In this document: in pieces, positions 1 through 52,092 of the stretch | How the letters are laid out: every line of letters starts with the position of its first letter | Position numbering within the stretch: the first letter of the stretch is position 1 | Virus record (IMG/VR): IMGVR_UViG_3300045993_000887 | Location: 1-52,092 of that record | Length of the DNA stretch: 52,092 bases | DNA from: a virus | Direction: 5' to 3' (one strand) | The notes under the pieces: model-generated | Told to the model about the DNA's origin: nothing | Seen by the model: only the letters and a program-made list of their open reading frames with translations | Databases searched by the model: none | Translations under genes and position numbers: made by a program

Positions 1-127
1 GAGTTCGGCGGCGGTACGATCGACTTAAACTTCAGGGTAACGGGTGAAGTTTATCTCAGATACCCTAATCGCTTGGCAACGTGCTAATTTTGTGTATCTG
101 ACGAGAATAAGCAACACAAAAGCACCC
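1..127. repeat. Terminal overlap: exact copy of 51966..52092 (circular closure of the contig or a short direct terminal repeat)
   Basis: Bases 1-127 read identical to the last 127 bases. The copy carries the 3' end and stop (85-87) of gene 51258..52052 and the left arm of the 104..159 hairpin. Unique length is 51965 bp. Confidence 0.95.
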
Positions 128-159
128 TATCCTATGGGTGCTTTTGTGTTGCTTATTCT
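104..159. terminator. Long hairpin, probable bidirectional terminator between convergent genes
   Basis: Perfect 24-bp inverted arms 104-127 (AGAATAAGCAACACAAAAGCACCC) and 136-159 with an 8-nt loop. It lies between the stop of the wrapped 51258..52052 gene (+) and the stop of 153..617 (-). Confidence 0.6.
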
Positions 160-617
160 TTAGCTTTTTTATGTTTTGCGTGCCACTTTTTAAAAAGCTT
201 CTTGTATTTCTCTTTATTTTTTAGGTAATACTCTCTAAAGTATTCTCTGCATTTCTCCTTATTTTTCAAGTAATATTTTTTAGATTTTTCTTTAGAACGC
301 TCTCTGCATTTCTCCTTATTTTCTAAGTAATATTTTTTAGAACGCTCCGCCCCCGTCATGGCTGGTTTCTTGCCTAAGAGGGATTGATCAGGGGCGGGTG
401 CGTTTTCCCTGCTTTTAGCTTTTTTTCTTTTAAAATACTCTTTGCCCTCATCAGTTTTATCCCAACATGCTCGGCATAAAGGGGCATGGGCGGAGTCTGT
501 CCGCAATTTTTTAGAGCAGTTTGCACATACACAGCGATTCTTGTGTGCCGTCCGTTGCAAATAATAATCTCGCTGATAAATTTGCATTACTAATTTTTGT
601 TCAGGGGGTTTAGTCAT
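153..617 (-). CDS. Zinc-ribbon protein with Lys-rich tandem-repeat tail, function unknown
   Basis: 154 aa. Cys pairs CVCANCS...CRACW. Three tandem YYL(E/K)NKEK units are encoded by a 57-bp direct repeat (CTCTGC at 245 and 302). Start overlaps the dam stop. Last gene of leftward unit A. Confidence 0.6.
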   Translation of the reverse strand: MTKPPEQKLVMQIYQRDYYLQRTAHKNRCVCANCSKKLRTDSAHAPLCRACWDKTDEGKEYFKRKKAKSRENAPAPDQSLLGKKPAMTGAERSKKYYLENKEKCRERSKEKSKKYYLKNKEKCREYFREYYLKNKEKYKKLFKKWHAKHKKAKE

Positions 618-1438
618 AAATTCTTAGTAGCTAAAATTTCAGTAGCAGATGTGCGATCGCCATTACAAGCAATACGGCGGCGCGCATTGATATATTGCAA
701 ATCAAAGCCTAAACCTTGATATAAAGCAATAATCCTATCAGTGGCTTTATTGCTTGCCACTACAGGACAATTGAGCGCCGCTAGTGATGAGGCAAGATTG
801 ACTTGATCATCCCATGTAAACTTGCCTGAGTAGCCAGTAAAGCCGCCATCATAGGGAGGATCGGCATAGATGAACGTGGAGCGAATATGTTCGCAGGCAA
901 TGACTAAGGAATCATTAAAACCTAAATGATAGAAATCCCAGTAGCGAAAAGCCTCCTGATAAAGCGAGAAATCATGGTCAAGTTTTGGACTTTCATACTT
1001 GCCATAGCCGACATTAAACTCACCCTTTTGATTGAATCTACACAAGCCGTTAAAGCAGGTGTGGTTGAGATAATAGAAAGCCTTTGCCATCCATTCATTA
1101 CTCATCGTAAATCCAGAGTTAAATTCTATCGAGCGATTAAAATCTCTTTTAATTAGATCAAAACAATCTTTAGAATTTTGCCAATAAAAATTTGTGCCAA
1201 CAGTATTCCCTAATCCTTGATCAATACATTTATAAAGCTCTATCAAGTGTGGATTAATATCGCTCAAAATCGCACGTTCTGGCATTACTCCAAGAGGAAT
1301 GCTTAACGCTCCACAAAACGGCTCTACCCATGTATGGGTATTACGGAATGGCTCGTACATTTTAGCTAACCGAGGAGCTAGCCATGTTTTACCGCCAGCC
1401 CATTTAAGGAACGGCGTGAGAGGTTTAGCTTTTTGCAC
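614..1438 (-). CDS. dam: DNA adenine N6-methyltransferase, Dam family (probably GATC)
   Basis: 274 aa. N-terminal FLKWAGGK AdoMet-binding motif and catalytic DPPY (YADPPYD), in the order typical of Dam/D12-class enzymes. Confidence 0.85.
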   Translation of the reverse strand: MQKAKPLTPFLKWAGGKTWLAPRLAKMYEPFRNTHTWVEPFCGALSIPLGVMPERAILSDINPHLIELYKCIDQGLGNTVGTNFYWQNSKDCFDLIKRDFNRSIEFNSGFTMSNEWMAKAFYYLNHTCFNGLCRFNQKGEFNVGYGKYESPKLDHDFSLYQEAFRYWDFYHLGFNDSLVIACEHIRSTFIYADPPYDGGFTGYSGKFTWDDQVNLASSLAALNCPVVASNKATDRIIALYQGLGFDLQYINARRRIACNGDRTSATEILATKNL

Positions 1439-1666
1439 TTAACTGATCCTTTCCCCTGTAGATTTAGAATAAGTTGGCAAGCAATCAGTAGATTCGCTCT
1501 CAATTTGCTCAATGCCATAGCCTTCTTCATTTAAGAGATCAATCATTAGCTCAATCATTTCCTGCTTGGCTTGTGCCTCATTGCCTTTAACTTCTTCATC
1601 CCATCCATCAGCACATTGGCGAAGCGCTGATAATGTATTTTTAAACTTGCAATAATCCATATTCAT
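1439..1666 (-). CDS. Hypothetical small acidic protein
   Basis: 75-aa ORF whose stop abuts the dam start (1438/1439). Same leftward unit. Confidence 0.55.
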   Translation of the reverse strand: MNMDYCKFKNTLSALRQCADGWDEEVKGNEAQAKQEMIELMIDLLNEEGYGIEQIESESTDCLPTYSKSTGERIS

Positions 1667-1739
1667 TTTTGTATCTCCCTAAATCAAAAAATATTCAAGA
1701 GGGGTGCGGCTCCCTCTCATGTACGCTGTGTGATGTGGG

Positions 1740-2090
1740 TTAGGCGTGTACAGACAAATCATAGGCAGACCTTTCGTCACGACATTCTTGAGAAGAGTAC
1801 CAATTGTTATCAACAATTTTCTTTTCTAACAAAGAAGAAAATTCTAAATTTTTTAATGCATCAGAAAGATTTTCATATCCCGCATAGTTGAATCCATTAT
1901 CATCAAGAAGCTCTCCTCTAAGGGCTTTGACAGCTTTAGAGGGATTGGCACGATCAAAATCTTCGTCAGCAACAAAATTTGCTAAACGAATTAATAAAGT
2001 AGACTTGATTTCATTGAGGCGTAGCTCTAATGCGTTCATTTCAGAAGCTAATGCAGCTTCTTCTTTTAAAAGGTCTAAATCTATAGTCAC
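1740..2090 (-). CDS. Hypothetical protein, first gene of leftward unit A
   Basis: The ORF track gives 1740..2177, but promoter cassette 2120-2155 lies inside that N-terminal extension. The first plausible start after the predicted TSS is GTG at 2090, preceded by AGGAAA. Confidence 0.5.
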   Translation of the reverse strand: MTIDLDLLKEEAALASEMNALELRLNEIKSTLLIRLANFVADEDFDRANPSKAVKALRGELLDDNGFNYAGYENLSDALKNLEFSSLLEKKIVDNNWYSSQECRDERSAYDLSVHA

Positions 2091-2119
2091 AATCTTGTTT
2101 CCTGTGCGCTTTAACTTCT

Positions 2120-2155
2120 TTAATATAAATCCTAACGCGACAAATGTCAAACACT
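2120..2155 (-). promoter_or_regulatory. Conserved sigma70-type promoter cassette, copy A
   Basis: The minus strand reads AGTG-N-TTGACATTT-N5-GTTAGGATTTATATTAA. -35 TTGACA (2150-2145), 17-nt spacer, -10 TATATT (2127-2122). Near-identical cassettes at 47109..47144 and 50749..50784. Confidence 0.6.
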
Positions 2156-2205
2156 TTTTAAAAATACTTTTGCACATATAATAAAATCGTTATCCTGTAA
2201 GGCTT

Positions 2206-2802
2206 ATGCTGCATATTTACTCGCACGATCGCTACGTTGCCACACTCACACCTGCGCTTTATGCTCAAAGCCTAAAGCTGACAGCCTTATTTATGCACTT
2301 ATTTGAGCGTTTAGAGGCGTTTGATTATGAGATAGGTGAATATATAGCTCACGATGGAGATCGCCTGTTGCGCGACATTTTGGCTATGCATGGCGCGACA
2401 TTTAATCTAGATGTGATTGCCACAGATTATGGATTGATGCAGAAATTATTTACTAAGGATTTGATTGAGCTTAATAAATTTGAGCCATGCATAGAAGCGC
2501 AAAAAGATCGCCCACATTTAGATGCTGATTCGCCATTCAAAAAGCTCAAAATCAAGAAATCAGGTGATCGCTATATGGATGATTTGGCAGATTTAGCCAT
2601 CATGCTTGGCTCGTATGAGTCCGCTATATCGCTTGCTTATCAGCTTACACAGACGGAAGTAGACCATTTCGTATTTCGATACAGTGAACGGAATAAAATG
2701 CCTGAGAGCCTACTTAATGAGCAAAATAAAGAGTACTTTTTTAATGAGTGGCTAAAAGATGACTGGAATAAAGACTATATGAGTAAAGCTTTTAACTCAT
2801 AA
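2206..2802 (+). CDS. Hypothetical protein
   Basis: 198-aa ORF with TAAGG just upstream of the ATG and a perfect TATAAT at 2177-2182 upstream. Confidence 0.6.
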   Translation: MLHIYSHDRYVATLTPALYAQSLKLTALFMHLFERLEAFDYEIGEYIAHDGDRLLRDILAMHGATFNLDVIATDYGLMQKLFTKDLIELNKFEPCIEAQKDRPHLDADSPFKKLKIKKSGDRYMDDLADLAIMLGSYESAISLAYQLTQTEVDHFVFRYSERNKMPESLLNEQNKEYFFNEWLKDDWNKDYMSKAFNS

Positions 2803-2934
2803 AAAAAGCGCTCTCATTTATCACAGAGAAGCGCTTAGAGTATTATTCAAGCGAAAGGAATAAAAGCATGATAGCATTAATATTGTCGCACCTATGCAGA
2901 TAGGTGCTAATCAATTGAGTACGGTACTACCCAA

Positions 2935-3297
2935 ATGACTACAGAAATTATATCTCAAGCATTAGCCGATCCTGACAGTTTTTATACTGAGCGATGGGAA
3001 TGCGGCTATATGGTTTACCACGGGCGGTTTAATTGGTTCGCTACTTCTATCAATAAAGCGAAAGAAAAGCTTGTAGAGATTAGGAAGGAAGTAGCCTCTA
3101 AGCTTTTGATTTCAGAGGCTTATCGTATTGTTTACGGTGATTGCTTGCATGAAAAAAAGGAATATGCAAGGCTAAGAGAATCTGCATTATCAGACGAGCC
3201 TAGAGTCTATTTTGAGCAGATTTACCCAAAAGATCCTAGCGCTTATGAGTACGCAAAGCGCAACGTAAAGCAATCTATGGTAGAGCATCATGAATAA
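2935..3297 (+). CDS. Hypothetical protein
   Basis: 120-aa ORF, same strand as neighbours, overlaps the next gene by 8 nt. Confidence 0.55.
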   Translation: MTTEIISQALADPDSFYTERWECGYMVYHGRFNWFATSINKAKEKLVEIRKEVASKLLISEAYRIVYGDCLHEKKEYARLRESALSDEPRVYFEQIYPKDPSAYEYAKRNVKQSMVEHHE

Positions 3298-3892
3298 TTT
3301 AGTATCTGAACTCATTCCTATCCCATGCACCGATCGCAAAAAGTTGATGCAATTGCGATCACTTCTAATCGAAATTCAAAGCACATGGTTTGACAATCTA
3401 TTTGACAGTGGACTTACATTTGCAGATCCCATTGTGTGGGAAAAGATGCAAGAAGCTATTTGTTTAATGGAACGACGGGACAACCCATCTGCTAAAGGCT
3501 TTGACCTTAAATCTATTGCTAGTGATTATAAGCTTTTAGAGCAGATTTTTATCGCTAAGCATTGGGAGGTCACTAACTATATTCTTGATGATTCTAGTTT
3601 TGTTGGTTGTGATTTAATTCGTATCCATCATTTTTCTGCTATTGGAGTTTTGAAGGAAGTAGTTGCTTTTATTGCTAATCGTCAATCTATAGAAATTGAG
3701 GAAGTGGATAGTGAATGGCAAATAGATTCTACTATTATTGAGATTTTAAACAATGAGACTCTAACTCCATTGGCACAAACCAAACTTATCAGGAAGTACT
3801 ACATGATGGATAATCGCACAATTGAACAAAGAGTAGTTGATAGCTACCCAGATGAAGACACAGCCTATGAAATTATCAGCAAGGGAGTTTAG
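3290..3892 (+). CDS. Hypothetical protein
   Basis: 200-aa ORF translationally coupled to 2935..3297. Confidence 0.6.
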   Translation: MNNLVSELIPIPCTDRKKLMQLRSLLIEIQSTWFDNLFDSGLTFADPIVWEKMQEAICLMERRDNPSAKGFDLKSIASDYKLLEQIFIAKHWEVTNYILDDSSFVGCDLIRIHHFSAIGVLKEVVAFIANRQSIEIEEVDSEWQIDSTIIEILNNETLTPLAQTKLIRKYYMMDNRTIEQRVVDSYPDEDTAYEIISKGV

Positions 3893-3894
3893 CC

Positions 3895-4038
3895 ATGAGC
3901 AAGCCAAAAGATTCGCAACCTGAAGTTATATTTTCTCGAAAGGCTGAAAATAATTACAATCTGGAAGATAAAAAGAAGAAGCTAAAAGCGATGAAAGTGA
4001 GTCCTTTAATTATGAAAATGTATGAGGATCGAGGATGA
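3895..4038 (+). CDS. Small hypothetical Lys-rich protein (47 aa, below the ORF-track cutoff)
   Basis: ATG lies 2 nt after the 3892 stop, followed by 47 sense codons. Its TGA overlaps the thyX ATG (ATGA at 4035-4038). Confidence 0.4.
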   Translation: MSKPKDSQPEVIFSRKAENNYNLEDKKKKLKAMKVSPLIMKMYEDRG

Positions 4039-4868
4039 CTTTTTATCCCACAGCAAATATTATTGCTGACTCAATAAATGAATGTGGAGATCGCTTAACC
4101 ACATTTGTTTTGACCTATCATCGTATGATTCATTCTGAATTTAACACGCATCGAATGTTTTCGCGTAATGCCTCTAGCAGTCGCGCAATTCCTGTTGAGA
4201 GATTAATTGAACTTGTAGAAGAGCAAGAAGTTTACCCTTTATACTGGGGGCGCAATTGCAAAGGTATGAGTGCAAAGGAAGAGTTGCAAGGTGATGCATT
4301 ATTAGAAGCACAAGCATGGTGGAAAGTTGCAAGAGAAGATGCAATCTCATCAGCAAAGATAGGCATGGAGATTGGTGTCCACAAGCAAACTGTTAACCGC
4401 CTATTAGAGCCATTCTCAACTATTACGGTGATTTGTTCTAGTACTGAATATCAAATTTTTTTTGATCAGCGTTGCCATCCTAATGCACAGCCAGAAATAC
4501 AGGCATTAGCTGTGACTATGCGTGAAGCTTATACCGCAAGCGAACCCAGATTGCTAGAAGCTGGGGAATGGCATATCCCTTTTATGAGTGAGAATGAGTG
4601 GCACGATAATTTTATTGGCAGAATAAAAGATGATGACTTTATCAAAATCGCCACAGGCCGTTGTGCTAGGGTTTCTTATCTCAATCATGGCGGTGTCCGC
4701 CATACTCAAGATGACATCAAATTACACGATCGCCTATTGGCGTCAAAACCAGCGCACCTATCGCCATTTGAGCATTGCGCGATCTCGCTTCCTAACTCAG
4801 AAAAAAGAGCTAATTTTAAAGGCTTTGAATCGTATCGTTTTCAATTAGAACATTGCCAAAAAGCCTAG
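4035..4868 (+). CDS. thyX: Flavin-dependent thymidylate synthase ThyX
   Basis: 277 aa. ThyX signature region EFNTHRMFSRNASSSRAIP (RHR-x7-S-x-R type, with T in place of the first R) and C-terminal HLSPFEH. Confidence 0.8.
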   Translation: MTFYPTANIIADSINECGDRLTTFVLTYHRMIHSEFNTHRMFSRNASSSRAIPVERLIELVEEQEVYPLYWGRNCKGMSAKEELQGDALLEAQAWWKVAREDAISSAKIGMEIGVHKQTVNRLLEPFSTITVICSSTEYQIFFDQRCHPNAQPEIQALAVTMREAYTASEPRLLEAGEWHIPFMSENEWHDNFIGRIKDDDFIKIATGRCARVSYLNHGGVRHTQDDIKLHDRLLASKPAHLSPFEHCAISLPNSEKRANFKGFESYRFQLEHCQKA

Positions 4869-4869
4869 C

Positions 4870-4881
4870 TTGCTTTATTTT
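4870..4881 (+). promoter_or_regulatory. Conserved 12-mer TTGCTTTATTTT, copy 1 (candidate late-promoter element)
   Basis: Exact 12-mer followed by 8 nt (AAAGCCCT) and the ATGGCA of the tape measure gene. No Shine-Dalgarno in between. Confidence 0.4.
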
Positions 4882-4889
4882 AAAGCCCT

Positions 4890-7800
4890 ATGGCAAGCAA
4901 CAGCACTGCAACGATTATTTTTAAGGGCGATGACCAGATATCACCCGCAATTAAAGGCGCTACTGCGAGTGTGGCGGGGCTTAGCCAATCGTTTGAGGGC
5001 GTTGATACAGGGGCTAAGCAAGCATCAGATAGCATTAGAGAGAATCTAGTTAAACAAATTGAGGCGGCGCGTCAAAAAGTTTCTGATTTTGCTAAACAAG
5101 GCTTAAAAGTTGAGCAAGGGCAAGCATTAGGAGAATTAAGAAAATTACAAGGGGAGCTAAAAAAACTTGACGCACCTGTAGGGACTAACACTTTAGATCC
5201 CCTTGCGGCATCTGCCAACAAAACGGCTGTCCAAATTAAAACTGAACTTACCAAGTCAATATTGGCTGTAAATCAAGAATTAGCAAAGCTTTCAACCCAG
5301 AAATTAACGCCTGAAGTTCGCCTAAGACAAGATCAATTATTAGGTCAATTATCAGGATTAAAAACTCAATTAAAGGATATTGACAAACTGGTTGTACAGC
5401 CAAAAGTACAGCTAGACCCGCTACAACTCAATGCCATATCGCAAAGTTTTGGGGCGATCGCGGGTAAGCTAACAGAATTAAAAGGATCGGCTGTTGCGGC
5501 GGCGGGTGCGATTTCCGTAGCTGAGAGAAAGCTGTCCACAGTATCAGATGAGTCTGGGAAATTAATCAAGAATTTTGGCGATTTGGCTGCGGCTAACAAA
5601 TTCCAGACCACAACAGCAGAATTAGCAGGTGCATCCTATGAAGTTTTAAGCGCTGGCTTCACCAAAACTGCTGATGTAACTAAAATCCTAGACGCATCAA
5701 CAAAGGGGGCTGTAGGCGGTTTCTCAGACGTAATCACAGTAAGTAAAGCAACCATTTCAGCGCTTAACGCCTATGGACAAGGTGCAGATCAAGCAGCATC
5801 CTTTGTGGACAAATTCGTGTCTGTGCAGCAAAGCGGCTTAATCACGGTTGATCAATATGCTCAACAAATTGCCAGGATTGCACCAACGGCGGCGGCTGCG
5901 GGTCTAAGCCTAGATGAACTTAACGGCGCAATTGCCACTGCTACTGCATCTGGCGTGCCTGTAGAATCAACATTTAGCGGTTTGCGAACGGCGATCGGCG
6001 CAATCCTAAAGCCAAGTTCTGAAGCTGTCACATTATCGAAAGAATTAGGGATTAGCTTTAATGCTCAAGCCCTAAAGACTAAGGGACTAAGCGGCATTCT
6101 TAAGGAATTAAAAACGACTGGCAATGATAGCGCTGATACGCTCCTTAAATTATTTGGCTCGGCTGAGGCATTGGCAGCGATCGCCCCTTCAATTAATAGC
6201 ATCGAAAAATTAGAGGCAAATATTAAAGCAAGTGCCAATAGCGCGGGGCTTGCAGCCACTAATTTTGATAAAGCCGCCGATCCTATTAAAGCTTTTGCAA
6301 ATCAAACTACCGAGGCTCTAGCCGTATTAGGCAAAGATGTCCTAAAGGTGTTTAACCCAGTAATAGGCACTTCCAAGGCTGTTGTACAAGCCTTTTTAGA
6401 ATTGCCACAGCCAGTGCGAGAAGTAATTGCTTTTCTCGTTGGAGGTGGTGCGGCGATCGCAACTACAGGCGCGGCTATTTCTGGATTTTTGGCAATTCTT
6501 AGCCCAACATTAGCAGGGCTATCTGCACTAGGAACGGGCGTTACGGCTGCGATCGGATTCCTAACGGCTGGGCAAGTGGCGCTCGGCACTGCTACAGCCA
6601 CAACTACTGGATTAACGGCTGCTGAAGCTGCGGCTTTTGGCGGTGTGGCTACTGCATCAGGCAGCGCAACGGCGGGCGTAGGAGGACTGACCACAGCTAC
6701 CGCAGGACTAGGCACGGCGGCGGGTATTACGGCGGGGACATTAGGATTGATCGCATTGGCGGCGGTTCCTTTACTGATCATCGGCAAGCAATTTAATGAT
6801 GCATGGGGAACCGATAAAGTTACGGCTGGCTTAAAAGATATGCGTAGGCAGCTAGACGATATCAAAGCAAAAAGGGGGGAATTAGCTAAACCTCAAAAGG
6901 GACAAGATGATGGATTAGGCGGGACTGGAATTAATGAAGGCAATTTTAACGGATTTATAAACCCATTTAATACCAGACAAGACGAACAAAAAAATGTTAT
7001 TCGCTTTAGCGAAAAACAAAATCAGGATGAGTTAAACAAAGTTTATGAAGATGGCGTCTCCATACTCAAAAAGTATGGAGTGGCTAGCGAAGAAGCTGCT
7101 AAAAAAACAAAATTAAGCAAAGAACAGTTAGAAGCATTTACCAAAGATATTGCAGAGAAAAAAGAAGATTTTGATATTGCAATTAACAATTTGCAAAAAC
7201 AAGGCGAAGAAGCTAAAGGTAATCCTATTTTGCAAGGGCAGATTAGACAAAGGATTATTGAATTTTCTAATGCAAAAAAACTATTAGATGACAAGCTTAA
7301 ATTGCAACTCGAAACTAATAAAAAAGTAGAAGCTGCTGAGAAAAGATCGTCAGAAGCCATTGAAGAGATTGCTAAAAAACGGATTGATAAAGAGAAGCAA
7401 AATAATGAGAACCAAGCTCGGCTGCGTGGACGTGATTTTGAGCAAAAAGCAAAAGCAGAAAGTGGCGCTTTTGAAACAAAGTCGCGTGATGATAAGCGAG
7501 TATTTGAAGCACAATTAAATACTGATAAAAAGGCATTTGAAGAAGGGCAAAAAGCTGACAAAAAAGAATTTGAGAAAGGACTTCAAAGCGAGAATAAGCA
7601 GTTTGCTCGCGATCAAAAAGTTGAGCAACAAGCTTTCAATGCTGAAGAAAAAGCTAGTGACAAAGCCTATGAGAGAGAGAAGCAAGCGGCGCAAAGAGTC
7701 TTTGATAAAGAGCAAGAAAAAGCTAAAGAAGCATTTGATAAAAAGCAACGTGACGCAAGTTTAGCATTTGACAAAAGCCAAGATGCTGCTAAAAAAACGG

Positions 7801-8831
7801 CTGACGATAAATTTGCAATTCGCAAATTAGAGATTGAAAGAAAATTACAACTTGATGCAGCAAAAACACCAGAGGACAAGGCAAAATTAGAAGCAGAATT
7901 TAAGGCGACTGATGAAAAAGCTGCTAAGGAAAAGTTAGCATTTGAACAATTAAAAGCTGATGAGTTAGCGTTTGCAGAAAAGCAAAAAGCTGACAAAATC
8001 GCCTTTGACGAAAGGCAAAAAGTAGATCAAAAAGCTGAGGATGAAAGGCAAAAGGCGGCTAAGCAAGCCTTTGACGACGCTCAAAAACTTGTAGATGAAC
8101 AAAGAGACGCTGATAAGCAACTTAAAAAAGAGGCTTTTGAAGAGCAGTTAAATATTAAGAAAGAAGCTTTTGATGCGGCGCAAAACCTCAAAAAAGAAGC
8201 CTATGAAGCAGGGCAAAATAAATTAAAAGAAGATTTTGATACCACCCAAAATGTCAAAAAGCAAGCCTTTGAGGATGCTGAGCGAGCTAAAAAAGAAGCT
8301 TTTGACCTTGCCCAAAATGACAAAAAAGCTGCTTTTGAGGATGGCGAACGTGCTAAAAAGCAAGCTTTTGAAGACAATTTAAAAGCCCTTGAAGCTCAAT
8401 TTAAGTCTGAGGAGCGGGCTAAAGATATCGCCACAGCACAACAAGTAGCGGCTATTAAAGCGGGTAGTGCGGCGAGTACTGTGGCTGAGTTAGCAAGTTC
8501 AGTCTTAGGGGCTGGTGCTTCACCTAGAGCTAGTGGTGGTAGGTTTGACGCAGGGCAACAGCTTCTAGTAGGCGAGCGTGGTCAAGAATTGGTCACCTTT
8601 GGCAGTGGCGGGTATGTGTCGAATGCCACTGATACTAAGCAAATACTTAGCTCAAATAGCAATGCCCCCAGTAGCGTCTCAACGGCGCGTATGGAGGCAT
8701 TGCTTAGCCAGTTAGTAGGGAAACTAGATCGCCCGAATGTATCGGTACAGACAAGTGAAAACCCTAGCGATGTGCTGATTAAGATTCAGCGTGAGGCGGC
8801 GCGATCGGCGGCTATGCAAAGCGGGATTTAA
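4890..8831 (+). CDS. Tail tape measure protein
   Basis: 1313 aa. TMP-core-like segment (ELAGASYEVLSAGF...ISALNAYGQ). Gly/Ala-rich hydrophobic block. About 300 aa of Lys/Glu coiled coil with an aromatic residue every 11 aa. C-terminal LLVGERGQELV-type motif. Confidence 0.8.
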   Translation: MASNSTATIIFKGDDQISPAIKGATASVAGLSQSFEGVDTGAKQASDSIRENLVKQIEAARQKVSDFAKQGLKVEQGQALGELRKLQGELKKLDAPVGTNTLDPLAASANKTAVQIKTELTKSILAVNQELAKLSTQKLTPEVRLRQDQLLGQLSGLKTQLKDIDKLVVQPKVQLDPLQLNAISQSFGAIAGKLTELKGSAVAAAGAISVAERKLSTVSDESGKLIKNFGDLAAANKFQTTTAELAGASYEVLSAGFTKTADVTKILDASTKGAVGGFSDVITVSKATISALNAYGQGADQAASFVDKFVSVQQSGLITVDQYAQQIARIAPTAAAAGLSLDELNGAIATATASGVPVESTFSGLRTAIGAILKPSSEAVTLSKELGISFNAQALKTKGLSGILKELKTTGNDSADTLLKLFGSAEALAAIAPSINSIEKLEANIKASANSAGLAATNFDKAADPIKAFANQTTEALAVLGKDVLKVFNPVIGTSKAVVQAFLELPQPVREVIAFLVGGGAAIATTGAAISGFLAILSPTLAGLSALGTGVTAAIGFLTAGQVALGTATATTTGLTAAEAAAFGGVATASGSATAGVGGLTTATAGLGTAAGITAGTLGLIALAAVPLLIIGKQFNDAWGTDKVTAGLKDMRRQLDDIKAKRGELAKPQKGQDDGLGGTGINEGNFNGFINPFNTRQDEQKNVIRFSEKQNQDELNKVYEDGVSILKKYGVASEEAAKKTKLSKEQLEAFTKDIAEKKEDFDIAINNLQKQGEEAKGNPILQGQIRQRIIEFSNAKKLLDDKLKLQLETNKKVEAAEKRSSEAIEEIAKKRIDKEKQNNENQARLRGRDFEQKAKAESGAFETKSRDDKRVFEAQLNTDKKAFEEGQKADKKEFEKGLQSENKQFARDQKVEQQAFNAEEKASDKAYEREKQAAQRVFDKEQEKAKEAFDKKQRDASLAFDKSQDAAKKTADDKFAIRKLEIERKLQLDAAKTPEDKAKLEAEFKATDEKAAKEKLAFEQLKADELAFAEKQKADKIAFDERQKVDQKAEDERQKAAKQAFDDAQKLVDEQRDADKQLKKEAFEEQLNIKKEAFDAAQNLKKEAYEAGQNKLKEDFDTTQNVKKQAFEDAERAKKEAFDLAQNDKKAAFEDGERAKKQAFEDNLKALEAQFKSEERAKDIATAQQVAAIKAGSAASTVAELASSVLGAGASPRASGGRFDAGQQLLVGERGQELVTFGSGGYVSNATDTKQILSSNSNAPSSVSTARMEALLSQLVGKLDRPNVSVQTSENPSDVLIKIQREAARSAAMQSGI

Positions 8832-8853
8832 ACTAATTGCCAATAACCCTCTT

Positions 8854-8865
8854 TTGCTTTATTTT
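8854..8865 (+). promoter_or_regulatory. Conserved 12-mer TTGCTTTATTTT, copy 2
   Basis: Exact 12-mer followed by 8 nt (AAGCAGCT) and the ATGGCA of 8874..10154. No SD. Confidence 0.4.
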
Positions 8866-8873
8866 AAGCAGCT

Positions 8874-10154
8874 ATGGCAGATAGATCACCACAGCAAGTA
8901 CAGCCGTTACAAGGGACGCTCTCAAAAGAAGTAGAGCGCCTTACTAATTCGATCATCAATGAACTCTCAAACCTAGATACAGTAGGTATTGATGAATATT
9001 TATTGATGGCAACGACTGACCCAATTTGTGGCGCGGGTATCGAAATCCCGATGCTAATGGGTGCGCTAAAACTTGGCGAATTTTGCCATGAAGATCCTGA
9101 TATAGAAGCATGGACTAGGCGAAACTTTGTAAATATGCGAGGCTCGCTACCGCTAAGCTTTGCTGAAATGTGGCAAGCGAAACCATTTGGGCATAGTTGG
9201 AGTGAGATATCGTGTGAGCCTAAAAATGGCAGTTGGATGCTCCAATCCATCATGGCTGTAGACCCGCGTTATTTCAGGTATGCTGGTTCAATTGGCAAAA
9301 TTGACCAGATTCGATATCGCACCGTACCACAGGGTATGGTAAATATTCCTTACGAGAAAGGAATCCATATAATTAATGGCAGACACCTCAGCATAGGGCG
9401 CGATCCTTATGGCTTTGCAGAATGCAAAAAAGCTTACCCATACTGGAAAGCTAAAAAATTAATACTTGCTGCTATGGTAATCGCAGCGCAAAGGCAAGCC
9501 ACACCTCTACTTGTGGGGAAAACTGACTTAGAAAGTAGTTTTGAATTAGTCGATAGTTTTGGCAATATTTTACTGAATGAAAATGGCTTACCAATCAGGG
9601 GGCGATCGGGCGATCGCATGAAGTCAGCTTTAGAGCAAATTGAGAATCAATCCGTCATCGTAATTGATAAAAATATTGATGAAATCATAGCGATCGCACA
9701 GCAAACCGATGGAGCTTTCTTCCTTAATGTTTTGCGATTCCTGAATAGCCAGATTTTAATGGCTTTCCTAATGCCAGAAACTGTAATTACCACAGGCTCG
9801 CAGGGCGCAAGCGGTGACAGTAATTTGAATGCAGGGCATGGCGCGATCTTAGATTTGGTGGTAAGCAGCTTCACTCAGCAAATTAAGGAGCGATTGATTG
9901 AAGATGTTTGCAGATTTTTAATAACTAATGAATTTGGAGAGCAAGAAAGCTATGGGCATTTTAAAGAGCCTGAGCAAGATAAGACGGATGCTGTGGCATT
10001 ATTGGGAGCGATATCAGGTGCGTCAATGAGTGGTGTTTTGGGCGGTAATGATATCGAGGTAATTAATCGATCGCGCGATCTTGCTGGTATCCCAGCCATT
10101 GATCAAATTCTGATACAGCAAGCAAGCAGATATAAATATATGGAGGATTCGTAA
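8874..10154 (+). CDS. Probable portal protein (Mu gp29/DUF935-like)
   Basis: 426 aa. AYPYWKAKKLILAAMVIAAQRQATPLLVGK and ILMAFLMPETVITTG...GASGDSN...AGHG resemble the conserved DUF935 portal core as I remember it. Other Mu-like head genes are present, and there is no portal-sized ORF next to terL. Confidence 0.5.
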   Translation: MADRSPQQVQPLQGTLSKEVERLTNSIINELSNLDTVGIDEYLLMATTDPICGAGIEIPMLMGALKLGEFCHEDPDIEAWTRRNFVNMRGSLPLSFAEMWQAKPFGHSWSEISCEPKNGSWMLQSIMAVDPRYFRYAGSIGKIDQIRYRTVPQGMVNIPYEKGIHIINGRHLSIGRDPYGFAECKKAYPYWKAKKLILAAMVIAAQRQATPLLVGKTDLESSFELVDSFGNILLNENGLPIRGRSGDRMKSALEQIENQSVIVIDKNIDEIIAIAQQTDGAFFLNVLRFLNSQILMAFLMPETVITTGSQGASGDSNLNAGHGAILDLVVSSFTQQIKERLIEDVCRFLITNEFGEQESYGHFKEPEQDKTDAVALLGAISGASMSGVLGGNDIEVINRSRDLAGIPAIDQILIQQASRYKYMEDS

Positions 10155-10155
10155 A

Positions 10156-10671
10156 ATGACGATTTGGACTGATTTACAAACAGCTATTGACGCAAAAATT
10201 GCGGCACTAGGGTACACAGGCACTCTAGCTAATTTAGGCATCGATCAGCCTTTTAGCCCAACGCTTGCAAACTTATTAAATCTACAAGCACAATTAAGTG
10301 AAATTATAGGATCGGGCGGCGGATCGTCTTCAATTCCATCTTTCACGAACTCACCTACTAATTTCGGTGCAGCAAACCAAGCAGTATTAAAAGCTAGTGC
10401 AAGTGCAGTTTATAAAATCTATTGCTACAACAAAAATGCATCAACTAGATTCTTCCAAATCCATAACAAAGCTACTGCACCTGTAAATACTGACGTGCCA
10501 ATTGAATCGTTTCCTGTCGCTGCTAATTCTGCTTTAATCATTGACTCTACATTTTTTGGTTCGGGGGGTAGGACGTGCAGCGCTGGAATATCTTGGGCTT
10601 TTAGCTCTACTGAGGCGACATTAACCCTAGCAACAGCAGGAGATCAAACAAGCTCTGTGGGGTACTTGTAA
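10156..10671 (+). CDS. Hypothetical virion/tail protein
   Basis: 171-aa ORF with a GGAGGA SD. Its stop overlaps the next start (TAATG). Confidence 0.55.
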   Translation: MTIWTDLQTAIDAKIAALGYTGTLANLGIDQPFSPTLANLLNLQAQLSEIIGSGGGSSSIPSFTNSPTNFGAANQAVLKASASAVYKIYCYNKNASTRFFQIHNKATAPVNTDVPIESFPVAANSALIIDSTFFGSGGRTCSAGISWAFSSTEATLTLATAGDQTSSVGYL

Positions 10672-11387
10672 TGAGTGGTGTTGTCTTCGCGCCTTCTGCT
10701 GGTACTGTGTATAGCGCTGATTTTACGATGTCTAAATTTGATATTGTATCGCTATCAAACGTAAATAGTATTTTGGGAGTATACGAGACAGTAGCATCGA
10801 ACATATTGGTTGTATCACCCACCAATATGACATCAAATACGACTCCATCTCCCTATGTAATAGCTGTCAGTAGTGCTTATTCCTCGACCTATTCTGGATA
10901 TTCTGCCTTTAATTCGATTTTAGATGTTGAGCCCGATTGGCTTGCGACTGCAACCCCAGCGTGGCTATCTATCGATTTGGGATCTACACCTCCAATTGGA
11001 GCATATAGGCTCTCTATAGGGACTAACTTTACTACCACAACAACACCTAAATCATGGACTTTACAAGGTAGTAGCGATGGGATAAATTGGACAACTATCG
11101 ATACTCAAACTAATATCACAGGATGGGTGGCTGCAACATATAAAACTTTTACTCTTGCTAGCTCTGCAACTTATCGCTATTACAAATTAAATGTATCTGC
11201 TAACGGGGCGGCGGGGGCTGGCAATATGCGGATCTCAGAAATTCAACTTATACGGATTATTCCTAGCGATAAGGTGTTAGCATCTCCAGCCGATTATAGA
11301 GTTGGCTATACGGCTGGGACATCCGACGTCACAGTGGCTAAACTCTCAGGTGGATCTAACGTTGCAGTAACAGTGAGGTATTCATAA
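10671..11387 (+). CDS. Tail fibre / receptor-binding protein with F5/8 type C (discoidin)-like domain
   Basis: 238 aa. WLSIDLGSTPPIGAYRLS...WTLQGSSDGINWTTID...YRYYKLNV matches the discoidin/galactose-binding-like domain pattern. Coupled to its neighbours. Confidence 0.6.
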   Translation: MSGVVFAPSAGTVYSADFTMSKFDIVSLSNVNSILGVYETVASNILVVSPTNMTSNTTPSPYVIAVSSAYSSTYSGYSAFNSILDVEPDWLATATPAWLSIDLGSTPPIGAYRLSIGTNFTTTTTPKSWTLQGSSDGINWTTIDTQTNITGWVAATYKTFTLASSATYRYYKLNVSANGAAGAGNMRISEIQLIRIIPSDKVLASPADYRVGYTAGTSDVTVAKLSGGSNVAVTVRYS

Positions 11388-12283
11388 TGAGTGGAACTAT
11401 TTATTTACAGCAACTTCCTAATAAGAACCTGTTCATTAACCCTGCTTTTCAGGTAAATCAGATTAACCTTACCGGGACTTTACCTGATTCTGTTGCGCTG
11501 CCAACACAATCACTAGGGTATCTATCTGGAAGTAATTGGTGCTTTGCTGCAAGTGGTTCTAGCACGGTTGCGTATACGATAGATCCCGCTAGTGAGAAAG
11601 TTACTTTTACGGGTGCAGCATCAACTACTGCAATTTATTTACTTCAAAGGATAGAAAGCAAAGATTTAATAAGGCTAGCCAACAAACTAGCAACAATAAC
11701 ATTTAGTTTTGAGGCTTCTAACTCACTTCTAACTTCAGTTAATTGGAGTATCCTTAGACCCACAACTACATCCGATGTGCATGGCACTATTGGCACACCA
11801 ACGCAAACGACGATCGCTAGTGGAACTGTAACCATAGACAGCACATTGAGGCGATATTCAGTAACGGCAACATTACCAATACAGGCGGCTTTAGGTGCTG
11901 AGTTTAGACTAAGTGTTGGCGCTCAAACGTCGGGTACATGGGTGGTATCGCGATTGCAATTGGAAGAGGGAAGTGTAGCAACTACTTTTAATTGTGGTGA
12001 TACTGCTAGTGAATTGCTGAGATGCATGAGGTATGCACAAAAAGCAACAAATGGATTACAAGGGGCAGTTTCTGGCTCAACAATATATTTGGAAAAGCCT
12101 TTTAAAGTTCCAATGTTTTCGACCCCAATCATGACTGTTACCAGCCTTGGGACTATTATAAATGCATCCATTTTGCAGGAAAATGCTCTTGATGATGAAA
12201 GTTTTTGCTTTCAAATTCAACCGTCAGCCCTTAATGGATATGTCATCAATCGTAAATATCTTTGCTCTGCACACATCCCCTAG
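11387..12283 (+). CDS. Putative tail fibre protein
   Basis: 298 aa, Ser/Thr/Gly-rich. Begins MSG like the preceding fibre gene, with a TAATG junction. Confidence 0.5.
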   Translation: MSGTIYLQQLPNKNLFINPAFQVNQINLTGTLPDSVALPTQSLGYLSGSNWCFAASGSSTVAYTIDPASEKVTFTGAASTTAIYLLQRIESKDLIRLANKLATITFSFEASNSLLTSVNWSILRPTTTSDVHGTIGTPTQTTIASGTVTIDSTLRRYSVTATLPIQAALGAEFRLSVGAQTSGTWVVSRLQLEEGSVATTFNCGDTASELLRCMRYAQKATNGLQGAVSGSTIYLEKPFKVPMFSTPIMTVTSLGTIINASILQENALDDESFCFQIQPSALNGYVINRKYLCSAHIP

Positions 12284-12289
12284 AAACTT

Positions 12290-12670
12290 ATGATTTTTGC
12301 TTATCAGCTTCTACCAAATCCTAACCAAATTAAGCGCTCTGATGGCGCGATAATCCCCGATATCACCGCAAATTATGGTGATGCCTTGCTATATCAAGCG
12401 TGGCTAGCTGATGGTGGTATTCCTGAACCCGCCGATCCTTTACCTACACTTATTCGACAAATTGATAAAAGAAGATTAAAAAAAGCGTTAAATCAGTTAG
12501 GGGTTTTAACAACAATTGAAACATTAATTTCACAACTAGATGTAGAAGCACAGATTGACTGGGATGATGCTGATATTATCAGTGAAAATTATCCTCTAGT
12601 CGTGGCTCTGGCTACTAATTTGGGATTAGATACTGATGCAATATTCACGCTAGCTAACTCTTTATCTTGA
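12290..12670 (+). CDS. Hypothetical protein (possible fibre accessory protein)
   Basis: 126-aa ORF immediately after the fibre genes. Confidence 0.5.
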   Translation: MIFAYQLLPNPNQIKRSDGAIIPDITANYGDALLYQAWLADGGIPEPADPLPTLIRQIDKRRLKKALNQLGVLTTIETLISQLDVEAQIDWDDADIISENYPLVVALATNLGLDTDAIFTLANSLS

Positions 12671-12678
12671 GGCTAAAA

Positions 12679-12908
12679 GTGAACCCTAAAATAACCTTGG
12701 TAGCGATCGCTGATACCACCCTCAAAAAGATGCCAGTGCCAGTGGATATGTTGCCACTAGCACAAAAAAATTATTAAACGATGGCGATGTTTTAGGAATT
12801 GTTAATCAGCAATATATTCATGGTCATCTTGTTTTTGAATGCTTTGATCCTAACTATCTTGGCAAGTGGTATGTCGATGCTACCTCTGTTGAGATTACTA
12901 AAAAGTGA
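12679..12908 (+). CDS. Two-frame ORF joined by a -1 shift at A_AAA_AAT (programmed frameshift, or a homopolymer indel/pseudogene)
   Basis: GTG at 12679 follows GAGG. The zero frame stops at 12775-12777. The -1 frame is open from 12771 to TGA 12906-12908 and has no start codon of its own. Slippery heptamer at 12765-12771 within a run of 7 A. Confidence 0.4.
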
Positions 12909-13486
12909 TGTTTGAATTAAAGCGATCGCCCGAATTTAAAAAAATAGTGCCAATTTTCGCAATTGTATTTTTACGAAAAGATGCGGCGATCGCACAAACA
13001 GTTCAACCCCAGCCAGTGCCACAGCCAACAGTACAGGCGATCGATCCAGTAACAGCAACTGGTTACATATTAGCGGCGGGACTATCTATTTTTACTCTCT
13101 TACCTAAGATAGTTGAAAAGTGGTTTGGACAAGAATTAGACGCAAGGCAGAGCAAAAAACAATTAGAAACTTTGATAGTAAAATCTCAGGCTGACTTAGA
13201 GCTAGAAGACAAGCAAAAACAGTTGGAAGCAGCCCGTAATCTGTCTGATTTTTATTTAGAAACTGCAAGAGAAAGCCAGAAAAGTGAGCGTGGCTTACTG
13301 ATGACTTTTGTTACCAAAGAGTTAACAGCGTCGGAGCAAACCCGTGATCAGCTTTATGATCTAATTGCCAATCAAGCCAAAATAATTAGTAGATTGGAAT
13401 TAATAGAAGAAAGTATTCAAAAAAACACAGTTATTCAAAAAGACATTATGAATGTTTTGAATATGAAAGATCGGAATGGGAATTAA
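12908..13486 (+). CDS. Membrane protein with coiled-coil region (holin/spanin-like role possible)
   Basis: The ORF track starts at GTG 12905; ATG 12908 overlaps the upstream TGA. Two hydrophobic segments (IVPIFAIVFL, GYILAAGLSIFTLL), then a Gln/Glu/Leu-rich helix. Confidence 0.55.
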   Translation: MFELKRSPEFKKIVPIFAIVFLRKDAAIAQTVQPQPVPQPTVQAIDPVTATGYILAAGLSIFTLLPKIVEKWFGQELDARQSKKQLETLIVKSQADLELEDKQKQLEAARNLSDFYLETARESQKSERGLLMTFVTKELTASEQTRDQLYDLIANQAKIISRLELIEESIQKNTVIQKDIMNVLNMKDRNGN

Positions 13487-13917
13487 TCTGACAATTCAAT
13501 ACCACAATAATATAAAATTTCTCGCAAAGCTTCATCACAAGATCTCGGTACAACTACCTTAAAGCCTTGCGACTCAACAAATATTTTAAAATCAATTTGC
13601 TCTGGGGTTAGCTTGCCTTTTGCCGATTTCATTTCAATATACAAGCCAGAATACATCGGTATAGCAACATCATAGATCATTCTTTTTTGATAGCTTTGCA
13701 CTGGCAAAAACAGATCGTGTACTCCTTTTTTTGCCCCTTCATTGATCATTTGGGTAACGATAGCAGGGTGTAATTTTAATCCATTTTGATTAGCATAAAG
13801 CCATCGCAATATTTTATATTTGGGCGCTAGCTCATTGCGTATTTTATGGATAAGCTTCTTTTGCTCATCGTGTTCTGTGGTGGCGCGAGTGCGGGGTGTG
13901 GATTTAGTGGGGAGCAT
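13483..13917 (-). CDS. VRR-NUC domain nuclease
   Basis: 144 aa. GVHDLFLP...GLYIEMKSAKGKLTPEQ fits the D...E-x-K VRR-NUC core. Confidence 0.65.
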   Translation of the reverse strand: MLPTKSTPRTRATTEHDEQKKLIHKIRNELAPKYKILRWLYANQNGLKLHPAIVTQMINEGAKKGVHDLFLPVQSYQKRMIYDVAIPMYSGLYIEMKSAKGKLTPEQIDFKIFVESQGFKVVVPRSCDEALREILYYCGIELSD

Positions 13918-15481
13918 TAACTTTCACCTCTAAATTATTTGCTATATTTCCAAATTCGCCATCAATTTGAGACTTAATCCACCATGACGGCGTGCCATTC
14001 CTAAATCGCATAGTACCAGCACGTTGGACATTGCGATAGAACTGATTAAACTTGTTCACATCACCCTCAAATATTGCGCCTAAAGCCCAATATTTGAGGG
14101 GTTTAGGGAATGCCTCAAACCTTTTATTAACATAATCCACATAAGCGCCGCTAGTGCATCCTGAGCGCTTATACTCTTTCCTTAGTAATTGCCTGTAAAA
14201 CTCACGATGCGCTTGCTCAGAGCCGTCATTCATGACCATAGTGGGTGTAATTAGCTGTGAGAAAGAGCCATTTAATTCTATTCGCTCTTTCTCTTTAATT
14301 GGGAATAGATAAGCACAGTATGGACAATTACGCTCTTGTGCGCGAATGATTCTAGAACACTCAGGACAAGTCTTAACAGGCGCTTCACCAGCTTGTCTTA
14401 GTGGCTTGCGACTAAGTATTGATGCTTTGGTGTGGACACGTTCGCAAGGATAGCCAGATGCTTCTAGATTGCCAACACAGTCGATGATGATACCGCGCTC
14501 TTTGCCTTCTGCAATCCTAGCCACACGCCCGATTTGCTGCTCTATGATGGCTAGGGATTTAGAGGGACGCATAAGCAAGCCTATTTCTATTTCTGGCAAG
14601 TCAAAGCCCTTGGTGAGTGCCATGCAGCTTACTAGCAGCTTAATTTCGCCACGTTTACAAAGCCCAAAAACTTCTAATCGATATTCTTTTTTATCAGTAC
14701 CAGTGATTGATGCGGCGCTAATTCCTAATCGATTCGCAACTTCAGTTATGGCGATCGCGTGTTCCACGTTTACGGCAAAAGCGATCGCTCTTTTACCCGC
14801 TCCTAATCCTTGATACTTATTCAGTGCCGCCATAATTGCCTTTTCATTATTGACAATTTTGGCAGTTTCTTTTACTTGGTAATCACCTTGAGCGATTTTT
14901 ATTTTGCTAAAATCAGCATGGTCAATCCCGTAATAATCCAAAGGTGCTAAATACCCTAATTTTTGCAATTCTGCAAATGATGGACTGATGACAGCATCTT
15001 GGAATATATCAGCAAAACATTGTTTATTGGATAGGCGGTATGGTGTGGCTGTCAAGCCTATTACCCATTTACTAGACTTCTCAATTAGCTTTAAAGATAA
15101 TGCATACCAGCCAGTAGTATGTACTTCATCTAATAGAATTAAATCCCAGTGGCAATCATGCCAAGCGACTCGATTAGATAAAGATTGGATAGAAGCAATA
15201 AACACACTAAAGTCATTATAATCAGGCTCTTGATATCCATCTGCAATCACTCCATAGGGTACTGTTAGCTTGCTAGCGGTCTGGTCAATCAAAGTAATGT
15301 TATCCACCAGAAAGAGAACTTTGCGCCCCTTGGCAGCGAATCTAGCCATAAGTGCAGAGGCGATTACTGTTTTGCCACTTCCTGTGCTGGCAACTAGTAC
15401 GATATTTTGATTTTTAAGTGTGTTGGCAGAATGAATTACTTGGTTGATTATGTCCTCTTGAAATGGTCTAAGAGTTAGCAT
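13904..15481 (-). CDS. Superfamily 2 DEAH-box DNA helicase with C-terminal zinc ribbon
   Basis: 525 aa. Motif I ASTGSGKT, II LLDEVH, III TATP, VI QQIGRVAR. CPECS...CPYC. Confidence 0.85.
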   Translation of the reverse strand: MLTLRPFQEDIINQVIHSANTLKNQNIVLVASTGSGKTVIASALMARFAAKGRKVLFLVDNITLIDQTASKLTVPYGVIADGYQEPDYNDFSVFIASIQSLSNRVAWHDCHWDLILLDEVHTTGWYALSLKLIEKSSKWVIGLTATPYRLSNKQCFADIFQDAVISPSFAELQKLGYLAPLDYYGIDHADFSKIKIAQGDYQVKETAKIVNNEKAIMAALNKYQGLGAGKRAIAFAVNVEHAIAITEVANRLGISAASITGTDKKEYRLEVFGLCKRGEIKLLVSCMALTKGFDLPEIEIGLLMRPSKSLAIIEQQIGRVARIAEGKERGIIIDCVGNLEASGYPCERVHTKASILSRKPLRQAGEAPVKTCPECSRIIRAQERNCPYCAYLFPIKEKERIELNGSFSQLITPTMVMNDGSEQAHREFYRQLLRKEYKRSGCTSGAYVDYVNKRFEAFPKPLKYWALGAIFEGDVNKFNQFYRNVQRAGTMRFRNGTPSWWIKSQIDGEFGNIANNLEVKVNAPH

Positions 15482-16379
15482 TTACTACACTCCCAATAAC
15501 TTTCTCATAGAGTAAAGGAGGGACAGCATTCCCAATTCCTTTACGAATTGGCTCAATTTTATCGCCCCAAATATAATCTTTTGGGAATGATTGGAGCCGT
15601 GCCAAGCAATCCAAATTTAATTGGATTGTCTCACCTGATTCTATTAAAGCTCTAGGGTCACGATCGCTTGCTTTGATAGTAAATATCGGTTGATTGGCAT
15701 AACGAACCGTATTAGCTCGTTGCTCGGTAGAGGACATAACAAATGGCTTTATTATTCCCTTTGTCATGTTTTTTTGCCAATCAGCAAAATCACTTTGCTT
15801 GCAATTTGGGATTAAATCAGAGATCGCCTGATACCAACCGATATGCTTTTCTTTAGGTGGGAGCGATGGAATAAAGCCAGATTTTATAGCAATGAGAATT
15901 AATCGGCGGCGCGATTGTGGAGCTCCAAAATCAGCAGCATTTAGTACCTGGCAATTCAGCCAATAGCCTTGAGAATAAAGTGTTTCAATAATATTATTAA
16001 AGGCTTCATGATTGCCATACTCAGCCACATTCTCAAGGGTAAAATATTGTGGCTGTAAAGTACGAATAAATTCGCAAACTTTAGCGGCGCAATCAAGATC
16101 TAATTGAGTCTCTTTTGCGTCAGTCTTGGCGCTTGAGTATGATTTACAAACAGGTGAAGCGTGAAGTAAATCAACTTTCTCAAACTTCATGGGGTCAGCG
16201 TCAAGAATATTTTGCACATAAACTTGACCATGATTTGCCCTATAAATTTCAGCAATCGCGGGGTCAAATTCTAATCCCCATGCATGGGTGAACCCTGCTT
16301 GTTTCATGCCCTGTGCAACGCCGCCACAGCCACTAAATAGATCGGCTGATGTTAGGCTAGAATGGGAAGTCATCATCAT
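15468..16379 (-). CDS. DNA cytosine-5 methyltransferase (1 of 2)
   Basis: Motifs DLFSGCGG (I), SPVCKSYS (IV-like), LENV (VI), QSRRRL (VIII), GNAVPP (X). The ORF track extends to 16415, but the Met triplet at 16379-16371 is the more likely start. Confidence 0.85.
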   Translation of the reverse strand: MMMTSHSSLTSADLFSGCGGVAQGMKQAGFTHAWGLEFDPAIAEIYRANHGQVYVQNILDADPMKFEKVDLLHASPVCKSYSSAKTDAKETQLDLDCAAKVCEFIRTLQPQYFTLENVAEYGNHEAFNNIIETLYSQGYWLNCQVLNAADFGAPQSRRRLILIAIKSGFIPSLPPKEKHIGWYQAISDLIPNCKQSDFADWQKNMTKGIIKPFVMSSTEQRANTVRYANQPIFTIKASDRDPRALIESGETIQLNLDCLARLQSFPKDYIWGDKIEPIRKGIGNAVPPLLYEKVIGSVVNANS

Positions 16380-16653
16380 CCTCCCAATCACGAAGCACTT
16401 CAACCCTAAAATCATGCAATTGAGTATTAAATTGCCCTTTCCTAAATGAAGAAATTTTAGAAATATCTAAATCTTCTTTTGCAAATTCTGGAAAGTTTTC
16501 AGCGCACCAATCGCAAATCTTCATTGCATCAGCAAAAATTTCTGTGTCCGTCTTTGGCAATCGAAATCCGTTGTCATGAACAACGTTGTAAAAAAATATA
16601 AGCTCAGGCAGAAGAATAGTGCCTTGTGTTGTCTGCACTTGGATTGTAATCAT
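16357..16653 (-). CDS. Hypothetical protein
   Basis: 98-aa ORF in the leftward replication operon with an acidic C-terminus (WEDDDDFPF). Confidence 0.55.
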   Translation of the reverse strand: MITIQVQTTQGTILLPELIFFYNVVHDNGFRLPKTDTEIFADAMKICDWCAENFPEFAKEDLDISKISSFRKGQFNTQLHDFRVEVLRDWEDDDDFPF

Positions 16654-16991
16654 TTAATTCCACAGCTCCACTTAATTGCAATTTCTCGAAGCTCTGAGAC
16701 AAGTTTATTTCGTAATTCACCTGATACTGTGACTAAATTAGGATGCACATATCCATAATTTCGATAACACCATAATTCATTGTGATTCCAGCAAATATCA
16801 ATTGAAAACCCATAGCCACAATGCTCTGAAATTGACATCTGATAGCCATATTCATTCTTACCATGAAAGCTATAATGCTGGCTATCTAAGGCTTTTAAAT
16901 ACTGAATCAAATCTGTCATGATTTGATCTTGCTCGGATTGCGAAAGAGCTTTGCAAGCTCTTTCGTCCATTAATAATGATTGGTGCTTCAT
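16650..16991 (-). CDS. Hypothetical protein, downstream partner of the Phd-like gene
   Basis: 113-aa ORF. Its start overlaps the stop of 16991..17263. Confidence 0.55.
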   Translation of the reverse strand: MKHQSLLMDERACKALSQSEQDQIMTDLIQYLKALDSQHYSFHGKNEYGYQMSISEHCGYGFSIDICWNHNELWCYRNYGYVHPNLVTVSGELRNKLVSELREIAIKWSCGIK

Positions 16992-17263
16992 TATATCAAT
17001 TCACATTTAACTAATTTTCTGCCATGCGCAGTTAAAATTACTGCACTTTTTTTCTCAATTAAATCGATAAATTCAGTCATGTGTTCACGATTAAAAGCTA
17101 AGGAAACTTCTGCTAAATTCTCTTCTAAAGCAGCTTTGCTCACTTTAAAAAAAGGAGTTCCATGATAGGTCACGATTAGCTCTTTTTTGCCAAGTTTGAC
17201 AGCGTGACAGCACTTTCTAAGATTGGCTCGAAACTTCGAGATCGGGATTGTTTCTTGATTCAT
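16991..17263 (-). CDS. Phd/YefM-like antitoxin-fold protein
   Basis: 90 aa. The N-terminus IPISKFRANLRKCCHAVKLGKKELIVTYHGTPFFKV fits the Phd/YefM pattern (ise-fR-nl ... v-It--Gkp). Confidence 0.5.
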   Translation of the reverse strand: MNQETIPISKFRANLRKCCHAVKLGKKELIVTYHGTPFFKVSKAALEENLAEVSLAFNREHMTEFIDLIEKKSAVILTAHGRKLVKCELI

Positions 17264-17431
17264 TTAAGCTCCTAATTCTAAATGGAACGCTTCTAGATCT
17301 TTGACTAACTCAATAACAATATTTTTACTAATTCCAGCCTCAATACACGCTTCAATCGCATCTTTAGGATGAAAGTCTTTTGATGCTGTACGCAGCAAAA
17401 TTGCTATGGCTTTTTCTTTAGGTATGAGCAT
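17264..17431 (-). CDS. Small hypothetical protein (55 aa, below the ORF-track cutoff)
   Basis: MLIPKEKAIAILLRTASKDFHPKDAIEACIEAGISKNIVIELVKDLEAFHLELGA. Its TAA directly abuts the ATG at 17263. Confidence 0.4.
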   Translation of the reverse strand: MLIPKEKAIAILLRTASKDFHPKDAIEACIEAGISKNIVIELVKDLEAFHLELGA

Positions 17432-17501
17432 ACTTGCGGTTCCTTGCTTTCTGAACGCCCTTACAGTATATACAAAACTTACAAAAATTACAATACTTAC
17501 A

Positions 17502-17750
17502 TCATCTAGCTTTATTTATAGTAAACATAGGCTTTTCTCTATGTTTTGGCTTTTCAGGATTAAGCCTCAATTTTTTAGCCTCTACAGCCTTGATAAGTGC
17601 ATCAAGGCTAACTTCATTACGCTTACCTGTCCAAATGTCCACATAAGCCCAATTGTGGGGACTGAGTAAATGCCAGCCAACATCAAAGCAAGCATCTTTT
17701 GCTGTGGCGTGATCGTCATCAAGTGATTTTAGAGTTTGTAGTTTAAGCAT
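17502..17750 (-). CDS. Hypothetical protein
   Basis: 82-aa ORF overlapping the primase stop by 8 nt. Confidence 0.5.
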   Translation of the reverse strand: MLKLQTLKSLDDDHATAKDACFDVGWHLLSPHNWAYVDIWTGKRNEVSLDALIKAVEAKKLRLNPEKPKHREKPMFTINKAR

Positions 17751-20700
17751 TCTTAATCACCCTCCTAAGCAAATCCACAGCAATGGGTTGCTCGACTGGT
17801 TGCCCATTGCTGATATATGCCATTTTTGAGCCGTAGCGCGTCTCAATCTTGTCGATTGTGTATTCAGTAGTCCACAGGTTTACTTGGCACTCAATAACGA
17901 CAATTTCAGCTACTTCTTTATCATCTATTGCAATGATCACGGTGTCGCCTGTGGTTAGAGGGGATGCTTGATGGGTATCGTCTAGGCAAGTGCTAACCAT
18001 GCTTGAAGTGCTTGCTGTGTCCACATTGTGCGCGCTGGTGGTTAGCTGCCCAGCCAAAACAGGGGTGCTAGATGTAAGGGGATTTACAATACATGTATTT
18101 TGATCATCATTATGTATGTATGTATTACCTGTATGTGTATTATGTGTATATGATAGGTTAGGTAGGATCGTAGCACCTGTATCGCTTACACTGTCTACAT
18201 TTGAGGGGTGGTTAGCACTTAGGTTAGGAGTATTTTGTGAAGTCCCTGCAAGTGGCTCACCGTCTATGTCTTGGGGTTGGCTAGCACTTTGGTTATCATT
18301 TAGTACCCATGAGTAAACGCGCAATGTTGCGCCATCAATCAGGGCTTTGTGGCGCTGATTGTTTTTTGAATAGCCCAAACGGATCAAGCAATTAAGCACA
18401 TCCTTTTGCATAGCATGGGTGTGCTTGCCCTTCTGTGGCTCGATATGGTACAAAAGCTCAGTCGTTGATACTTTATCCCTGTACTCGCAAAACGCCGCTA
18501 CCTGTGGCATCCAAGGGCTATCTGATTGGTATCTGCGGTTATTGTGGTTGCTCGCTTCTTGCTCGACATCAGAGAGCCACCATTCAGCACCTGATTTATA
18601 AAGGCTTACCGCAGCCGCCCAAATTGCATCACGATTTTCTTTTGCAAAATCAGAGTTGATTTTTTTATTAGTTCGCAAAATCCAATAACGCCGATCACCA
18701 GTCGGATCAGTTAAAAAATCATCACGGTTTGAAGTGCCAACAAAAAGGAATTGGCGAGGGCATACTTTTTGCGCTCGCAAATATGCAAATCTTTGGATAT
18801 CAGTTTTAATCGTAATAAAGTTTTTTAGATCGCCCTCGTACCTGGAATTTGTTACTCGATCGATTTCGCCAATCTCACAAATCCACTTGCGATGGAGACG
18901 CATGATGTTGTCTTTGTGAGCTAAATCTTTGTCAAGATTATCGGTAAAGAATGCTTCACTCGTAAGAGCCTCAAAAAACGTTGATTTCTTCGCGCCTTGC
19001 GTGCTTACCAAGCAAAAAACATGGTCAACTTTGGCAACTTTGGGAATTAGCTTCTCAAACTTAGTCAGTGGGTAGTAAACCCTTGCCACAGCAGCAATCA
19101 AAGTCTTCTTCAAGAATGCCTCATACAATGGATTATCAACACCAAAGCACCGCGCCGCAAGCCCATCTAGGATGCTCGTATCATCCCCAATCCTATTGTG
19201 GCAATCTTCCAAATAATCATAAACAGGATGATATTTATTACTCTCTGCAATGACAGCGATCGCATCAATCGCATCATTCTTAGTGATAGTGATATTAATC
19301 TCTTCAGCAAAATAAATCCTAGAAGTATCGATATCAAAAATCGCGCCATCAAGTTCGACTTCCTTGGTGAGCAAATTTAGGCGAAAGCGATCGCTATAAA
19401 ACTGCTTAATCGTCTTGATATTTTGAGCAAGTTCGCAAAGTGCAGAAGCTTTGATTTTGGCTTTTTCAATTTCACGGGTAGTGCGAAGTGCCTCGCGCTC
19501 AATCCGTTCCCTAATCTTCTTTTGGGCTAATTCATAAGCCGCTAAAGTTTTTTTGATTGTGGGAATATCAATCTCTTCTGAATCACTGGGTATAGAATCA
19601 AAAGCCGCTACGATCGGCGGCTCTTGAGATTGGCAAAACTGGTTTAAAATCTCAGTCGGATTGCTCCGATATTTAATCTTTTTGCTGATTAAATAATCTT
19701 TTGTTGCCACTGCCAAGCCCTTGATAATTGGCAACAATGCTGATGGCTTGTCACAGCCAAATTTTACCGCCTCAATATATTTTTTTGGCAGTAAATCCAA
19801 AAGATTTATATCGCTCAAATCATCAACTTTTACAGGAGCTTTGTAGCGTAAATCTTGACTAGCGGATGGGCTAAGAACATATTGCAGTTTTTTAACATGG
19901 GTGATCGCTGACTCATCACCACCACGAATCACGCAAGCGGGTAAGCATGAAGTTGCATCAATAGTTTTTTTAATTCTCTCAATGCGATCACCATCAATCC
20001 CCAGTGCTTCCCCACAATCATTAATGAGAGTGTCTGCACTGCCATTAAAACTAATCGAATTAGCATTAAGCCAATTCTGCCAGCCGTAAAGCTCCTTAGC
20101 AGCCTTGGTTAAGCCTGCGCTGCGATCGCTACTTTCTGGATTGCCTGCAATGATTGATTGAGTAGCAGGCGTGATGCAGTTGAAAAGCTCGATCGCTCCT
20201 TGAGTGATATTTAGTAAAGGTAAGCTAGATTTAATTACTACAGGGGATTGTTTAGGGGATGTGGTAAAAATATTAATTTCTGCCAACGGAATCGGATCGC
20301 CATAATTAATATTTGTATATGCCCCATTGAGGCCAATCGTAGGAGCCATCACAGCATATCTACCCGACCCTAATAATTCCCCAACATGATCGCCCCCTTC
20401 AGTAAGAGCGAAGTTTGTAAAGTCAGCGCCATTCTCGCCACAATCAACTAGCAACCTATAGCCGCCCGACTGGGTCTGCTCTAGCCATCCCTCCTGAGCA
20501 TTTGGGCATATTTGCAACAAAGCTAGATCACACCCCCCTTGCGTGGCAAAATGCTTACGGTCAAGATCAAGCCATCGGTAGCGTTCGTTCCCTAAACTGC
20601 CAATGCCATTCAAGAGATTAGCAAACCACTCCTCAAAATCTAGCTGTGTGGGTAGGGTTCGCTGATAATTCTTGTGTTCAATGGTTTTTGGAAATCCGTT

Positions 20701-20934
20701 GGCTTTCAACAAATAGCTCGGATTCTTGCCAGTGAACTTAGCTTTAAAACTGCCATCAGCTTCGAGAATTGGCTCGTATTTTACTGAGTTATCCCATGCA
20801 TCAGTCGTCTTTTTTGATTGGTGTAAATACTTATGGAATGGGTGAGAAGTATTTGAGGGATCTTGATAAGGAGCGACTGGGATAGGCGACAAGCCTAAAT
20901 CTACCAATCGAGTGATAATCTTTTCGTAATTCAT
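17743..20934 (-). CDS. Primase-helicase: N-terminal Prim-Pol domain plus VirE/D5-type P-loop domain
   Basis: 1063 aa. Prim-Pol-like GLSPIPVAP, TQSGGYRLLVD, GSGRYAVMAPT. P-loop VSTQGAKKSTFFEAL and KWICEIGEID (VirE-family pattern). Low-complexity C-terminal third. Confidence 0.8.
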   Translation of the reverse strand: MNYEKIITRLVDLGLSPIPVAPYQDPSNTSHPFHKYLHQSKKTTDAWDNSVKYEPILEADGSFKAKFTGKNPSYLLKANGFPKTIEHKNYQRTLPTQLDFEEWFANLLNGIGSLGNERYRWLDLDRKHFATQGGCDLALLQICPNAQEGWLEQTQSGGYRLLVDCGENGADFTNFALTEGGDHVGELLGSGRYAVMAPTIGLNGAYTNINYGDPIPLAEINIFTTSPKQSPVVIKSSLPLLNITQGAIELFNCITPATQSIIAGNPESSDRSAGLTKAAKELYGWQNWLNANSISFNGSADTLINDCGEALGIDGDRIERIKKTIDATSCLPACVIRGGDESAITHVKKLQYVLSPSASQDLRYKAPVKVDDLSDINLLDLLPKKYIEAVKFGCDKPSALLPIIKGLAVATKDYLISKKIKYRSNPTEILNQFCQSQEPPIVAAFDSIPSDSEEIDIPTIKKTLAAYELAQKKIRERIEREALRTTREIEKAKIKASALCELAQNIKTIKQFYSDRFRLNLLTKEVELDGAIFDIDTSRIYFAEEINITITKNDAIDAIAVIAESNKYHPVYDYLEDCHNRIGDDTSILDGLAARCFGVDNPLYEAFLKKTLIAAVARVYYPLTKFEKLIPKVAKVDHVFCLVSTQGAKKSTFFEALTSEAFFTDNLDKDLAHKDNIMRLHRKWICEIGEIDRVTNSRYEGDLKNFITIKTDIQRFAYLRAQKVCPRQFLFVGTSNRDDFLTDPTGDRRYWILRTNKKINSDFAKENRDAIWAAAVSLYKSGAEWWLSDVEQEASNHNNRRYQSDSPWMPQVAAFCEYRDKVSTTELLYHIEPQKGKHTHAMQKDVLNCLIRLGYSKNNQRHKALIDGATLRVYSWVLNDNQSASQPQDIDGEPLAGTSQNTPNLSANHPSNVDSVSDTGATILPNLSYTHNTHTGNTYIHNDDQNTCIVNPLTSSTPVLAGQLTTSAHNVDTASTSSMVSTCLDDTHQASPLTTGDTVIIAIDDKEVAEIVVIECQVNLWTTEYTIDKIETRYGSKMAYISNGQPVEQPIAVDLLRRVIKNA
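18111..18295. repeat. Diverged copy of the 41594-41905 iteron region embedded in the primase 3' third
   Basis: TGGTTAGCACTTAGGTTAGG (18209-18228), TGGCTAGCACTTTGGTTA (18278-18295) and TATGTATTACCTGTATG (18119-18135). The last is the reverse complement of CATACAGGTAATACATA, which occurs in the 41740-41765 region. Confidence 0.6.
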
Positions 20935-20991
20935 GATATTATTCTCTTAGGATTTTTGGGTTTCGGAAAAGTTTTTGTGCGTTCCCTATGC

Positions 20992-21025
20992 AAAAAAAGC
21001 ACCTGTAGCTACAGGTGCTTTTTTT
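20992..21025. terminator. Perfect 34-bp palindrome hairpin between the RHH gene and the primase gene
   Basis: AAAAAAAGCACCTGTAG / CTACAGGTGCTTTTTTT. It has A and T runs on both sides, so it is terminator-like in either direction. Confidence 0.55.
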
Positions 21026-21029
21026 GCGA

Positions 21030-21188
21030 TCATAATTTCACCTGCGCCCGATCAATAAGATCGTCAATTGCCGCTTCAATTACTGCGTTGATTTTTACTT
21101 CTAAAAGTTCAGCCGCGATCCGCGCTTTGCGATGCTTCTCAGGGGAGATGTATGCTTTCACCTGACTATGGGTAGATGCTTTGGTCAT
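21030..21188 (-). CDS. Small ribbon-helix-helix (CopG/Arc-like) protein (52 aa, below the ORF-track cutoff)
   Basis: MTKASTHSQVKAYISPEKHRKARIAAELLEVKINAVIEAAIDDLIDRAQVKL. Beta-strand, helix, helix spacing typical of RHH. Lies upstream of the hairpin and the primase. Confidence 0.5.
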   Translation of the reverse strand: MTKASTHSQVKAYISPEKHRKARIAAELLEVKINAVIEAAIDDLIDRAQVKL

Positions 21189-21254
21189 TTTGCCTCATTA
21201 ATTATTTTTGCTAGTATAGCACAATTGTACTGATGCTAGCAAAAATAATTAAAG

Positions 21255-22895
21255 CTAAAAATTATTAAGCAAATATAATTCTTGCGATGCGCGAGACCCT
21301 TGAACATAAAGCAGTTTATTCCTAAGCTCAACATCTTGGCAGCCAAAGACATTAGCAGTATCAGCAAAAACAGTTTTAAATGTAGACCCTTGCGATTGAT
21401 GGATAGTGAGAGCGAACGCATATTGCAACTTTCTCATAAAGGAATTGCCGACAGATTTTAAGCCTAACTCATTTAAGCCCTGATACCACAAGCGCCACTT
21501 TTCAGCCCGATCGCGATGCTCTAAGTGAGTATCTAAAATTTGCTTTTTAGCGCTGCCACAAACTGCTAAAACTTTCTGCTTTTCAGATTCATCCACAATA
21601 AAGATTGTGGCGCGATCACCCAAATCAGTCAGCACATCCAAATGCCAGCCATCAAATTCCACATCAAAAACAAGCTTAACGCCCTGCCTAAAATGCTTAA
21701 TCACGCACTCATCGCATGAGTGCATAAGCACAGTATTAGAGCCAGTTGCCCATACATACCCTGATCGCCAATCACCATCGGGGTGCTGCAATTCGATTAA
21801 ATCTTTGGCTACTAATCGCTCGTTATGAAGGTAAGGCACAATACTATAATTGCCATAAATAGCGGCTCTTACCGTTGCGTTAATGTCCTGTACCCGCTTG
21901 TTTGTCCAGGCAAGGGCGCGAATACCATTAGGATCTTGTTTATCATCTTGCAACGATTTTTTATAGCGGCTGATGAGATTTTGCATCCACTCATCAGAGC
22001 TAAACTTCTCAAAAATACCTCGTTCGTATTTGTGGAATGGAAGTCTTTTCTGAGTAATATTTTCTCGAATATCGGTAACGTGGCGGTAGATTGCACCATC
22101 GTAGCGGACGACTTTGGTTAAATCCCATCGAGTAAAAATCTTGAAAACTACCGATATAGATTGCTCATCATCACCAATAGGAGGCAACTGAGCAGGATCA
22201 CCCATGATTAAGTATCGCGATTGCATCCTTTTGATAAATTCATAAAGCTCACGGCTAATCATCGAGCCTTCATCAATTGCGACAAAATCATATTTGTAGC
22301 TTTTGTCATCAGATTTCTGAATAATCTTCTGCTTGCCAAATTTGTCGTATTGGAGCGACAAACCGAGCAAGGAGTGGATTGTCATTACTTCCACTTGCAA
22401 ACCCGCCTGATGTGCCATTTGTGACAGCACCTGATTAGCTTTATGTGTGGGTGAAGTGAAGCAGATTTTTTTACCAGCTAATTCTTTAGCAATCCTTTGC
22501 ACAGTAAAAGTTTTACCTGTACCAGCATAGCCAACTAGCAAAGCCCCACGACTGCCATTACGATCGCTAAACCAACTCGTAATCCCATCAAACGCCGCGC
22601 CTTGTTGATCGTTTAGCCCATCCCGATTAGGACTTGTGGATTCAGTAATAGTTAGCATAGGGCGATCGCTCAATTGCTTTTTATACTTGCGAGTAAACGA
22701 TAGCGCTCGTTGAAAATCAATCATAGATAGCGACTTACCCTCACGGATAAGCGCCGCCATCCGATGCCCATTATCAGCATCATAGGCATTAAAACCTGCG
22801 CCATCTTCAGCATTAGCGCTATCGCAGTGATCGGCAAGATATACGATCGCTGCTAAGACTTGTTCAATTTCTGTGTTATTTGCTAGTGTTCCCAT
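21255..22895 (-). CDS. RecD/Dda-like SF1 DNA helicase
   Basis: 546 aa. Walker A GYAGTGKTF, Walker B VAIDEGSM, C-terminal LTIHQSQGSTF. Confidence 0.85.
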   Translation of the reverse strand: MGTLANNTEIEQVLAAIVYLADHCDSANAEDGAGFNAYDADNGHRMAALIREGKSLSMIDFQRALSFTRKYKKQLSDRPMLTITESTSPNRDGLNDQQGAAFDGITSWFSDRNGSRGALLVGYAGTGKTFTVQRIAKELAGKKICFTSPTHKANQVLSQMAHQAGLQVEVMTIHSLLGLSLQYDKFGKQKIIQKSDDKSYKYDFVAIDEGSMISRELYEFIKRMQSRYLIMGDPAQLPPIGDDEQSISVVFKIFTRWDLTKVVRYDGAIYRHVTDIRENITQKRLPFHKYERGIFEKFSSDEWMQNLISRYKKSLQDDKQDPNGIRALAWTNKRVQDINATVRAAIYGNYSIVPYLHNERLVAKDLIELQHPDGDWRSGYVWATGSNTVLMHSCDECVIKHFRQGVKLVFDVEFDGWHLDVLTDLGDRATIFIVDESEKQKVLAVCGSAKKQILDTHLEHRDRAEKWRLWYQGLNELGLKSVGNSFMRKLQYAFALTIHQSQGSTFKTVFADTANVFGCQDVELRNKLLYVQGSRASQELYLLNNF

Positions 22896-22903
22896 TTGTT
22901 TTG

Positions 22904-23080
22904 CTATTTTCCCACTCTGCTTATATCAATCCGACCCATGCAATAGCGAAAAAATACTGGCGACATTGGACGGTTCATGTCTGCGATCGCAAACTGTTCA
23001 GCAATTTTTTCATCGCTTACGCAATCCCAATATTTTTTCCCTAAAGAACGAAAAAATCTATCAAATCTGTGACTGTCCAT
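22904..23080 (-). CDS. Small hypothetical protein (58 aa)
   Basis: GGAGG lies 5 nt upstream of the ATG. The stop of the upstream ORF abuts the start. MDSHRFDRFFRSLGKKYWDC... Confidence 0.45.
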   Translation of the reverse strand: MDSHRFDRFFRSLGKKYWDCVSDEKIAEQFAIADMNRPMSPVFFRYCMGRIDISRVGK

Positions 23081-23251
23081 TTATGCCTCCCTCAGCATCT
23101 TCAAATTAAATGATTCCGTCCGACCATCAAGAATAAAAGTGACAATTGCTACGTTTAAACGAATGTCGGTAATTTTACCTGCGCCATAGCAAGAGCTATG
23201 GATACCAATACTGCGAACGCGATCGCCTATTTTAAATTCGTGATTAGCCAT
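23081..23251 (-). CDS. Small hypothetical protein (56 aa)
   Basis: MANHEFKIGDRVRSIGIHSS... TAATG junction with 23251..23451 and TAA-ATG junction with 22904..23080. Confidence 0.45.
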   Translation of the reverse strand: MANHEFKIGDRVRSIGIHSSCYGAGKITDIRLNVAIVTFILDGRTESFNLKMLREA

Positions 23252-23451
23252 TAACTGTCACCTTTGCAAGGTGCTAAAGGTATATTCAAAATTGCATCAT
23301 ACATTTCATAGGCTTCGATAATTCTATGGAGAGTTACCGCATCACTCCCCTCATCAGAGCGCCTTAATCGTCTTAAAGCCTCTATATCAGACAATTGCAT
23401 CCTAATATTTTGATGCTTGCCTGTAGTGTATTTTTTAGTCTCGACAGCCAT
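23251..23451 (-). CDS. Hypothetical protein, first gene of the leftward replication operon
   Basis: 66-aa ORF with TAGGAG upstream of the ATG. Confidence 0.55.
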   Translation of the reverse strand: MAVETKKYTTGKHQNIRMQLSDIEALRRLRRSDEGSDAVTLHRIIEAYEMYDAILNIPLAPCKGDS

Positions 23452-23521
23452 AAATTAGACTCCTATATATCTGTAAATCACAATAACATACATCATACCA
23501 AAAAGAAATATTTTTAAAATG

Positions 23522-23552
23522 TTGACAAAATAACACCGTGTCATGTTATAGT
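23522..23552 (+). promoter_or_regulatory. Candidate promoter of the rightward early operon
   Basis: TTGACA (23522-23527), 19-nt spacer, extended -10 TGT-TATAGT (23544-23552). AGGAG and ATG 23583 follow. Confidence 0.4.
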
Positions 23553-23582
23553 GTTTACACGAGAAAAAAGGAGCGCAAAGCA

Positions 23583-24374
23583 ATGATTTTTCAAATTGGC
23601 ATGACATACGCAACGCACACAGTCACTCACCGCACGGCTTGCTTTGCAACTTTTGACGGGACGACTAGAAAGAAGATCACTATTAACAAAGATGGCATTG
23701 AGCAAGTAACCTTGGGCGGTGAAATTATCACCCCTTACACCCCTCCAGTCGAGACTGAATCCGCCGAAGTGACAGCCCCTGACACACGTACTTGGATTGA
23801 GCCAAGCCCTAACCGTATTGACAATCCCACACCAGTTGGCGGCGGTAATGATAGCGAAGATATTATCGTAATCGACAGCACTAATCAGCAATGGCTATTA
23901 GTCAGTACTGACACGCAGACGGTACTTTTTGAGGCTGTAGAGCATCGTGAATGTGGATACGAGCCACGTACTCGCACAATGCCACTATCAGAAGTGCAAG
24001 CGCTCTACGGATGGGGTAAGCAGAAAGGCGCTGATGACTCAAAAACTTTTAATATCGGTCAAACCTACGATGCAGATGGGCTACAGATTACAGTCACATC
24101 TCGCACAGGCGACACAATTAAATTTGAAGGTAAATTTACCAGCTTTATTCGACACACATCGGTTGATGATAATGGCGAATTTGTTTTACTAGGGACTGAT
24201 AGATCTTCAAAAATCTATGCTGTGGATACCCCAAAATGGTTTCATGGTGATGACATTGATATTGAGCTAGAGCGTGAGCGGATGGCACGTATGTGGGATC
24301 GGGATAGCGATCGCGCTGCTAATTTCGAGATGTCAGCTAGGCATGGATGCGGAGCGGTGTTGCAATGGAACTAG
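23583..24374 (+). CDS. Hypothetical protein with internal domain duplication
   Basis: The ORF track starts at GTG 23538, but ATG 23583 has AAGGAG upstream. FQIGMTYATHTVTHRT... recurs as FNIGQTYDADGLQITVTSRT... Confidence 0.6.
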   Translation: MIFQIGMTYATHTVTHRTACFATFDGTTRKKITINKDGIEQVTLGGEIITPYTPPVETESAEVTAPDTRTWIEPSPNRIDNPTPVGGGNDSEDIIVIDSTNQQWLLVSTDTQTVLFEAVEHRECGYEPRTRTMPLSEVQALYGWGKQKGADDSKTFNIGQTYDADGLQITVTSRTGDTIKFEGKFTSFIRHTSVDDNGEFVLLGTDRSSKIYAVDTPKWFHGDDIDIELERERMARMWDRDSDRAANFEMSARHGCGAVLQWN

Positions 24375-24568
24375 CAGATTGGCAAAAAAAACTAATCGCT
24401 AACAATCTTGATAGCGATTCTATTAAAAAATATCGTTCAGAAATTTGTAGAAATCACGGATTTAAATCCGTTGCTGATATACCCGTAGATATGGCTGATG
24501 ATTTGATTTGTATTATTGAATCGTATGTAGAAATAATGACTGATTTTAGCGTCGCCACAAGTTGCTAA
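24365..24568 (+). CDS. Hypothetical protein
   Basis: The ORF track starts at 24347. ATG 24365 (MELADWQKK) overlaps the upstream stop. Confidence 0.5.
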   Translation: MELADWQKKLIANNLDSDSIKKYRSEICRNHGFKSVADIPVDMADDLICIIESYVEIMTDFSVATSC

Positions 24569-24651
24569 TCAATACTGCTGCTAGTGTTGATGAAGATTCC
24601 GATTCAGTTGATGACCATGACGACATTTATACTTTTGGAAGGTAAGAAACC

Positions 24652-24918
24652 ATGAACAATAAAGAATTGCAAAACCTGACAATCGAACTTGTAAAAGCGA
24701 CTGCTGCTTTTGATGAGGCGCAAAGATTAGCTGCTATTGAAAAGCAAAAAGTTGAAAGCATCGTCGAGAAAATCTCTAAAAATAACCAGTACTCTAAAGA
24801 GCCTGACGCATTTATTAATTGTGGCAACTTGGGCTTATATCATCTCAAATTCCATAAGGAAACAGGTGCATTAGTTGCTACGCATTTGGTTAAAACTGCT
24901 GTGCTAGATTTACCTTAA
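24652..24918 (+). CDS. Hypothetical protein
   Basis: 88-aa ORF with GGAAGG upstream. Confidence 0.55.
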   Translation: MNNKELQNLTIELVKATAAFDEAQRLAAIEKQKVESIVEKISKNNQYSKEPDAFINCGNLGLYHLKFHKETGALVATHLVKTAVLDLP

Positions 24919-25016
24919 GCCAATATTTTTGAGCAGCTAGCGCCGCCCCTACTGCATTAGTGTAGGTTGCTTGCATAGTGTAAAAAATTACTAACTTTGC
25001 ATAACTTTGAACAATT

Positions 25017-25853
25017 ATGGCTATTGATTTTTCTCAATTTGAATCTGATGAATTCACAGGCGTTGCTACAAGCCGCCCCCATTGCCAAGTAATGAATGAT
25101 GCTGGTGACCAAGGGCTGTTCATTTCTCAAGAGATTGCAGATCGTGTGGAATTAAAAACCGAGAAGCTAAAACCACACGTTTTTAAGACTAAGCAAGGCG
25201 ACAAGATTAATGGCTTTCTGTTTCAGTCGCCTCGTCTTTTAATTATCCATGTTGGTGACTTGATTTGCACTCATCCTGATACAAAACCCGATGGCTCTAA
25301 AAATCCTTTAGCAGGGCAAAAGACGCATTGGAAGAATGAATATAAAGGCGATCGCGAGATTAAAAAGACGACAAAATATCTTGTTTTCTTTTTGGATTCT
25401 AAAAATGAATTTTTGCATTCAGAACCAATTCAACTCAATGCTGGCGGAGTGTTCTCAACTTCTTTTGCTAAAGCCTATAAGTCTTTTAAGGAGCAATTTC
25501 AGAAGCAATGGACGGATTTAAGTAAGGATCGCAAGCCTAAAAACCAAGGCTTTTTCTGTCATGCTGTGTTTGCTTTTAATACTACCCATGAATTGCACGG
25601 CAGTGGGAAAGATGTCAATCAATGCTGCATCGTCAAAGATTTTGCTGCTCCTACTGAGGCAAATATTAGCGATGGAACTCTGTTTTTGGGTGGCGATAAT
25701 ATCAAGCGTGCTTTGATTCGTGAAGTGTTTGTTGCTAATGAAGGCTATGGCACGCTTGCCTATGAACTTGATCGTAGCAACCAATCCAAACAGCAAGAAA
25801 CCGCCCCTAACAATGGCAGTGACAATGATGGCAATGATGATGATGAATTCTAA
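25017..25853 (+). CDS. Hypothetical protein with SSB-like acidic C-terminal tip
   Basis: 278 aa ending NGSDNDGNDDDEF. Lies in the early/replication region. Confidence 0.6.
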   Translation: MAIDFSQFESDEFTGVATSRPHCQVMNDAGDQGLFISQEIADRVELKTEKLKPHVFKTKQGDKINGFLFQSPRLLIIHVGDLICTHPDTKPDGSKNPLAGQKTHWKNEYKGDREIKKTTKYLVFFLDSKNEFLHSEPIQLNAGGVFSTSFAKAYKSFKEQFQKQWTDLSKDRKPKNQGFFCHAVFAFNTTHELHGSGKDVNQCCIVKDFAAPTEANISDGTLFLGGDNIKRALIREVFVANEGYGTLAYELDRSNQSKQQETAPNNGSDNDGNDDDEF

Positions 25854-25865
25854 CTAACTCTCACA

Positions 25866-25883
25866 CCGCCCTAATTAGGGCGG
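25866..25883 (+). terminator. Short GC hairpin after 25017..25853
   Basis: CCGCCCT-AATT-AGGGCGG. There is no T-run, so it could be an attenuator or processing site rather than a terminator. Confidence 0.3.
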
Positions 25884-25891
25884 GTAAAACT

Positions 25892-26095
25892 ATGACTCAA
25901 AAGCAATTATGGGATAAATTTCTTGAAGTTGAGCAACAAATCTTTAGGCTCAAATTCATCATCCAAAATCCACTCACGCCCGACTATCCAATCTTGCCTG
26001 ATTATCTTAAAATATGGCGCGAAGATTGCGATCGCGCTCAGAAAGAGTTAGCTGAAATCATTCAAAAAATCGATAAATTTGTAGAGGGAAAATAG
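25892..26095 (+). CDS. Hypothetical protein
   Basis: 67-aa ORF in a tightly packed operon. Confidence 0.5.
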   Translation: MTQKQLWDKFLEVEQQIFRLKFIIQNPLTPDYPILPDYLKIWREDCDRAQKELAEIIQKIDKFVEGK

Positions 26096-26098
26096 CAA

Positions 26099-26383
26099 AT
26101 GTACCTATACGTCAAAGTTTTGATTGACGAGCAGCCTATTAAATTTGCTTCATTTGTCACAGGTGTTTCTATTGCAAAAGACGGCTCAATTACTTACACA
26201 TTGGCTCCAACTACTGTTTTTACTGAATCAGACGAAATTAGCCTTTTGTCGGTTGAATCTGATAAAAACAATATAAACGTTAATGTTTGGTTTCACAATA
26301 AAACTGAAGATTTTTACTTTGGTTCTAGAGCAGTAGAAGTGTGGACTGATTCTGGCATTGTCGGAAAATTAGCAGAAATATAA
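26099..26383 (+). CDS. Hypothetical protein
   Basis: 94-aa ORF, 3 nt after the previous stop. Confidence 0.55.
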   Translation: MYLYVKVLIDEQPIKFASFVTGVSIAKDGSITYTLAPTTVFTESDEISLLSVESDKNNINVNVWFHNKTEDFYFGSRAVEVWTDSGIVGKLAEI

Positions 26384-26386
26384 TCT

Positions 26387-26584
26387 ATGCAACAAATAAT
26401 ATTTATCGCTCTTACTGCAATTATTCTTGCTCTAATCTTAAAAGAGATTGGCTACACAGTAAGAGCGATGCGATATCACCAATTCCAAGCCAAAAAGTTA
26501 AATATCCCCTTTGATATTTACGCGATGGAATTTGAGGCTGAGACTAAAAAATATTTGTATATGGATAAAAAATACAATGGCTAA
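26387..26584 (+). CDS. Small membrane protein
   Basis: 65 aa with an N-terminal hydrophobic helix IIFIALTAIILALIL. Confidence 0.5.
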   Translation: MQQIIFIALTAIILALILKEIGYTVRAMRYHQFQAKKLNIPFDIYAMEFEAETKKYLYMDKKYNG

Positions 26585-27170
26585 AAAGCGCCGCTTAACC
26601 CTTATCAAATTTGATAAGGAAGGGATTATTACCAAGTTTGGCTATCTTGACCACAACTCGCATAAAATCACTACTTCTAGCATCATTTTTAATGGCGATT
26701 CATTAGCCAGTGCAACTAATATCTTTTTGCGCGGCTTGCTTGAGAGACATTACCCATTTGGTGAAGTTGACACTTTTGCGGTTGAGGAGATCACAATTGA
26801 TTATGATTACGATGATGTCAAAAAGTTGACATTTTCGCTCAAATTTGATGGCGAACATTGTGGCGAAATGACGCAACCATTCAAGTCTCTGCCACACCAA
26901 ATCTTGAATAAAGATAATTCAGATTTGATTAATAATTTATCTGATTTAGCTTTGGGCATTTGGGATGAGTTTATGGACTCTTTGCCTAAGCAGCAATCGC
27001 TAGACTTGTTCCCATTACCTGATTTAGAAGCATATCAACACATAGCTGAGAATACAGGAAAGCCAAGCGCATACGATTCCCCTGAAGAGTATCAGCGCAA
27101 AATGGAAGAGGTATATCACGAAAAATCAAGAAAGAAACAGAATGGGTTTGTCGGCGCGATAGTCGCTTAA
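26577..27170 (+). CDS. Hypothetical protein
   Basis: The ORF track starts at 26511. ATG 26577 (MAKKRRL) overlaps the upstream stop by 8 nt. Confidence 0.55.
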   Translation: MAKKRRLTLIKFDKEGIITKFGYLDHNSHKITTSSIIFNGDSLASATNIFLRGLLERHYPFGEVDTFAVEEITIDYDYDDVKKLTFSLKFDGEHCGEMTQPFKSLPHQILNKDNSDLINNLSDLALGIWDEFMDSLPKQQSLDLFPLPDLEAYQHIAENTGKPSAYDSPEEYQRKMEEVYHEKSRKKQNGFVGAIVA

Positions 27171-27177
27171 ACTCATT

Positions 27178-27220
27178 AAAAAAATGACCTATTCAAAAAG
27201 TTTGAGTAGGTCATTTTTTT
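27178..27220. terminator. Bidirectional terminator between convergent genes
   Basis: A7, TGACCTATTCAAA, AAG loop, TTTGAGTAGGTCA, T7. This gives 13 bp with one G-U pair, flanked by complementary A and T runs. Confidence 0.7.
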
Positions 27221-27419
27221 ATGGCAACTTTTTCTTCATCTCGCTAACTTCTTGCTCTAAGTTGGCAACGCGACTCGTAATTGAGTGCGCTACATATTTA
27301 GCCTCGCAAGTTTCTACCACTACCTCACTAAAACTTATATTCCTAGCGTCTGCACATTTTTGGATCGCTACCAATAGATCCGGGGGGAATCGGATCGTTT
27401 TGCCTATGCTCTCAGCCAT
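27219..27419 (-). CDS. Ribbon-helix-helix (CopG/Arc-like) regulator
   Basis: 66 aa. KTIRFPPDLLVAIQKCADARNISFSEVVVE is an RHH-type N-terminus. Divergent from the HTH gene at 27515. Confidence 0.55.
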   Translation of the reverse strand: MAESIGKTIRFPPDLLVAIQKCADARNISFSEVVVETCEAKYVAHSITSRVANLEQEVSEMKKKLP

Positions 27420-27454
27420 ACATACCTGTAATCAAAAATAATTACGAGTATAGC

Positions 27455-27483
27455 TTGACTTTGTTAATTACATAGTGTAATTT
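27455..27483 (+). promoter_or_regulatory. Candidate promoter with overlapping palindromic operator
   Basis: TTGACT (27455-27460), 17 nt, TAATTT (27478-27483). The palindrome AATTACA-TAG-TGTAATT (27466-27482) lies inside it. More TGTAAT(C) copies at about 27427 and 27487. Tandem ATGGTTTCCA x2 at 27505-27524. Confidence 0.4.
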
Positions 27484-27514
27484 ATTTGTAATCAGATATT
27501 TCCGATGGTTTCCA

Positions 27515-27814
27515 ATGGTTTCCACAGAAGAGAACAGAAATGACCAGAAAAGGTACTGGTTGGAGGCGGTAATAACCAATGATTTAGCACTAACTACCAA
27601 CCAGATCGCGACAGCCTTGGAAGTCACCCCCCGTACTATTACAGGATGGAGAAACAAGGCAGAAAAAGCAAAAGTGCCAACTGGCATATATGAGAAGGGT
27701 TGGATTTTCCCTCCCGATCATTTAATCGATTTACTGCTATTCGTAGCAAAGACAATTAACCGCCACTCCTATAAATGGGTAAAAGAATGTCGCAAGAAAC
27801 TGAAACAGAATTAA
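27515..27814 (+). CDS. Helix-turn-helix DNA-binding protein
   Basis: 99 aa. LTTNQIATALEVTPRTITGWR is a classic HTH segment. Confidence 0.6.
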   Translation: MVSTEENRNDQKRYWLEAVITNDLALTTNQIATALEVTPRTITGWRNKAEKAKVPTGIYEKGWIFPPDHLIDLLLFVAKTINRHSYKWVKECRKKLKQN

Positions 27815-28131
27815 GAGGCAGCGCCACAAAGAATGGTCAACAAACTCAATCCTCTGAACCTGACAAGATTATTATTCGTGATGCATCGCAAATTCAAGCA
27901 GCAACACGAACTGAATTAGAATCACTTTCTAGCTATGTGGCTGATCAGTTAAATGAAGCTGTTGTTACAAGATCGGCTGAGAAACTAGCATTGCACGCTG
28001 TTCAAAATTCAGATCGAATTGTTACTAAGGCGATCGGGCATTTACAAAGTTTTTTGCCGAAGATCCTCGAACCCAATCCTTTGATGTTCGAAAACGAGCT
28101 AGAAATACTTATGGGCAGCGAGGCGGCGTAA
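27787..28131 (+). CDS. Hypothetical protein
   Basis: The ORF track starts at 27775. ATG 27787 (MSQETETE) overlaps the HTH gene end. Confidence 0.5.
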   Translation: MSQETETELRGSATKNGQQTQSSEPDKIIIRDASQIQAATRTELESLSSYVADQLNEAVVTRSAEKLALHAVQNSDRIVTKAIGHLQSFLPKILEPNPLMFENELEILMGSEAA

Positions 28132-28136
28132 ACACC

Positions 28137-28871
28137 ATGTATGAGATCGCTACTGACACCGATTACGCCGATCGCCCGATCGCAGATGAGTTTGCTGCAC
28201 AACCAAATACATCAGCACCGATCGCTCATGTCCCTACAGAGCAATTTGCGATCCCTCAGAGAGATATGTCGTGGTTGACATGGCGCGTTGCGATCGGCGG
28301 TATCGGTGCGGTAGTAATGGGAGCGCTCCTATTTGTTGCATCTCGCGGCGCGGGAAACACTCAAACCATGACAGTGCATCCCCCTGAGCAAGAGCCTGTG
28401 AATATGGAAAAGGTGAACGAAGATATTATCAAAAACAATTATGCTAAGTTCTCTGAATTGAAACAGGTAACTGATGTCAAGATGGACGAGATAGAGCAAG
28501 CCTCTATCAATGAGAGGGCGCAAGAGATTCTAATAGAAGCTAAAAGACACGTTAGTGATCCTGCCAATAAAAATGGTTGCTATCGCGCTTTTAACGGAAA
28601 AGACTGCTATGCACTTATCTTTGCTGCTGAACAAAAACAGAGATGGCTAGATGCGATTTCTGTTGGACAAAAGAAAAAGGCTAATGAGGCTTTATTCGAC
28701 TTCAAAGCAGCAAGGGTTGCTCTTGATGGGATAAACCCCAATCTCCCATTCAATCCTCCAGTGGCTTTTGGCGCGATGAGCAATGAAATTGATGCGAGAG
28801 CAAAAATCGAAGATCAATCTCAAGCCGCGATCGCAACTGACTTGTATCAGGGAGTTAGAAAGAAAAAGTGA
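28137..28871 (+). CDS. Single-pass membrane protein
   Basis: 244 aa with a hydrophobic helix WRVAIGGIGAVVMGALLFVAS. Its stop overlaps the next start. Confidence 0.6.
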   Translation: MYEIATDTDYADRPIADEFAAQPNTSAPIAHVPTEQFAIPQRDMSWLTWRVAIGGIGAVVMGALLFVASRGAGNTQTMTVHPPEQEPVNMEKVNEDIIKNNYAKFSELKQVTDVKMDEIEQASINERAQEILIEAKRHVSDPANKNGCYRAFNGKDCYALIFAAEQKQRWLDAISVGQKKKANEALFDFKAARVALDGINPNLPFNPPVAFGAMSNEIDARAKIEDQSQAAIATDLYQGVRKKK

Positions 28872-30037
28872 GAGCAATAGAATATGGAATTAGCTTTGTG
28901 CTTCTCGCGTCCGCCGCCTTTTATTCGGCAATGCCTAAGCAATATATTGACGGACTGCGTACAAAAGAAGAAATGGAGGCTTTTCAAAAAATAACCCTCG
29001 TAGACAGGCAAAAGTTTAAAACCGTATCACAGAGCTATAACAATGATGGGATCACGGCTGCATTAAGTCTAGGTGCTTCTTACTTTCTGATCCGATGGGT
29101 GATGTCCCTCGACAATAAGCCAATCATTCAGAAGCCAGTGCAACCTTCTGTTAGTCAGCCTCAAGCAAAGCAAACTGTGGTTTTTAATAATAATAATCGG
29201 GTTGAGGTAAAAGTGCGACAGGACAGAACTCAGCAGCCTAGACCTTCTAGAAGTGTTGACGATTCAGAGCGAATGGATAGTACGGGTGCTTGGATACTCA
29301 AGATGATGTTTGGTAGTGATGGCTTAAAACGCCAGCATTACAAGATTGAAGGGGTTTCTCAGTCTGGAAAAACTACTTTTGTTGAATACCTACTGTCTTT
29401 GATATCTGATGAAGATCCTACTACCGAAAAACTGCTAATCGATCCCAAATATCGCAAAGCAAAACCTAACTGGTCATTTTTACCTTATTGTGCTGATATT
29501 GCTAAAGTTCCAAAAGCACTTATAGACTTTGTTTCTGAAGTCGAAGAAAGACAGCAATCAGAGACTGATTTTGCAGATCAATTCCCCAAAATATTTGTCA
29601 TTGATGAGTGGGATTGGATTTTCACAGATCATGGTAAAGACGCTCTTAGAAATCTTCGTAAATTAATCAAGGTTGGTGCTGAGTTAAGGTGCTATGTCGT
29701 GTTATTAGGTCAATCGCCATTAGCAAAAGATACAGGGCTATCTACTTCTGATTTCGATCAGATGGTTAGAATCTCTATCGGCAAAGTAGCAATGAAAGTT
29801 CTTAATAATCCTGCTCATTTTGCTTTTAGTAATCGTGATGAATTACTAGTTAAAGCTGAGCAGCTATACACGTCAGGTCAGCGTTTTGCACTCATCCAAG
29901 AGCATGGTGTTGCCCCTCGCCTTGAAATTATTCCCAAAATTGTTAAGCCAAATCAATCGATCCCTGATGATATTGACTTAGAAGAAGATGAAATCCCCAA
30001 CGACAAAGTTATTCCAATTAATAGGAGGGCAGTATAA
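28868..30037 (+). CDS. Membrane-anchored FtsK/SpoIIIE-like P-loop ATPase
   Basis: 389 aa. Two N-terminal hydrophobic helices, then a Gln/Pro-rich linker. Walker A GVSQSGKTTF, Walker B IFVIDEWDW, then ELRCYVVLLGQSP...MVRISIG, which parallels the FtsK R-x-G-I-hhh-ATQRP...RI pattern. Confidence 0.55.
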   Translation: MRAIEYGISFVLLASAAFYSAMPKQYIDGLRTKEEMEAFQKITLVDRQKFKTVSQSYNNDGITAALSLGASYFLIRWVMSLDNKPIIQKPVQPSVSQPQAKQTVVFNNNNRVEVKVRQDRTQQPRPSRSVDDSERMDSTGAWILKMMFGSDGLKRQHYKIEGVSQSGKTTFVEYLLSLISDEDPTTEKLLIDPKYRKAKPNWSFLPYCADIAKVPKALIDFVSEVEERQQSETDFADQFPKIFVIDEWDWIFTDHGKDALRNLRKLIKVGAELRCYVVLLGQSPLAKDTGLSTSDFDQMVRISIGKVAMKVLNNPAHFAFSNRDELLVKAEQLYTSGQRFALIQEHGVAPRLEIIPKIVKPNQSIPDDIDLEEDEIPNDKVIPINRRAV

Positions 30038-30477
30038 TGTCAAATTTAGCTCGTAGAGACGGCGGCGGCGTGATCGATTACAACGGTGATGGCAGCCCTG
30101 ATGCTTATGTGCATGAGATTGTTACACAACGGGTATCGGCAACGATTAACCCTAAAGAAGATGGCGCTGTAGGCAAAATCCTGATGATGGCGATCGCCAC
30201 AGTAATAAGCCGTCCCATCAATAGCTTTAAAGAGTTTTGGGGATGGACTTCACTAGGGCTTGCTGTTTTTTATCTAATTATCGCGTGGTTTAGCAGTAAG
30301 CCTGTTATTCCAGAAACCCGTAATTTTGCTGACAACCTCCGCCCTGATGTCGTTGGCGCTGCATTTGGACGTACTGGGAGAGCGATAACAACATCTTTTG
30401 CTGATTCTGCTAATGCTTCAGAAGTTACCTCTACAAGCACATCTCTTACTCGTCAAACTAAAGTGAGAGTCGATTAA
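30037..30477 (+). CDS. Membrane protein
   Basis: 146 aa. Hydrophobic helices ILMMAIATVI and LGLAVFYLIIAWF. ATGA-type coupling with the ATPase gene. Confidence 0.6.
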   Translation: MSNLARRDGGGVIDYNGDGSPDAYVHEIVTQRVSATINPKEDGAVGKILMMAIATVISRPINSFKEFWGWTSLGLAVFYLIIAWFSSKPVIPETRNFADNLRPDVVGAAFGRTGRAITTSFADSANASEVTSTSTSLTRQTKVRVD

Positions 30478-30644
30478 TGGCTAAACCTACCCCATATATG
30501 TATCGCCTTGAAACAGACGGTACATATACACCCCTAACCAAAGCTCAGTACGAATTTGAAGCAGCTAATCTCTATACTAAGGGTTCCGCTTATCGCGATC
30601 GCGTTGAACAATTAATTAAGAAAGTGAATAGTCATGACCACTAA
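30477..30644 (+). CDS. Small hypothetical protein (55 aa, below the ORF-track cutoff)
   Basis: MAKPTPYMYRLETDGTYTPL... TAATG junction at 30475-30479. Overlaps the next gene by 11 nt. Confidence 0.4.
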   Translation: MAKPTPYMYRLETDGTYTPLTKAQYEFEAANLYTKGSAYRDRVEQLIKKVNSHDH

Positions 30645-30924
30645 AAGAGAATCCCTCGGTATCAACGATTCAATTATCATTACAACCCCGATCGGCAAAA
30701 TTGTTGTTTTAATTAATGCCGATGGCATTGAAGTTGATTTATCAAAGCCTGAAGCTTTGATTTCTGTCAAGATTGATGGCACAGATGTATCTTCAGATGT
30801 GCGTAATCATGGTGGGCGCAGCAGAAATCAACAAGTCCAAATCATCAATGATCGCGTCAACGGCGGTCAAATCGCACAATCCAACGGCGATATAATCCAA
30901 TTCCAAAGCAATCGGTATCGTTAA
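30634..30924 (+). CDS. Hypothetical protein
   Basis: 96-aa ORF in the same operon. Confidence 0.5.
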   Translation: MTTKRESLGINDSIIITTPIGKIVVLINADGIEVDLSKPEALISVKIDGTDVSSDVRNHGGRSRNQQVQIINDRVNGGQIAQSNGDIIQFQSNRYR

Positions 30925-30926
30925 TC

Positions 30927-31406
30927 ATGCGTAAATCAGCGATCGCCACATCAGCAATATTAACATTATCTTTTGTGGCGCTTCTAGCTGATGTCACGCA
31001 GCAGGGCTACATGAGGTTCACGAGTGTTTCCGATATCAAAAAAACACTCCCAAATATTACCCCTCCCCAGTTTGCAAAAGTTTTGGAAGGTAATGACAAA
31101 GGCTGTCTCACAAAAACATCTCAAACAAAAGCTGTCACTGTTACTCAGCTTAGGACTTTAAGACAATTAACCGATCCTGACGCGATCGTCGCGTTGCTAG
31201 GTAATCCACTATGTCAAACAGAAAAAGGGGCTACATGGATTACTGAATCAGGTAAAAGATTAAATCTAAATTTTAATAAAGTATTGGATTATGACTTTAG
31301 CACAGACACCCCGCAATCGCTCACCAACAAAGAGCGCACACCCGCAAAAACAAATGGAAGCGCTGATAGAAGTTTGCAGCGTGGAGTATCGCCATCAAGT
31401 CCTTAG
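30927..31406 (+). CDS. Secreted or membrane-anchored protein
   Basis: 159 aa with an N-terminal signal/anchor MRKSAIATSAILTLSFVALLA. Confidence 0.55.
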   Translation: MRKSAIATSAILTLSFVALLADVTQQGYMRFTSVSDIKKTLPNITPPQFAKVLEGNDKGCLTKTSQTKAVTVTQLRTLRQLTDPDAIVALLGNPLCQTEKGATWITESGKRLNLNFNKVLDYDFSTDTPQSLTNKERTPAKTNGSADRSLQRGVSPSSP

Positions 31407-32478
31407 CAAAAAGGAACAGGAGCTAAGGACTAATAATTTTATTAGGCTTGCGCTCTCTGGTTTTTTGCTTTCTTTTGTGGTAATTCAACCTCTTAATAGT
31501 TTTTTAGAGTGGGGATGGCGATTAGCCAAAGCTCCAACTTTTGATTCTAACGGCATGGAAGTAAACTTTAAAGAACTCAATGTAGACAAGGGCTTTAATC
31601 GCACACTCAAAGAAGGTGATGCTGTATTAGCTTATAAAGTTACTTCAGTCTTTGGTGAACGGATCCACCCTGTTACTGGTGTAAAAAAAATGCATAACGG
31701 CGTTGATCTTGATACTCCTAAAGGTACGGATATTTACGCGATCGGTAAGCCTCGGAACTGGGGTGCTGGTGAGATATTTGGAAGTGAAACTATTTATATC
31801 GAGTGCAGTGATGATTCTGAAGGCGGCAAGATTGCAAGTGTGACAAGTTCATTTATGAAAGACTATAGATTCAATTTTATGCATCTAGAATCTTGTAATT
31901 CAGGAGCTTATGCAAGCGGCGCAATCGTTGCTACTACGGGTAATAGCGGCGGCTCTACTACAGGTGAGCATCTGCATTTTGAAGTAGAGTTAAAAGGGCG
32001 AAAAATTGATCCTCCTGTTGGGTTTTTGCTTTGGGCTTTGCAAGGCAAGGAACCCCAGTTACAGTCATCTACAAAGCCAATAGTCGAGAAGTTGCGTAAT
32101 GCAATTGCAGGTCAAGAATCAGGGCATGACAGCAAGATTGTTAACACTGATTCGGGCGCACTTGGTTTAGCTCAAGTTATGCCAGAAAACATCAAGGAAT
32201 GGTCAACTCAATGTCTTGGTAAGCCACTTGCCGAAAAAGAATTTCTTGCCTCAAAAGAGAAGCAAATCAAGGTTATTGATTGCAAGCTTGCCGAGTATTT
32301 AGGGCAAACACGGAACGCCCCTGATTTTGATACTCAGGTCAGGCAAGTTGCATCAATCTGGTATTCAGGGGATGCAACCCTTTATAACAATACAAAGCCT
32401 CAAAAATTTGGAAATGGTAGCTATCCATCCATTAACGATTATTCACTTTCAACTCTAGCGAGATTTAAAAAACAATGA
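31354..32478 (+). CDS. Membrane-anchored bifunctional cell-wall hydrolase: M23 peptidase plus lytic transglycosylase (SLT)
   Basis: Anchor helix FIRLALSGFLLSFVVI. M23 motifs HNGVDL and GEHLHFEV. SLT motifs AGQESGHDS and LGLAQVMP. The start is uncertain (the ORF track gives 31291; ATG 31354 and GTG at about 31381 are alternatives). Confidence 0.8.
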   Translation: MEALIEVCSVEYRHQVLSKKEQELRTNNFIRLALSGFLLSFVVIQPLNSFLEWGWRLAKAPTFDSNGMEVNFKELNVDKGFNRTLKEGDAVLAYKVTSVFGERIHPVTGVKKMHNGVDLDTPKGTDIYAIGKPRNWGAGEIFGSETIYIECSDDSEGGKIASVTSSFMKDYRFNFMHLESCNSGAYASGAIVATTGNSGGSTTGEHLHFEVELKGRKIDPPVGFLLWALQGKEPQLQSSTKPIVEKLRNAIAGQESGHDSKIVNTDSGALGLAQVMPENIKEWSTQCLGKPLAEKEFLASKEKQIKVIDCKLAEYLGQTRNAPDFDTQVRQVASIWYSGDATLYNNTKPQKFGNGSYPSINDYSLSTLARFKKQ

Positions 32479-32663
32479 CATTATCAAACCAAATTACGCC
32501 ACAGATACGCTACGAAATTCTTGCACTTTTGAAGCAAATTCCAAACCCAAAAAGGGTTAAACTTGCACCTACTTTTGACCCAAATTATAAATATTATTTA
32601 CTGGAAGATGGCACTTATCGGATGGTAAAAAGAACATTCCTAAGCAGTGGCAAGTTCAATTAA
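32475..32663 (+). CDS. Hypothetical protein, last gene of the module
   Basis: 62-aa ORF with an ATGA junction to the hydrolase gene. Confidence 0.5.
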   Translation: MTLSNQITPQIRYEILALLKQIPNPKRVKLAPTFDPNYKYYLLEDGTYRMVKRTFLSSGKFN

Positions 32664-32666
32664 AAA

Positions 32667-32692
32667 GCCTGTAACTTTGCGGAGTTACAGGC
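32667..32692. terminator. Hairpin after the module (10-bp stem)
   Basis: GCCTGTAACT-TTGCGG-AGTTACAGGC. The A-run lies on the 5' side only. Confidence 0.4.
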
Positions 32693-32753
32693 GGGAATGT
32701 TTAGGGATATCTAGCATTTACAAAGTAAAGTCTAAATAAAGTATACCAATAAA

Positions 32754-32792
32754 AAAGCACATAATCTCTACTCGCTAAAGATTATGTGCTTT
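32754..32792. terminator. Bidirectional terminator between convergent operons
   Basis: AAAGCACATAATCT, 11-nt loop, AGATTATGTGCTTT, with A and T runs flanking. Confidence 0.65.
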
Positions 32793-32864
32793 TAGACATT
32801 CGCCTTGGATTGCTTGCTGCTATTATATTACCATCTCAACCCCCCATGCATAGTGATCACTTTT

Positions 32865-33116
32865 TTATGAAATCTTAGTCGAGTAAAATCCAATTTGAGA
32901 ATGCAGTGGGAAAGTTACTGTCACGCTTTCACCAATTAAAGCGTCTTTTGTGCCTTGATTATAAGCTTTTCTAATATCGCCATTAGCAAACTGTACTTGG
33001 TTATTGCCTAAATAAGTTGCGCTAGAAGTTTGCTGATTTTCATCTTGGAATAAACGATTATTTAAGCTGATTACGCTTTGTGAGAAAGCAGTTGATAAAA
33101 GATTTTTAATGCTCAT
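32865..33116 (-). CDS. Hypothetical virion protein, last gene of the leftward tail block
   Basis: 83-aa ORF. Confidence 0.5.
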   Translation of the reverse strand: MSIKNLLSTAFSQSVISLNNRLFQDENQQTSSATYLGNNQVQFANGDIRKAYNQGTKDALIGESVTVTFPLHSQIGFYSTKIS

Positions 33117-33121
33117 AGTTC

Positions 33122-33946
33122 TTATAAAAATTCGAGATATATATATCCATTAATATTTAATAATAGATCTCCATTCCCTCCTGTCGGATCTGAGGACTGG
33201 ACATTAATTAAAAAACCTTCAAACTGAGAATATGCATAATTTGTTTCCGTCATTATTTTGATATCATTAATTAACTCTTCACCGCTAGCTTGGAGAGATC
33301 CGTATTCAAAGCCTTCCCAGAATTTATAGGTAACAGGGCGGTAAGAATCGCCTTCACGCGCAACTTCTCCAATTGTACTATTAAGCTGAAAAGTAATATC
33401 TTTTAATGTCCCTGAAGATGAAGCCACAAAATCAATCCTATTGCTTGATTCTGAAAATGTAGAATTAAAATATGCAGTAGCACTATCTATGGGAGGCGCA
33501 AAAGTAAACGGTTCATTAGTTGAAACCTCATGATAAAAATCTACCTCTTGAGAATAATCTGATCCGCTATCGTTATAAGTCAGAGTAAAGCGCCCACTTA
33601 TCCATCTAATAGGCGGCAACGGTGGTAGTGGGGGTAATGGTGGTACAAATATAGGAGCAGGCAATACTGCTAATAGGGCGCTTTTGTTGTCAACCATTGA
33701 TAACCCGCCCCTAACAGGTATAGGACGCATTTCTTCACCTATGCCGTAATAGATATTAGGAACAATTAATGCTCTTGATTCGCATTGTCCTAATCGCTTA
33801 ACTTTGCCATTCTCACCCATGAAGGTTGGCAAGATTGCAGTCGATTCAAGCTTAATTTTTCTTGCCCGTGCGATCGCATCTTGAGACATATTTTGCTCAA
33901 GTTTGATTCGTACTTTGTCGGATGGTGTGAGATCAGGCATAGCCAA
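33122..33946 (-). CDS. Putative tail/baseplate protein with PPLPPLPPLPP linker
   Basis: 274 aa. The proline repeat is at residues 102-112 (nt 33611-33643). Overlaps the upstream gene. Confidence 0.5.
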   Translation of the reverse strand: MAMPDLTPSDKVRIKLEQNMSQDAIARARKIKLESTAILPTFMGENGKVKRLGQCESRALIVPNIYYGIGEEMRPIPVRGGLSMVDNKSALLAVLPAPIFVPPLPPLPPLPPIRWISGRFTLTYNDSGSDYSQEVDFYHEVSTNEPFTFAPPIDSATAYFNSTFSESSNRIDFVASSSGTLKDITFQLNSTIGEVAREGDSYRPVTYKFWEGFEYGSLQASGEELINDIKIMTETNYAYSQFEGFLINVQSSDPTGGNGDLLLNINGYIYLEFL

Positions 33947-34316
33947 TTTCTAAGCTCACAACATTTTGGGGAACGCCTGATGTGATCGTAGTGGTATTCA
34001 TGATTAGCTGCCTACCACTGCCATTAACGCCAACTTGATTATCAGCTTCATAAATGGTCACGTCAGCACTATCGGTTAATCGATATGCCGCCGCCGTGCC
34101 ACTTGCTGAGGCATTTACTGGTGTGATGGCATTCAAAATTATCTTTTTTGCATTGGTAACAACCGTAGGAGCGCACGGATCTGGCAATGTAAAAGTTACC
34201 AGCAAAGTAGCAAAAGCAGCATCATAAATTTTGAGCTTACCCGCGCCTGATCCTTGATCAATCGCTATTTGAATATTTTGAGCTTGTGCATCACCAAAAG
34301 CATTACCATGTCCCAT
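33933..34316 (-). CDS. Putative tail/baseplate protein
   Basis: 127-aa ORF in the same block. Confidence 0.5.
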   Translation of the reverse strand: MGHGNAFGDAQAQNIQIAIDQGSGAGKLKIYDAAFATLLVTFTLPDPCAPTVVTNAKKIILNAITPVNASASGTAAAYRLTDSADVTIYEADNQVGVNGSGRQLIMNTTTITSGVPQNVVSLEIGYA

Positions 34317-34330
34317 CTTTTTCTCCTAAA

Positions 34331-36367
34331 TTAATGATTCAATATTCCAAAAATAACAGCATCGATAGTAACCGCGCCTGTGATTTGACCTTGCTCTGCT
34401 AGCACTCCAGTGACCACAGCATCAATAATTATTGAGCCAATATCAAAGGTTTGCGTGATAGTTCCTGCGGCGATTGCATCAATCACAATAGAGCCGCGCA
34501 ACGAGAGGATCGGTGTAGCAGGACGGTACACAGTAGACGGTGTGGCAGCAGGGCTAGTACTAATCACATCGCACATAAAGCCAATCGTGCGACTGGTCAA
34601 ATCTTGGCTAAATGCGATCGCATCTACCAGGCATCGGTATAAAATCCCATTAAAAATAATGTCGATTCTGCACCGGGGGCGCAAAGCCAAAAGTTGATCA
34701 GTGAGAGCCGTAATCATAAATCTACATTGCTTTCTCCCATTCATTAGTACTACTTCCAGATTGCCATATTCCAAGGCTTGTGCATCGCTTACGAGCCAAT
34801 CTACAATGATGGGTGCTAATTTCTCTTTTGATGGCACTCCTGCTAATGGGATCGCGGTAATCGTTGCTGATAATTCTTGATTCTTAGTTTTTGATTTTTC
34901 ACTGTAAGTGATTGAGGGTGGTCTAGTAGAGCCATCATTAGATATTTTTGGTGTGCGAGTTGCACCTACAAAATTGCTAGGCAAGCGACTATCACCTGTA
35001 GTAAATGCCTGATAAGTTACCCCATTGCAAGCTATTGATCGTGTGATCGCGCCTGTCACACCATCATAATTTGTGCCGAAAGTTTCTATGGCTGTGATTT
35101 GGCTCCAAAATGGCAATGAAGGAGCATAAAAGATTGTTTGCCGAGAAGTGCTGTAGAGCGTGGCAATATTGCCAGATGTCGGATTTATGCCTGTATATAC
35201 GGCTGTGCGAATACTTGAGGGATAGCCATCGGTGTACGTGCAATCAACTATGGTGCGCTCAATCTCAAAAAATGGAGTCGTTGGCGTTCCTATGGGAGGC
35301 GTACCGCCAACAGTATTAGCGATAAATCTTGAGTATTTTCTGGTAGTAATTTGGCTTAGTCGGTTTTGACTATCAAAAGTTGTTATTTGCTCTTTGATTT
35401 TATTCGCAACCAAAGGACTAGCAACCATTACAGCTTCTAATCCAATCACAATAGGGGAGACATATGCGACTTCCTCAACCTCTACTGAGTAATTTTCGCT
35501 TGTAATTTGGACGGTATTTCTGCCTACGGTAAGCACAGTACGAGCAGATGAATTTGTTACCCCATACTCTTGCTCTTGAGTCGTGACATTCAGGATTGGG
35601 TAATCACCAGTGTCTGGGGCTTGTGCCACACCAGAGATAGTGAGTTCTGTAACTGTGGGAATAGCAGAACCATCAATAGGCTCGAAGCTCGACTCATCAG
35701 AGCCAATAGTGAGTGTAGTGATCGCACTAGCAGCTAAATCAATGGGTGATGCAACGACTACGCCTGACGCATTGCAGTACAAAACATGGTTAATAGCCCC
35801 TACTAAGTCCCCTGCAAACTTGATAGGTGATCCGCCTGATTTCTGGACTGGTGTGTTAAATGGGTAGCCTAGCGCGGGGATAGAATGCGAGGTTATGCTT
35901 GCATCCTCAAGTACTCGCACAACAATGTCATCGCGATCGGTATAAGTGCCAATGGTCACGCCGCTAACATCACGGTCTGCCGTGCGCTGTGATTGGTACG
36001 CAAGAATATCGCCTACATCTATCTGTAATGTACCTTCGTCGAAACTGATGGTAGGAGGTGACGGCTCTTTAAGGATATATAGCTGCACACCGCTTAGCAG
36101 TGCATTTACAAGCACGCCTGAATCGTTAGCGGTTTGGAATACTACAAGCGCCCCTACTGCCCAATTTGCTGCAATTGTAGGATTGCCAATAGTTATATAT
36201 TCGTTATATTTGAGCGCGCCAAAAGCTAAAGTTATCGCGCCTGTTACAGGCGCATCACGCCGCTCTAATGTTGATGGCTGCGAGAGCGTAATCGATTTTA
36301 ATTCGGCTGTCCTATCCACACCAGCAATAGTTAGGGCAAAGGAGCGAGATGAAATATTAATTGTCAT
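34331..36367 (-). CDS. Large tail-tip/baseplate protein
   Basis: 678 aa with Thr/Ser/Gly/Ile/Val-rich, beta-type composition. Coupled (ATGA) to 36364..36903. Confidence 0.55.
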   Translation of the reverse strand: MTINISSRSFALTIAGVDRTAELKSITLSQPSTLERRDAPVTGAITLAFGALKYNEYITIGNPTIAANWAVGALVVFQTANDSGVLVNALLSGVQLYILKEPSPPTISFDEGTLQIDVGDILAYQSQRTADRDVSGVTIGTYTDRDDIVVRVLEDASITSHSIPALGYPFNTPVQKSGGSPIKFAGDLVGAINHVLYCNASGVVVASPIDLAASAITTLTIGSDESSFEPIDGSAIPTVTELTISGVAQAPDTGDYPILNVTTQEQEYGVTNSSARTVLTVGRNTVQITSENYSVEVEEVAYVSPIVIGLEAVMVASPLVANKIKEQITTFDSQNRLSQITTRKYSRFIANTVGGTPPIGTPTTPFFEIERTIVDCTYTDGYPSSIRTAVYTGINPTSGNIATLYSTSRQTIFYAPSLPFWSQITAIETFGTNYDGVTGAITRSIACNGVTYQAFTTGDSRLPSNFVGATRTPKISNDGSTRPPSITYSEKSKTKNQELSATITAIPLAGVPSKEKLAPIIVDWLVSDAQALEYGNLEVVLMNGRKQCRFMITALTDQLLALRPRCRIDIIFNGILYRCLVDAIAFSQDLTSRTIGFMCDVISTSPAATPSTVYRPATPILSLRGSIVIDAIAAGTITQTFDIGSIIIDAVVTGVLAEQGQITGAVTIDAVIFGILNH

Positions 36368-36903
36368 ATTTTCACCCCAGTATCTTGCAGCACCATCGCG
36401 ACACTACGAATCAATACCTGATCGGCTCTTACAGAATTATTCGGGCTAAGGCGAACTGAACTACGGGCTTGTCCAAATTCGGGCGGCGCTACCCAGTCTG
36501 CTTGGAATTTAGGATAGTAATAAACGCCGCCGTTAAGTTCTCGTGGTGTGGTTCCTGTTACAGATGTACGGGTTTTAGTTGATGTTGTTTTGCCATACTC
36601 ATAAATTTCTTCAGTCTCATCATCAATCGTGACAAAAAGAGAGCCTGTTCCTGTCCGTCTAGCGATGTCTAATTGTTCCCAGATCGCCTTAATCTTGTCA
36701 TAATCGGTCTGGTACAGGTCACAGGCTATTGTCCACAGATAAGGCAACTCAAAACTTGTGCCTGACTTGATTAAATTGCCAGACTGGGCATAACTGCTCT
36801 CGTTTACAAATACTTTGCGGCTGCGTGGCAAATCAGCACCTTTCCAATTACGAAAAGTGATAGATAGATCGGCGTATGATAGTGTGAGATCTTGCAGAGC
36901 CAT
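36364..36903 (-). CDS. Putative distal-tail/baseplate protein, first gene of the leftward tail block
   Basis: 179 aa. Preceded on its own strand by TTGCTTTATTTT, then 8 nt, then ATGGCT. Confidence 0.55.
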   Translation of the reverse strand: MALQDLTLSYADLSITFRNWKGADLPRSRKVFVNESSYAQSGNLIKSGTSFELPYLWTIACDLYQTDYDKIKAIWEQLDIARRTGTGSLFVTIDDETEEIYEYGKTTSTKTRTSVTGTTPRELNGGVYYYPKFQADWVAPPEFGQARSSVRLSPNNSVRADQVLIRSVAMVLQDTGVKI

Positions 36904-36911
36904 AGGGCTAT

Positions 36912-36923
36912 AAAATAAAGCAA
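36912..36923 (-). promoter_or_regulatory. Conserved 12-mer TTGCTTTATTTT, copy 3 (minus strand)
   Basis: The plus strand reads AAAATAAAGCAA. On the minus strand it is followed by ATAGCCCT and the ATGGCT of 36364..36903. Confidence 0.4.
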
Positions 36924-36924
36924 A

Positions 36925-37476
36925 ATGGGCTATATGGCAAAGGGTAAAGCTAAATTATCAGATTTTAAATGTCAAGCAAAAAACACTAATAAGCACAAGC
37001 CGCGTGGTATGGCAATGCTTGACAGTGTTATTGAAACTGACGGATGGCAAGGTGGGATAACTGTTGCTGCCAATGGTGAGACGTTCGCAGGTTCGGCACG
37101 CTTAGAGGTTGCAACTAATCGATTTGGTGAAGATGCTGAGCCGATCATGGTGCATACTACAGGTGATCGTCCTGTGATTATTGTGCGTGATGATATCCCA
37201 GATGCTAATCACCCAAAAGCAGTTAGGCTAGGCATTGCAGATAATCGGATAAGCGAAATTAACTATGATGCTGATTATGAGTTATTGACTGAGATATCGG
37301 ATGAAATTGATATTTCAGATATGTATGATGACGATGAGTTGATTGTGGATACAGATGAGAGCGAAACAGAAAACGTTCCATATAATCCTGAATCATCAGC
37401 TAAAGAAGTCAATGTAGATAATTTTGAGTTTGAATGCGAATGCCCCAAATGTGGGTTTCAATTTAATGGTAAATAG
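36925..37476 (+). CDS. ParB-like nuclease-domain protein with C-terminal zinc ribbon
   Basis: 183 aa. NTNKHKPRGMAMLDSVIETDGWQGGITV...GSARLEVA...RLGIADNR fits the ParB N-terminal domain pattern. ECECPKCG. ATG 36934 is an alternative start. Confidence 0.55.
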   Translation: MGYMAKGKAKLSDFKCQAKNTNKHKPRGMAMLDSVIETDGWQGGITVAANGETFAGSARLEVATNRFGEDAEPIMVHTTGDRPVIIVRDDIPDANHPKAVRLGIADNRISEINYDADYELLTEISDEIDISDMYDDDELIVDTDESETENVPYNPESSAKEVNVDNFEFECECPKCGFQFNGK

Positions 37477-38458
37477 CATCGCTTGGTATCTGAAAGATTT
37501 AAAATCCGTTACTCAAAACGGACTAAAAGTTATGACTACTTTTAGTTGCGGCGGCGGTAGTTCTATGGGGTATAAGTTAGCAGGGTGCGAGGTGATTGCA
37601 GCTAATGATATTGATCCTAAAATGGCATATCACTATAAATTAAATCTCAATTCTAAACATTATTTTCTATGTCCTATCAAAGATTTAATTGGCAAAAAAT
37701 TACCAGATGAACTTTACCAATTAGATATCCTAGACGGATCGCCGCCATGTTCAACTTTTTCTATGGCTGGCAGCCGCGAAAAAGCATGGGGCAAAAAGAA
37801 GCATTTTAGAGAAGGTCAAGCCGAACAAATTTTAGATGATTTATTTTTTGATTACCTTGATTTAGTTGAACATTTGCGCCCAAAAGTAGCGATCGCTGAA
37901 AATGTCAAAGGTTTGTTACAAGGCAATGCGAAAGGCTATTGCAAGTTGATTATTGAGAGGTTTAAGGCGATCGGCTATAAGCCTCAATTATTTCTGGTTA
38001 ACGCTGCTGATTGTGGCGTTCCACAAAAGCGAGAACGTGTATTTTTTGTGGCTTTGCGCGATGATATTGATAAGCCTAAATTGCTATTAGCTCCTAAGCA
38101 CAGATGGATTAGCGCGGGTGAGGCGATAGAAGATTTAGGGCATAAAGTTAAAGGATTATTTCTTGTTACGGCTGGCAATGAAAGGCATGTCAAAGCTTTT
38201 AGACTTCCTATACATGATCCTTATTCTCAACCCGCCCCAACATTGACAGCTACAGGTAATTCTTTTGATTTAATTTCTAAAGATCGCGAAACTGAAGAGA
38301 GGGCTTATACTTTTGCCGAATATAAACGCCTTGGTTCATTCCCTGATGACTACCAAGCGAAAACGGGTAAGATAGGCAAATATATGATAGGAATGAGCGT
38401 ACCGCCACGCATGACAGAACAGGTGGCTAAAGCTGTGATAGAGCAGTGGTTAAGTTAA
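37466..38458 (+). CDS. DNA cytosine-5 methyltransferase (2 of 2)
   Basis: Motifs TFSCGGGS (I), GSPPCSTFS (IV), ENVKGL (VI), QKRERVF (VIII), GMSVPP (X). The ORF track starts at 37424; ATG 37466 is more likely. Confidence 0.85.
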   Translation: MVNSIAWYLKDLKSVTQNGLKVMTTFSCGGGSSMGYKLAGCEVIAANDIDPKMAYHYKLNLNSKHYFLCPIKDLIGKKLPDELYQLDILDGSPPCSTFSMAGSREKAWGKKKHFREGQAEQILDDLFFDYLDLVEHLRPKVAIAENVKGLLQGNAKGYCKLIIERFKAIGYKPQLFLVNAADCGVPQKRERVFFVALRDDIDKPKLLLAPKHRWISAGEAIEDLGHKVKGLFLVTAGNERHVKAFRLPIHDPYSQPAPTLTATGNSFDLISKDRETEERAYTFAEYKRLGSFPDDYQAKTGKIGKYMIGMSVPPRMTEQVAKAVIEQWLS

Positions 38459-38878
38459 ATGGCACAAAAAAGCGACAATGCAGAAATAGAAAAGCGAGTA
38501 AATAAAGTTTATTCGCTTATTTTGCAATGTCATTCTACTGAAAAAATCGTAGCTTATGCTAGGCAAACGTGGGGCATAAACCGCGCTCAAACGACTAGAT
38601 ATATAAAAAGGGCGCGTGACCAAATGAAGGAGGTTTGCGCGATTGAGAGAGAAGAAGCTTATGCTGAAGAGATGGAATTAAGGCGTGAAATCATCCGTAA
38701 AGCACTTGATGAGAAGAAGTACCAAACAGCATTACAGGCAGCCGACAGCAGGGCAAAACTAAGGGGCTTATTTGATAAATTAGAGCAAGCGATCGATACG
38801 GTGACAGCACATGGTTACGAAGTGTCCGACCCCACTGAAATCACCGAAACACAAAGCGAAAATAGTACGCAGGAATAA
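38459..38878 (+). CDS. Probable terminase small subunit
   Basis: 139 aa. N-terminal HTH-like IVAYARQTWGINRAQTTRYIKRA, then a coiled coil. Lies immediately upstream of and overlapping terL. Confidence 0.45.
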   Translation: MAQKSDNAEIEKRVNKVYSLILQCHSTEKIVAYARQTWGINRAQTTRYIKRARDQMKEVCAIEREEAYAEEMELRREIIRKALDEKKYQTALQAADSRAKLRGLFDKLEQAIDTVTAHGYEVSDPTEITETQSENSTQE

Positions 38879-40502
38879 AAATCAACAAATAGATGTAGAT
38901 ATCAATTGGCAACCAATTCCAGATAGCCCTCAAGAGTTTGCTTTTAATCACCCTGCCGATGAACTTTATGTTGGCGGCGCTAGTGGCGGCGGTAAAACTT
39001 CATTAATTATTGGCACGGCTGGCTATTGCAAAAAAGCTTTAATTTTGCGGCGCGAATTCCCACGCGCTAGAAATATTATTGAAAGCTCACGGCTTATTTT
39101 TGCGCGTGATGTGTCAATTCATGCGAAAGATAGCTATAACGAATCACTTCACCTATGGCGCTTAGCCAATGGCACTACAATCCAGATTGGTGCTTGTCAG
39201 TATGAGAAAGACTGGGTAAAGTTTCAAGGACAGGAGCATGATTTTAAGGCTTTTGATGAGATATGCGAATTTACTGAAAATCAGTATCGTTCTATCAATA
39301 TTTGGAACCGTCACCCAGATCCTAATGTGCGGTGTCGGGTCATTGCCACAGGAAATCCCCCAACGACTGTTGATGGTGAGTGGGTTATGGATTATTGGGG
39401 CGCTTTTGTTGATCCTGATTTTGATGGCGATCGCGCTGAAGAAGGTTCGCTTGTTTGGTATGTGCGGGTAAAAACAGGAGACGATGAGAAAGACTTAGAA
39501 ATAGCCCGTACAAGCTTGGAAGATGTTAGAAAGGCAATTGCTAATAAAACAAAAATAGAGCGCCCTACCTACGAAATAACGCTTGCTACAGGGGATAAAA
39601 AAATATTAGTCGCAAGGTCACGATCATTTATTCGTGCGGGTATTGAAAATAATCCTTACTTAATGGCAACTGGATACGATAAGCAATTGGATGCACTGCC
39701 AGAATTTTTAAGGACGCGATTCAGAGAAGGATTATTTCAGCGTGTAACTGAATCTACTGATCTACAAGTCATCCCCACAGCATGGATTGTGGCGGCTATG
39801 GACAGATGGATTGCTTATATGGGTACTAAGTCGCTCGACTATAGCAACGCCCTGAGCACTTATAGGACTAAAAACCCAATGATGAATATGTCTGCTATGG
39901 GCGTTGATCCATCGAGGGGCGGTGACGATGAAACAGCGATCGCTATTCGGTTTGCTGATTTTATTATGCCACTGCACCTGACCAAGGGTAAGTATGTTGA
40001 GGATGGGGATGCAGTTCGAGACATTATTTATAATCTGAGAATTAGCAACCCGCAAATAAATATCGATGTTGTGGGTGTAGGCAGTAGCCCCTACGACTCA
40101 TGCAAAAAGATGGGATGGAGCGTAGTGGCGATTAATGGGGGCGCTAGTGCCACAGATAGGAATAATAAGCCATTAACCGATCGTACTGGCTTATTACGCT
40201 TCAGAGACATGAACGCGATGCTTGCATGGAAATTAATGGAAGCGCTAGATCCTCAGTACAATCCCACGCTGATGTTACCTCCTGATCCTAAATTAAAAGC
40301 TGAGCTATGCTCTATCAGGCGATCGTCTATTGATGGTGGTGTGGTGTCGATTGAGAGTAAGAAGGAAGTGAAGAAGCGATTAGGGCGATCGCCTGATAGA
40401 GCAGATGCAGTGAAGTATGCCCTATTGCAATCGATTAGTATGTACGCCCCTAATCCTAAGAGTCAGGCGGCGGCTTTGGGTAAGGTTAGCGAGTGGGGTT
40501 AA
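38811..40502 (+). CDS. Terminase large subunit
   Basis: 563 aa. Walker A VGGASGGGKTS, Walker B AFDEICEF, nuclease-domain MGVDPSRGGDDETAIAI. The only canonical in-frame start before Walker A is ATG 38811. Confidence 0.85.
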   Translation: MVTKCPTPLKSPKHKAKIVRRNKNQQIDVDINWQPIPDSPQEFAFNHPADELYVGGASGGGKTSLIIGTAGYCKKALILRREFPRARNIIESSRLIFARDVSIHAKDSYNESLHLWRLANGTTIQIGACQYEKDWVKFQGQEHDFKAFDEICEFTENQYRSINIWNRHPDPNVRCRVIATGNPPTTVDGEWVMDYWGAFVDPDFDGDRAEEGSLVWYVRVKTGDDEKDLEIARTSLEDVRKAIANKTKIERPTYEITLATGDKKILVARSRSFIRAGIENNPYLMATGYDKQLDALPEFLRTRFREGLFQRVTESTDLQVIPTAWIVAAMDRWIAYMGTKSLDYSNALSTYRTKNPMMNMSAMGVDPSRGGDDETAIAIRFADFIMPLHLTKGKYVEDGDAVRDIIYNLRISNPQINIDVVGVGSSPYDSCKKMGWSVVAINGGASATDRNNKPLTDRTGLLRFRDMNAMLAWKLMEALDPQYNPTLMLPPDPKLKAELCSIRRSSIDGGVVSIESKKEVKKRLGRSPDRADAVKYALLQSISMYAPNPKSQAAALGKVSEWG

Positions 40503-40660
40503 GCTCGTTTCATACTATCTTCACGCGCCTTCTGTGCTTCTTCCCTCAATCGCTTGCGTTTGGCAAAAATCTCTTCAAATGTTTCAATACGATGATTTGG
40601 ATTTTCGATTAAAATCTCTACCCTAACTTTTTGAGATTGTTCAGTTATTTCGTTTGACAT
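40499..40660 (-). CDS. Small hypothetical helical protein (53 aa, below the ORF-track cutoff)
   Basis: MSNEITEQSQKVRVEILIENPNHRIETFEEIFAKRKRLREEAQKAREDSMKRA. AGGAAG upstream. Overlaps the terL stop by 4 nt, convergently. Confidence 0.35.
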   Translation of the reverse strand: MSNEITEQSQKVRVEILIENPNHRIETFEEIFAKRKRLREEAQKAREDSMKRA

Positions 40661-40669
40661 TTTTTTCTT

Positions 40670-41018
40670 CCTTTTGCTCGACTTTTGCCCTAACAGTATT
40701 TGCGTTACCCGCCCCTAACCGCGCGGAGGTTACTGTTTAAGGGGCATTCCCTCAGTTTACGTCTTGCGGGTAGACGGTTGATTTAAGTGGGTTCTCCACT
40801 ACCTCTTAACTCTTACACTTTCGACGAGGTGGTATTTCGTAGGTTTAACGAGTTTTTACTTTCTCCTCGCATCACGTATTTATAGTGGGAATTACCACCC
40901 CGATTTAGTAGCTCCTAACCTAGACTTCGGTGTCTCGAAGGACGTGATGTTTGCCTCAACCCGCCAGTTGCAGTTACCTGCCTTAAGATGCCTATCGGCT
41001 TCCTTTCCTTCGCTTATG
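40670..41018 (-). ncRNA. Candidate structured ncRNA or long structured 5' leader (unclassified)
   Basis: No ORF of 60 aa or more in any frame across 40661-41227. A consensus promoter lies directly upstream on the minus strand. There are at least five local hairpins (40716-40732, 40760-40776, 40786-40800, 40885-40898, 40925-40940) plus the long-range pair 40692-40698/40731-40737. Confidence 0.4.
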
Positions 41019-41024
41019 TATATA

Positions 41025-41053
41025 AATATAGCACTCTATATGGCGTGTGTCAA
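41025..41053 (-). promoter_or_regulatory. Consensus sigma70-type promoter pointing into the ORF-free region
   Basis: The minus strand reads TTGACA (41053-41048), 17 nt, TATATT (41030-41025). Confidence 0.55.
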
Positions 41054-41077
41054 CCCCCCTAGCAAAATCGCTCAAAT

Positions 41078-41229
41078 GTATACAGTGCATAGCTTTCAGG
41101 AGCTTTTTTTAGTAAAACTTTAGAAATATAATTTTAAATTATTTTACTGATATTTTGCTAAACGTATACAGTGTGGGGGTTTCGCGCGGTAAATTATTTT
41201 AATTTCGCTAATATAATTTTAAATTATTT
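41078..41229. repeat. Two direct repeat units, about 85-86 bp apart
   Basis: GTATACAGTG at 41078 and 41164. The exact 20-mer AATATAATTTTAAATTATTT at 41125-41144 and 41210-41229. Confidence 0.8.
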
Positions 41230-41548
41230 ATTTTTTAGCCTTTTTGCGCTTTTCCTGTTTGCGTTTTTGGGCGGCGCGATATCCTTCAGGATCGTTTAAT
41301 TTCCACCGTGCTGTTAGTTCGGCTTGTGTAAGCTTGTGATCGCCCATCAATTGTCCACCTTCTGGGCGATTACTATCAGTACAGGTGAAGTTAGGCGTGT
41401 GGCGTCTGCATCGGTACTGTTTTGCGCCCGATGGCAAGTTTTTATTAAATGTGGTGTGTTTGCCACAAATAGTTTTGATAATTTCTCCGTCAACCACGGA
41501 TTTAAAAACGTGTTGGCAGATCGGATTTGCAAGATTAGGTTTTGGCAT
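41228..41548 (-). CDS. Zinc-ribbon protein with basic C-terminal tail
   Basis: 106 aa. C-x-H...C-x-K-H...QYRCRRH cluster. Tail KRKQEKRKKAKK. Confidence 0.55.
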   Translation of the reverse strand: MPKPNLANPICQHVFKSVVDGEIIKTICGKHTTFNKNLPSGAKQYRCRRHTPNFTCTDSNRPEGGQLMGDHKLTQAELTARWKLNDPEGYRAAQKRKQEKRKKAKK

Positions 41549-41593
41549 AGTTTAAAAATTATACCATACTTTGCATAGGTGCTACAGAATAGT

Positions 41594-41926
41594 CCTAACC
41601 AAGTGCTAACCAGCCTTATGATCTATGCCACATAAGAAGTGTAGGCTATTCGTTAAAATCTCCTAACCAAGTGCTAACCACCCACTAACCACTATGTGTA
41701 GCAGGGGTCTAGCCATATTGCCTATCTAATACCTACATTACACATACATACAGGTAATACATATACACATATATTCATTAGTGTTTTTACGTGTATCTGT
41801 TTTGTATAGGATTTAAAACAGCATTTTTGGCTAGGCGGCTAACCAACACGGCACAAAAGCGGCTCTGTGTATTGCTTGTAGGGGTGGTTAGCACTTGGTT
41901 AGCTATGGTTAGCTCAATCACCCTCT
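41594..41926. repeat. Iteron cluster, candidate origin of replication
   Basis: CCTAACCAAGTGCTAACCA at 41594-41612 and 41662-41680. Exact inverted 18-mer TGGTTAGCACTTGGTTAG at 41885-41902. Extra GGTTAGC/CTAACCA copies up to about 41926. An AT-rich ACATACATACAGGTAATACATATACACATATATTC block lies between them. Confidence 0.5.
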
Positions 41927-41931
41927 AACCA

Positions 41932-41979
41932 GCAATAAAGAAGCCCCTGATTAAATTTAATCAGGGGCTTCTTTATTGC
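41932..41979. repeat. Perfect 48-bp palindrome
   Basis: GCAATAAAGAAGCCCCTGATTAAA / TTTAATCAGGGGCTTCTTTATTGC with no spacer. Confidence 0.9.
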
Positions 41980-41992
41980 CAAAAAAGCATAC

Positions 41993-42004
41993 TTGCTTTA
42001 TTTT
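41993..42004 (+). promoter_or_regulatory. Conserved 12-mer TTGCTTTATTTT, copy 4
   Basis: Exact 12-mer 27 nt upstream of ATG 42032, at the head of the capsid-gene operon. Confidence 0.35.
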
Positions 42005-42031
42005 CTAGCCTTAAGCAAAGAAATATTTTTT

Positions 42032-42703
42032 ATGGATTTAGATTTAGGTTGCGTTAGCCAATATAAAAATTGTGTCAGGGGTAAAGCCTGTGGCAATACT
42101 TGCATCAATAAAGATAGAGCTTGCAAACCTAAACCAAATGCTAAAGCTAATGCTGTTGGGGACTTATTGGCTAATCCTGATAATTTGGAGAAGGGGGCGG
42201 AGAGTTTTGACGGTTTACTAGCTGACGATTTTCTTCCGCAAAACAATAGTTTAACTGATAAATTTCCGCCTATATATACTGGGCCTTTAGAAAGATTTAC
42301 TAAAACTAGCTTTGTTGGCGATGAGCATGATATTGAAACTGATATTAAATCCGCAAAAAATCCGCCAATTGATCCGCCTCCATCAGTTCAGAATGTAAAT
42401 ATATTTGTAGATTCAGGATTTAGTAAATCTAATATAGAGGGGAAAGATGGGCTGAAGTTAGCTCTAGCTAGTCGTGATCATGTTCGGGAATATGTAAAGC
42501 AAGCCCCTGAAGGGACTGTTTTGATGAATACGCCTTTTTCGGGTGATGGATTTGGAGATCAAAGAGCAAAACTTTATGAAAAAGCGGGGTTTTCGCCACC
42601 TGACAAAGATGAGCATATGTATTCAATCGTTTCAGAGGGGAAAAATATCCCCATTACTCTAGATGAAATAAAAGCGCTTAAAGAAGCAGGGCATACTAAA
42701 TGA
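42032..42703 (+). CDS. Hypothetical protein: Cys-rich N-terminus, possible GNAT-like C-terminus
   Basis: The ORF track starts at TTG 41993; ATG 42032 is more likely. CVSQYKNCVRGKACGNTCINKDRAC. The C-terminal QRAKLYEKAGF resembles the GNAT motif. Confidence 0.5.
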   Translation: MDLDLGCVSQYKNCVRGKACGNTCINKDRACKPKPNAKANAVGDLLANPDNLEKGAESFDGLLADDFLPQNNSLTDKFPPIYTGPLERFTKTSFVGDEHDIETDIKSAKNPPIDPPPSVQNVNIFVDSGFSKSNIEGKDGLKLALASRDHVREYVKQAPEGTVLMNTPFSGDGFGDQRAKLYEKAGFSPPDKDEHMYSIVSEGKNIPITLDEIKALKEAGHTK

Positions 42704-42852
42704 AAATTACAGACGCTCAATTAACAAAAATCACACAAATGATGGAATCAGAATCAGAAATTATTGATTGGATTGATTCTCAAAAAAATGCACAAGATAT
42801 TTATGACTGGTTTAACGAATTTATGCAGGGGTATGTGGTCAAAAAAGCATGA
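42700..42852 (+). CDS. Small hypothetical acidic protein (50 aa, below the ORF-track cutoff)
   Basis: MKITDAQLTKITQMMESESEIIDWIDSQKNAQDIYDWFNEFMQGYVVKKA. ATGA junctions at both ends. Confidence 0.45.
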   Translation: MKITDAQLTKITQMMESESEIIDWIDSQKNAQDIYDWFNEFMQGYVVKKA

Positions 42853-44324
42853 AAAAACTAACTCAGGAAGAAGTAAAGCTACAAATCCTAAACGGACTTA
42901 TAAACCCTGTTTACACCAATAATGGTGCTAGAACTTTACGTGCTAATGAGATTCGTAGTTACGAAATTCAGCCTAATAAAATTTTTGGCATTTTCGTTGC
43001 TGAAGAAATGGAAGACGGATTCATTAAAGAAAAACTTTTTGACTTTGACTTAACACGAAAAAAAGAAGGCGATGATTGGCAGCTAACTTATGACTACCAT
43101 GTTGCCAAAAATGCTGCTTTGCTTTATTTTGCTGAAGATATGAAAAAGCAAGCCCATCGTTATTACCGCGACAGCAATACGGCACTGGATGAGTGTGGCG
43201 TATTGACGCGCCCCGCTTTGCTATTGACTGAAGGCGAAATAATCGACAGTGAAGGGCAAAAAACTACATATACCCGTGAGCTAATTGATGCGATTGTGGC
43301 AACCTCAAACGAGTATGCTCTCACTCAAGAAATTAAACTTTTTACTGATCATGAGTACAGCCAAAAGTCTCGCATTGGATCAGTGACTGGCAAATTTACG
43401 GCGCGTGAAATTACTGATGTAGACCTGGCTGAAAATAGTGATCGTGAGTCAGTTGGCAAATATGCAATTTTTAATGATGGCATTGAGATTCGCGATAAAA
43501 AGGCGATTGAAAAATATCACTCAAAATTATTAAAAGAATTATCTATAGGCATAATTCTGCAAAAAGATACAGGCACAATTTTTGAAGTGTCTGCTGTGCC
43601 TTGGGGTGCTGTGGCAGAGGCTCACATATATTCGAGAGAATCTGATATAAAGCAGTACGCTTATACTTTTGATTCGCAAATGCGGCGAACGCAAGTAGAA
43701 CCAAATCTTGATGCTATGGATGCAACTCAAAAAGGCTTTTCCGCTTTTATGGGTTGCATAGGCAACATAGCTAATGCCACCGATAGCGAACTCCCTAAAA
43801 GTCGCTACAAGTGCGTAAAAAATGCTGTCACGGCTTTGTCGGATCATCTTATGGGTATCCATGCTCCTAAGCCCGATGAGGACGTGGCAGATGTACCAAT
43901 TATCCAAATGGAAAAACCAATGACTGAAGAAACTAAAACATATAGTGCTGCTGATTTTGAGGCTTTGCAATCGCAATTAGCCAAGGTGCAAAAAGATAAC
44001 CAAGATACTCGCAAATTTTCAGCACTGAAAGATCGGGCGATCGCTCTTAACAGTCAGTCTTGCAAGCTCAGTACCGCTAAATATAAAGCGCTTTTTGAAG
44101 GTGACAAAGCTTTTGAAAATTATCAGGCGGCGATCGCTGGCGATCCTCTTGAAGAGTTTTTAAACTATGTGGACGCGAATATCACCGTTGATCCTAAACT
44201 TGCACCTTCAGTCTATGGCGCTACTCCTATTCCTAATCAGGAAGTACCTGAACGCCCTGCTGACGAAGTTGCTTCCATCAAGGAACGCGCCGCTTCTATT
44301 CCCGTGACCAAAGTTAGTTATTAA
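42849..44324 (+). CDS. Putative prohead protease / scaffolding protein
   Basis: 491 aa. LFTDHEYSQKSRIGSVTG resembles the His region of prohead serine proteases. C-terminal coiled coil. Lies upstream of the capsid gene. Confidence 0.4.
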   Translation: MKKLTQEEVKLQILNGLINPVYTNNGARTLRANEIRSYEIQPNKIFGIFVAEEMEDGFIKEKLFDFDLTRKKEGDDWQLTYDYHVAKNAALLYFAEDMKKQAHRYYRDSNTALDECGVLTRPALLLTEGEIIDSEGQKTTYTRELIDAIVATSNEYALTQEIKLFTDHEYSQKSRIGSVTGKFTAREITDVDLAENSDRESVGKYAIFNDGIEIRDKKAIEKYHSKLLKELSIGIILQKDTGTIFEVSAVPWGAVAEAHIYSRESDIKQYAYTFDSQMRRTQVEPNLDAMDATQKGFSAFMGCIGNIANATDSELPKSRYKCVKNAVTALSDHLMGIHAPKPDEDVADVPIIQMEKPMTEETKTYSAADFEALQSQLAKVQKDNQDTRKFSALKDRAIALNSQSCKLSTAKYKALFEGDKAFENYQAAIAGDPLEEFLNYVDANITVDPKLAPSVYGATPIPNQEVPERPADEVASIKERAASIPVTKVSY

Positions 44325-44342
44325 CTACAGGAGAAATAAATA

Positions 44343-45245
44343 ATGGGTGCTAACCTTTTAAATTCAACATTTACCGGGTTTGATGAGGATATTAATATTC
44401 TCGCAACCAACGATTATGAAGCGCCGATCTCTCGGACGCTTGATCTAACCTATTTGCAAGCTGATGCCAACGGATCTAAGCTTGTTCGGGCTGGTTCCGT
44501 AATTGCCAATATTCCATCATCTGATTATGTTCGGGTATTGCCATTAACTACAGTAGCGGCGGCTTTGGCTGCTAGCGATACGACTGTTACTGTTGCCGAT
44601 GCCAAGCTCTTTAAAAATGGTGAAGCATTGGTAATTTTGCGTCCCTACGCGACTTTAACCTTTGCTGGCACGGTTGCCACTGGTAACACCATCGTTTTGA
44701 CCCTACAAGGTCAGGTTCTCACCTATACCCTAGTCGCAGGGGATACAACCGCAACTATTACCGCCACGTCATTTGCAGCCTTTATCAATGCTGGTGTGGC
44801 AAGTGACAAGATTCTGGCAATTGCAAGTGGCGCGATTGTCTACTTCTATGCAAAAACTGGTATTCCTTACCTTTTCGTAACTTCTGTTACAGGCGGCGGC
44901 GTGACCTCTACTGCAAGTGCTGCAACGATGCAAGAGAATGTATCGATTGCCTCAATCCATGCCTCGACTGCAATCAATGCCACTACTAACGTGATTACCC
45001 TAGCTGCGGGTAGTGCAGTGGCACAGCCGATCGGCGCTCCTATTGGGGTAGCAGTTAAGCCTAGCGACACTCTGGGTTTGGTAGTCCAAAAGCTGCTAGT
45101 TGCAAGCACACAGACTCTATTAGATGCACTTGCAGATGATGTGGCTGTGTACCGTGAAGCAGACATCTATACATCGCTTATCCCTTATTGGGATGCGGCG
45201 CTTAATGCTGCTTTGCCACAAATTGCATCAATCGCACGAGGTTAA
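44343..45245 (+). CDS. Virion structural protein (head decoration or capsid-associated)
   Basis: 300 aa, Ala/Thr/Val-rich. AGGAGA SD. Lies between the protease/scaffold and capsid genes. Confidence 0.45.
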   Translation: MGANLLNSTFTGFDEDINILATNDYEAPISRTLDLTYLQADANGSKLVRAGSVIANIPSSDYVRVLPLTTVAAALAASDTTVTVADAKLFKNGEALVILRPYATLTFAGTVATGNTIVLTLQGQVLTYTLVAGDTTATITATSFAAFINAGVASDKILAIASGAIVYFYAKTGIPYLFVTSVTGGGVTSTASAATMQENVSIASIHASTAINATTNVITLAAGSAVAQPIGAPIGVAVKPSDTLGLVVQKLLVASTQTLLDALADDVAVYREADIYTSLIPYWDAALNAALPQIASIARG

Positions 45246-45247
45246 AA

Positions 45248-46363
45248 ATGACTCAATCAATTTATGAATTTTTAGAACGTAGAGAAAATAAACAGGTATG
45301 GCGCGAGCAAGTCGATCAAACTGATTGGCGCTTGCTTAATCCTGTCGATCGCTCTCGATTAGATCGCTTAATTCCTGCTACTTCCTACCCATCCCGATCA
45401 ATTCTAATTAATCGGATGGTCAATCACCGCCCGACCATCGCGACTATTATTGCTGAAGACGCAGAAGTACCACCAAGCCGCCCCCAAATGATTCTGAATG
45501 AAGAGCTTTTGGGCAATTGCAAGATCGGTAAAAAGTATCAGTGGAACGAACGCGATCAAAAGCAATTATTGGAATTGCAACAAGGCAATTTAGCCCCTGC
45601 GACTAAGATGGCTATTGAAAATTATTTCTTTGGCACAATTGGCGATCTAGTCCCTGCGATTTATGATAAGTCGATGCGATTGGCAATGGAAATTGCACTT
45701 TCTGGAAGTACCGATTTTACTGACCCAATCAGTAAGGCTAAATTTAAAATCAGCTACTCGACTACATCAGGACATATCGCGACTGCACTCACAGGTGCTG
45801 ACCTTTGGAGCGCTCCAACTACTGCTACACCATTAGCAGGGCTAGAAGCTCACGCTGAGGTTGTTTACAATACTTTGGGCAAATTCCCTGATAACATCTC
45901 AATGCACCGCGCCCAATTGCGACAAGTAGCAGCTACCAATGAAGCCAAGATTGCATGGCTTACCCGTACTGGTGGTAGTGGCACAACCTCGCAAGATCTA
46001 ACAGGTGTATTTCTGAGCGATATGCAAGTTAAAGAATTGATCAGTGAGCGTATCAATCCTAATACAGGGGCTGAAGTTATTATTAATGATGCTAAGTACT
46101 CTGAAGAGCTAGCTAATGGCACAATCAGTGATAAGTTCTTTCTCGCAGTTGGCGCTAATACTGGTTATTATCAATTTGGCTGGGATGGCTATATTGAGCG
46201 TGGCTTTGTTCCTACGATTGAGAATCGGTTAGCATCTGGAATATATGTAGTCAATGGACAGAAAATCGATGATGTTCCACATAGATACTGGACTACAGCC
46301 GTCGCGAACTTCGTACCTGTGGTTCGCGACCCTCGCTATATCGCGGCTCGAAAAGTAGCTTAG
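45248..46363 (+). CDS. Probable major capsid protein
   Basis: 371 aa. Assigned by position after the protease/scaffold and decoration-like genes, and by the strong terminator that follows. Confidence 0.5.
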   Translation: MTQSIYEFLERRENKQVWREQVDQTDWRLLNPVDRSRLDRLIPATSYPSRSILINRMVNHRPTIATIIAEDAEVPPSRPQMILNEELLGNCKIGKKYQWNERDQKQLLELQQGNLAPATKMAIENYFFGTIGDLVPAIYDKSMRLAMEIALSGSTDFTDPISKAKFKISYSTTSGHIATALTGADLWSAPTTATPLAGLEAHAEVVYNTLGKFPDNISMHRAQLRQVAATNEAKIAWLTRTGGSGTTSQDLTGVFLSDMQVKELISERINPNTGAEVIINDAKYSEELANGTISDKFFLAVGANTGYYQFGWDGYIERGFVPTIENRLASGIYVVNGQKIDDVPHRYWTTAVANFVPVVRDPRYIAARKVA

Positions 46364-46380
46364 ATTTTGTTGATCACAAC

Positions 46381-46411
46381 AAAAAGCTCGATCGCATGAT
46401 CGAGCTTTTTT
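46381..46411 (+). terminator. Rho-independent terminator after the capsid gene
   Basis: AGCTCGATC-GCAT-GATCGAGCT followed by T5, with an A5 run before it. Confidence 0.7.
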
Positions 46412-46431
46412 AATATTTAGGATTAAAAACA

Positions 46432-46887
46432 ATGACTTTACAATTTATAACCCTAGCAGCAATCGATACTAGATTAAAGCAACGCCTTCAAATGGGCGGC
46501 ACACAAGCGGCGTTCGGCAAAACAGTAATCACGGATGCTGACACTACCCAAATAGCTGAACAAGTCGAGGGACGGGTACGGATGCGATTAAAAAGTAAGT
46601 ACCAACTCCCATTAAATCTTACCGATACTGATGCTCAAAAAGCACTGGCGAGCATTGTCGAGAAACTTACGATTTGTGACATCTTAGCGCCCAATTTCAT
46701 GGGTGCAGAGCCATCGGATGAAGGTGGCTATATTCGCTCTGAATTTTGCACACAAGGGGCAAAGGAGTTAGAAGATCTGATGAAAAGTTACATTGATGGT
46801 GAAGTAGCGATCGGCGTGAGCATTGGTGCTGCTAATCGCGCCCCTAGTGTAGGAGCGCGATCGGGCGGGACTGTGGTTAGTTTTTAG
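46432..46887 (+). CDS. Head-tail adaptor, Mu gp36/DUF1320-like
   Basis: 151 aa. VEGRVRMRLKSKYQLPLNL fits the DUF1320 pattern (eid-yL--rY-lPl). Confidence 0.45.
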   Translation: MTLQFITLAAIDTRLKQRLQMGGTQAAFGKTVITDADTTQIAEQVEGRVRMRLKSKYQLPLNLTDTDAQKALASIVEKLTICDILAPNFMGAEPSDEGGYIRSEFCTQGAKELEDLMKSYIDGEVAIGVSIGAANRAPSVGARSGGTVVSF

Positions 46888-47081
46888 TAAATAGCTTTAC
46901 GGATTGAGTTCTTTTTATGCTTGCCAGATAGTGTTAGCTTGCTAAAATAATCACCCCCGTTCACTGAGAAGCAAAAGTTAAAATCATTAATTTCGATGTT
47001 GGTGATATTTTCTGCTGTTATAAATTTAAAATCAAATTCTTTAACGATGCTTGCGATGACGTTGGCTGTATTGACTTGCAT
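46884..47081 (-). CDS. Hypothetical protein, single-gene leftward island B
   Basis: 65-aa ORF with AAGGAA upstream. Driven by promoter cassette B. Convergent with the 46432..46887 gene, overlapping it by 4 nt. Confidence 0.5.
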   Translation of the reverse strand: MQVNTANVIASIVKEFDFKFITAENITNIEINDFNFCFSVNGGDYFSKLTLSGKHKKNSIRKAIY

Positions 47082-47108
47082 TGCTTTGTTCCTTTGCTCT
47101 TGACCTCT

Positions 47109-47144
47109 TTAATATAAATCCTAACAGAACAAATGTCAATCACT
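47109..47144 (-). promoter_or_regulatory. Conserved sigma70-type promoter cassette, copy B
   Basis: -35 TTGACA (47139-47134), 17 nt, -10 TATATT (47116-47111). Shares TTAATATAAATCCTAAC-N5-AAATGTCAA-N-CACT with copies A and C. Confidence 0.6.
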
Positions 47145-47210
47145 AATTCAAAACTATATTTAATTCATACATCTGAGCTAAAATAAAACCACATTTACCC
47201 GCGATCGCCC

Positions 47211-48122
47211 ATGCCTCTATACGATTCAGTATTTGGCGTATTCAATTATGCAGATGCACCTGATTTAATGCCTGCTAGCGAGATAATCGTGACTATGGAC
47301 AAAATAGAGCGCAATGCATTAAAAGCTATGTCCAATGCAACAAAGGCTGCTGTAAGCGATTTAGTAAAGCGATCGCAAGGCAAATCGTTAGCTGAAATTA
47401 AAAAATTAACATGGGATTTACAGCCTAATATTGCAGAAAGTTTAAATGTGGTGTGGGATAAGGGCTTTAAATCTGGCAGTGCAGACGCGATCAAAGAATT
47501 GCGCGCCGCTATTCCTAACAAAAAAAACTCATTACAATATGCCAAAGTTTCAGATTTAATTGACGCAATCTTTAAAATAAAGCCATTCTCAGCATTTGAT
47601 GCAAGCCATCCTAAAGCATGGATAAAGTCAGTTTTAAATCGTAATTTAATGATCGCTGGTGATTATGCAAATGAGATTTTAGATAGGGTAAAAAATAATG
47701 TTTCACAGGGCATGATTGAGCAGCCTAATGGGTATGTATTGCCACCGCAAAAAATAAATTTATTAATTCAAGAGACACTGAATGTAAGCCAATCACGCGC
47801 CGCCACAATCTCACGAACAGAAACCACAAATGCATACAGTGAGGCTAGGGTAGAGACATTTAAGCAATCAAGCTTAGCTACCCATTGCAGATTGTTAGCG
47901 ATCGCTGATGATCGAATAACTGATATTTGCCTAACCAGAAATGGGATGGTTTTCCCAATAGAAAATGCCCCTGAAAATACTCCGTCATTTCACCCAAATT
48001 GTCGAACAACTATCAGCGTTTTATTGCCAAAAATCAACCCCGCTCACGCAAAAATGATTGCAGATCCTACGCTTAATTGGAAAAATAGAACACTTGCGCC
48101 ATTGCCTAAAGGATGGAGGTAG
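47211..48122 (+). CDS. Minor head protein, Mu F / SPP1 gp7 family
   Basis: 303 aa. ISRTETTNAYSEA and C-terminal FHPNCRTT motifs. Confidence 0.7.
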   Translation: MPLYDSVFGVFNYADAPDLMPASEIIVTMDKIERNALKAMSNATKAAVSDLVKRSQGKSLAEIKKLTWDLQPNIAESLNVVWDKGFKSGSADAIKELRAAIPNKKNSLQYAKVSDLIDAIFKIKPFSAFDASHPKAWIKSVLNRNLMIAGDYANEILDRVKNNVSQGMIEQPNGYVLPPQKINLLIQETLNVSQSRAATISRTETTNAYSEARVETFKQSSLATHCRLLAIADDRITDICLTRNGMVFPIENAPENTPSFHPNCRTTISVLLPKINPAHAKMIADPTLNWKNRTLAPLPKGWR

Positions 48123-48191
48123 GATAAAAGTACAAAACCCGCTAAGCCTATCGATGATACTGAAACTGGCGGGTTCCTTATTAAAATAATC

Positions 48192-48311
48192 ATGAATAAA
48201 AAAGCAATAATCATCACAGCGATCGCCATCATTGGTATCGGTGCGATGATTATATCAAAACTCGCCCCGCGCCGCCCAGTAATTGTGATAATTTACTTAC
48301 TAAAATGTTAG
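48192..48311 (+). CDS. Possible 39-aa membrane peptide
   Basis: MNKKAIIITAIAIIGIGAMIISKLAPRRPVIVIIYLLKC. It competes with the antisense ORF 48044..48232. Support is weak. Confidence 0.25.
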   Translation: MNKKAIIITAIAIIGIGAMIISKLAPRRPVIVIIYLLKC

Positions 48312-48374
48312 AGGCAAAGACAGAAGCAGAGCATGAATTTGCTTATCAAAGATGGGTGCTGATTTGTGTTAAGC

Positions 48375-48584
48375 CTACCACTCAACCTTAGCTAGATTCC
48401 CACCAGCTACCCATCGTTGGACAAATCTATCAGGCTGTATTTCATACTTGACTAACACTTGGAACTGCCCCCCATTATTATTTCGCTTAATTTCATCACT
48501 GACAATTTCGCCTATTAGTGGCTTGCAACCTGATAAGTTTTTGCGGATTACTTTAGTATGAATAATAACTTCAGATTGTTTCAT
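48375..48584 (-). CDS. Hypothetical protein
   Basis: 69-aa ORF, isolated on the minus strand. Confidence 0.45.
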   Translation of the reverse strand: MKQSEVIIHTKVIRKNLSGCKPLIGEIVSDEIKRNNNGGQFQVLVKYEIQPDRFVQRWVAGGNLAKVEW

Positions 48585-48598
48585 GCTATATTGTCTTT

Positions 48599-48732
48599 GG
48601 GCTAAGTAGCTTTAAAGGGTAGAGCCACTAGGTACATGGGTTACATGGAATTTTATAACAGAAATAAATCTCCTTTCTGCTCTTCCTATGTGCTAAATAG
48701 TGAGGTTGATGGTTCGAGTCCATCCTAGTCCA
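48599..48732 (+). ncRNA. tRNA-like element with a roughly 67-nt insertion in the anticodon arm (non-canonical, possibly a pseudo-tRNA)
   Basis: D-arm TAGCTTTAAAGGGTAGAGC (48607-48625). T-arm GATGG-TTCGAGT-CCATC (48708-48724). Acceptor GGGCTAA/CTAGTCC (5 WC pairs, 1 G-U, 1 mismatch). CACTA (48626-48630) pairs with TAGTG (48698-48702), and GTACATGGG (48632-48640) with CCTATGTGC (48685-48693). TATATT -10 at 48587-48592. Confidence 0.35.
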
Positions 48733-48740
48733 TTAAATAT

Positions 48741-49223
48741 ATGTCGCGATTCATCGAAATAGATTTTAGCCAACTCACTAATATTTTATCTGAATTACAA
48801 TCAGTTGGCGATCGCGCTGCTGATTTAAAGCCTGTGGCTAGGCAAATAGCCTTAATTATTAGCAGCTATACTGATCAAGTTTTTGATAGCGCCCCATCAA
48901 CTACTGTAAGCGGGACAGTTTTTAATGGGGCGTTTTGGGAGGCTTTAAGCCTAAAATATCGCGCCGCTAGAAATAAATCTGGCAAAAAGTCAAAGTCAAG
49001 AGATAATGGCTTGCAATTGCGAGATACAGGCGCATTAATTAATTCTTTACAGGTTGGCGGCGCGGGTAATTTTTTTCAATCTGGTAATGATTTTATTGAG
49101 TTTGGAACAAACTTGCCACAAGGATTTAATAATAATTCTAGAGCTTTTTTGACTCACACTGATGATTTGAGCAACCTTGTGGCGAAAGCTTTGGAAAATT
49201 ATATTATTACTGGTGAGACATGA
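48741..49223 (+). CDS. Virion morphogenesis protein, Mu G-like
   Basis: 160 aa. LQLRDTGALINSLQ fits the L-dtG-L--S motif of the virion morphogenesis family. Confidence 0.5.
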   Translation: MSRFIEIDFSQLTNILSELQSVGDRAADLKPVARQIALIISSYTDQVFDSAPSTTVSGTVFNGAFWEALSLKYRAARNKSGKKSKSRDNGLQLRDTGALINSLQVGGAGNFFQSGNDFIEFGTNLPQGFNNNSRAFLTHTDDLSNLVAKALENYIITGET

Positions 49224-49465
49224 TGCAATTCCCAATTTTCAAGCTGGAAAACGACCATACAAAAGCCTTGATTGATGCAAAATCAGGCGAATTTGTATTG
49301 GAATTAGCTAATGAAGCAGAGCTAATTCATGGGCATGATATTGTATTAAATTGCATAGCAGGGATAGGTTTTGATGAACCAAAAGTTGAATTGATTTTTA
49401 CTAATCCGCCTATCCCTTTAGCTTCTCAAATTGAATTTAAAACAGTTATTTTGATACAAAAATGA
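49220..49465 (+). CDS. Hypothetical protein
   Basis: 81-aa ORF with ATGA coupling on both sides. Confidence 0.55.
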   Translation: MMQFPIFKLENDHTKALIDAKSGEFVLELANEAELIHGHDIVLNCIAGIGFDEPKVELIFTNPPIPLASQIEFKTVILIQK

Positions 49466-49908
49466 CAGCACCAATCGATACACACTTAGAAAATCTTGGC
49501 ACATACTTAAAAGAACGACTCAATGAAGCAGGGGCGGCGCTTAGCGCCTCACTAATTGTGGTTCAGGATGTGACGTATCTAGCCGATTTTAATAGCATTG
49601 ATAAGTTCCCATTATTGCAAGTTTTTAGGAACGGCGGCAAAGGATGGGGCGCTAGCGATACGCAAGAATGGGAGGTAAATTATGTGCTTAATAATTATGC
49701 TGATCCCTATGATGTGCCACGGATTCTGGCATGGATTCTTGAAGATTACAATGAGAGTAATATCCCTGCTTTGATTGTTAATTATTTTTCGACTACCGAT
49801 CATTGTGGCACTTTGGATATTGATTCACTGACTCGCAGCTATGGCTATAAATTTTTAGTAGGGGCAAAAGCGCCATCGGCGCGGGTAAGTTTTACTTTGT
49901 TGCCATAA
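49462..49908 (+). CDS. Hypothetical head-tail joining or tail completion protein
   Basis: 148-aa ORF, coupled to the previous gene and followed by a terminator. Confidence 0.5.
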   Translation: MTAPIDTHLENLGTYLKERLNEAGAALSASLIVVQDVTYLADFNSIDKFPLLQVFRNGGKGWGASDTQEWEVNYVLNNYADPYDVPRILAWILEDYNESNIPALIVNYFSTTDHCGTLDIDSLTRSYGYKFLVGAKAPSARVSFTLLP

Positions 49909-49938
49909 AAAAGCCCGTCACGATTGAGGGGCTTTTTT
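49909..49938. terminator. Terminator shared by convergent units
   Basis: AGCCC-G-TCA-CGAT-TGA-G-GGGCT followed by T6, with an A-run before it. Confidence 0.5.
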
Positions 49939-49940
49939 AT

Positions 49941-50084
49941 TTATTGTTTTTTCTCTTTTAAAGTTTTGAGAGTTGGGCGGCTATTCTCAGTAAAGCCATA
50001 TTTGCAAGTATCACACCAATATTGCTGCTCTCCTTGCCTTGTACCATTTTTATGCGATCGGCGTTCGCAGAATAGGCAGATCAT
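49941..50084 (-). CDS. Small zinc-ribbon protein (47 aa), IS1 InsA-like CxxC...QxYxCxxC pattern
   Basis: MICLFCERRSHKNGTRQGEQQYWCDTCKYGFTENSRPTLKTLKEKKQ. ATGA junction with 50081..50305. Confidence 0.45.
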   Translation of the reverse strand: MICLFCERRSHKNGTRQGEQQYWCDTCKYGFTENSRPTLKTLKEKKQ

Positions 50085-50305
50085 ATATAAAACTTTTGCT
50101 CCATTCCAGAGCCATTAAAAAGATTGAAAGTACAAGGATGAAACTCAAGAACGATAGTATTCATGAACTTGATTCTCCACCAAGTGCGATCACTTCCCGT
50201 TTTGTGACGACCTTGGCTCAACTCCAAAGAGTGAATCTCAGCAATGCAGACAATTTCTTCTTTACCAAGTTGAGCGAGGATTTGTAAAACTTTCAGTGCA
50301 ATCAT
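50081..50305 (-). CDS. Hypothetical protein
   Basis: The ORF track starts at 50347. ATG 50305 (MIALKVLQ) has AAGGAA upstream and does not overlap the preceding gene. Confidence 0.5.
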   Translation of the reverse strand: MIALKVLQILAQLGKEEIVCIAEIHSLELSQGRHKTGSDRTWWRIKFMNTIVLEFHPCTFNLFNGSGMEQKFYI

Positions 50306-50336
50306 GACTTTTTCCTTTTGATTATTTGATGATTGA

Positions 50337-50723
50337 TTAAGCAGCAACTACAGAACGAGCAGCGTCACGGATAACGCCGCTTTGACCGTAGCCAGTAAGA
50401 CGGAACTCAAGATCGCCATCATCGATTACGATGAAACCACCAGCACCTCCTGAACCCTTGACATAAACGCGAGTCATGCCGTTCTTTTCCCATACATTGC
50501 CTTGATTGCCAGTTGCTTTGATTGCTTTAGCAATCGCTTGAGCTAATTCTGAATCCGACATTTTGACTTCCTCTTGCTTGATGATTTTCTTAGAAACAAA
50601 CCGAGCTTTGCAGCCCTTGACTACGACACAGAACACCCAAGCCATTTCGGTTACTGACTTGATTTGATTAGGCGATACATTAAGGAATGTAGCGATTTGC
50701 GCGGTGGTGTTTGTGGTAGTCAT
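50337..50723 (-). CDS. Hypothetical protein, first gene of leftward island C
   Basis: The ORF track starts at 50816, inside promoter cassette C. ATG 50723 (MTTTNTT) has AAGAGGA upstream. Confidence 0.55.
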   Translation of the reverse strand: MTTTNTTAQIATFLNVSPNQIKSVTEMAWVFCVVVKGCKARFVSKKIIKQEEVKMSDSELAQAIAKAIKATGNQGNVWEKNGMTRVYVKGSGGAGGFIVIDDGDLEFRLTGYGQSGVIRDAARSVVAA

Positions 50724-50748
50724 TTGTTTGTCCTCTTGCTTGATGTAC

Positions 50749-50784
50749 TTAATATAAATCCTAACGAAATAAATGTCAAGCACT
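50749..50784 (-). promoter_or_regulatory. Conserved sigma70-type promoter cassette, copy C
   Basis: -35 TTGACA (50779-50774), 17 nt, -10 TATATT (50756-50751). Same cassette as copies A and B. Confidence 0.6.
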
Positions 50785-50820
50785 TTTTTAAAATAGTTTG
50801 CAATTGCCAAAAACACTCAC

Positions 50821-50832
50821 TTGCTTTATTTT
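50821..50832 (+). promoter_or_regulatory. Conserved 12-mer TTGCTTTATTTT, copy 5
   Basis: Exact 12-mer 28 nt upstream of ATGGCA at 50861. Confidence 0.35.
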
Positions 50833-50860
50833 GCAGTGATTACCCTAGCTAGGCTTAAAT

Positions 50861-51238
50861 ATGGCATTAACAGGCATTGCGAACACTATCGTACCTTTGG
50901 CTACGATTAGTCGCACGCTGACCCCTACAGCGAAATTGTATGAGGATAGCACACGAACAATTATTGATTACTACGCAACGATTAACGCGGCTGTACGCTT
51001 GCTAAAACGAATCACCCATACTCCAGAATTTTCAGGCGGCGTTTGGAAAATTGCAGTAAGGGAATTTGAATATCCTGCTAATTATGATCAGACCTATGAT
51101 CCGACCAACTTGGCTAGTGCCACTACAGCACCCTTCACATTGGCTCTAGGAACGCAGATCGGTGAAACAACTTACACTAACCCCCAAGTTATGCTCCCCA
51201 CGATCTACGCATCGGCTGGCGACACTCTACTCACTTAA
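50861..51238 (+). CDS. Hypothetical tail protein
   Basis: 125-aa ORF heading the operon that contains the putative tail tube gene. Confidence 0.5.
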   Translation: MALTGIANTIVPLATISRTLTPTAKLYEDSTRTIIDYYATINAAVRLLKRITHTPEFSGGVWKIAVREFEYPANYDQTYDPTNLASATTAPFTLALGTQIGETTYTNPQVMLPTIYASAGDTLLT

Positions 51239-51257
51239 TTTATAGGATCTAAAACCA

Positions 51258-52052
51258 ATGGCAAAGAAATTATATACAGGCATTAAGAGCCTAACCCAAG
51301 TGTGGCTCAAAACCGCTACAGGCACACCAGTAAACGATAAAATCTTGCTGTTGCCTACCCCATCTAGTGGTACATATGCTACAGGTGTGGAAGAGTTTGA
51401 AATTGAAGCAGTCGATCAATGCACAGGTGAGAAGTTTGTAGCTGATACCTATGTGGTAAAGCGTGCGCCATCATTTAAGCTCACCTATGGCTCTAAGCAG
51501 AAACAATTGCTAAGCGCTTTCTTTGGCTTGGCATTAGCCAACGGAACTCGCGACACGGCGATCGTCAAAACGTTGGAAGTCACACAGGCTACGCAAGGCG
51601 CAACTATTAGTGGTTACAGTGGCTTTGGTGTAGCGGCTGACCAGACTCTCTCAGAAGCTTATTACCTCGATGACAATGGCACATCGGTTAAGTTGACTAA
51701 GCAAACTCATGCAGCATTCAACCCTGCTACACCGCTTAGTTGGAGCCAAGGGGCTAATCTTGAGCTTAATTTCTCGGCTGATCTTGTAACCGATCGTAGA
51801 TATGTTACTTACTATGTCCCCTATAGCTCGACTAATACCGATTATTTGACGGCTACAACTCAAGCCAATTACGCCGCCGATCTGTTTTTTATCGATACCG
51901 ATGGCAAAGTTGGACATTTCTTATTCCCCTCAATTACCAGCAACTTGACTGAGAATAAAGAATTTGAGTTCGGCGGCGGTACGATCGACTTAAACTTCAG
52001 GGTAACGGGTGAAGTTTATCTCAGATACCCTAATCGCTTGGCAACGTGCTAA
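51258..52052 (+). CDS. Putative major tail (tube) protein
   Basis: 264 aa, Thr/Ser/Gly-rich. Assigned by position only. Followed, across the circular junction, by the 104..159 terminator. Confidence 0.4.
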   Translation: MAKKLYTGIKSLTQVWLKTATGTPVNDKILLLPTPSSGTYATGVEEFEIEAVDQCTGEKFVADTYVVKRAPSFKLTYGSKQKQLLSAFFGLALANGTRDTAIVKTLEVTQATQGATISGYSGFGVAADQTLSEAYYLDDNGTSVKLTKQTHAAFNPATPLSWSQGANLELNFSADLVTDRRYVTYYVPYSSTNTDYLTATTQANYAADLFFIDTDGKVGHFLFPSITSNLTENKEFEFGGGTIDLNFRVTGEVYLRYPNRLATC

Positions 52053-52092
52053 TTTTGTGTATCTGACGAGAATAAGCAACACAAAAGCACCC
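51966..52092. repeat. Terminal overlap: exact copy of 1..127
   Basis: See feature 1..127. Confidence 0.95.

Follow-up and report, generated by a model that had tools for sequence, protein, structure and literature searches.

What function could one exact 12-mer, TTGCTTTATTTT, serve at the heads of virion gene blocks scattered round a viral genome? The question is raised by a 52,092-nt viral sequence, the whole of which is called the window below, for which a preliminary description made by reading the letters had proposed that the 12-mer marks the heads of late operons. Almost nothing is known about the timing of gene expression in siphoviruses of filamentous cyanobacteria, and we found no paper on this phage or on the motif. 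We suggest, with a probability of roughly 60%, that the copies are late promoters used by the host RNA polymerase and that at four of the six sites they would direct leaderless or near-leaderless mRNAs.

A six-copy bipartite element in a cyanobacterial siphophage

The first and last 127 nt of the window are identical, which indicates a circular assembly of 51,965 bp, and the cyanobacterial palindrome GCGATCGC occurs in it 37 times against 0.34 expected. Virion and packaging genes include those for the tape measure (4890-8831), a Mu-type portal (8874-10154), the large terminase (38811-40502), the major capsid protein (45248-46363) and a Mu F-like head protein (47211-48122), and replication and DNA modification are represented by a VapE-type primase, two helicases and three DNA methyltransferases; no tRNA or tmRNA was found in the window. 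Family searches bore out the names first given to the tape measure gene (PHROG tape-measure families, PF10145) and the portal gene (PF06074 Portal_Mu, 1.3e-23) and supported that of the capsid gene, 45248-46363 matching phrog_29 at 4.5e-9, while the genes called 'tail tube' and 'leftward tail block' gave no match in these searches. The virion genes are scattered over both strands, with methylase, ThyX-like and small reverse-oriented genes between the blocks.

Neither an 8-kb megablast query nor a tblastn search with the capsid protein found a relative among GenBank phages (50,697 records). A 150-kb contig of Phormidium tenue FACHB-1050 encodes a protein that shares 87% identity with the capsid protein, and this relative is also present as a 51.5-kb provirus in the viral collection. 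Given this match and the provirus, the window belongs to an uncharacterised group of siphophages of filamentous cyanobacteria, at least one member of which is integrated.

The six exact copies of TTGCTTTATTTT that had been claimed were all reproduced, with their coordinates and strands (Table 1). Dinucleotide-preserving shuffles give an expectation of 0.07 copies, in line with the earlier statement that the 12-mer should be rarer than once per window, and none of 100 shuffles reached six. The 12-mer is the 3' half of a longer, 29-nt bipartite element, TTGCCA-N11-TTGCTTTATTTT, whose 18 specified bases are exact in all six copies. Each box contains TTGC once, as a direct repeat separated by 13 nt. 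When the window was searched with the 29-nt pattern, a single further site appeared, with 3 mismatches, and a search for weaker copies (up to 4 mismatches, gap of 10-12 nt) returned noise-like sites only. The 29-nt element is a sharply defined class of six.

Table 1. Copies of the 29-nt element, the start codons that follow them and associated features, in window coordinates
Feature	Coordinates	Strand	12-mer	Start codon	Between 12-mer and start	Remarks
Copy 1	4853-4881	+	4870-4881	4890-4892 (predicted leaderless or near-leaderless)	8 nt, AAAGCCCT	Box 1 TTGCCA at 4853-4858, box 2 TTGCTTTATTTT; tape measure gene
Copy 2	8837-8865	+	8854	8874-8876 (predicted leaderless or near-leaderless)	8 nt, AAGCAGCT	Begins 5 nt past tape measure stop; Mu-type portal gene
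Copy 3	36912-36940	-	36912-36923	36901-36903 (predicted leaderless or near-leaderless)	8 nt, ATAGCCCT	179-aa first gene of leftward block, 36903 to 32865
Copy 4	41976-42004	+	41993	42032	27 nt	Heads capsid block; 22-bp hairpin abuts upstream
Copy 5	43102-43130	+	43119	43140-43142 (predicted leaderless or near-leaderless)	9 nt	Within 491-aa ORF 42849-44324; in-frame ATG of 394-aa gene
Copy 6	50804-50832	+	50821	50861	28 nt	125-aa gene, then 264-aa gene
Terminator-like hairpin	41933-41978	+				22-bp perfect stem, -37 kcal/mol, then T-run; overlaps first box 1 bases of copy 4; kept in relatives L009 and L012
Terminator-like hairpin	108-155	+				20-bp stem; closes unit begun at 50804
Unit-end hairpin after capsid gene	46381-46410	+				13-bp stem
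Two unit-end hairpins after leftward block (copy 3)	32753-32793 and 32667-32692	-
Inserted module	42005-43101	+				In window and Phormidium prophage; missing from relatives L012, L009 and L002; copies 4 and 5 of the putative promoter, in direct orientation, either side

Placement and conservation of the putative promoter

Every copy, in the window and in its relatives, is co-oriented with the next gene, and all copies in the window head virion genes, the blocks being those of the tape measure, the Mu-type portal and the capsid and two that are unassigned; no copies were found in the replication/early region and none between 13.4 and 32.7 kb. The sites are packed closely against their neighbours. 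At copy 1 the spacer contains the stop codon of the upstream ThyX-like gene, at copy 2 the intergenic gap measures 42 nt in all (5 nt, the 29-nt element and 8 nt), at copy 3 box 1 overlaps the start of a divergent ParB-like gene (36925, +), and copy 6 stands back-to-back with a canonical promoter cassette on the minus strand (50740-50793). Among relatives, a second repeated cassette with a promoter shifts between sites.

Hairpin terminators are found upstream of copy 4 and downstream of the units begun by copies 3, 5 and 6, and none separates the tape measure gene from the portal gene. The 264-aa gene of the copy 6 unit ends at 52052, which is position 87 of the circular genome. Three blocks are without any copy, namely the terminase operon (36925-40502), 2206-4868 and 47211-49908, and given these copy-less blocks the element would not be the sole route to late expression.

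With respect to promoter geometry, TTGCCA matches five of the six bases of the -35 consensus and TATTTT four of the six of the -10, with A2 and T6 present, in all six copies. A consensus scan accordingly rates all copies as sigma-70-type sites, with 9/12 matching bases and a spacer of 17 nt. However, the window contains 44 such 9/12 matches versus 40 in shuffled sequence, i.e. no enrichment, and the promoter call rests on repetition and conservation because a 9/12 hexamer match is no rarer than chance. The -35-like box at a constant 17 nt, the placement before virion genes and the hairpin-bounded units all agree with the late promoters that the preliminary description had put forward, and we retain that reading as a putative one. 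From its sequence, the 29-nt element is very probably a core promoter; that it forms a late class is also probable, with slightly less assurance, the late timing being judged from the content of the downstream genes.

Conservation was assessed in relatives retrieved in two ways. An exact-pattern scan of viral contigs, a search biased towards the motif, gave 11 loci, of which 7 are relatives with 68-85% DNA identity; the remaining four (L003, L005, L006 and L010) have no protein in common with the window and were treated as chance matches. Retrieval by protein only yielded 4 loci by the portal protein and 6 by the 179-aa protein from viral contigs, and two further loci came from the portal alignment in metagenomes. 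Inspection of the equivalent positions in relatives had been set beforehand as the refuting test, and the element is present at 12 of 12 orthologous gene starts: these protein-retrieved starts lie on 11 contigs, with protein identity down to 48%, and the element is directly upstream in each. In the Phormidium prophage (L001), retrieved by the capsid protein, it precedes the tape measure, portal, 179-aa, capsid-block and 50861-type genes. Logan contigs contributed one 4.8-kb contig for an early gene and none for the 179-aa gene.

The window and its relatives together supply 26 distinct instances. In every one of them 11 nt separate the two boxes, corresponding to a hexamer spacing of 17 nt, and the sequence of this gap holds only 0.06-0.55 bits per position. 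The invariance of the boxes in this set is partly due to the construction of the pattern, and the 12 protein-retrieved sites show it without that bias. Upstream of box 1 the sequences are unalignable between relatives and essentially unconserved. None of the 26 instances reads TTGACA or TATAAT, and the same genome carries four TTGACA-17-TATATT sites on its minus strand. In the lineage of the Phormidium prophage, the first base of box 2 is C instead of T (CTGC) at 7 of 8 sites, a change seen at 0 sites elsewhere. Since paralogous copies agree where orthologous copies differ, the copies evolve in concert, a pattern to be expected from a co-evolving reader or from gene conversion; the latter, rather than selection exerted by a reader, could account for part of the identity among the copies. 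The lack of drift towards the consensus, together with the lineage-wide T/C variant, suggests that recognition is more specific than that of housekeeping promoters.

The same observations can be set against a simpler explanation, that these are strong promoters of the ordinary housekeeping type which were duplicated recently and made alike by recombination, without a special class, timing or factor. The -35 box with five of six consensus bases, the 17-nt spacing and the A/T-rich upstream flanks would all be expected of such promoters; at non-essential positions, such as the spacer and the 8 nt before the ATG, copies of one genome resemble each other more than copies of different genomes do (for example in L004, in L011 and in window copies 1 and 3), one insertion is flanked by two copies, and our search for a phage regulator, described below, was negative. 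Recent copying, though, does not account for the same 18 bases at orthologous sites whose proteins are 48-70% identical and whose flanks are unalignable, which indicates purifying selection. Nor has any of the 26 instances drifted to TTGACA or TATAAT although canonical sites share the genome, and the copies are confined to virion genes. We consider housekeeping duplicates quite improbable.

We propose instead that the bacterial RNA polymerase holoenzyme would read the six elements as a virion-gene promoter class, with TTGCCA as the -35 element and TATTTT, 17 nt downstream, as the -10. Additional specificity may come from the invariant TTGC upstream of the -10, the fixed C of the -35 and the A-tract after the -35, and these bases are most likely contacts for a putative phage-encoded or specialised factor. 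The virion genes would thereby be expressed from at least five blocks round the circular genome, each with its own copy.

A protein that binds these bases might also act differently. The element could be an operator, bound by a prophage repressor in the manner of mycobacteriophage stoperators or by an activator on TTGC repeats 17 bp apart, with polymerase starting elsewhere. Eighteen invariant bases at six sites amount to information far above that of ordinary promoters, the TTGC direct repeat is found in both boxes, the concerted variants within genomes are as expected for co-evolution with a phage binder, and a chromosomally integrated relative implies that some repression of late genes is needed. 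Against this, the two boxes are placed precisely as a -35 and a -10 would be, at an invariant 17 nt, and the four sites tight against their start codons leave no room for a promoter before the ATG, copy 2 having none upstream either. The early/replication region, the expected place of the main repressor operators, has no copy, and the second TTGC tolerates C at its first T. An operator function in place of a promoter is thus unlikely, although the two are not exclusive, as a factor may bind the same bases during promoter recognition.

Which protein might provide such specificity was addressed by family searches, which covered nearly all ORFs with Pfam, 20 with PHROGs and 10 with NCBIfam. Among the ~65 ORFs they returned neither a sigma factor nor an RNA polymerase, and no member of Ogr/Mor/Q/RinA-type or AsiA/MotA-type families, which is weak negative evidence because most ORFs match nothing. 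When the early region was compared across relatives to look for a conserved regulator, 1 close and 2 distant loci came up, too few to use. The conserved 106-aa zinc-ribbon protein encoded at 41228-41548 has seven homologues, all unnamed, and no sequence relative in the PDB. What the analysis does provide is a 29-bp sequence with predicted start sites, and a culture-collection strain, Phormidium tenue FACHB-1050, carries an integrated relative. Should the promoters prove silent in cells that lack the phage, they would, together with their reader, make a compact orthogonal expression switch for cyanobacteria.

Among known systems, the element is closest to the class-specific promoters of phages that rely on host polymerase, in that a near-identical bipartite repeat heads each unit of one gene class, is conserved among related phages and differs from the host-type promoters that the genome also carries. 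Such late or middle promoter classes, with a -35/-10 consensus of their own, occur for instance in Bacillus phage SPO1. The present case differs in that no phage sigma or activator is detectable, the boxes are 1-2 bases off the housekeeping consensus and the host is cyanobacterial. The start-associated sequences and stoperators of mycobacteriophages are single 13-nt boxes in tens of copies on both genome arms, bound by repressor or thought to be translational. They share with our element an asymmetric, transcription-oriented sequence in short intergenic gaps before start codons, whereas the element here is bipartite with promoter spacing and has six copies before virion genes only.

Several other element types were considered and rejected. 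A sigma-54 promoter (TGGCAC-N5-TTGCW, with GG at -24 and GC at -12) does not fit a box 1 of TTGCCA, which lacks GG, or box starts 17 nt apart, and cyanobacteria are not known to possess sigma-54. A lambda CII-type site (TTGC-N6-TTGC straddling the -35) does not fit repeats 13 nt apart, the second of them beside the -10 and read as CTGC in one lineage. The MotA box of T4, (a/t)(a/t)(a/t)TGCTTtA, lies at about -30, ~12 bp upstream of the -10. The string TGCTTTA also occurs in box 2, a resemblance of letters only, with no TAnnnT at the right distance; it overlaps the -10-like hexamer, there is no hexamer 12 bp downstream, and the window gave no MotA/AsiA match.

Start codons and predicted leaders

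The layout first described for three sites, the 12-mer followed by 8 nt and ATGGC, is exact at all three (Table 1), and an ATG also adjoins the putative promoter at copy 5, making four of the six. The distance from TATTTT to the ATG is 8, 8, 8 and 9 nt at these four window copies, and copies 4 and 6 would have leaders of 27-28 nt. Relatives show the same two arrangements, with the ATG 6-10 nt (mode 8) after TATTTT in the leaderless class and 25-36 nt from the box in the capsid and 50861-type units. The bases in between differ among sites (AAGCAGCT, GCAAAGCT, AAGCACCT, ACAAAT and others). All downstream starts are ATG, and the N-terminal residues from this ATG are conserved in relatives (MA..TATIIFKG, MAD(R/K) and MAL.DLTL.Y), so that the assignment of the start codon is not in doubt. 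In annotating phages of this group, the motif offers a practical marker both of where operons begin and of which start codons are the true ones.

The starts had also been described as lacking a Shine-Dalgarno sequence (SD), and all 6 downstream starts indeed pair with the anti-SD at -2.4 kcal/mol or weaker. Internal genes of the blocks headed by a copy do have SDs (-4.5 or stronger), as had been stated, and an SD-like match of that strength is present at ~45% of the other 60 ORF starts.

The expectation of leaderless late mRNAs accordingly held for part of the sites: the constrained ATG distance and the conserved N-termini speak for it at four of six, as a prediction, and the 27-28 nt leaders speak against it at the other two. 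For the four, we favour a leaderless message or a leader of at most 3 nt as somewhat the likelier outcome. Transcription would begin on the A of the ATG or 1-3 nt earlier, the ATG being 8-9 nt past the -10, and the messages concerned would be those for the tape measure, the portal, the 179-aa protein and the 394-aa capsid-block protein. A gap of 8 nt puts the A at the 9th base past the hexamer, and the E. coli optimum is 1-2 nt shorter. Given this distance beyond the E. coli optimum, a leader of 1-2 nt is as likely as none. By the rules of start-site selection, a start on the A (a purine after T) or 1-2 nt before it is plausible.

Leaderless transcription has precedents in phages and bacteria. 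The middle and late transcripts of Thermus phage phiYS40 are reportedly leaderless, according to the 2007 work of Sevostyanova et al. Other examples are lambda cI transcribed from PRM and Anabaena cvkR/cas12k (PMC9938897). The -10 of leaderless genes lies 6-8 nt from the ATG in Mycobacterium tuberculosis (PMC6028130) and at 6-7 bp in Deinococcus (PMC12340547). Promoters of this kind resemble the present sites in having a -10-like hexamer 6-10 nt before the start codon, an ATG in every case, no SD and a conserved distance. They differ in that the leaderless promoters of Deinococcus/Thermus are mostly without a -35 and the element here has an invariant one; the modal 8 nt here is at the long end of the reported range. 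Leaderless translation has been demonstrated in a filamentous cyanobacterium, and leaderless mRNAs are reported to be rare in cyanobacteria, with 51 in Synechocystis (PMC9938897). If the messages are leaderless, abundant structural proteins would be made in this way in a phylum where leaderless messages are deemed rare. Both the class-specific promoter and the leaderless -10/ATG layout are known signals, and what we describe is a clean new example of them, not a new mechanism.

The absence of SDs can also be explained at the level of RNA. The U-rich box might act in the transcript as an SD-independent translation enhancer for internal genes, for example as a site for ribosomal protein S1. The six downstream starts without an SD are compatible with this, as are the position of the U-rich box 8-9 nt before four ATGs and the lack of a terminator between the tape measure and portal genes, whereby the portal ATG would also be read on read-through RNA. 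There is precedent, too: cyanobacteria are known to initiate translation in an S1-dependent, SD-independent way (Mutsuda and Sugiura 2006, as cited in PMC6028130). An enhancer of this kind leaves box 1 at its fixed 11-nt gap unexplained, however, and 25-36 nt lie between the box and the ATG in units of the capsid and 50861 types. The transcribed strand has no consistent fold (shuffle z-scores of -0.9 to -2.5), and the terminator hairpin before copy 4 means that little read-through RNA would contain that copy. We regard such an enhancer as very unlikely to be the main function, although it could remain a secondary role of the same bases.

A structured RNA was rejected: the six sites have no common fold, and the window gave no Rfam match at gathering score. 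Separately, TTGCCA(T) is the reverse complement of the (A)TGGCAA found at start codons, with full pairing only in tape measure genes; we considered this pairing of box 1 with the start as a start-codon-sequestering hairpin in read-through RNA.

Copy 5 and the inserted module

The preliminary description had listed copy 5 as intragenic. It does lie within a 491-aa ORF, and comparison with relatives shows that it is the ancestral putative promoter of the gene starting at 43140. In three relatives (L012, L009 and L002), the orthologue of copy 4 directly precedes a gene that starts with MAT..HRYYRE, and the window's homology to this gene begins at the ATG at 43140 (MKKQAHRYYRD). The sequence between copies 4 and 5 is a module that contains a 223-aa gene and a 97-aa ORF, the latter in frame through copy 5 into the old gene, and the fused ORF has 491 aa in the window and 493 aa in the prophage. 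This corrects the gene model: the 491-aa ORF is the 394-aa gene to which an N-terminal extension has been added. A PDB search gave no sequence relative for the 394-aa protein. From these alignments, the putative promoter is duplicated around an inserted module, and the copies may double as short homologies between which one module was inserted.

Composite repeats of a terminator and an early promoter, the PeSL of T4-type phages, mediate modular shuffling (PMC2839356, PMC4122927). The arrangement around copies 4 and 5 recalls them in having a promoter repeat, a stem-loop at one site and, between the repeats, a module that is present or absent among relatives; the second promoter cassette, which changes places among relatives, is a further likeness. 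It differs in that PeSL are early promoters in hyperplastic regions of large myoviruses and our element precedes core virion genes in a 52-kb siphophage, where a stem-loop accompanies one of the six copies and the four that do not flank the module precede conserved core genes and have no hairpin. Recombination of the PeSL type is suggested here by one indel.

A more far-reaching reading would join these observations into a dedicated late programme, in which a phage specificity factor steers the host polymerase to the 29-bp promoter, structural mRNAs are leaderless, the copies act as recombination joints and the internal copy gives rise to a shorter capsid-assembly isoform. We hold this to be possible but doubtful. 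The factor in such a programme would be a sigma that has diverged strongly, a protein that appropriates the host sigma or a small activator with a zinc ribbon, for which the 106-aa protein is a candidate.

Within the fused reading frame, the boxes of copy 5 are kept though the residues they encode differ (AALLYFAED in the window and SSLHYFPEN in L001), which indicates that the DNA motif is under selection inside the frame. Two products are therefore predicted from this locus, a long form from transcripts that begin upstream and the 394-aa form from the putative leaderless transcript.

Genome ends, host and gene order

Since an exact direct repeat of 127 nt lies at its two termini (see table), the window represents an assembly that is circular and 51,965 bp long. 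The 264-aa gene, second in the unit headed by copy 6 of the putative late promoter (a 29-nt bipartite element of box 1, TTGCCA, and a 12-mer box 2), ends at 52052 and is followed across the circle junction by a strong hairpin at 108-155.

The cyanobacterial HIP1 palindrome GCGATCGC was found 37 times in the whole window against an expectation of 0.34. A relative with an 87% identical capsid protein sits within a 150-kb contig of Phormidium tenue FACHB-1050. Its location there is a sign of a filamentous cyanobacterial host and, for at least one member of the phage group, of a temperate lifestyle. No integrase family was found in the window.

Gene order in the window is unusual, including the region 4890-10154, where a Mu-type portal gene lies immediately 3' of the tape measure gene and distant from those for terminase and capsid. 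Interspersed among the virion genes are a ThyX-like gene and three genes for DNA methyltransferases. Runs of 33-nt (11-codon) tandem repeats (repeat families D1, D6 and D7) were also observed within the tape measure gene.

Positions in the window of the features discussed in the text
Feature	Position	Strand
Direct terminal repeat	1-127; 51966-52092	
ThyX-like gene	4035-4868	
DNA methyltransferase genes	614-1438; 15468-16415; 37424-38458	
33-nt tandem repeat runs	7478-8213	
179-aa gene	36364-36903	-
Fused 491-aa ORF	42849-44324	
106-aa protein gene	41228-41548	-
First non-coding stretch	40503-41227	
Second non-coding stretch	41549-41975	
TTGACA-17-TATATT site	41053-41025	-
53-aa ORF	40499-40660	-
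54-nt repeat copies	2111-2164; 47100-47153; 50740-50793	-
Reverse ORF, ~112 aa	from 2078	-
Reverse ORF, 65 aa	from 47081	-
Reverse ORF, 128 aa	from 50723	-

Genes at the putative late promoters

Among the late-promoter copies of the window and its relatives, the (A)TGGCAA found at start codons is the reverse complement of box 1, TTGCCA(T), a complementarity that is complete only in the tape measure genes. An ATGGC start is carried by 4 of the 6 promoter-proximal genes, compared with 4 of about 60 other genes.

Copy 3, which precedes the 179-aa gene at the head of the leftward block, overlaps the start of a divergent ParB-like gene (ATG 36925, or ATGGCA at 36934) in the region 36904-36940. On the plus strand, the reverse complement of its -10 region with the neighbouring bases reads TATAAAAT. 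A single stretch of 40 bp may therefore serve both divergent units, or be the object of competition between them. The 179-aa gene itself is matched in two pieces in most relatives (loci L012 at 7669-8442, L019, L020, L022 and L023). The stretch between these pieces, which is absent from the window, measures about 215-250 nt, or about 125 nt in L023 and the Phormidium prophage locus L001, and could represent either an additional domain or an intervening sequence.

Copy 5 lies within a fused ORF of 491 aa, in which a 97-aa N-terminal extension continues in frame across the promoter into the ancestral 394-aa gene. The Phormidium prophage shares this fusion at a length of 493 aa, and two isoforms are predicted from the fused ORF.

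A 106-aa protein and two non-coding stretches

Divergent from the late promoter of the capsid block is the gene for a conserved basic protein of 106 aa. The protein shows the pattern of a zinc ribbon (CPxC ... YRCRRH ... C) and has a Lys/Arg tail. An extended -10, TGGTATAAT, lies upstream of this gene, just 9 nt from its ATG. Our searches returned seven homologues, all unnamed, and neither a Pfam match nor a PDB sequence match. The protein is a candidate DNA-binding regulator.

Two long non-coding stretches separate the terminase from the capsid block; neither had an Rfam match, and they may serve as an origin or a packaging site or encode an untranslated RNA. In the second stretch, CTAACCAAGTGCTAACCA is repeated directly at 41594-41612 and 41663-41690 and in inverted orientation at 41885-41915. 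The first stretch, if transcribed at all, would be read from the canonical TTGACA-17-TATATT site within it, which lies about 360 nt from a 53-aa ORF.

A second repeat family

The window also carries a second repeat family of three 54-nt copies with 81-83% identity. Read on the minus strand, each presents TTGACA, 17 nt and TATATT, then a conserved leader with a Shine-Dalgarno sequence, and these cassettes drive the small reverse-oriented ORFs behind them. One copy stands back-to-back with late promoter copy 6, and in relatives the cassette precedes other late promoters (for instance, at loci L011, L008, L028, L002 and L001), so that it appears to move between sites.

Follow-up and report, generated by a model that had tools for sequence, protein, structure and literature searches.

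Which process a phage serves by joining a membrane-anchored FtsK-like ATPase and an anchored wall hydrolase in one gene block is the question raised by positions 27515-32663 of the 52,092-nucleotide viral DNA analysed here (the window). The initial annotation, made from the sequence alone, likened this arrangement to FtsK-type conjugative transfer and held that it was not a lysis cassette. The analysis showed a conserved operon in which a membrane-anchored FtsK/HerA-type ATPase is encoded together with the sole recognised wall hydrolase of the phage, and which is probably an unusual lysis module and not a conjugation machine.

Organization of the operon

The genome is closed by a 127-bp terminal overlap and the window thus represents the complete phage genome. 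The HIP1 octamer occurs in it 37 times, against 0.58 copies expected, and the host is very probably a cyanobacterium, as had been considered. All ten open reading frames of the initial annotation are present on the plus strand (Table 1), with junctions from g1 to g10 of -40, +5, -4, -1, -1, -11, +2, -53 and -4 nt. Eight of the nine neighbouring pairs therefore overlap or abut, and the overlaps of start and stop codons point to joint expression. The block is placed away from the head and tail gene clusters and from the TerL gene (38811-40502, elsewhere in the genome as previously noted), with its 3' end adjoining convergent tail-fibre-like genes.

Table 1. Features of the operon and of its flanking regions.
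Feature	Position	Strand	Basis or comment
Bidirectional terminator-like hairpin I1	27177..27221	.	21-nt arms, 95% complementary; A-run before, T-run after
66-aa small regulator, YlcI/YnfO-like by profile	27219..27419	-	Divergent from operon
Promoter/operator-like region	27455..27483	+	Sequence; putative role
g1, 99-aa helix-turn-helix protein, first operon gene	27515..27814	+	HTH_17 0.01, sub-threshold
g2, 118-aa soluble protein without hydrophobic segment	27775..28131	+	Homologues at equivalent position in L003, L006, L010, L016
g3, 244-aa single-pass membrane protein, all-helical C-terminal domain	28137..28871	+	Hydropathy and AlphaFold
g4, 389-aa membrane-anchored FtsK/HerA-superfamily P-loop ATPase	28868..30037	+	Profiles and AlphaFold/Foldseek
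g5, 146-aa small membrane protein	30037..30477	+	Hydropathy
g6, 55-aa protein, poorly conserved	30477..30644	+	Homologue in L003 only
g7, 96-aa protein, variable insert	30634..30924	+	Without homologue in related loci
g8, 159-aa protein, N-terminal signal or anchor helix	30927..31406	+	Overlaps hydrolase gene g9
g9, 374-aa type II anchored bifunctional murein hydrolase	31354..32478	+	Pfam and invariant catalytic residues
g10, 62-aa protein, last operon gene, weakly conserved	32475..32663	+	Comparison with related loci
Two hairpins 3' of operon	32667..32793	.	Terminator scan and sequence

Upstream, hairpin I1 closes both the preceding plus-strand genes and the minus-strand regulator gene, whose product matches NCBIfam YlcI_YnfO_N (4e-5, under the cut-off), is probably a ribbon-helix-helix protein and is 74% identical to its counterpart at the equivalent position of the related locus L016. 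In the intergenic region a -35-like TTGACT (27455-27460) is followed by the imperfect palindrome AATTACA-N3-TGTAATT (27466-27482). L016 shares TTGAC and, of the palindrome, the TAGTGTAATTT half but not the left arm; a consensus promoter scan called no promoter at 27455..27483. The first gene, g1, matches phrog_7950 'transcriptional repressor' (2.8e-4) and is the best conserved of the block (85% identity in L016). The operon appears to have its own repressor-controlled promoter, and a -35-like element together with a local repressor would be less typical of a classical late lysis promoter than of genes expressed early or under regulation. At the 3' end, where a double terminator had been described, only the second hairpin (I6, 32753-32793) is bidirectional, with an A-run before and a T-run after; the first (32667-32692) has a T-run on the minus strand only.

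The membrane-anchored ATPase

The g4 protein comprises two N-terminal helices (residues 2-21 and 60-82), a disordered Q/P-rich linker (87-135) and a RecA-like core (140-355), modelled by AlphaFold with an overall pLDDT of 80.6. Hydrophobic helices had been assigned to at least five products of the block; on the Kyte-Doolittle peaks by which membrane helices were judged, those of g3, g5, g8 and g9 are evident, whereas the two of g4 are weakly hydrophobic (1.40 and 1.31), yet modelled at pLDDT ~90 and kept in homologues. The GTG start is backed by a conserved N-terminus across homologues. The nucleotide-binding motifs recognised earlier are real, with G162, G167 and K168 of Walker A (GVSQSGKTT) and E247 of Walker B (..DEWDW) invariant in 40 homologues, and the GQSP motif retained in the family consensus.

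Profile and fold comparisons place g4 in the FtsK/HerA superfamily, in line with the FtsK likeness first suggested for it. The g4 profile matched FtsK in the PDB (5e-8), with EccC and EssC also among the matches, and Foldseek retrieved EccC (2e-7, TM-score 0.52 on the target), HerA (9e-7), FtsK (2e-6) and TcpA (8e-6), E-values within ~40-fold of each other whose ranking cannot tell these families apart; A32-type packaging ATPases likewise match the fold. In Pfam, FtsK_SpoIIIE is found in 11 of the 40 family members, g4 itself remaining below threshold (17.8 vs 24 bits). The modelled catalytic part is the RecA-like core only, presumably ring-forming, without an FtsK alpha or gamma domain, a TraB-type winged helix or any DNA-binding domain.

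The bifunctional hydrolase

The g9 protein carries an anchor helix (residues 29-47, hydropathy peak 1.84) followed by an M23 endopeptidase domain (~112-220) and an SLT-like lytic transglycosylase domain (~241-373). Both matches exceed the Pfam gathering score (Peptidase_M23 6e-9, SLT 2e-5), and residues H114, D118, H177, H206 and E255-S256 do not vary among 28 homologues, so that the anchored fusion of the initial annotation holds and both catalytic centres are kept, in support of a lytic function. The M23 domain is 36% identical to ORF123 of the lytic Planktothrix phage PaV-LD. The SLT-like domain is closest to the C-terminal domains of ~860-1200-aa proteins encoded by ~50 viral contigs, many of them ~40 kb, and also resembles a Thermus phage 'tape-measure protein with lysozyme'.

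A second wall hydrolase was not recognised among all genome ORFs of at least 90 aa. A tailed phage must lyse its host, and because g9 is the sole wall hydrolase recognised in a closed genome, it is likely to be the endolysin of this phage. Its PaV-LD homologue, ORF123, an anchored M23 protein, is bacteriolytic on expression; expressed ORF123 and ORF124 damage E. coli and Synechocystis cells with a requirement for their transmembrane segments, these being over-expression data and not phage genetics (PMC9096620). These two observations speak against the claim that the block is not a lysis cassette.

Accessory proteins

The transmembrane helix of g3 spans residues 51-69 (peak 2.26) and its stop codon overlaps the g4 start. 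Its C-terminal domain, probably periplasmic, is modelled as all-helical at a poor pLDDT of 52.5, and C148 and C157, invariant across ten homologues, suggest a disulfide. One clear helix is seen in g5 (~68-91; peak 1.73 at 73-91), with a possible second at 44-62; family searches gave no match and the protein is holin-like by size and position only. In all type A loci a single-TM protein of g3 size precedes the ATPase and a 154-172-aa TM protein follows it. The helix of g8 (residues 5-23, peak 1.99) is followed by a probably periplasmic domain in which C60, C96 and an LDY.F motif are invariant in 11 homologues; no match was found in the PDB, and wherever the sequence of a related locus extends far enough, a counterpart directly precedes the hydrolase gene. 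Family searches returned no match for g2 or g7, and g10 is 31-34% identical to small ORFs that follow the hydrolase gene in L018-L020, L023 and L025. No holin or spanin was identified by homology and no lipoprotein signal was seen within the block.

Recurrence of the block and of the ATPase

Equivalent gene order was found in PaV-LD and in diverged viral contigs rich in HIP1, which number more than 15, and this recurrence at many diverged loci indicates that the arrangement is not due to chance. Eight IMG/VR loci encode a full-length anchored M23+SLT protein and extend far enough 5' of it for its neighbours to be seen, and in all eight a family ATPase lies 0.8-0.9 kb upstream. The order of the window is reproduced in L003, L006, L016 and L096. 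In L017, L028 and L045 an anchored Walker-A protein that the family profile does not detect occupies the ATPase position, the deviant P-loop of L017 being recognised by eye.

The ATPase is also found without a hydrolase nearby in phages CL131 and Lbo402-yong5, in L009, L013, L014 and L095, and on Nostoc megaplasmids, so it must have some function that does not need g9. These hydrolase-less loci lie among genes for DNA polymerase III beta, helicases, RecT, ERF and methyltransferases, an observation against coupling of the two enzymes. A close homologue is a multi-copy gene (~93% identical at protein level) on the megaplasmids of many Nostoc species. Among cultured phages, a homologue detectable by sequence or a top structural match was found in four, whose hosts are all filamentous cyanobacteria (Planktothrix, Aphanizomenon, Leptolyngbya and Nodularia, the last a structural match only), and no further ATPase match appeared in a 50,697-record collection in which phages of unicellular cyanobacteria, Microcystis among them, are represented. 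TerL comparison shows these phages to be related to each other.

Comparison with known systems

The closest known arrangement is ORF128-ORF122 of PaV-LD, which like the window combines, in equivalent order and topology, a single-pass protein (ORF128), a two-TM ATPase (ORF127, annotated FtsK/SpoIIIE), three small TM proteins (ORF124 annotated 'holin'), an anchored M23 endopeptidase (ORF123) and an anchored glycan-cleaving enzyme (ORF122). ORF127 is 24% identical to g4 and the TerL proteins are 36% identical. Peptidase and glycosidase are separate proteins in PaV-LD, the latter GH108 and not SLT, and homology to the window can be demonstrated for the ATPase and the M23 domain only, the accessory proteins showing no detectable homology. 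In the PaV-LD literature lysis is ascribed to the pair ORF123 and ORF124 alone, and no connection is made between these two and the ATPase.

In SAR endolysins an N-terminal helix provides for both export and tethering, with no need for a holin; those known are single-domain muramidases with Gly/Ala-rich helices. ORF123 resembles them in needing its own helix for toxicity, whereas g9 differs in its two catalytic domains and more hydrophobic helix. FtsEX with EnvC, PcsB or CwlO is a membrane complex whose cytoplasmic ATPase controls a wall hydrolase in the periplasm, frequently one of the LytM/M23 type, by way of helical or coiled-coil domains. FtsE, however, is an ABC ATPase unrelated to FtsK/HerA, and FtsEX serves as an analogy only.

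A proposed lysis module with an ATPase

The explanation that we tentatively prefer is an envelope operon conserved in a cyanobacterial phage lineage, in which g5-g10 would be the lysis cassette and g2-g4 an ATPase complex working with the hydrolase. In this scenario g9 would insert in the cytoplasmic membrane with its N-terminus inside and both catalytic domains toward the wall, where the M23 domain would cleave peptide cross-links and the SLT domain glycan strands, assisted or restrained by the small membrane protein g5 and the exported, putatively disulfide-containing g8. The g2-g4 products would form a membrane complex centred on the ATPase, tethered through its two helices and flexible linker and translationally coupled to g3, whose helical domain would extend into the periplasm. 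This complex may use ATP, as a controller or motor, to set the time or the place of wall breakdown, for which FtsEX would be the nearest functional analogy. In our reading the membrane ATPase complex built by the upstream genes either has a part in lysis or serves independently as a DNA pump, and participation of the ATPase in the same process as g9 is possible without being the likelier case. Gene order is generally well kept within phage lineages and these phages are related by TerL, so that synteny alone is weak evidence of coupling; to our knowledge no lysis system employs such an ATPase.

The two halves may instead be unrelated neighbours, g5-g10 an ordinary lysis cassette whose endolysin is signal-anchored and g2-g4 a membrane-tethered pump acting on phage DNA only (to draw in a partly injected genome, to anchor or sort DNA under replication, or to drive out superinfecting DNA), adjacency being inherited gene order. 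The g4 fold matches the DNA pumps FtsK, TcpA and HerA and A32-type packaging ATPases, the hydrolase-less homologues lie amid DNA metabolism genes, and a few distant family members carry DNA-binding or nuclease domains. CL131 gp108, to which a Nostoc plasmid ATPase is 48% identical, has a weak PD-(D/E)XK match (1.5e-4) at its C-terminus. The ATPase also behaves as an exchangeable unit, that of L016 being only 28% identical to g4 against 41-85% for the flanking genes. However, the ATPase and hydrolase belong to one series of overlapping, co-transcribed genes, the order holds even where the ATPase has diverged past profile detection (L017, L028, L045), g4 has no DNA-binding domain, and its partners have probable periplasmic domains and conserved cysteines that a purely cytoplasmic DNA motor would not need. 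This separation is thus somewhat unlikely.

The conjugation-like device first proposed, in which the ATPase would drive DNA of the phage or of a plasmid through a channel of small proteins while the hydrolase opens the septal wall between filament cells, is modelled on TraB and the Spd proteins in Streptomyces mycelium. In that precedent (pSVH1) an FtsK-like membrane ATPase stands beside small membrane proteins and a local repressor, in a multicellular host whose wall the machine contacts (PMC4447253). The Streptomyces system differs in being plasmid-borne, moving plasmid DNA and having no wall hydrolase. The C-terminal winged helix of TraB reads clt repeats, whereas g4 ends after its RecA-like core and no clt-like repeat array is present in the window. 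The Gram-positive T4SS of pCW3 shares with the window a coupling ATPase with two N-terminal helices (TcpA) and an N-terminally anchored hydrolase with peptidase and glycosidase domains (TcpG); PrgK of pCF10 has LytM, SLT and CHAP domains. Such systems depend on a relaxase, on a VirB4 ATPase and on proteins like VirB6 and VirB8, and the complete genome yielded none of them, nor an integrase, nor any polytopic protein of the VirB6 kind. No Spd or Tcp homology was detectable in a Pfam-type family search. Every component by which membership was judged is missing, and the conjugative architecture is not supported. The two-TM ATPase, the anchored bifunctional hydrolase and the small membrane proteins under a local repressor, the filamentous hosts and the multi-copy Nostoc homologue are what speak for transfer; the host bias is confounded by phylogeny since the phages share TerL, the plasmid and CL131 ATPases have no hydrolase, and g9 is probably needed as endolysin because no other recognised product can lyse the cell. 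Of weak relevance against it is the asynchronous lysis of neighbouring Anabaena cells under another phage, A-1(L) (10.64898/2026.02.14.705889). Such a device is improbable.

Quite improbable as well is a small type VII-like system in which an EccC-like ATPase with single-pass partners exports a phage protein (g2, g8 or the hydrolase) over the cytoplasmic membrane. The top Foldseek matches are EccC ATPase domains, EccC and EssC recur among the PDB profile matches, and the two N-terminal helices, single-pass proteins and a small soluble helical protein are in keeping with it, but the fold search cannot separate EccC from HerA, FtsK and TcpA, g4 has one ATPase domain and not three or four, none of the proteins matched WXG100 and a W-x-G motif is missing from g2, and g8 and g9 own signal or anchor helices that make a special exporter unnecessary. 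Virion-borne entry proteins that are ejected, open the wall and give the incoming genome a channel across the inner membrane would suit the relatives of the SLT-like domain, the tape measure protein of the window, in which no lysin domain was found, and the adjoining tail-fibre-like genes, but are highly improbable given the Walker ATPase and transcription regulators unexpected in an ejection set, the location outside the head and tail clusters, a phage left with no endolysin and, in the available part of the CL131 paper (23 virion proteins), a structural cluster at ORF012-059 distant from the ATPase ORF108.

Significance

The initial annotation considered the block novel, with the provision that its novelty would fall if it were common in ordinary lytic cyanophages. 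It is indeed common in one cyanophage lineage, to which the lytic PaV-LD belongs, and its presence there lowers the novelty accordingly.

Operon and genome

The ten plus-strand open reading frames (g1 to g10) proposed in the initial annotation were all recovered at their assigned positions, and eight of the nine junctions between them overlap or abut, so that the block is a single tightly packed operon. The -35-like element upstream and the right half of the adjoining palindrome are kept in one related contig. At the 3' end, in place of the proposed double terminator, two hairpins follow the operon, of which only the second carries a plus-strand T-run. Membrane helices are supported by hydropathy in g3 (a single-pass protein), g5, g8 and g9; the two helices of the ATPase, g4, are weakly hydrophobic, yet they are modeled with high confidence and kept in homologues. 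The AlphaFold model of g3 (pLDDT 52.5) was too poor for a fold search, and the profiles of g3 and g8 found no match among PDB sequences. No Pfam, PHROG or NCBIfam match was obtained for g2, g3, g5 or g8, bearing in mind that the Spd proteins of Streptomyces transfer systems are poorly covered by profiles; the M23 domain was the sole match in the NCBIfam scan, and a blastn search of the block against phage records returned none.

Coordinates of features in the window
Feature	Position (nt)	Strand	Remark
Mu-type portal match	8874-10154
DUF5895 protein gene	25017-25853
Bidirectional terminator-like hairpin	27177-27221		upstream of operon
YlcI/YnfO-like regulator gene, 66 aa	27219-27419		divergent from operon
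-35-like TTGACT and imperfect palindrome	intergenic		upstream of operon; read from the sequence
Operon g1-g10	27515-32663	+
ATPase gene (g4)	28868-30037	+
Hydrolase gene (g9)	31354-32478	+
Second hairpin 3' of operon	32753-32793		with plus-strand T-run
ParB-like gene	36925-37476
TerL gene	38811-40502
491-aa ORF	42849-44324
D12-class N6-adenine methyltransferase gene	614-1438	-
C5-cytosine methyltransferase gene	15468-16415	-
Third DNA methyltransferase gene	37424-38458	+
GCGATCGC sites	653, 5454, 28827, 30190, 30595, 30939		examples

The two ends of the window (1-127 and 51966-52092) repeat the same 127 bp exactly, which shows that the contig is not a fragment but a closed genome, circular or circularly permuted, with a length of about 51,965 bp. 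Besides TerL it encodes a major head protein, a Mu F-like head protein, a tape measure protein, a Mu-like portal match, a VapE-type primase, helicases and three DNA methyltransferases. All ORFs of at least 90 aa were scanned with Pfam and/or PHROGs, and no integrase, relaxase or VirB4 was found among them in the closed genome; no tRNAs were found, and the major capsid protein gave no tblastn match among phages. The order of the head genes is unusual: the Mu-type portal match (1e-23) lies directly 3' of the tape measure gene, distant from TerL and the capsid gene, and an ORF without family match occupies the expected portal place, upstream of the capsid genes. An unusual head gene order was also remarked in the paper describing the Aphanizomenon phage CL131.

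The phage very probably infects a cyanobacterium, as judged from an octamer excess, the kinship of TerL and the plasmid matches of a DUF5895 protein. The octamer GCGATCGC, which we take to be HIP1, a palindrome characteristic of many genomes of cyanobacteria, occurs in 37 copies in the whole window (0.58 expected from shuffles); the enrichment is similar in most of the related loci and in CL131, reaching 37 per 10 kb, and the copy number is zero in four loci (L009, L012, L014 and L028). The nearest cultured relatives by TerL are the lytic Planktothrix phage PaV-LD and CL131 (36-37% identity, E ~1e-80). The DUF5895 protein (Pfam 1e-25) matched, among 72,556 plasmids, cyanobacterial ones only (Nostoc, Chroococcidiopsis, Oscillatoria, Gloeothece and others), and it sits on the same replicon as an ATPase homologue in at least two plasmids of Nostoc. 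A ParB-like gene adjoins the third methyltransferase gene. Both GATC and CGATCG lie within HIP1, and one may speculate that the three methyltransferases might protect the numerous HIP1 sites against host restriction.

The ATPase belongs to the FtsK/HerA superfamily

The g4 protein contains a Walker A motif (GVSQSGKTT), a Walker B motif (FVIDEW) and a GQSP motif that places a polar residue after the sensor strand; Gly162, Gly167, Lys168 and Glu247 are invariant across 40 homologues. In Pfam only sub-threshold matches to AAA_22 and FtsK_SpoIIIE were seen, the latter (PF01580) scoring 17.8 bits against a gathering cut-off of 24 and being reached at E <=0.01 by 11 of 40 family members (best 1.3e-6). 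When the 40-homologue profile was compared with the PDB, the FtsK motor was matched at 5e-8 over positions 154-231 only, followed by EccC and HerA; the RecA rows heading this search arise from concatenated chains, an artefact in which each segment contributes about 8 bits.

The AlphaFold model (pLDDT 80.6) consists of a helix (residues 2-21), a small loop domain, a second helix (60-82), a disordered Gln/Pro-rich linker (87-135), a RecA-like core (140-355) and 20 disordered residues at the end. Foldseek aligned it with EccC (2e-7), HerA (9e-7), the FtsK motor (2e-6) and TcpA (8e-6), all with probability 1.00; EssC also ranked above RadA, with RadA and RecA lower. The best matches in the viral library were CL131 gp108, recognised through its length of 641 aa, and a protein from a Nodularia phage; A32-type packaging ATPases came after them, with FtsK-like proteins also present. 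The profile and Foldseek matches thus make g4 a member of the FtsK/HerA superfamily and, together with the motifs, bear out its earlier placement there, even though the Pfam gathering score is not reached. The folded cytoplasmic part of the model comprises residues 140-355 only and has neither the alpha domain nor the gamma winged helix of FtsK; the Foldseek alignment spans about 245 columns, compared with some 390-400 modeled residues in FtsK motor chains.

The g4 family is large and unnamed, with 10,190 cluster representatives at E <=1e-3 and 1,032 at 1e-10, and has no Pfam family of its own; its distant members show marginal matches to DUF87, FtsK_SpoIIIE, TrwB and AAA_10. No close relative was found in 185,579 species genomes, and a prophage or chromosomal origin is therefore unsupported. 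An FtsK-type packaging ATPase like that of the membrane-containing phage PRD1 was ruled out, since this phage has a TerL.

The hydrolase and the proposed lysis genes

Both domains of g9, M23 and SLT, score above the Pfam threshold, and His114, Asp118, His177, His206, Glu255 and Ser256 are invariant in 28 homologues. The first 25 residues, ahead of the helix, include four basic and three acidic ones; because basic residues precede the anchor helix, an N-in, C-out orientation is predicted, which would place both catalytic domains in the periplasm.

Tailed phages have to lyse their host, and g9 is the sole candidate enzyme, no other wall hydrolase being found among all ORFs of at least 90 aa of the closed genome (Pfam and/or PHROGs). 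For these reasons, and because the PaV-LD homologue is lytic when expressed, g5 to g10 would be the lysis genes of this phage, with g9 as the likely endolysin. Both E. coli and Synechocystis are damaged by expression of that homologue together with the small membrane protein next to it, and the membrane helices are required (PMC9096620). The initial annotation took the architecture not to be that of a lysis cassette; the same two points, the single hydrolase and the damage caused by its homologue, contradict this view. In size and place g5, a protein of 146 aa with one or two helices, is holin-like, and so are the proteins at its position in other loci; none of them matches a holin family. By inspection, none of the products of the block has the lipobox cysteine after a signal helix that would mark a spanin; the first cysteine of g8 is residue 60.

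The SLT-like domain of g9 (residues 244-380) is also found on its own: about 50 viral contigs (L029-L084 from IMG/VR, many of ~40 kb) encode proteins of 860-1200 aa that end with it, and a tape measure protein of a Thermus phage contains it too. This distribution is ordinary domain shuffling among phage lysins, and the 860-1200-aa proteins are probably virion-associated lysins of another phage group.

Conservation of the block

Recurrence of the block in related phages, a check suggested at the outset, was confirmed in IMG/VR loci, and PaV-LD follows the same plan. The order g2, g3, ATPase, g8, g9 is kept in the close relatives L003, L006, L011/L020 and L016, with divergent small regulator genes upstream in L003 and L016, and the full gene order is seen in L096; the flank of L010 stops inside the ATPase gene. 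Eight IMG/VR loci have an anchored M23+SLT protein at full length and extend far enough upstream; in all of them an ATPase of the family (profile E 6e-143 to 4e-18) lies 0.8-0.9 kb upstream of the hydrolase, which stays 46-65% identical. In L017, L028 and L045 the ATPase position is taken by an anchored Walker-A protein that the family profile does not detect, and in L028 and L045 M23 and SLT are on two separate anchored proteins. Nearly all loci with the block are HIP1-rich.

The ATPase of L016 (6073-7167) is only 28% identical to g4, although g1, g8 and g9 are 85%, 67% and 51% identical; this gene seems, from these values, to have been exchanged or to evolve faster than its neighbours. Two related contigs have a gene for a ParA-type ATPase close to the module: L096 (7187-8261, minus strand), where it forms a pair with a McdB-like (carboxysome-positioning) gene, and L017 (9813-10415). 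These genes hint that some relatives may be kept as episomes or may manipulate carboxysome positioning.

In PaV-LD the plan consists of ORF128 with a single transmembrane helix, the ATPase ORF127, three small transmembrane proteins, an anchored M23 protein (ORF123) and an anchored GH108 protein (ORF122). Demonstrable homology is limited to the ATPase and the M23 domain, and hhalign found none between the g3 and g8 families and ORF128 and ORF126. ORF122-128 is the closest described object, with only two of its genes studied; no literature was found that ties its ATPase to those lysis genes or that connects any cyanophage FtsK-like gene with lysis or spread. A lineage that includes the lytic PaV-LD commonly carries the block, and by the initial annotation's own measure its novelty is lower for that.

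ATPase homologues without hydrolase

Homologous ATPases elsewhere have other membrane partners and no hydrolase nearby. CL131 gp108 (L001, 6347-8272) has a weak C-terminal PD-(D/E)XK match (PDDEXK_9, 1.5e-4, below threshold), which would tie this branch to DNA, and the homologue of the Leptolyngbya phage Lbo402-yong5 is annotated as 'DNA translocase coupling protein'. In the loci L013 and L095 the gene lies among those for DNA polymerase III beta, RecT, a helicase and a methyltransferase. In L009 and L014 an HTH gene and a gene for a DUF2637 membrane protein come before a distant homologue. Within the group formed by CL131, Nostoc, Lbo402 and L013, a recurring set is placed 5' of the ATPase, namely a ~150-aa soluble helical protein (a family with a fifth member in L095) and a ~90-aa protein with two to four helices, preceded in all but CL131 by a single-pass protein.

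Homologues were found on fifteen Nostoc and Halotia megaplasmids. The Nostoc protein (L004, L005, L097-L154) has 513-515 aa, is 48% identical to CL131 gp108 and ~93% identical across many species, and is often multi-copy. In the two plasmid loci examined, L004 and L005, the gene is within a long operon of small unknown genes, which in L005 includes an ERF recombinase gene; plasmid partition genes lie ~9-11 kb from the Nostoc ATPase. Type IV secretion genes were not seen annotated in the ~70 kb of pNPUN02 examined (1640-72000, mostly upstream of the ATPase operon).

Possible roles of the ATPase

The block is real and conserved; it joins a probable lysis cassette, with a bifunctional endolysin of the signal-anchored kind, to a membrane ATPase from an uncharacterised FtsK/HerA branch. 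The readings of this association were ranked by probability and are taken here in that order. Coupling of the ATPase to lysis is tentatively placed first. Co-translation and synteny across deep divergence count in its favour; the hydrolase-less ATPases, found on plasmids and beside genes of DNA metabolism, and the gene order that related phages generally keep to a high degree count against it. Hydrolases controlled by FtsEX offer a functional analogy without homology. Periplasmic domains with conserved cysteine pairs, predicted in the partners of the ATPase, suggest that it may form part of a membrane-spanning complex and not just a tethered cytoplasmic motor. Next, and somewhat unlikely, comes a separate DNA pump that merely adjoins an ordinary lysis cassette.

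A transfer apparatus, the role put forward in the initial annotation, is improbable. Here the operon would be the cyanobacterial counterpart of TraB/Spd, a phage or plasmid DNA translocon adapted to multicellular cyanobacteria and acting from cell to cell along the filament: g9 would open the septal wall for the passage of replicating phage DNA, and the hydrolase-less Nostoc version would serve plasmid DNA. The cultured phages with an ATPase homologue all have filamentous hosts, and Nostoc megaplasmids carry a close homologue whose gene is multi-copy and highly conserved; against this, no defining feature of a transfer system is present, the results for VirB4, relaxase, TraB winged helix and clt repeats all being negative. 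TraB of Streptomyces has a C-terminal DNA-recognition domain, whereas the g4 model has no C-terminal domain, and no clt-like array of short repeats was found in 23000-33200. Type IV secretion and conjugation operons include a membrane-anchored wall hydrolase, as does this operon with g9, and the likeness to Gram-positive type IV systems and to Streptomyces TraB/Spd (PMC4447253) is in the parts list only.

Export of the type VII kind is less probable still: EccC and EssC have several tandem FtsK-like domains and g4 has one, there is no WXG100 match, and the W-x-G motif is absent from g2. A role as virion entry proteins is the least probable of all. As for known defence systems, a weak P-loop hit on mad8 (4.7e-6, residues 154-249), with no other component, was all that PADLOC gave, and this candidate was rejected.

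The lysis genes of cyanophages are poorly known, especially for bloom-forming filamentous hosts, and the operon provides a marker by which lysis genes can be recognised across an entire lineage. PaV-LD and CL131 are both in culture, which makes direct tests possible. If the ATPase is indeed tied to the endolysin, it would represent a new way to time or power lysis; if it is a DNA pump, an uncharacterised FtsK/HerA branch would be common to cyanophages and Nostoc megaplasmids, with a bearing on DNA movement in multicellular cyanobacteria.

Follow-up and report, generated by a model that had tools for sequence, protein, structure and literature searches.

A predicted theta-type self-cleaving ribozyme between a non-coding leader RNA and a small gene in a cyanophage-like genome

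In the window analysed here, a viral sequence of 52,092 nucleotides from an environmental metagenome (IMG/VR record IMGVR_UViG_3300045993_000887), the last 54 nucleotides of an ORF-free region on the minus strand are predicted, from their sequence and pairing pattern, to constitute a minimal HDV-like self-cleaving ribozyme of the theta type (positions 40692-40745). The locus forms a minus-strand unit in a cyanophage-like genome, with terL on one side and the portal gene on the other. The best reading of this arrangement, to which we assign a probability of roughly 0.65, is that the ribozyme would split one promoter-driven transcript into a non-coding RNA of approximately 273 nucleotides and an mRNA encoding a protein of 53 amino acids. 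A previous sequence-only reading had proposed a novel structured RNA of about 350 nucleotides in this region. This proposal holds insofar as a structured, functional-looking RNA follows a real and conserved promoter, whereas no novel fold of ~350 nucleotides is apparent.

The proposed mechanism envisages a small, moron-like minus-strand transcription unit. RNA synthesis would start near 41018, driven by a strong and conserved σ70-type promoter (41053-41025). The first ~273 nucleotides of the transcript would be non-coding and followed by the 54-nucleotide theta-type ribozyme (40745-40692), which would fold into a nested double pseudoknot and cleave the RNA at the 5′ boundary of the ribozyme, between 40746 and G40745. 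The two predicted products are the ~273-nucleotide RNA, which would carry a 2′,3′-cyclic phosphate on its last nucleotide, U40746, and an mRNA with a 5′-OH that would comprise the ribozyme fold, a 31-nucleotide 5′-UTR with a Shine-Dalgarno sequence and the 53-aa ORF. Since the transcript would be cleaved into two RNAs, the ribozyme would form a 3′ end without a terminator and act as an insulator, and an exchangeable upstream RNA and the downstream gene could share one promoter as separate molecules.

The ribozyme and its conservation

Theta ribozymes (Θrz) are a P4-less, minimal HDV-like subgroup in Caudoviricetes phages (Kienbeck et al. 2024, PMC10879173), so far known (almost) only from phages of Bacteroidota and Bacillota in the mammalian gut. 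They are reported to self-cleave in vitro and to sever a functional RNA located upstream, namely a tRNA, at its 3′ end (PMC10879173). About 40% of the occurrences are isolated copies without a proposed role, and most of the 526 isolated copies are sense-oriented relative to neighbouring genes and lie in non-coding stretches (PMC10879173).

The minus-strand sequence from 40745 to 40692 follows the segment order P1-J1/2-P2-P3-L3-P3'-P1'-P1.1'-L4-J4/2-P2' of the nested double pseudoknot, and its segmentation is identical to that of published theta ribozymes, a class in which P1 has 6-7, P2 ~7, P3 3 and P1.1 2 base pairs. P1 (GCCCCUU, 40745-40739, with UAGGGGC, 40717-40711) comprises six base pairs plus a U·U. 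The single A of J1/2 (40738) is followed by the 5′ strand of P2 (AACAGUA, 40737-40731), all seven positions of which pair with UACUGUU (40698-40692), and by that of P3 (ACC, 40730-40728), which pairs 3/3 with GGU (40720-40718). Within L3 (UCCGCGC, parsed as U, CC and GCGC; 40727-40721), C40726 and C40725 form both pairs of P1.1 with G40709 and G40710, the GG after P1'. L4 is GUAACG (40708-40703) and J4/2 is CAAA (40702-40699), whose first base, C40702, is the putative catalytic cytosine. Cleavage is predicted between 40746 and G40745. The core letters, i.e. G40745, L3 (U-CC-NCGY class), the GG and J4/2 (C-N-A-A), are the same as, or in the same degenerate class as, those of the published theta rows, and the invariant core with the putative catalytic C, the GG/CC of P1.1 and the A-A of J4/2 is intact. 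The P4 helix is absent; in its place, L4, by class a linker of 5-8 nucleotides, has the same sequence as in many published rows.

All six complementary pairs listed in the sequence-only reading are present in the sequence as written. Two of them are complementary but no independent hairpins: TAACC/GGTTA (40716-40732) belongs to P3, and AACAGTA/TACTGTT (40692-40698 and 40731-40737), which had been regarded as a competing long-range helix, is P2. Likewise, the absence of tRNA, tmRNA and RNase P cores was correctly noted, as confirmed with Rfam and ARAGORN, but the HDV-like core had been overlooked.

When the window was searched on both strands with covariance model R1, whose input sequences were exclusively 15 published theta ribozymes of gut phages, the sole match in the 52 kb was 40745-40692 on the minus strand (32.8 bits; E≈1.5e-6 by a rough calibration), the next-best match reaching 9 bits. 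The fully paired P2 lies outside this model. No Rfam family was reached at gathering thresholds in the whole window. The best match is sub-threshold (28.2 bits, gathering threshold 44) and corresponds to RF02682, the HDV ribozyme from Faecalibacterium prausnitzii. Here, the P1, P3 and L3 core aligns, whereas the P4 of the model is force-aligned to the 3′ strand of P2, and therefore the window RNA is without P4. A blastn search of 50,697 GenBank phages with the 781-nucleotide locus and with a 63-nucleotide ribozyme query did not yield a match.

The ribozyme is 93% conserved in relatives whose flanks cannot be aligned. At locus L003, identity amounts to 93% for the ribozyme and ~82% for the promoter region, while the ~270 nucleotides in between and the following ORF are unalignable. 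In an ungapped alignment (A5), the sequences of which were verified against their loci, 96.3% of the cells pair among nine distinct sequences and 12 of the 18 pairs show compensatory changes; slid partners pair at 31-52%, and none of 500 shuffles reaches the observed values. Pairing is retained in seven distinct members of the clade, among which the pair at the cleavage site changes between G-C and G·U, and the variable sites fit the fold (G1-C↔G1·U, J4/2 CAAA↔CUAA, L3 G↔A). A pattern fixing only P3, L3 and L4 retrieved eight loci. Inspection showed that the P1 and P2 strands, which the pattern left unspecified, are largely complementary in all of them, with a mismatch or bulge in L013, L015 and L017, and three of the eight (L011, L012 and L013) adjoin tRNAs in the classical tRNA-associated arrangement. 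The scans of sequence collections for relatives employed exact patterns. With these, the clade-specific ribozyme pattern was not found in GTDB genomes, and the promoter pattern matched the L003 contig alone in IMG/VR and GTDB genomes.

Promoter, leader and downstream gene

The minus-strand promoter described in the sequence-only reading, consisting of TTGACA (-35, 41053-41048), a spacer of 17 nucleotides and TATATT (-10, 41030-41025), is indeed present and, with a score of 11/12, represents the best site between 39500 and 42500. Its sequence occurs once in the window, and the spacer ends in TGC, corresponding to an extended -10 element. The hexamers and the TGn are conserved in nine promoter copies from eight related loci, while the letters of the spacer drift. 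Transcription would start at approximately 41019-41017.

Upstream of the promoter we observed a conserved AT-rich spacer (41054-41227, not assigned to a strand) that contains two copies each of GTATACAGTG, spaced by 86, and of the near-palindrome ATATAATTTTAAATTATTT. A blastn match to L003 with ~82% identity covers this spacer together with the neighbouring gene, and one repeat copy is found in L019 and L020. An operator, an UP element or a terminator of the upstream gene are possible roles of this spacer. The conserved neighbour upstream of the promoter is a Cys-rich, basic-tailed ORF of 106 aa on the minus strand (41228-41548), which has seven homologs with 48-72% identity. In L009 and L001, its homolog follows terL without the promoter-RNA-ribozyme module. 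Searches of Pfam and PHROG families with the 106-aa and the 53-aa protein gave no match. The TerL protein of the window is closest to a genomic locus of Phormidium tenue (74%) and to TerL proteins of Planktothrix and Aphanizomenon phages; the Phormidium tenue locus is probably a prophage, since IMG/VR also lists this stretch.

In line with the sequence-only reading, there is no ORF of at least 60 aa between 40661 and 41227, the longest being one of 59 aa on the plus strand (40944-41123). The non-coding leader or cargo RNA, delimited by the inferred start and the predicted cleavage site (40746-41018, minus strand), does not contain an ORF with a start codon of at least 21 aa on the minus strand and has no match to Rfam families, tRNAs or tmRNA. 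Homologs were found for both of its ends only. The 5′ block AUAAGCGAAGGAAAGGAAGCCGAUAGGC (40990-41017) is part of a blastn match to L032 (82% identity over 45 nucleotides) that includes the -10 region and stops at 40990, beyond which the sequences diverge; a pattern derived from this block had no match in IMG/VR. Towards the 3′ end, the hairpin AGUGG-AGAAC-CCACU (40786-40800), which is followed by UUAAAUCAACC, has a counterpart in L019, GUGG-AGAAUUA-CCAC followed by UUUAAAUAACC, in which the stem is kept without compensatory changes. A second hairpin, CGUCU-ACCCGCA-AGACG (40760-40776), is located 14 nucleotides upstream of the cleavage site. In an alignment (A6) of four sequences only, namely the window, two copies from L019 and L029, its 7-nucleotide loop is invariant, three of the five stem pairs change on both sides, and 95% of the cells pair compared with 20-60% for slid partners. 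No other hairpin of the leader has comparative support. Judged by eye, the loop might pair through ACCCGC with the complementary GCGGGU, which lies at the boundary of P1 and J1-4 in the ribozyme.

Several candidate relationships of the leader were discarded. A search of IMG/VR for relatives of the ACCCGCA hairpin returned more than 119 matches, four of which complete the stem; these lie in GC-rich, coding-looking DNA, none of them near a ribozyme core, and are attributed to chance. As to an antisense target within the window, the best complementarity of the leader amounts to 17 nucleotides at 94% (E=0.17). A CsrA-type sponge presenting GGA in loops is not indicated, as GGA is not enriched (6 vs. 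6.4 expected), while UAAA shows a weak enrichment (6 vs. 3.5 expected, p≈0.09). There are no tandem repeats between 40600 and 41300.

Downstream of the ribozyme, the 31-nucleotide 5′-UTR AGGGCAAAAGUCGAGCAAAAGGAAGAAAAAA (40661-40691, minus strand) carries a Shine-Dalgarno-like GGAAG (40671-40667) and leads into the 53-aa ORF (40499-40660, minus strand). This ORF converges on terL, with overlapping stop codons, and its small product is highly charged and probably helical. An exact look-up of the protein did not return a match; a homolog search revealed an identical protein (P0008) on a JGI contig. Over 39 aa it is 74% identical to the ORF following the ribozyme of L032, and a further homolog (P0009, 74% identity) is encoded in L034 in an unrelated context without ribozyme.

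Exchange of the upstream RNA and alternative readings

Among the relatives, promoter and ribozyme are constant, while the slot between them contains a 64-nucleotide repeat RNA, another non-coding RNA or a small ORF. The 64-nucleotide tandem-repeat RNA (type B) is present in L003, L004, L030, L031 and L033. In L003, L030, L031 and L033 it is followed by the ribozyme and then by an ORF. In contrast, the terL-adjacent copy in L004, where covariance model R2 of the type-B repeat unit scores 77-79 bits, lies between a promoter of its own and a bidirectional terminator, with neither ribozyme nor ORF. L030 harbours two ribozymes that flank an ORF-free segment of 107 nucleotides. These arrangements speak for a splitting of the transcript by the ribozyme, as does the published precedent of cleavage next to tRNAs. 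In L032 the slot is occupied by an ORF of 49 aa between the same type of promoter and the ribozyme, and the cargo is therefore not always a non-coding RNA. Model R2 does not match the leader of the window (best window match elsewhere, E≈1), so that homology to the type-B unit was rejected. The type-B repeat pattern had a single match in GTDB genomes, on a Lachnospiraceae contig (L154), which we assume to be due to chance.

Tentatively, these observations can be extended to the idea that the slot next to terL serves to express non-coding RNA cassettes that are exchangeable and whose 3′ ends would be made by a theta ribozyme and not by a terminator. Although possible, this is clearly less probable than the cleavage of a single transcript as such. 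It would imply that no fewer than three RNA types unrelated to each other occur in the slot, among them the 273-nucleotide RNA of the window and the 64-nucleotide tandem-repeat RNA. The 273-nucleotide RNA would then be a new phage non-coding RNA, which, given its moron-like position and strong promoter, could plausibly serve as a decoy or regulator of the host or its defences. Moreover, the unit excised by tandem ribozymes as in L030, with its 5′-OH and 2′,3′-cyclic phosphate, could be ligated into a circular RNA.

The alternative that deserves most attention, even though we consider it unlikely, is that the 273 nucleotides are a disposable 5′ leader without a function of its own, the ribozyme serving to process the mRNA of the 53-aa ORF. 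Cleavage would then give the mRNA a defined 5′-OH and a constant UTR whatever sequence lies upstream, and a stable pseudoknot cap would shield it from RNases that depend on the 5′ end. Processing of mRNA 5′ ends by HDV-like ribozymes is known from the R2 and L1Tc retrotransposons. An ORF lies within ~22-70 nucleotides of the ribozyme in every relative with sequence beyond it, which counts equally for the splitting of the transcript. The first letters of the UTR, AGGGCAA, recur after the ribozyme in L003, L029 and L032, and in L020 they directly follow the promoter, without a ribozyme. The leader likewise lacks a significant fold-energy signal (273 nucleotides, minus strand, MFE z = -1.13), and its central ~190 nucleotides are without homolog. 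A disposable leader, however, does not explain why ~270 nucleotides of ORF-free RNA are retained in three unrelated sequence types, nor does it account for the stand-alone promoter-RNA-terminator gene of type B in L004 or the tandem ribozymes in L030, and one hairpin of the leader covaries. The long regulatory leader that the sequence-only reading had offered as its fallback is related to this view: the region does form the 5′ part of the transcript of the 53-aa ORF, but the ribozyme should detach it from the mRNA.

A chance resemblance to a ribozyme, or an inactive relic of one, within what would be a plain intergenic leader is very improbable. Apart from the Rfam score below threshold, this view can draw on two deviations in P1, which starts with GC and not with GR and ends in a U·U: position 2 is a C compared with a purine in all of the ~125 published rows compared, and the innermost pair (pair 7) is U·U throughout the clade compared with a fully paired P1 in these rows. 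A pyrimidine at position 2 also occurs in L010, L012 and L031, and such forms probably occur naturally as variants that the published search motif does not cover. In addition, the nested MFE fold contains a 6-bp hairpin (UGAGGG/CCCUUA) spanning the predicted cleavage site, which in this model could compete with P1 and possibly slow cleavage. The Rfam score, the P1 deviations and this hairpin also weigh against the best reading, as do, for the 273-nucleotide RNA, its fold energy, its homolog-free centre, the lack of a match to R2 and the ORF in the slot of L032. Against a relic or chance match stand the E-value of ≈1e-6 obtained with an independent model, the intact state of every invariant core position, the 93% conservation amid unalignable flanks and the retained pairing in the seven distinct clade members.

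Still less credible is the view that the whole ~350 nucleotides represent one novel structured RNA of unknown class, as the sequence-only reading had suggested for an ORF-free region behind a strong promoter. The proposed richness in helices lacks statistical support: for the 358-nucleotide region, MFE z is -1.12 on the minus strand and -0.29 on the plus strand, and three perfect 5-bp hairpins were counted vs. 1.5±1.4 expected from dinucleotide shuffles (p≈0.2). Only 4-bp hairpins are mildly enriched (13 vs. 6.2 in dinucleotide shuffles, p≈0.03), and one hairpin covaries. The region was also described as GC-richer than its flanks, which is correct for the immediate flanks (0.43-0.47 in 40600-41099 vs. 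0.30-0.37); this content equals the coding average of the window, and there is therefore no special enrichment. The 3′-terminal 54 nucleotides belong to a known ribozyme family and are predicted to cut themselves away from the rest. In relatives, the ribozyme is kept but the sequence upstream of it is exchanged as a whole, and the 350 nucleotides are therefore not one conserved fold.

Finally, a decayed protein-coding gene, for which the 49-aa ORF in the slot of L032 might speak, can be set aside, as the leader does not align to a coding gene in relatives, with no tblastn similarity to the L032 ORF even at E≤100, stop codons interrupt all three sense frames, the open stretch of 41 codons at the 5′ end is devoid of ATG, GTG and TTG, and other relatives hold a clearly non-coding repeat RNA in the slot.

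Relation to known systems and implications

The ribozyme of the window belongs to a known ribozyme family but is found in a new host range and context. It resembles the isolated, non-tRNA subset of theta ribozymes in its nested double pseudoknot and segment lengths, and it shares with theta ribozymes G1, P3 ACC/GGU, L3 U-CC-NCGY, the GG, L4 GUAACG and J4/2 C-N-A-A. Like the isolated copies, it resides in a non-coding stretch of a tailed-phage genome in sense orientation to its neighbours. In contrast to published theta ribozymes, the genome is cyanophage-like and not that of a gut phage, and the upstream partner is an ORF-free RNA of ~273 nucleotides that is swapped among relatives. With tRNA-associated theta ribozymes it would have in common that a cis-acting ribozyme directly 3′ of an RNA product sets the 3′ end of the latter without terminator or nuclease. 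Whereas these have a tRNA 3′ end within ±5 nucleotides, no tRNA was found upstream of the predicted cleavage site, either by ARAGORN in the whole window or in a permissive Rfam scan of 1 kb (E≤10). Among the 17 ORFs of the window, a minority of its ORFs, that were scanned against Pfam, there was neither an RNA ligase nor a CCA-adding enzyme.

By analogy with R2 and L1Tc, the ribozyme is predicted to stay on the downstream coding RNA, leaving a 5′-OH and removing the upstream co-transcript. The ribozymes of these eukaryotic retroelements are full-size and possess P4, whereas that of the phage is minimal, and the RNA removed here may be a product in its own right.

Taken together, the comparative context, with a constant promoter and ribozyme, a swapped RNA and a terminator in one relative, hints at a role of isolated theta copies. 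For annotation, it should be noted that Rfam 15 at gathering thresholds misses the ribozyme of the window. If the predicted cleavage takes place, the host range of theta ribozymes would extend to cyanobacterial phages, several new phage non-coding RNAs would become candidates for study, and a testable model would be at hand in which terminator-free 3′-end formation uncouples a non-coding RNA from a downstream mRNA. If, in addition, the slot next to terL serves for the expression of exchangeable RNA cassettes, theta ribozymes would be general makers of RNA-gene 3′ ends beyond tRNAs and beyond the gut.

A putative theta ribozyme behind a phage promoter

At 40745..40692 on the minus strand, the window carries what its sequence and fold identify as a P4-less HDV-like ribozyme of the theta type, which we parsed by hand into the segments GCCCCUU, A, AACAGUA, ACC, U, CC, GCGC, GGU, UAGGGGC, GG, GUAACG, CAAA and UACUGUU. 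The supplementary tables of Kienbeck et al. 2024 (PMC10879173) lay out 'theta ribozymes' in an identical segmentation. The Rfam scan called for by the sequence-only reading, when performed at gathering thresholds on the whole window, gave no match, and the element scores below the gathering score of every Rfam family. A permissive scan of 1 kb revealed as sole notable match RF02682, the HDV ribozyme of F. prausnitzii (40745..40677, minus strand; 28.2 bits versus a threshold of 44), and ARAGORN detected no tRNA or tmRNA in the window.

A covariance model was built exclusively from 15 published gut-phage theta sequences; it covers P1 and P3, not P2. Run without filters on both strands of the 52 kb, it yielded one site, 40745..40692 (minus strand), with 32.8 bits (E≈1.5e-6 by a rough calibration), the second-best score in the window being 9 bits. 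Moreover, P2, which is absent from the model, is paired at 7 of 7 positions in fixed register. When IMG/VR and GTDB genomes were searched with a DNA pattern fixing P3, L3 and L4 alone, eight loci matched. P1 and P2, left free by the pattern, are largely complementary in all eight, with a mismatch or bulge in three (L013, L015 and L017), and three (L011, L012 and L013) adjoin tRNAs, the classical theta context. In an ungapped alignment of nine distinct sequences, with variable linkers trimmed and letters checked against the loci, 96.3% of the cells are paired as compared to 31-52% in slid controls, and both sides change in 12 of 18 pairs; none of 500 shuffles reached the observed values.

All six complementary pairs of the earlier reading are in place. 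Its TAACC/GGTTA corresponds to P3 plus two flanking bases and its 'longer-range, competing' AACAGTA/TACTGTT to P2; the competition between the two is the pseudoknot. A 6-bp hairpin over the cleavage site (UGAGGG/CCCUUA), predicted by a nested MFE fold, would compete with P1 and could modulate ribozyme cleavage. Similar G-runs precede the cleavage site in the related loci L019 and L032.

Its fold, core sequence and score with the model place the element in the minimal HDV-like (theta) family, and specifically in its 'isolated', non-tRNA subset, for which the paper offers no function (PMC10879173). According to this paper, the family is so far confined to phages of Bacteroidota and Bacillota in the mammalian gut (PMC10879173), whereas the window differs in host and environment, and we found no publication that connects cyanophages with HDV-like ribozymes. 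Position 2 of P1 is a pyrimidine, in contrast to the purine in all ~125 published rows that were compared, and P1 pair 7, at the inner end, is U·U throughout the clade around the window. Unlike in tRNA-associated theta ribozymes, the upstream partner is not a tRNA but an exchangeable non-coding cassette.

The promoter at 41053-41025 (minus strand; −35 TTGACA at 41053-41048, a 17-nt spacer and −10 TATATT at 41030-41025), previously described as near-perfect, was correctly located: it matches at 11 of 12 positions, has a TG before the −10, occurs once in the window and is the top promoter-like site across 39500-42500. Its hexamers and the TGn are kept across the related loci, and the spacer sequence drifts. 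Likewise, the stretch 40661-41227, said to lack any ORF of at least 60 aa, has a longest ORF of 59 aa in any frame. The GC content of the region (0.43-0.47) indeed exceeds that of the immediate flanks (0.30-0.37), but merely equals the coding-region level of the window. The proposed richness in helices did not go beyond chance. The MFE z-scores are −1.12 (358 nt) and −1.13 (273-nt leader) on the minus and −0.29 on the plus strand, three perfect 5-bp hairpins compare with 1.5±1.4 in dinucleotide shuffles (p≈0.2), and among the stem counts 4-bp stems alone are mildly enriched (13 versus 6.2, p≈0.03). Of the suggested novel structured RNA of ~350 nt, the presence of a structured RNA is retained, yet its well-supported part falls into a known ribozyme class and is not a new 350-nt fold.

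Genomic setting of the module

The closest match to TerL (38811..40502, plus strand) is encoded in a Phormidium tenue FACHB-1050 genome locus (74%), probably a prophage since the same stretch is also found in IMG/VR; the terminases of Planktothrix phage PaV-LD and Aphanizomenon phage CL131 are ~36% identical. Together with the tail, primase-helicase, helicase and methylase genes, these relatives point to a cyanophage-like genome. Two C-5 cytosine DNA methylase genes lie at 15468-16415 (minus) and 37424-38458 (plus), and the L003/L021 relative has a Tet_JBP-family gene upstream of terL (L021 6225-6282).

Promoter, RNA, ribozyme and ORF form a module that is placed between terL and the portal region and read from the opposite strand. 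At the L009 and L001 loci the module is missing and the gene for the Cys-rich protein of 106 aa directly follows terL, and in L007 the portal gene follows terL almost immediately. Judged from these module-free neighbourhoods, the module behaves like an inserted moron. The window encodes the 106-aa protein, which is Cys-rich and has a basic tail, at 41228-41548 (minus strand). Wherever this promoter type occurs, the gene lies immediately upstream; the protein has seven homologs and no family match in Pfam or PHROG, and one may speculate that it is a zinc-ribbon regulator of the adjoining promoter. The AT-rich spacer between them (41054-41227) contains (A)AAYGTATACAGTG twice, at a distance of 86 nt, and the near-palindrome ATATAATTTTAAATTATTT also twice, with single motif copies in L019 and L020, and may serve as operator or UP element, or as the transcript end of the 106-aa gene. 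Further upstream, a strong palindromic terminator-like hairpin at 41926-42035 (AAGAAGCCCCUGAUUAAAUUUAAUCAGGGGCUUCUU), which underlies several spurious sub-threshold Rfam matches (ncr1015, Yfr10 and miRNA models), is probably a bidirectional terminator separating the minus-strand unit from a 236-aa ORF.

The 53-aa ORF after the ribozyme (40660..40499, minus strand) is 74% identical to the post-ribozyme ORF of L032 and has a homolog in the ribozyme-free setting of L034, which argues for a real, mobile small gene. It converges with terL, the stop codons overlapping at 40499-40502. The window has no intrinsic terminator between the two, in contrast to L004, and transcripts from the strong minus-strand promoter would therefore enter the 3′ end of terL in antisense, and vice versa.

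Exchangeable segments between promoter and ribozyme

The closest relative carrying the module is L003 (TerL 78%). A single 447-nt blastn match of ~82% identity spans the upstream gene, the AT-rich spacer and the promoter, and the ribozymes are 93% identical; no alignment was obtained for the ~270 nt between promoter and ribozyme, nor for the post-ribozyme ORF. Searching for homologs to the 106-aa protein, and scanning metagenomes once with a ribozyme pattern specific to the clade, added six loci. Among the related loci, the ribozyme retains P1 and P2 as in the window, and its few changes (G1-C↔G1·U, C2-G↔U2·G and CAAA↔CUAA in J4/2) all fit the fold. The content between promoter and ribozyme is of at least four kinds: the 273 nt of the window (A); a 64-nt tandem repeat in three to four copies, each unit having two short hairpins that covary, one of them with an AGGAUGA loop, in L003, L030, L031 and L033 (B), where ribozyme and ORF follow; another ORF-free RNA in L019 and L029 (C); and a 49-aa ORF in L032 (D). 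The post-ribozyme ORF varies as well.

In L004 (IMGVR_UViG_3300007177_000338; TerL 73%), three type-B units adjoin terL in the same place as the module (5689..6014, minus strand). Here, a TTGACA-17-TAATAT promoter and a leader of ~65 nt precede the three 64-nt repeats (77-79 bits with the repeat-unit model R2), and an intrinsic terminator that works in both directions closes the unit. With neither ribozyme nor ORF, this is a stand-alone ncRNA gene.

In L003, L029 and L032 the ribozyme is followed by a conserved 5′ UTR that is rich in C and A and poor in G (AGGGCAAYCACUACACCGCCCA…) and that lies directly after a promoter copy in L020 (~1380-1409); the window retains just its first 7-8 nt (AGGGCAA). 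L020 has the same promoter type (TTGACATATGCTGTATA…TGCTAT) twice within 350 nt (1004-1032 and 1352-1380), ahead of two different short units. This suggests that small accessory genes are served by a family of phage-specific promoters.

The window's RNA of 273 nt (41018..40746, minus strand) is non-coding: its own strand holds no ORF of at least 21 aa with a start codon, the open stretch of 41 codons at its 5′ end lacks ATG, GTG and TTG, and tblastn revealed no similarity to the L032 ORF. It does not match R2, the model of the type-B repeat. It contains no tandem repeats, is not enriched in GGA and shows no significant complementarity elsewhere in the window. Homologs were found for its ends alone, the first 28 nt (41017..40990) resembling L032 and the last ~43 nt (40790..40748) L019. 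This 3′ block includes the hairpin CGUCU-ACCCGCA-AGACG (40776..40760), whose loop is invariant and whose stem covaries; in an alignment of only four sequences (the window, two L019 copies and L029), three of five pairs change on both sides and 95% of the cells pair versus 20-60% in slid controls. The hairpin AGUGG/CCACU (40800..40786) is kept in L019 without covariation, and CTTCG/CGAAG and GTGG/CCAC from the sequence-only reading fall into the central ~190 nt, which has no homologs. We regard the 273-nt RNA, on the strength of its type-B-like position, as somewhat more likely an independent ncRNA product than a disposable leader.

A possible role in 3′-end formation

Published theta ribozymes are active in vitro and cleave at the 3′ end of an upstream tRNA (PMC10879173). 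We propose that the ribozyme would similarly form the 3′ end of an upstream RNA cargo while transcription continues, so that the downstream gene, served by the same promoter, would reside on a separate molecule with a 5′-OH and the ribozyme at its start. For the window, we infer the transcription start, the cleavage and both end chemistries: 41018..40746 would be released as an RNA of ~273 nt with a 2′,3′-cyclic phosphate end, and the mRNA would begin at G40745, with a 31-nt UTR (Shine-Dalgarno GGAAG at 40671-40667) before the ORF at 40660..40499.

Besides the published tRNA 3′-end cleavage, the model is supported by the stand-alone type-B gene of L004 and by tandem theta ribozymes on the minus strand of L030 (Ga0129333_10023915), with G1 at 3253 and 3092, 161 nt apart, which flank a 107-nt ORF-free segment holding a duplicated CAGAAAGGAAAACUGUAAAACCCUC motif. 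We consider exchangeable phage ncRNA cassettes with ribozyme-made 3′ ends a tentative reading, with a probability of roughly 0.3. If both ribozymes of L030 cleave, a unit of 161 nt would be set free whose ends, a 5′-OH and a 2′,3′-cyclic phosphate, make it a possible substrate for a ligase or a possible circular RNA.

What the first reader, a model, noticed from the sequence alone, without database searches (positions are those of the whole stretch)
41549..41931. Iteron-rich, origin-like intergenic region with a diverged second copy inside the primase gene
Between the divergent genes 41228..41548 (-) and 42032..42703 (+), the 19-mer CCTAACCAAGTGCTAACCA occurs twice in direct orientation (41594, 41662). 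Its 18-nt core occurs once as an exact inverted copy (41885-41902). Further GGTTAGC/CTAACCA units and an AT-rich ACATACATACAGGTAATACATATACACATATATTC block lie between.

The reverse complement of primase-gene positions 18111-18230 aligns to 41660-41775. The exact shared blocks are CTCCTAACC, AAGTGCTAACCACCC and CATACAGGTAATACATA. A further degenerate unit lies at 18278-18295. The replication gene therefore carries a second copy of the same sites in inverted orientation, in its low-complexity C-terminal third.

Rep genes containing or duplicating their own binding sites are known. Examples are ori-lambda inside gene O, and the P4 ori plus crr sites bound by the alpha primase-helicase. The same TCCTAACC core also appears at 40913-40920, and TCCTAAC appears in the spacer of the three early promoter cassettes. 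That could mean one protein couples replication and early transcription, but this link is weak.
Basis: partly seen in the sequence, partly recalled or inferred. Interest (0 to 1): 0.65.

Follow-up and report, generated by a model that had tools for sequence, protein, structure and literature searches.

The report
Duplicated phage replication origin, one copy in-gene
An uncultured cyanobacterial phage carries two copies of a ~340-base replication-origin-like module, one inside its own primase-helicase gene and one among its head genes, an arrangement already known from phages SPP1 and P4 but here tied to an unrelated replication protein family shared with Nostoc plasmids.

Summary
A colinear ~340-nt module occurs twice in inverted orientation. 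It has two clusters of direct CTAACCA repeats, a 25-28% GC core, one more direct repeat and then inverted repeats. One copy lies at 41594-41931 between genes. The other lies at about 17952-18295 inside the primase-helicase gene, translated as a predicted disordered linker just after a winged-helix-like domain.

Comparative evidence points to a DNA-level function tied to the replication protein:
- A related 52.8-kb phage has both copies at the same two places.
- In six primase genes the linker has 43% amino-acid identity but 67% third-codon-position identity, against 43% in another variable region (p = 3e-11).
- Other lineages keep the architecture with different repeats (CTAACTCA, GGTGGATCA, GGTGGAACA, TTACCTCA).
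- In four complete Nostoc plasmids the in-gene cluster is the only cluster of its repeat.
- pCC7120delta also has a second, extragenic copy.

The in-gene copy is the family hallmark and the likely origin. The intergenic copy is facultative: a second origin or an auxiliary initiator-binding site. A packaging-site role is unlikely, because four of six related terminase modules lack it.

The closest analogues are SPP1 oriL/oriR and P4 ori/crr. This is a new member of a known kind. Binding and firing are untested.

The parts
41594..41931 (+). Intergenic origin-like module, complete copy: repeat clusters A and B, AT-rich core, single direct repeat, three inverted repeats, last direct repeat.
41594..41612 (+). 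Repeat cluster A: two CTAACCA cores 11 nt apart (first exact 19-mer).
41662..41691 (+). Repeat cluster B: three CTAACCA cores 11 nt apart (second exact 19-mer plus CCCACTAACCA), preceded by the conserved TTCGTTAAAATCTC.
41720..41820 (.). AT-rich core (25-28% GC), candidate DNA-unwinding element.
41838..41845 (+). Single direct repeat GCTAACCA between the AT-rich core and the inverted repeats.
41885..41913 (-). Three inverted repeats (TGGTTAGC read on the + strand) spaced 11 and 10 nt; an exact inverted copy of the 18-nt core.
41924..41931 (+). Last direct repeat TCTAACCA; its counterpart lies at 17952-17958 in the gene copy.
41932..41979 (.). Perfect 24+24 palindrome with flanking A and T runs: a bidirectional terminator-like hairpin that closes the module. 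An equivalent hairpin follows the module in the relative (L007 about 4263-4310).
17952..18295 (-). In-gene origin-like module, colinear with 41594-41931 and translated as primase residues about 880-995.
18276..18295 (-). In-gene cluster A' (GATAACCAAAGTGCTAGCCA; cores 12 nt apart).
18209..18230 (-). In-gene cluster B' (CTCCTAACCTAAGTGCTAACCA; the 19-mer with one extra base, cores 12 nt apart).
18080..18160 (.). In-gene AT-rich core (27% GC), sharing CATACAGGTAATACATA with the intergenic copy.
17992..17999 (+). In-gene inverted repeat (sense-strand ATGGTTAGCACTTG, read as M-V-S-T-C).
17743..20934 (-). Primase-helicase gene (1063 aa). The N-terminal third resembles cyanobacterial prim-pol / CyRepA1-type plasmid replication proteins. 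The VapE-like helicase core is aa 584-803.
18301..18507 (-). Winged-helix-like domain (aa about 810-878) directly upstream of the repeat-bearing linker; candidate repeat-binding domain.
   Evidence: analogy to P4 alpha and pRN1 ORF904 (PMC2777425)
41228..41548 (-). Flanking 106-aa Cys-rich gene with no family match. A homologue exists in L008 without the module, so it is not strictly linked to it.
42032..42703 (+). Flanking 223-aa gene with no family match, downstream of the terminator.

Best explanation
The ~340-nt module is an iteron-type replication origin belonging to the phage's VapE-type primase-helicase. Iterons are short repeated protein-binding sites.

The conserved copy lies inside the primase-helicase gene, in the stretch that encodes a disordered linker just after a winged-helix domain. 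The inferred sequence of events is as follows. The initiator, most likely through that winged-helix domain, binds the direct and inverted CTAACCA repeats that flank the AT-rich core. It melts the core, loads its own helicase ring and primes synthesis.

The intergenic copy at 41594-41931 is a duplicated, non-coding version of the same module. It has more and better repeats at about one helical turn (11 nt), and it is closed off from the head genes by a bidirectional terminator. It is bound by the same protein. It acts either as a second origin or as an auxiliary site, for example a P4 crr-like enhancer, an SPP1 oriR-like fork barrier or a titration site.

Shown here: the anatomy, the conservation, the DNA-level constraint, the change of repeat specificity between lineages, and the co-occurrence with this Rep family.

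Inferred: which protein binds, that replication starts there, and the role of the second copy.
For: 1. Non-random repeats and colinear duplication within the window.

2. The related phage SRR25727132_131201 has both copies at the same two loci, again inverted and about 21 kb apart. Its primase nt 2663-2844 matches the gap after the terminase gene at 72% over 195 nt, E = 9e-21.

3. DNA-level constraint in the linker of six primase genes. Amino-acid identity is 0.43 but third-position identity is 0.67. Third-position identity is 0.43 in another variable region (Mann-Whitney p = 3e-11) and 0.58 in the conserved rest of the gene (p = 0.001).

4. In L087 the 8-mer CTAACTCA recurs at 10-12 nt spacing and is read in two frames (L-T-H against P/D/T-N-S). 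It is therefore a DNA repeat and not a peptide repeat. Twelve of 15 hits fall in 348 nt.

5. The same architecture carries different repeats elsewhere: GGTGGATCA in L082, GGTGGAACA in pCC7120delta and three other Nostoc plasmids, a CTAGAACA-type repeat in pNsp_l, and TTACCTCA in pCC7120zeta.

6. In four complete 34-49-kb Nostoc plasmids, the repeat found in the VapE gene's 3' part clusters nowhere else in the replicon.

7. pCC7120delta independently has an extragenic second copy, 84-86% identical over about 340 nt.

8. Repeat cores are conserved between copies at 0.67-0.84, against about 0.50 for other columns. The spacer between cores co-varies within genomes: AAGTG in both window copies, GCCTCT in both copies of the relative.

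9. The linker is predicted disordered (pLDDT about 30). It follows a confidently modelled helix-helix-helix plus beta-hairpin domain (pLDDT 86) whose best structural matches are winged-helix DNA binders and PriRep1.

10. The intergenic copy has no open reading frame across it, yet it holds the best repeats.
Against: There are no experimental data: no binding assay, no coverage or marker-frequency profile, and no origin mapping.

GC skew tracks gene orientation and marks neither locus.

The Foldseek E-values for the winged-helix domain are weak (0.05-0.5), and no covariation between that domain and repeat type could be shown.

The intergenic copy is absent from four of six related terminase-to-head-gene intervals. 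It is therefore dispensable for this head module. The claim that those four genomes lack this primase family rests only on the contig lengths listed.

Overall identity between the in-gene and intergenic copies is only 0.49-0.63. The alignment is anchored on the repeats, which inflates the contrast.
Confidence: 0.72

Rival explanations
1. Both loci are initiator-binding arrays, but only the in-gene copy fires. The intergenic copy is a purely auxiliary site. It could be a cis enhancer that loops to the origin (P4 crr-like), a fork barrier that switches theta to concatemer-producing replication (the model proposed for SPP1 oriR), or a titration or handcuffing locus that limits initiation (P1 incA-like).
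For: - The intergenic copy is facultative among relatives, and among plasmids only pCC7120delta has one.
- It has more and tighter repeats than the in-gene copy, as expected for a high-affinity sink or barrier.
- It sits in a variable segment that interrupts the late genes and is closed by a terminator. SPP1 oriR has a similar setting (PMC6316719, PMC3485210).
Against: It retains the AT-rich core and the full flanking architecture of the in-gene copy. A simple binding sink would not need these. Orientation and distance differ between the phages (inverted, 21-23 kb) and pCC7120delta (direct, 1.6 kb), so no single looping geometry is conserved.
Confidence: 0.35
2. The repeats are bound not by the primase-helicase but by another factor. 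One candidate is host DnaA, since CTAACCACC and TGATCCACC loosely resemble the DnaA box TTATCCACA. Another is a small phage DNA-binding protein. That factor then recruits the primase-helicase.
For: The resemblance to a DnaA box is 6-7 of 9 positions by my own inspection of the sequences. No direct evidence identifies the binder. No covariation between the winged-helix sequence and the repeat type could be extracted.
Against: The repeat sequence differs sharply between lineages whose relatives all come from cyanobacterial sources (CTAACCA, CTAACTCA, GGTGGAACA, TTACCTCA). This fits replicon-specific initiators better than a universal host protein. The arrays always travel with the VapE gene itself. 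P4 alpha and pRN1 ORF904 have the same primase, helicase and winged-helix layout, with the winged helix implicated in origin recognition (PMC2777425).
Confidence: 0.12
3. The intergenic copy is a non-functional relic of a partial duplication of the 3' part of the primase gene, decaying neutrally.
For: It is homologous to coding sequence, has lost the reading frame, and is only about 56% identical overall to the gene copy. It sits in a variable, insertion-rich segment.
Against: - Its repeats are more numerous and more perfect than those of the gene copy: two exact 19-mers and an exact inverted 18-mer, with ten CTAACCA against four.
- The duplication ends exactly at the outermost repeats in the window, in the relative and in pCC7120delta.
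- The copy is retained at the same locus in a phage whose primase is 73% identical. Repeat cores stay at 0.84 identity while the other positions are at 0.50.
Confidence: 0.07
4. The region is the packaging recognition site (pac or cos) used by the adjacent terminase.
For: It lies 1.1 kb downstream of the large terminase gene (38811-40502). Repeats with inverted symmetry are common in terminase-binding sites.
Against: Four related genomes have terminase genes of the same family and the same head genes, one with 76% identity to the window's large terminase. All four lack the module at this locus. The module instead follows the primase family, including plasmids that have no terminase at all.
Confidence: 0.03
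5. The duplicate works at the RNA level. A minus-strand transcript across 41931-41594, for example the 5' leader of the 106-aa gene, would be antisense to the linker part of the primase mRNA and could regulate it.
For: The copies are inverted, so a minus-strand transcript of the intergenic copy is complementary to primase mRNA over exact stretches of 15-17 nt. A weak promoter-like site lies on the minus strand at 41982..41954.
Against: The conserved features are short repeats in both orientations at helical-turn spacing plus an AT-rich core. These are typical of protein-binding DNA and not of RNA pairing. pCC7120delta has its two copies in direct orientation. Four plasmids have no second copy at all. 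No Rfam family matches above threshold.
Confidence: 0.04

Closest known systems
Bacillus phage SPP1 oriL and oriR, bound by the origin-binding protein gp38
   Same: - One origin copy (oriL) lies inside the initiator's own gene.
- A second copy (oriR) lies in a non-coding segment of accessory genes, bracketed by transcription signals, that interrupts the head-assembly genes.
- Both copies combine direct repeats with an AT-rich unwinding element.
- One protein binds both (PMC6316719, PMC3485210).

The window matches all the anatomical points.
   Different: The initiator is unrelated. SPP1 gp38 is a replisome organizer that works with a separate loader and a DnaB-type helicase. Here the initiator is a single VapE-type primase-helicase. 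The copies are about 12-13 kb apart in SPP1, against 23 kb and inverted here. Binding and firing are demonstrated for SPP1 and untested here.
Satellite phage P4: alpha primase-helicase with ori and crr
   Same: [quoted passage not shown] From memory, not checked here: alpha binds short repeats (TGTTCACC) in two separate loci, ori and the cis replication region crr. The plasmid members of the present family use a very similar repeat, TGTTCCACC.
   Different: P4's primase domain is DnaG-like, whereas here it is prim-pol-like by homologue annotation. From memory, neither P4 locus lies inside the alpha reading frame. No sequence homology to alpha was detected.
Lambda ori inside gene O, and other in-gene origins such as N15 repA (from memory)
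   Same: The repeats and the AT-rich region are embedded in the part of the initiator gene that encodes an inter-domain linker, so the DNA function dictates the peptide.
   Different: Lambda has a single copy and an unrelated O protein. There is no second extragenic copy.
pRN1 ORF904-type archaeal plasmid replicases
   Same: The layout is prim-pol, then superfamily-3 helicase, then winged helix, with conservation dropping right after the winged helix (PMC2777425). The same drop occurs here after the YSWVL motif.
   Different: The pRN1 origin lies downstream of the gene (PMC4234260 abstract), not inside it. The host domain is different, and no repeat duplication is reported.
VapE-type Rep genes of Nostoc plasmids (pCC7120delta, pCC7120zeta, pCENA543d, pNsp_l, pTCL26-01_D and _E)
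   Same: They are homologous over the helicase-to-linker region at about 30% identity. They carry the same in-gene repeat, AT-rich core and inverted-repeat module in the last ~500 nt of the gene. pCC7120delta also has an extragenic duplicate.
   Different: The repeat sequences differ. These are plasmids, not phages. The duplicate in pCC7120delta is direct and only 1.6 kb away. My searches found no description of these modules in the literature.

Membership tests
Iteron-type replication origin (functional class) | Multiple copies of a short repeat, far more than chance, clustered in a few hundred bases | tested here: met
   CTAACCA occurs 19 times against 4.8 expected, with 10 copies in 338 nt. 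The 19-mer gives 4 matches against 0.03 expected.
Iteron-type replication origin (functional class) | An adjacent AT-rich DNA-unwinding region | tested here: met
   25-28% GC at 41720-41819 and 27% at 18080-18159, against a 41% genome mean.
Iteron-type replication origin (functional class) | Repeat specificity co-evolves with the cognate replication protein, while the architecture is conserved across relatives | tested here: met
   Six repeat types sit at the same position in homologous Rep genes.
Iteron-type replication origin (functional class) | Specific binding by the initiator, and replication starting at the site | not testable with these tools
   This needs gel shift or footprinting, marker-frequency sequencing, or a minimal-replicon test.
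SPP1-like dual origin (oriL in the initiator gene plus oriR among the late genes) | One copy inside the coding sequence of the initiator gene | tested here: met
   17952-18295 lies within the open reading frame 17743-20934. DNA-level constraint is shown there.
SPP1-like dual origin (oriL in the initiator gene plus oriR among the late genes) | A second, similarly organised copy in a non-coding segment within the virion-assembly genes | tested here: met
   41594-41931 lies between the large terminase gene and the head genes and is followed by a terminator.
SPP1-like dual origin (oriL in the initiator gene plus oriR among the late genes) | An initiator homologous to SPP1 gp38 | tested here: not met
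   Pfam reports only VapE-like_dom and DUF5906, and the PDB sequence search reports only PriRep1/VapE. The similarity to SPP1 is therefore functional and architectural, not family membership.
P4 alpha-type primase-helicase initiators | [quoted passage not shown] | tested here: inconclusive
   The VapE helicase core is clear. The prim-pol assignment rests only on annotated homologues. The winged-helix model is confident (pLDDT 86), but the structural matches have E = 0.05-0.5.
P4 alpha-type primase-helicase initiators | Sequence homology to P4 alpha (DnaG-type primase, D5_N and Primase_Cte domains) | tested here: not met
   The window protein has no such Pfam hit at E <= 1. Only distant homologues carry PF08706 or PF08707.
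Terminase recognition site (pac or cos) | Conserved together with the terminase genes among related phages | tested here: not met
   The module is absent from L008, L009, L010 and L086, which carry terminase genes of the same family.

The most novel reading that the evidence does not exclude
The whole VapE-type Rep family of cyanobacterial plasmids and phages keeps its origin inside the gene, in the linker that follows the winged-helix domain. The protein therefore encodes its own landing pad, and part of its peptide sequence is a by-product of DNA repeats.

Some replicons have repeatedly copied this module to a non-coding site to build a two-site system: this phage, its 52.8-kb relative and pCC7120delta. 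In the phages that system would coordinate replication mode with head-gene expression and packaging, as a convergent analogue of the switch proposed for SPP1 oriL and oriR.

If true, this gives predicted replication origins for model Nostoc plasmids. It also gives a natural set of matched initiator and repeat specificities.
Probability: 0.3. Interest if true: 0.65.

Novelty: new member of a known kind. Interest (0 to 1): 0.52.

Why it matters
Replication origins of cyanophages and of most cyanobacterial plasmids are unmapped. This gives a concrete, testable origin prediction for an uncultured cyanophage lineage. By extension it does the same for VapE-type plasmids of the model organism Nostoc PCC 7120 and its relatives, which is useful for building shuttle vectors.

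It also shows the SPP1/P4-style two-site origin logic arising with an unrelated initiator.

Finally, it is a clean example of a coding sequence whose evolution is driven by an overlapping DNA element. Third codon positions are more conserved than the amino acids, and the same repeat is read in two frames. Gene annotators and selection analyses would otherwise misread this pattern.

Tried and rejected
- Nucleotide search of 41000-43000 against cultured phages found no match.
- Rfam at gathering thresholds and a tRNA scan of the window found nothing. The permissive Rfam scan gave only sub-threshold hits driven by the terminator hairpin.
- GC skew follows gene orientation and is not informative.
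- Exact-pattern scans for the repeat in IMG/VR found two chance hits in unrelated genes (L003, L004) and then none.
- The single metagenome scan returned 71 loci.
- The genome-collection scan with the primase alignment returned only L082. The alignment-based IMG/VR scan found nothing.
- P0002 could not be located on any contig.
- I could not fetch the terminase side of the second relative (L005 contig, 53.4 kb), nor the primase side of L008, L009, L010 and L086. Whether the intergenic copy co-occurs with the primase type therefore rests on contig lengths listed.
- NCBIfam and relaxed Pfam scans of the flanking proteins and the primase termini gave nothing.
- The first structure model (aa 789-1063) was too poor for a fold search.
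- The CyRepA1 literature does not define a repeat-type origin.
- The idea that TCCTAAC in the promoter cassettes is a repeat copy was rejected.
- Large-scale recombination between the two copies was rejected. Identity is about 56% and the longest exact match is 18 nt.

Full report
**Setting**

The window is 52,092 nt with 41% GC, and its two ends are identical over 127 nt. It is therefore most likely a complete circular or circularly permuted phage genome. It has no nucleotide match among cultured phages. Its closest cultured large terminases are those of Planktothrix phage PaV-LD and Aphanizomenon phage CL131, at 36% identity.

The reported region lies between the large terminase gene (38811-40502, PHROG 2) and the head genes. 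The major head protein is 45248-46363, PHROG 29. The region is flanked by two genes without any family match.

The "primase" is a 1063-aa protein with a VapE-like helicase core at aa 584-803 (PF05272, E = 3e-59; PDB relative PriRep1). Its N-terminal third is about 40% identical to cyanobacterial plasmid proteins annotated as prim-pol or CyRepA1 family.

**Observation**

- The exact 19-mer occurs at 41594 and 41662.
- The inverted 18-mer lies at 41885-41902.
- Further CTAACCA units are present: 19 in the window against 4.8 expected, with ten in 41595-41931 and four in 17952-18215.
- The AT-rich block is present, at 25-28% GC.
- The shared blocks with the primase gene are present.

The homology is more extensive than reported. 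The two loci are colinear over about 340 nt. The order is:
1. Cluster A, two cores.
2. A spacer of about 50 nt.
3. Cluster B, preceded by AAAATCTCC.
4. The AT-rich core, containing CATACAGGTAATACATA.
5. One direct repeat.
6. The inverted repeats.
7. A final CCCTCTAACCA.

In the gene the cores are 12 nt apart, which keeps the reading frame. Between genes they are 11 nt apart, about one helical turn.

The intergenic copy is immediately followed by a perfect 24+24 palindrome flanked by A and T runs, which looks like a bidirectional terminator.

**Relatives**

The primase family has about 20 close members in metagenomes and metagenome-assembled genomes.

One relative is a 52.8-kb contig (Logan SRR25727132_131201) for which I obtained both the primase locus (L006) and the terminase locus (L007). 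Its primase linker aligns with the gene-free gap after the terminase gene at 72% over 195 nt, E = 9e-21. Reading the sequences shows the whole module in both places, followed by a terminator hairpin in the intergenic copy. The two copies are again inverted, and about 21 kb apart.

Within each genome the two copies share variants that the other genome lacks. The spacer between cores is AAGTG in both window copies and GCCTCT in both copies of the relative. The relative's intergenic copy is closest to its own gene copy (0.63 against 0.49-0.56). Repeat-core columns are 0.67-0.84 identical between copies, against about 0.50 elsewhere. This contrast is partly inflated, because the alignment is anchored on the repeats.

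**Is the in-gene copy a DNA element or just a low-complexity peptide?**

Three tests say it is DNA.

1. Codon positions. I made a codon alignment of six primase genes: the window, L005, L006, L083, L084 and L085. The linker (aa 880-990) has amino-acid identity 0.43 but third-position identity 0.67. That is higher than its first and second positions (0.62, 0.67). It is also higher than third positions in another variable region (0.43; Mann-Whitney p = 3e-11) and in the well-conserved rest of the gene (0.58; p = 0.001).

2. Reading frames. In L087 (62% identical primase) the repeat is CTAACTCA. Twelve of 15 hits lie in 348 nt of the linker. Neighbouring copies at 10-11 nt spacing are read in different frames, giving L-T-H in one and P/D/T-N-S in the other.

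3. Change of repeat. In L082 (59% identical) the same positions hold TTAGGTGGATCA in two pairs, followed by inverted copies. Ten of 15 hits fall in the linker against 2.6 expected.

The architecture is therefore kept while the repeat sequence changes. This is the behaviour of replicon-specific initiator sites.

**Plasmids**

The helicase-to-linker part is about 30% identical to VapE proteins of Nostoc plasmids.
- pCC7120delta carries GGTGGAACA repeats in the last ~500 nt of its VapE gene (L088 3673-4012). It also carries a second, extragenic copy 1.6 kb downstream (5289-5615), 84-86% identical over about 340 nt, whose similarity ends at the outermost repeats.
- Four complete Nostoc plasmids of 34-49 kb each have a single cluster of the repeat that dominates their VapE gene's 3' part. 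That cluster lies inside the gene. Its orientation pattern is four direct, two inverted, one direct and three inverted repeats in pCENA543d, close variants of that in the two TCL26-01 plasmids, and a different seven-repeat pattern in pNsp_l.
- The 5.6-kb pCC7120zeta has TTACCTCA repeats in the 3' part of its VapE-like reading frame.

The in-gene module is thus the hallmark of the family. In complete replicons it is the only cluster of its own repeat, which makes it the best origin candidate. The extragenic duplicate is facultative and has arisen or been kept in at least three replicons.

**The intergenic copy**

Six terminase-to-head-gene intervals were sampled: the window, L007, L008, L009, L010 and L086. 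Only the window and L007 carry the module. These are the two genomes known to encode the CTAACCA-type primase.

None of the primase-family hits comes from contigs with the lengths of the other four. This suggests, indirectly, that those phages use another replication module.

This pattern argues against a packaging-site role, because the terminases are of the same family (one is 76% identical) while the module is absent. It fits a tie to the replication protein instead.

The interval itself is a variable, insertion-rich segment. In different relatives it holds a Bro-N domain gene, a Rho_N-like gene and other small genes.

**Candidate binding domain**

A structure model of aa 789-1063 gives confident helices up to about aa 852. 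The linker is very low in confidence (pLDDT about 30), consistent with disorder.

A second model of aa 760-880 is confident (mean pLDDT 86). It shows three helices followed by a long beta-hairpin. Its best PDB matches are winged-helix DNA binders (TFIIE, Zur/Fur, MarR, BlaI) and the PriRep1-DNA complex, but the E-values are only 0.05-0.5.

P4 alpha and pRN1 ORF904 have the same order of primase, superfamily-3 helicase and winged helix, with conservation dropping right after the winged helix (PMC2777425). I therefore infer, but have not shown, that this domain reads the repeats.

**Comparison with known systems**

The best analogue is SPP1.
- oriL lies within gene 38, the gene of the origin-binding protein.
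- oriR lies in a non-coding segment of accessory genes, bracketed by transcription signals, that interrupts the head-assembly genes.
- Both consist of direct repeats plus an AT-rich unwinding element.
- gp38 binds both.
- oriR-bound gp38 is proposed to stall the fork and trigger the switch to concatemer synthesis (PMC6316719, PMC3485210).

The window reproduces this anatomy with an unrelated initiator.

Both are apt as functional analogies. Homology to them was tested and not found.

My searches found no description of repeat-type origins in cyanophages or in these Nostoc plasmids.

**Verdict**

The promoter link is dropped.

The mechanism is well supported by comparative data but experimentally untested. 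That mechanism is initiator binding to repeats flanking an AT-rich core, with a second copy serving as an extra origin or auxiliary site.

This is a new member of a known kind. It has practical value for origin prediction in cyanobacterial replicons.

Noticed in passing
window 40661-41227: About 570 nt next to the terminase gene have no plausible reading frame. The stretch carries a strong minus-strand promoter-like site (41053..41025, TTGACA-17-TATATT with TG). It also has a sub-threshold Rfam hit to an HDV-like ribozyme at 40677-40745 on the minus strand (28 bits against a gathering score of 44). Parts of the stretch are conserved and duplicated in relative L008 (4210-4263 / 4317-4370 and 4686-4728 / 5182-5224). 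It may be a non-coding RNA cassette.
   Followed up: partly
window 2100-2165, 47090-47155, 50730-50795: Three copies of a roughly 35-nt cassette, CTTTAATATAAATCCTAACnnnACAAATGTCAAnCACT. On the minus strand this reads as TTGACA-17-TATATT. It is probably a family of phage promoters with a conserved spacer, and it is not related to the origin repeats.
   Followed up: partly
window 1-127 and 51966-52092: The two ends of the window are identical over 127 nt. This suggests an assembly of a circular or terminally redundant genome of about 51,965 nt.
   Followed up: no
L088 (pCC7120delta) 3673-4012 and 5289-5615: The model-organism plasmid pCC7120delta has the same kind of duplicated module: in-gene plus extragenic, 84-86% identical, in direct orientation. 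The annotated 56-aa 'hypothetical protein' at L088 5229-5399 overlaps the extragenic copy and may be a spurious gene call.
   Followed up: partly
window 17743-17990 (primase aa about 990-1063): The extreme C-terminal domain of the window primase and of P0002 (about 80 aa) differs from the RPVT...NIVDNTSG...VRVRVE domain of most relatives. The repeats stay the same, which points to a domain swap downstream of the origin-bearing linker.
   Followed up: no
L082 15790-16460: The distant relative with GGTGGATCA repeats (a cyanobacterial metagenome-assembled genome, contig JANODY010000060) encodes a serine recombinase or resolvase near the primase. That element may be a plasmid or a temperate phage.
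   Followed up: no
L008 12721-12757; L086 10833-10869: Above-threshold Rfam abiF RNA motifs lie in two related phages downstream of the Mu-F-like head gene. No such hit occurs in the window. tRNA genes occur in L010 (13249-13321) and L086 (11733-11807).
   Followed up: no
L010 (Phormidium tenue JACJQY010000008, 150.9 kb contig): A head module 67% identical to the window's lies on a 151-kb cyanobacterial genome contig. That hints that relatives can exist as prophages or co-assembled episomes.
   Followed up: no
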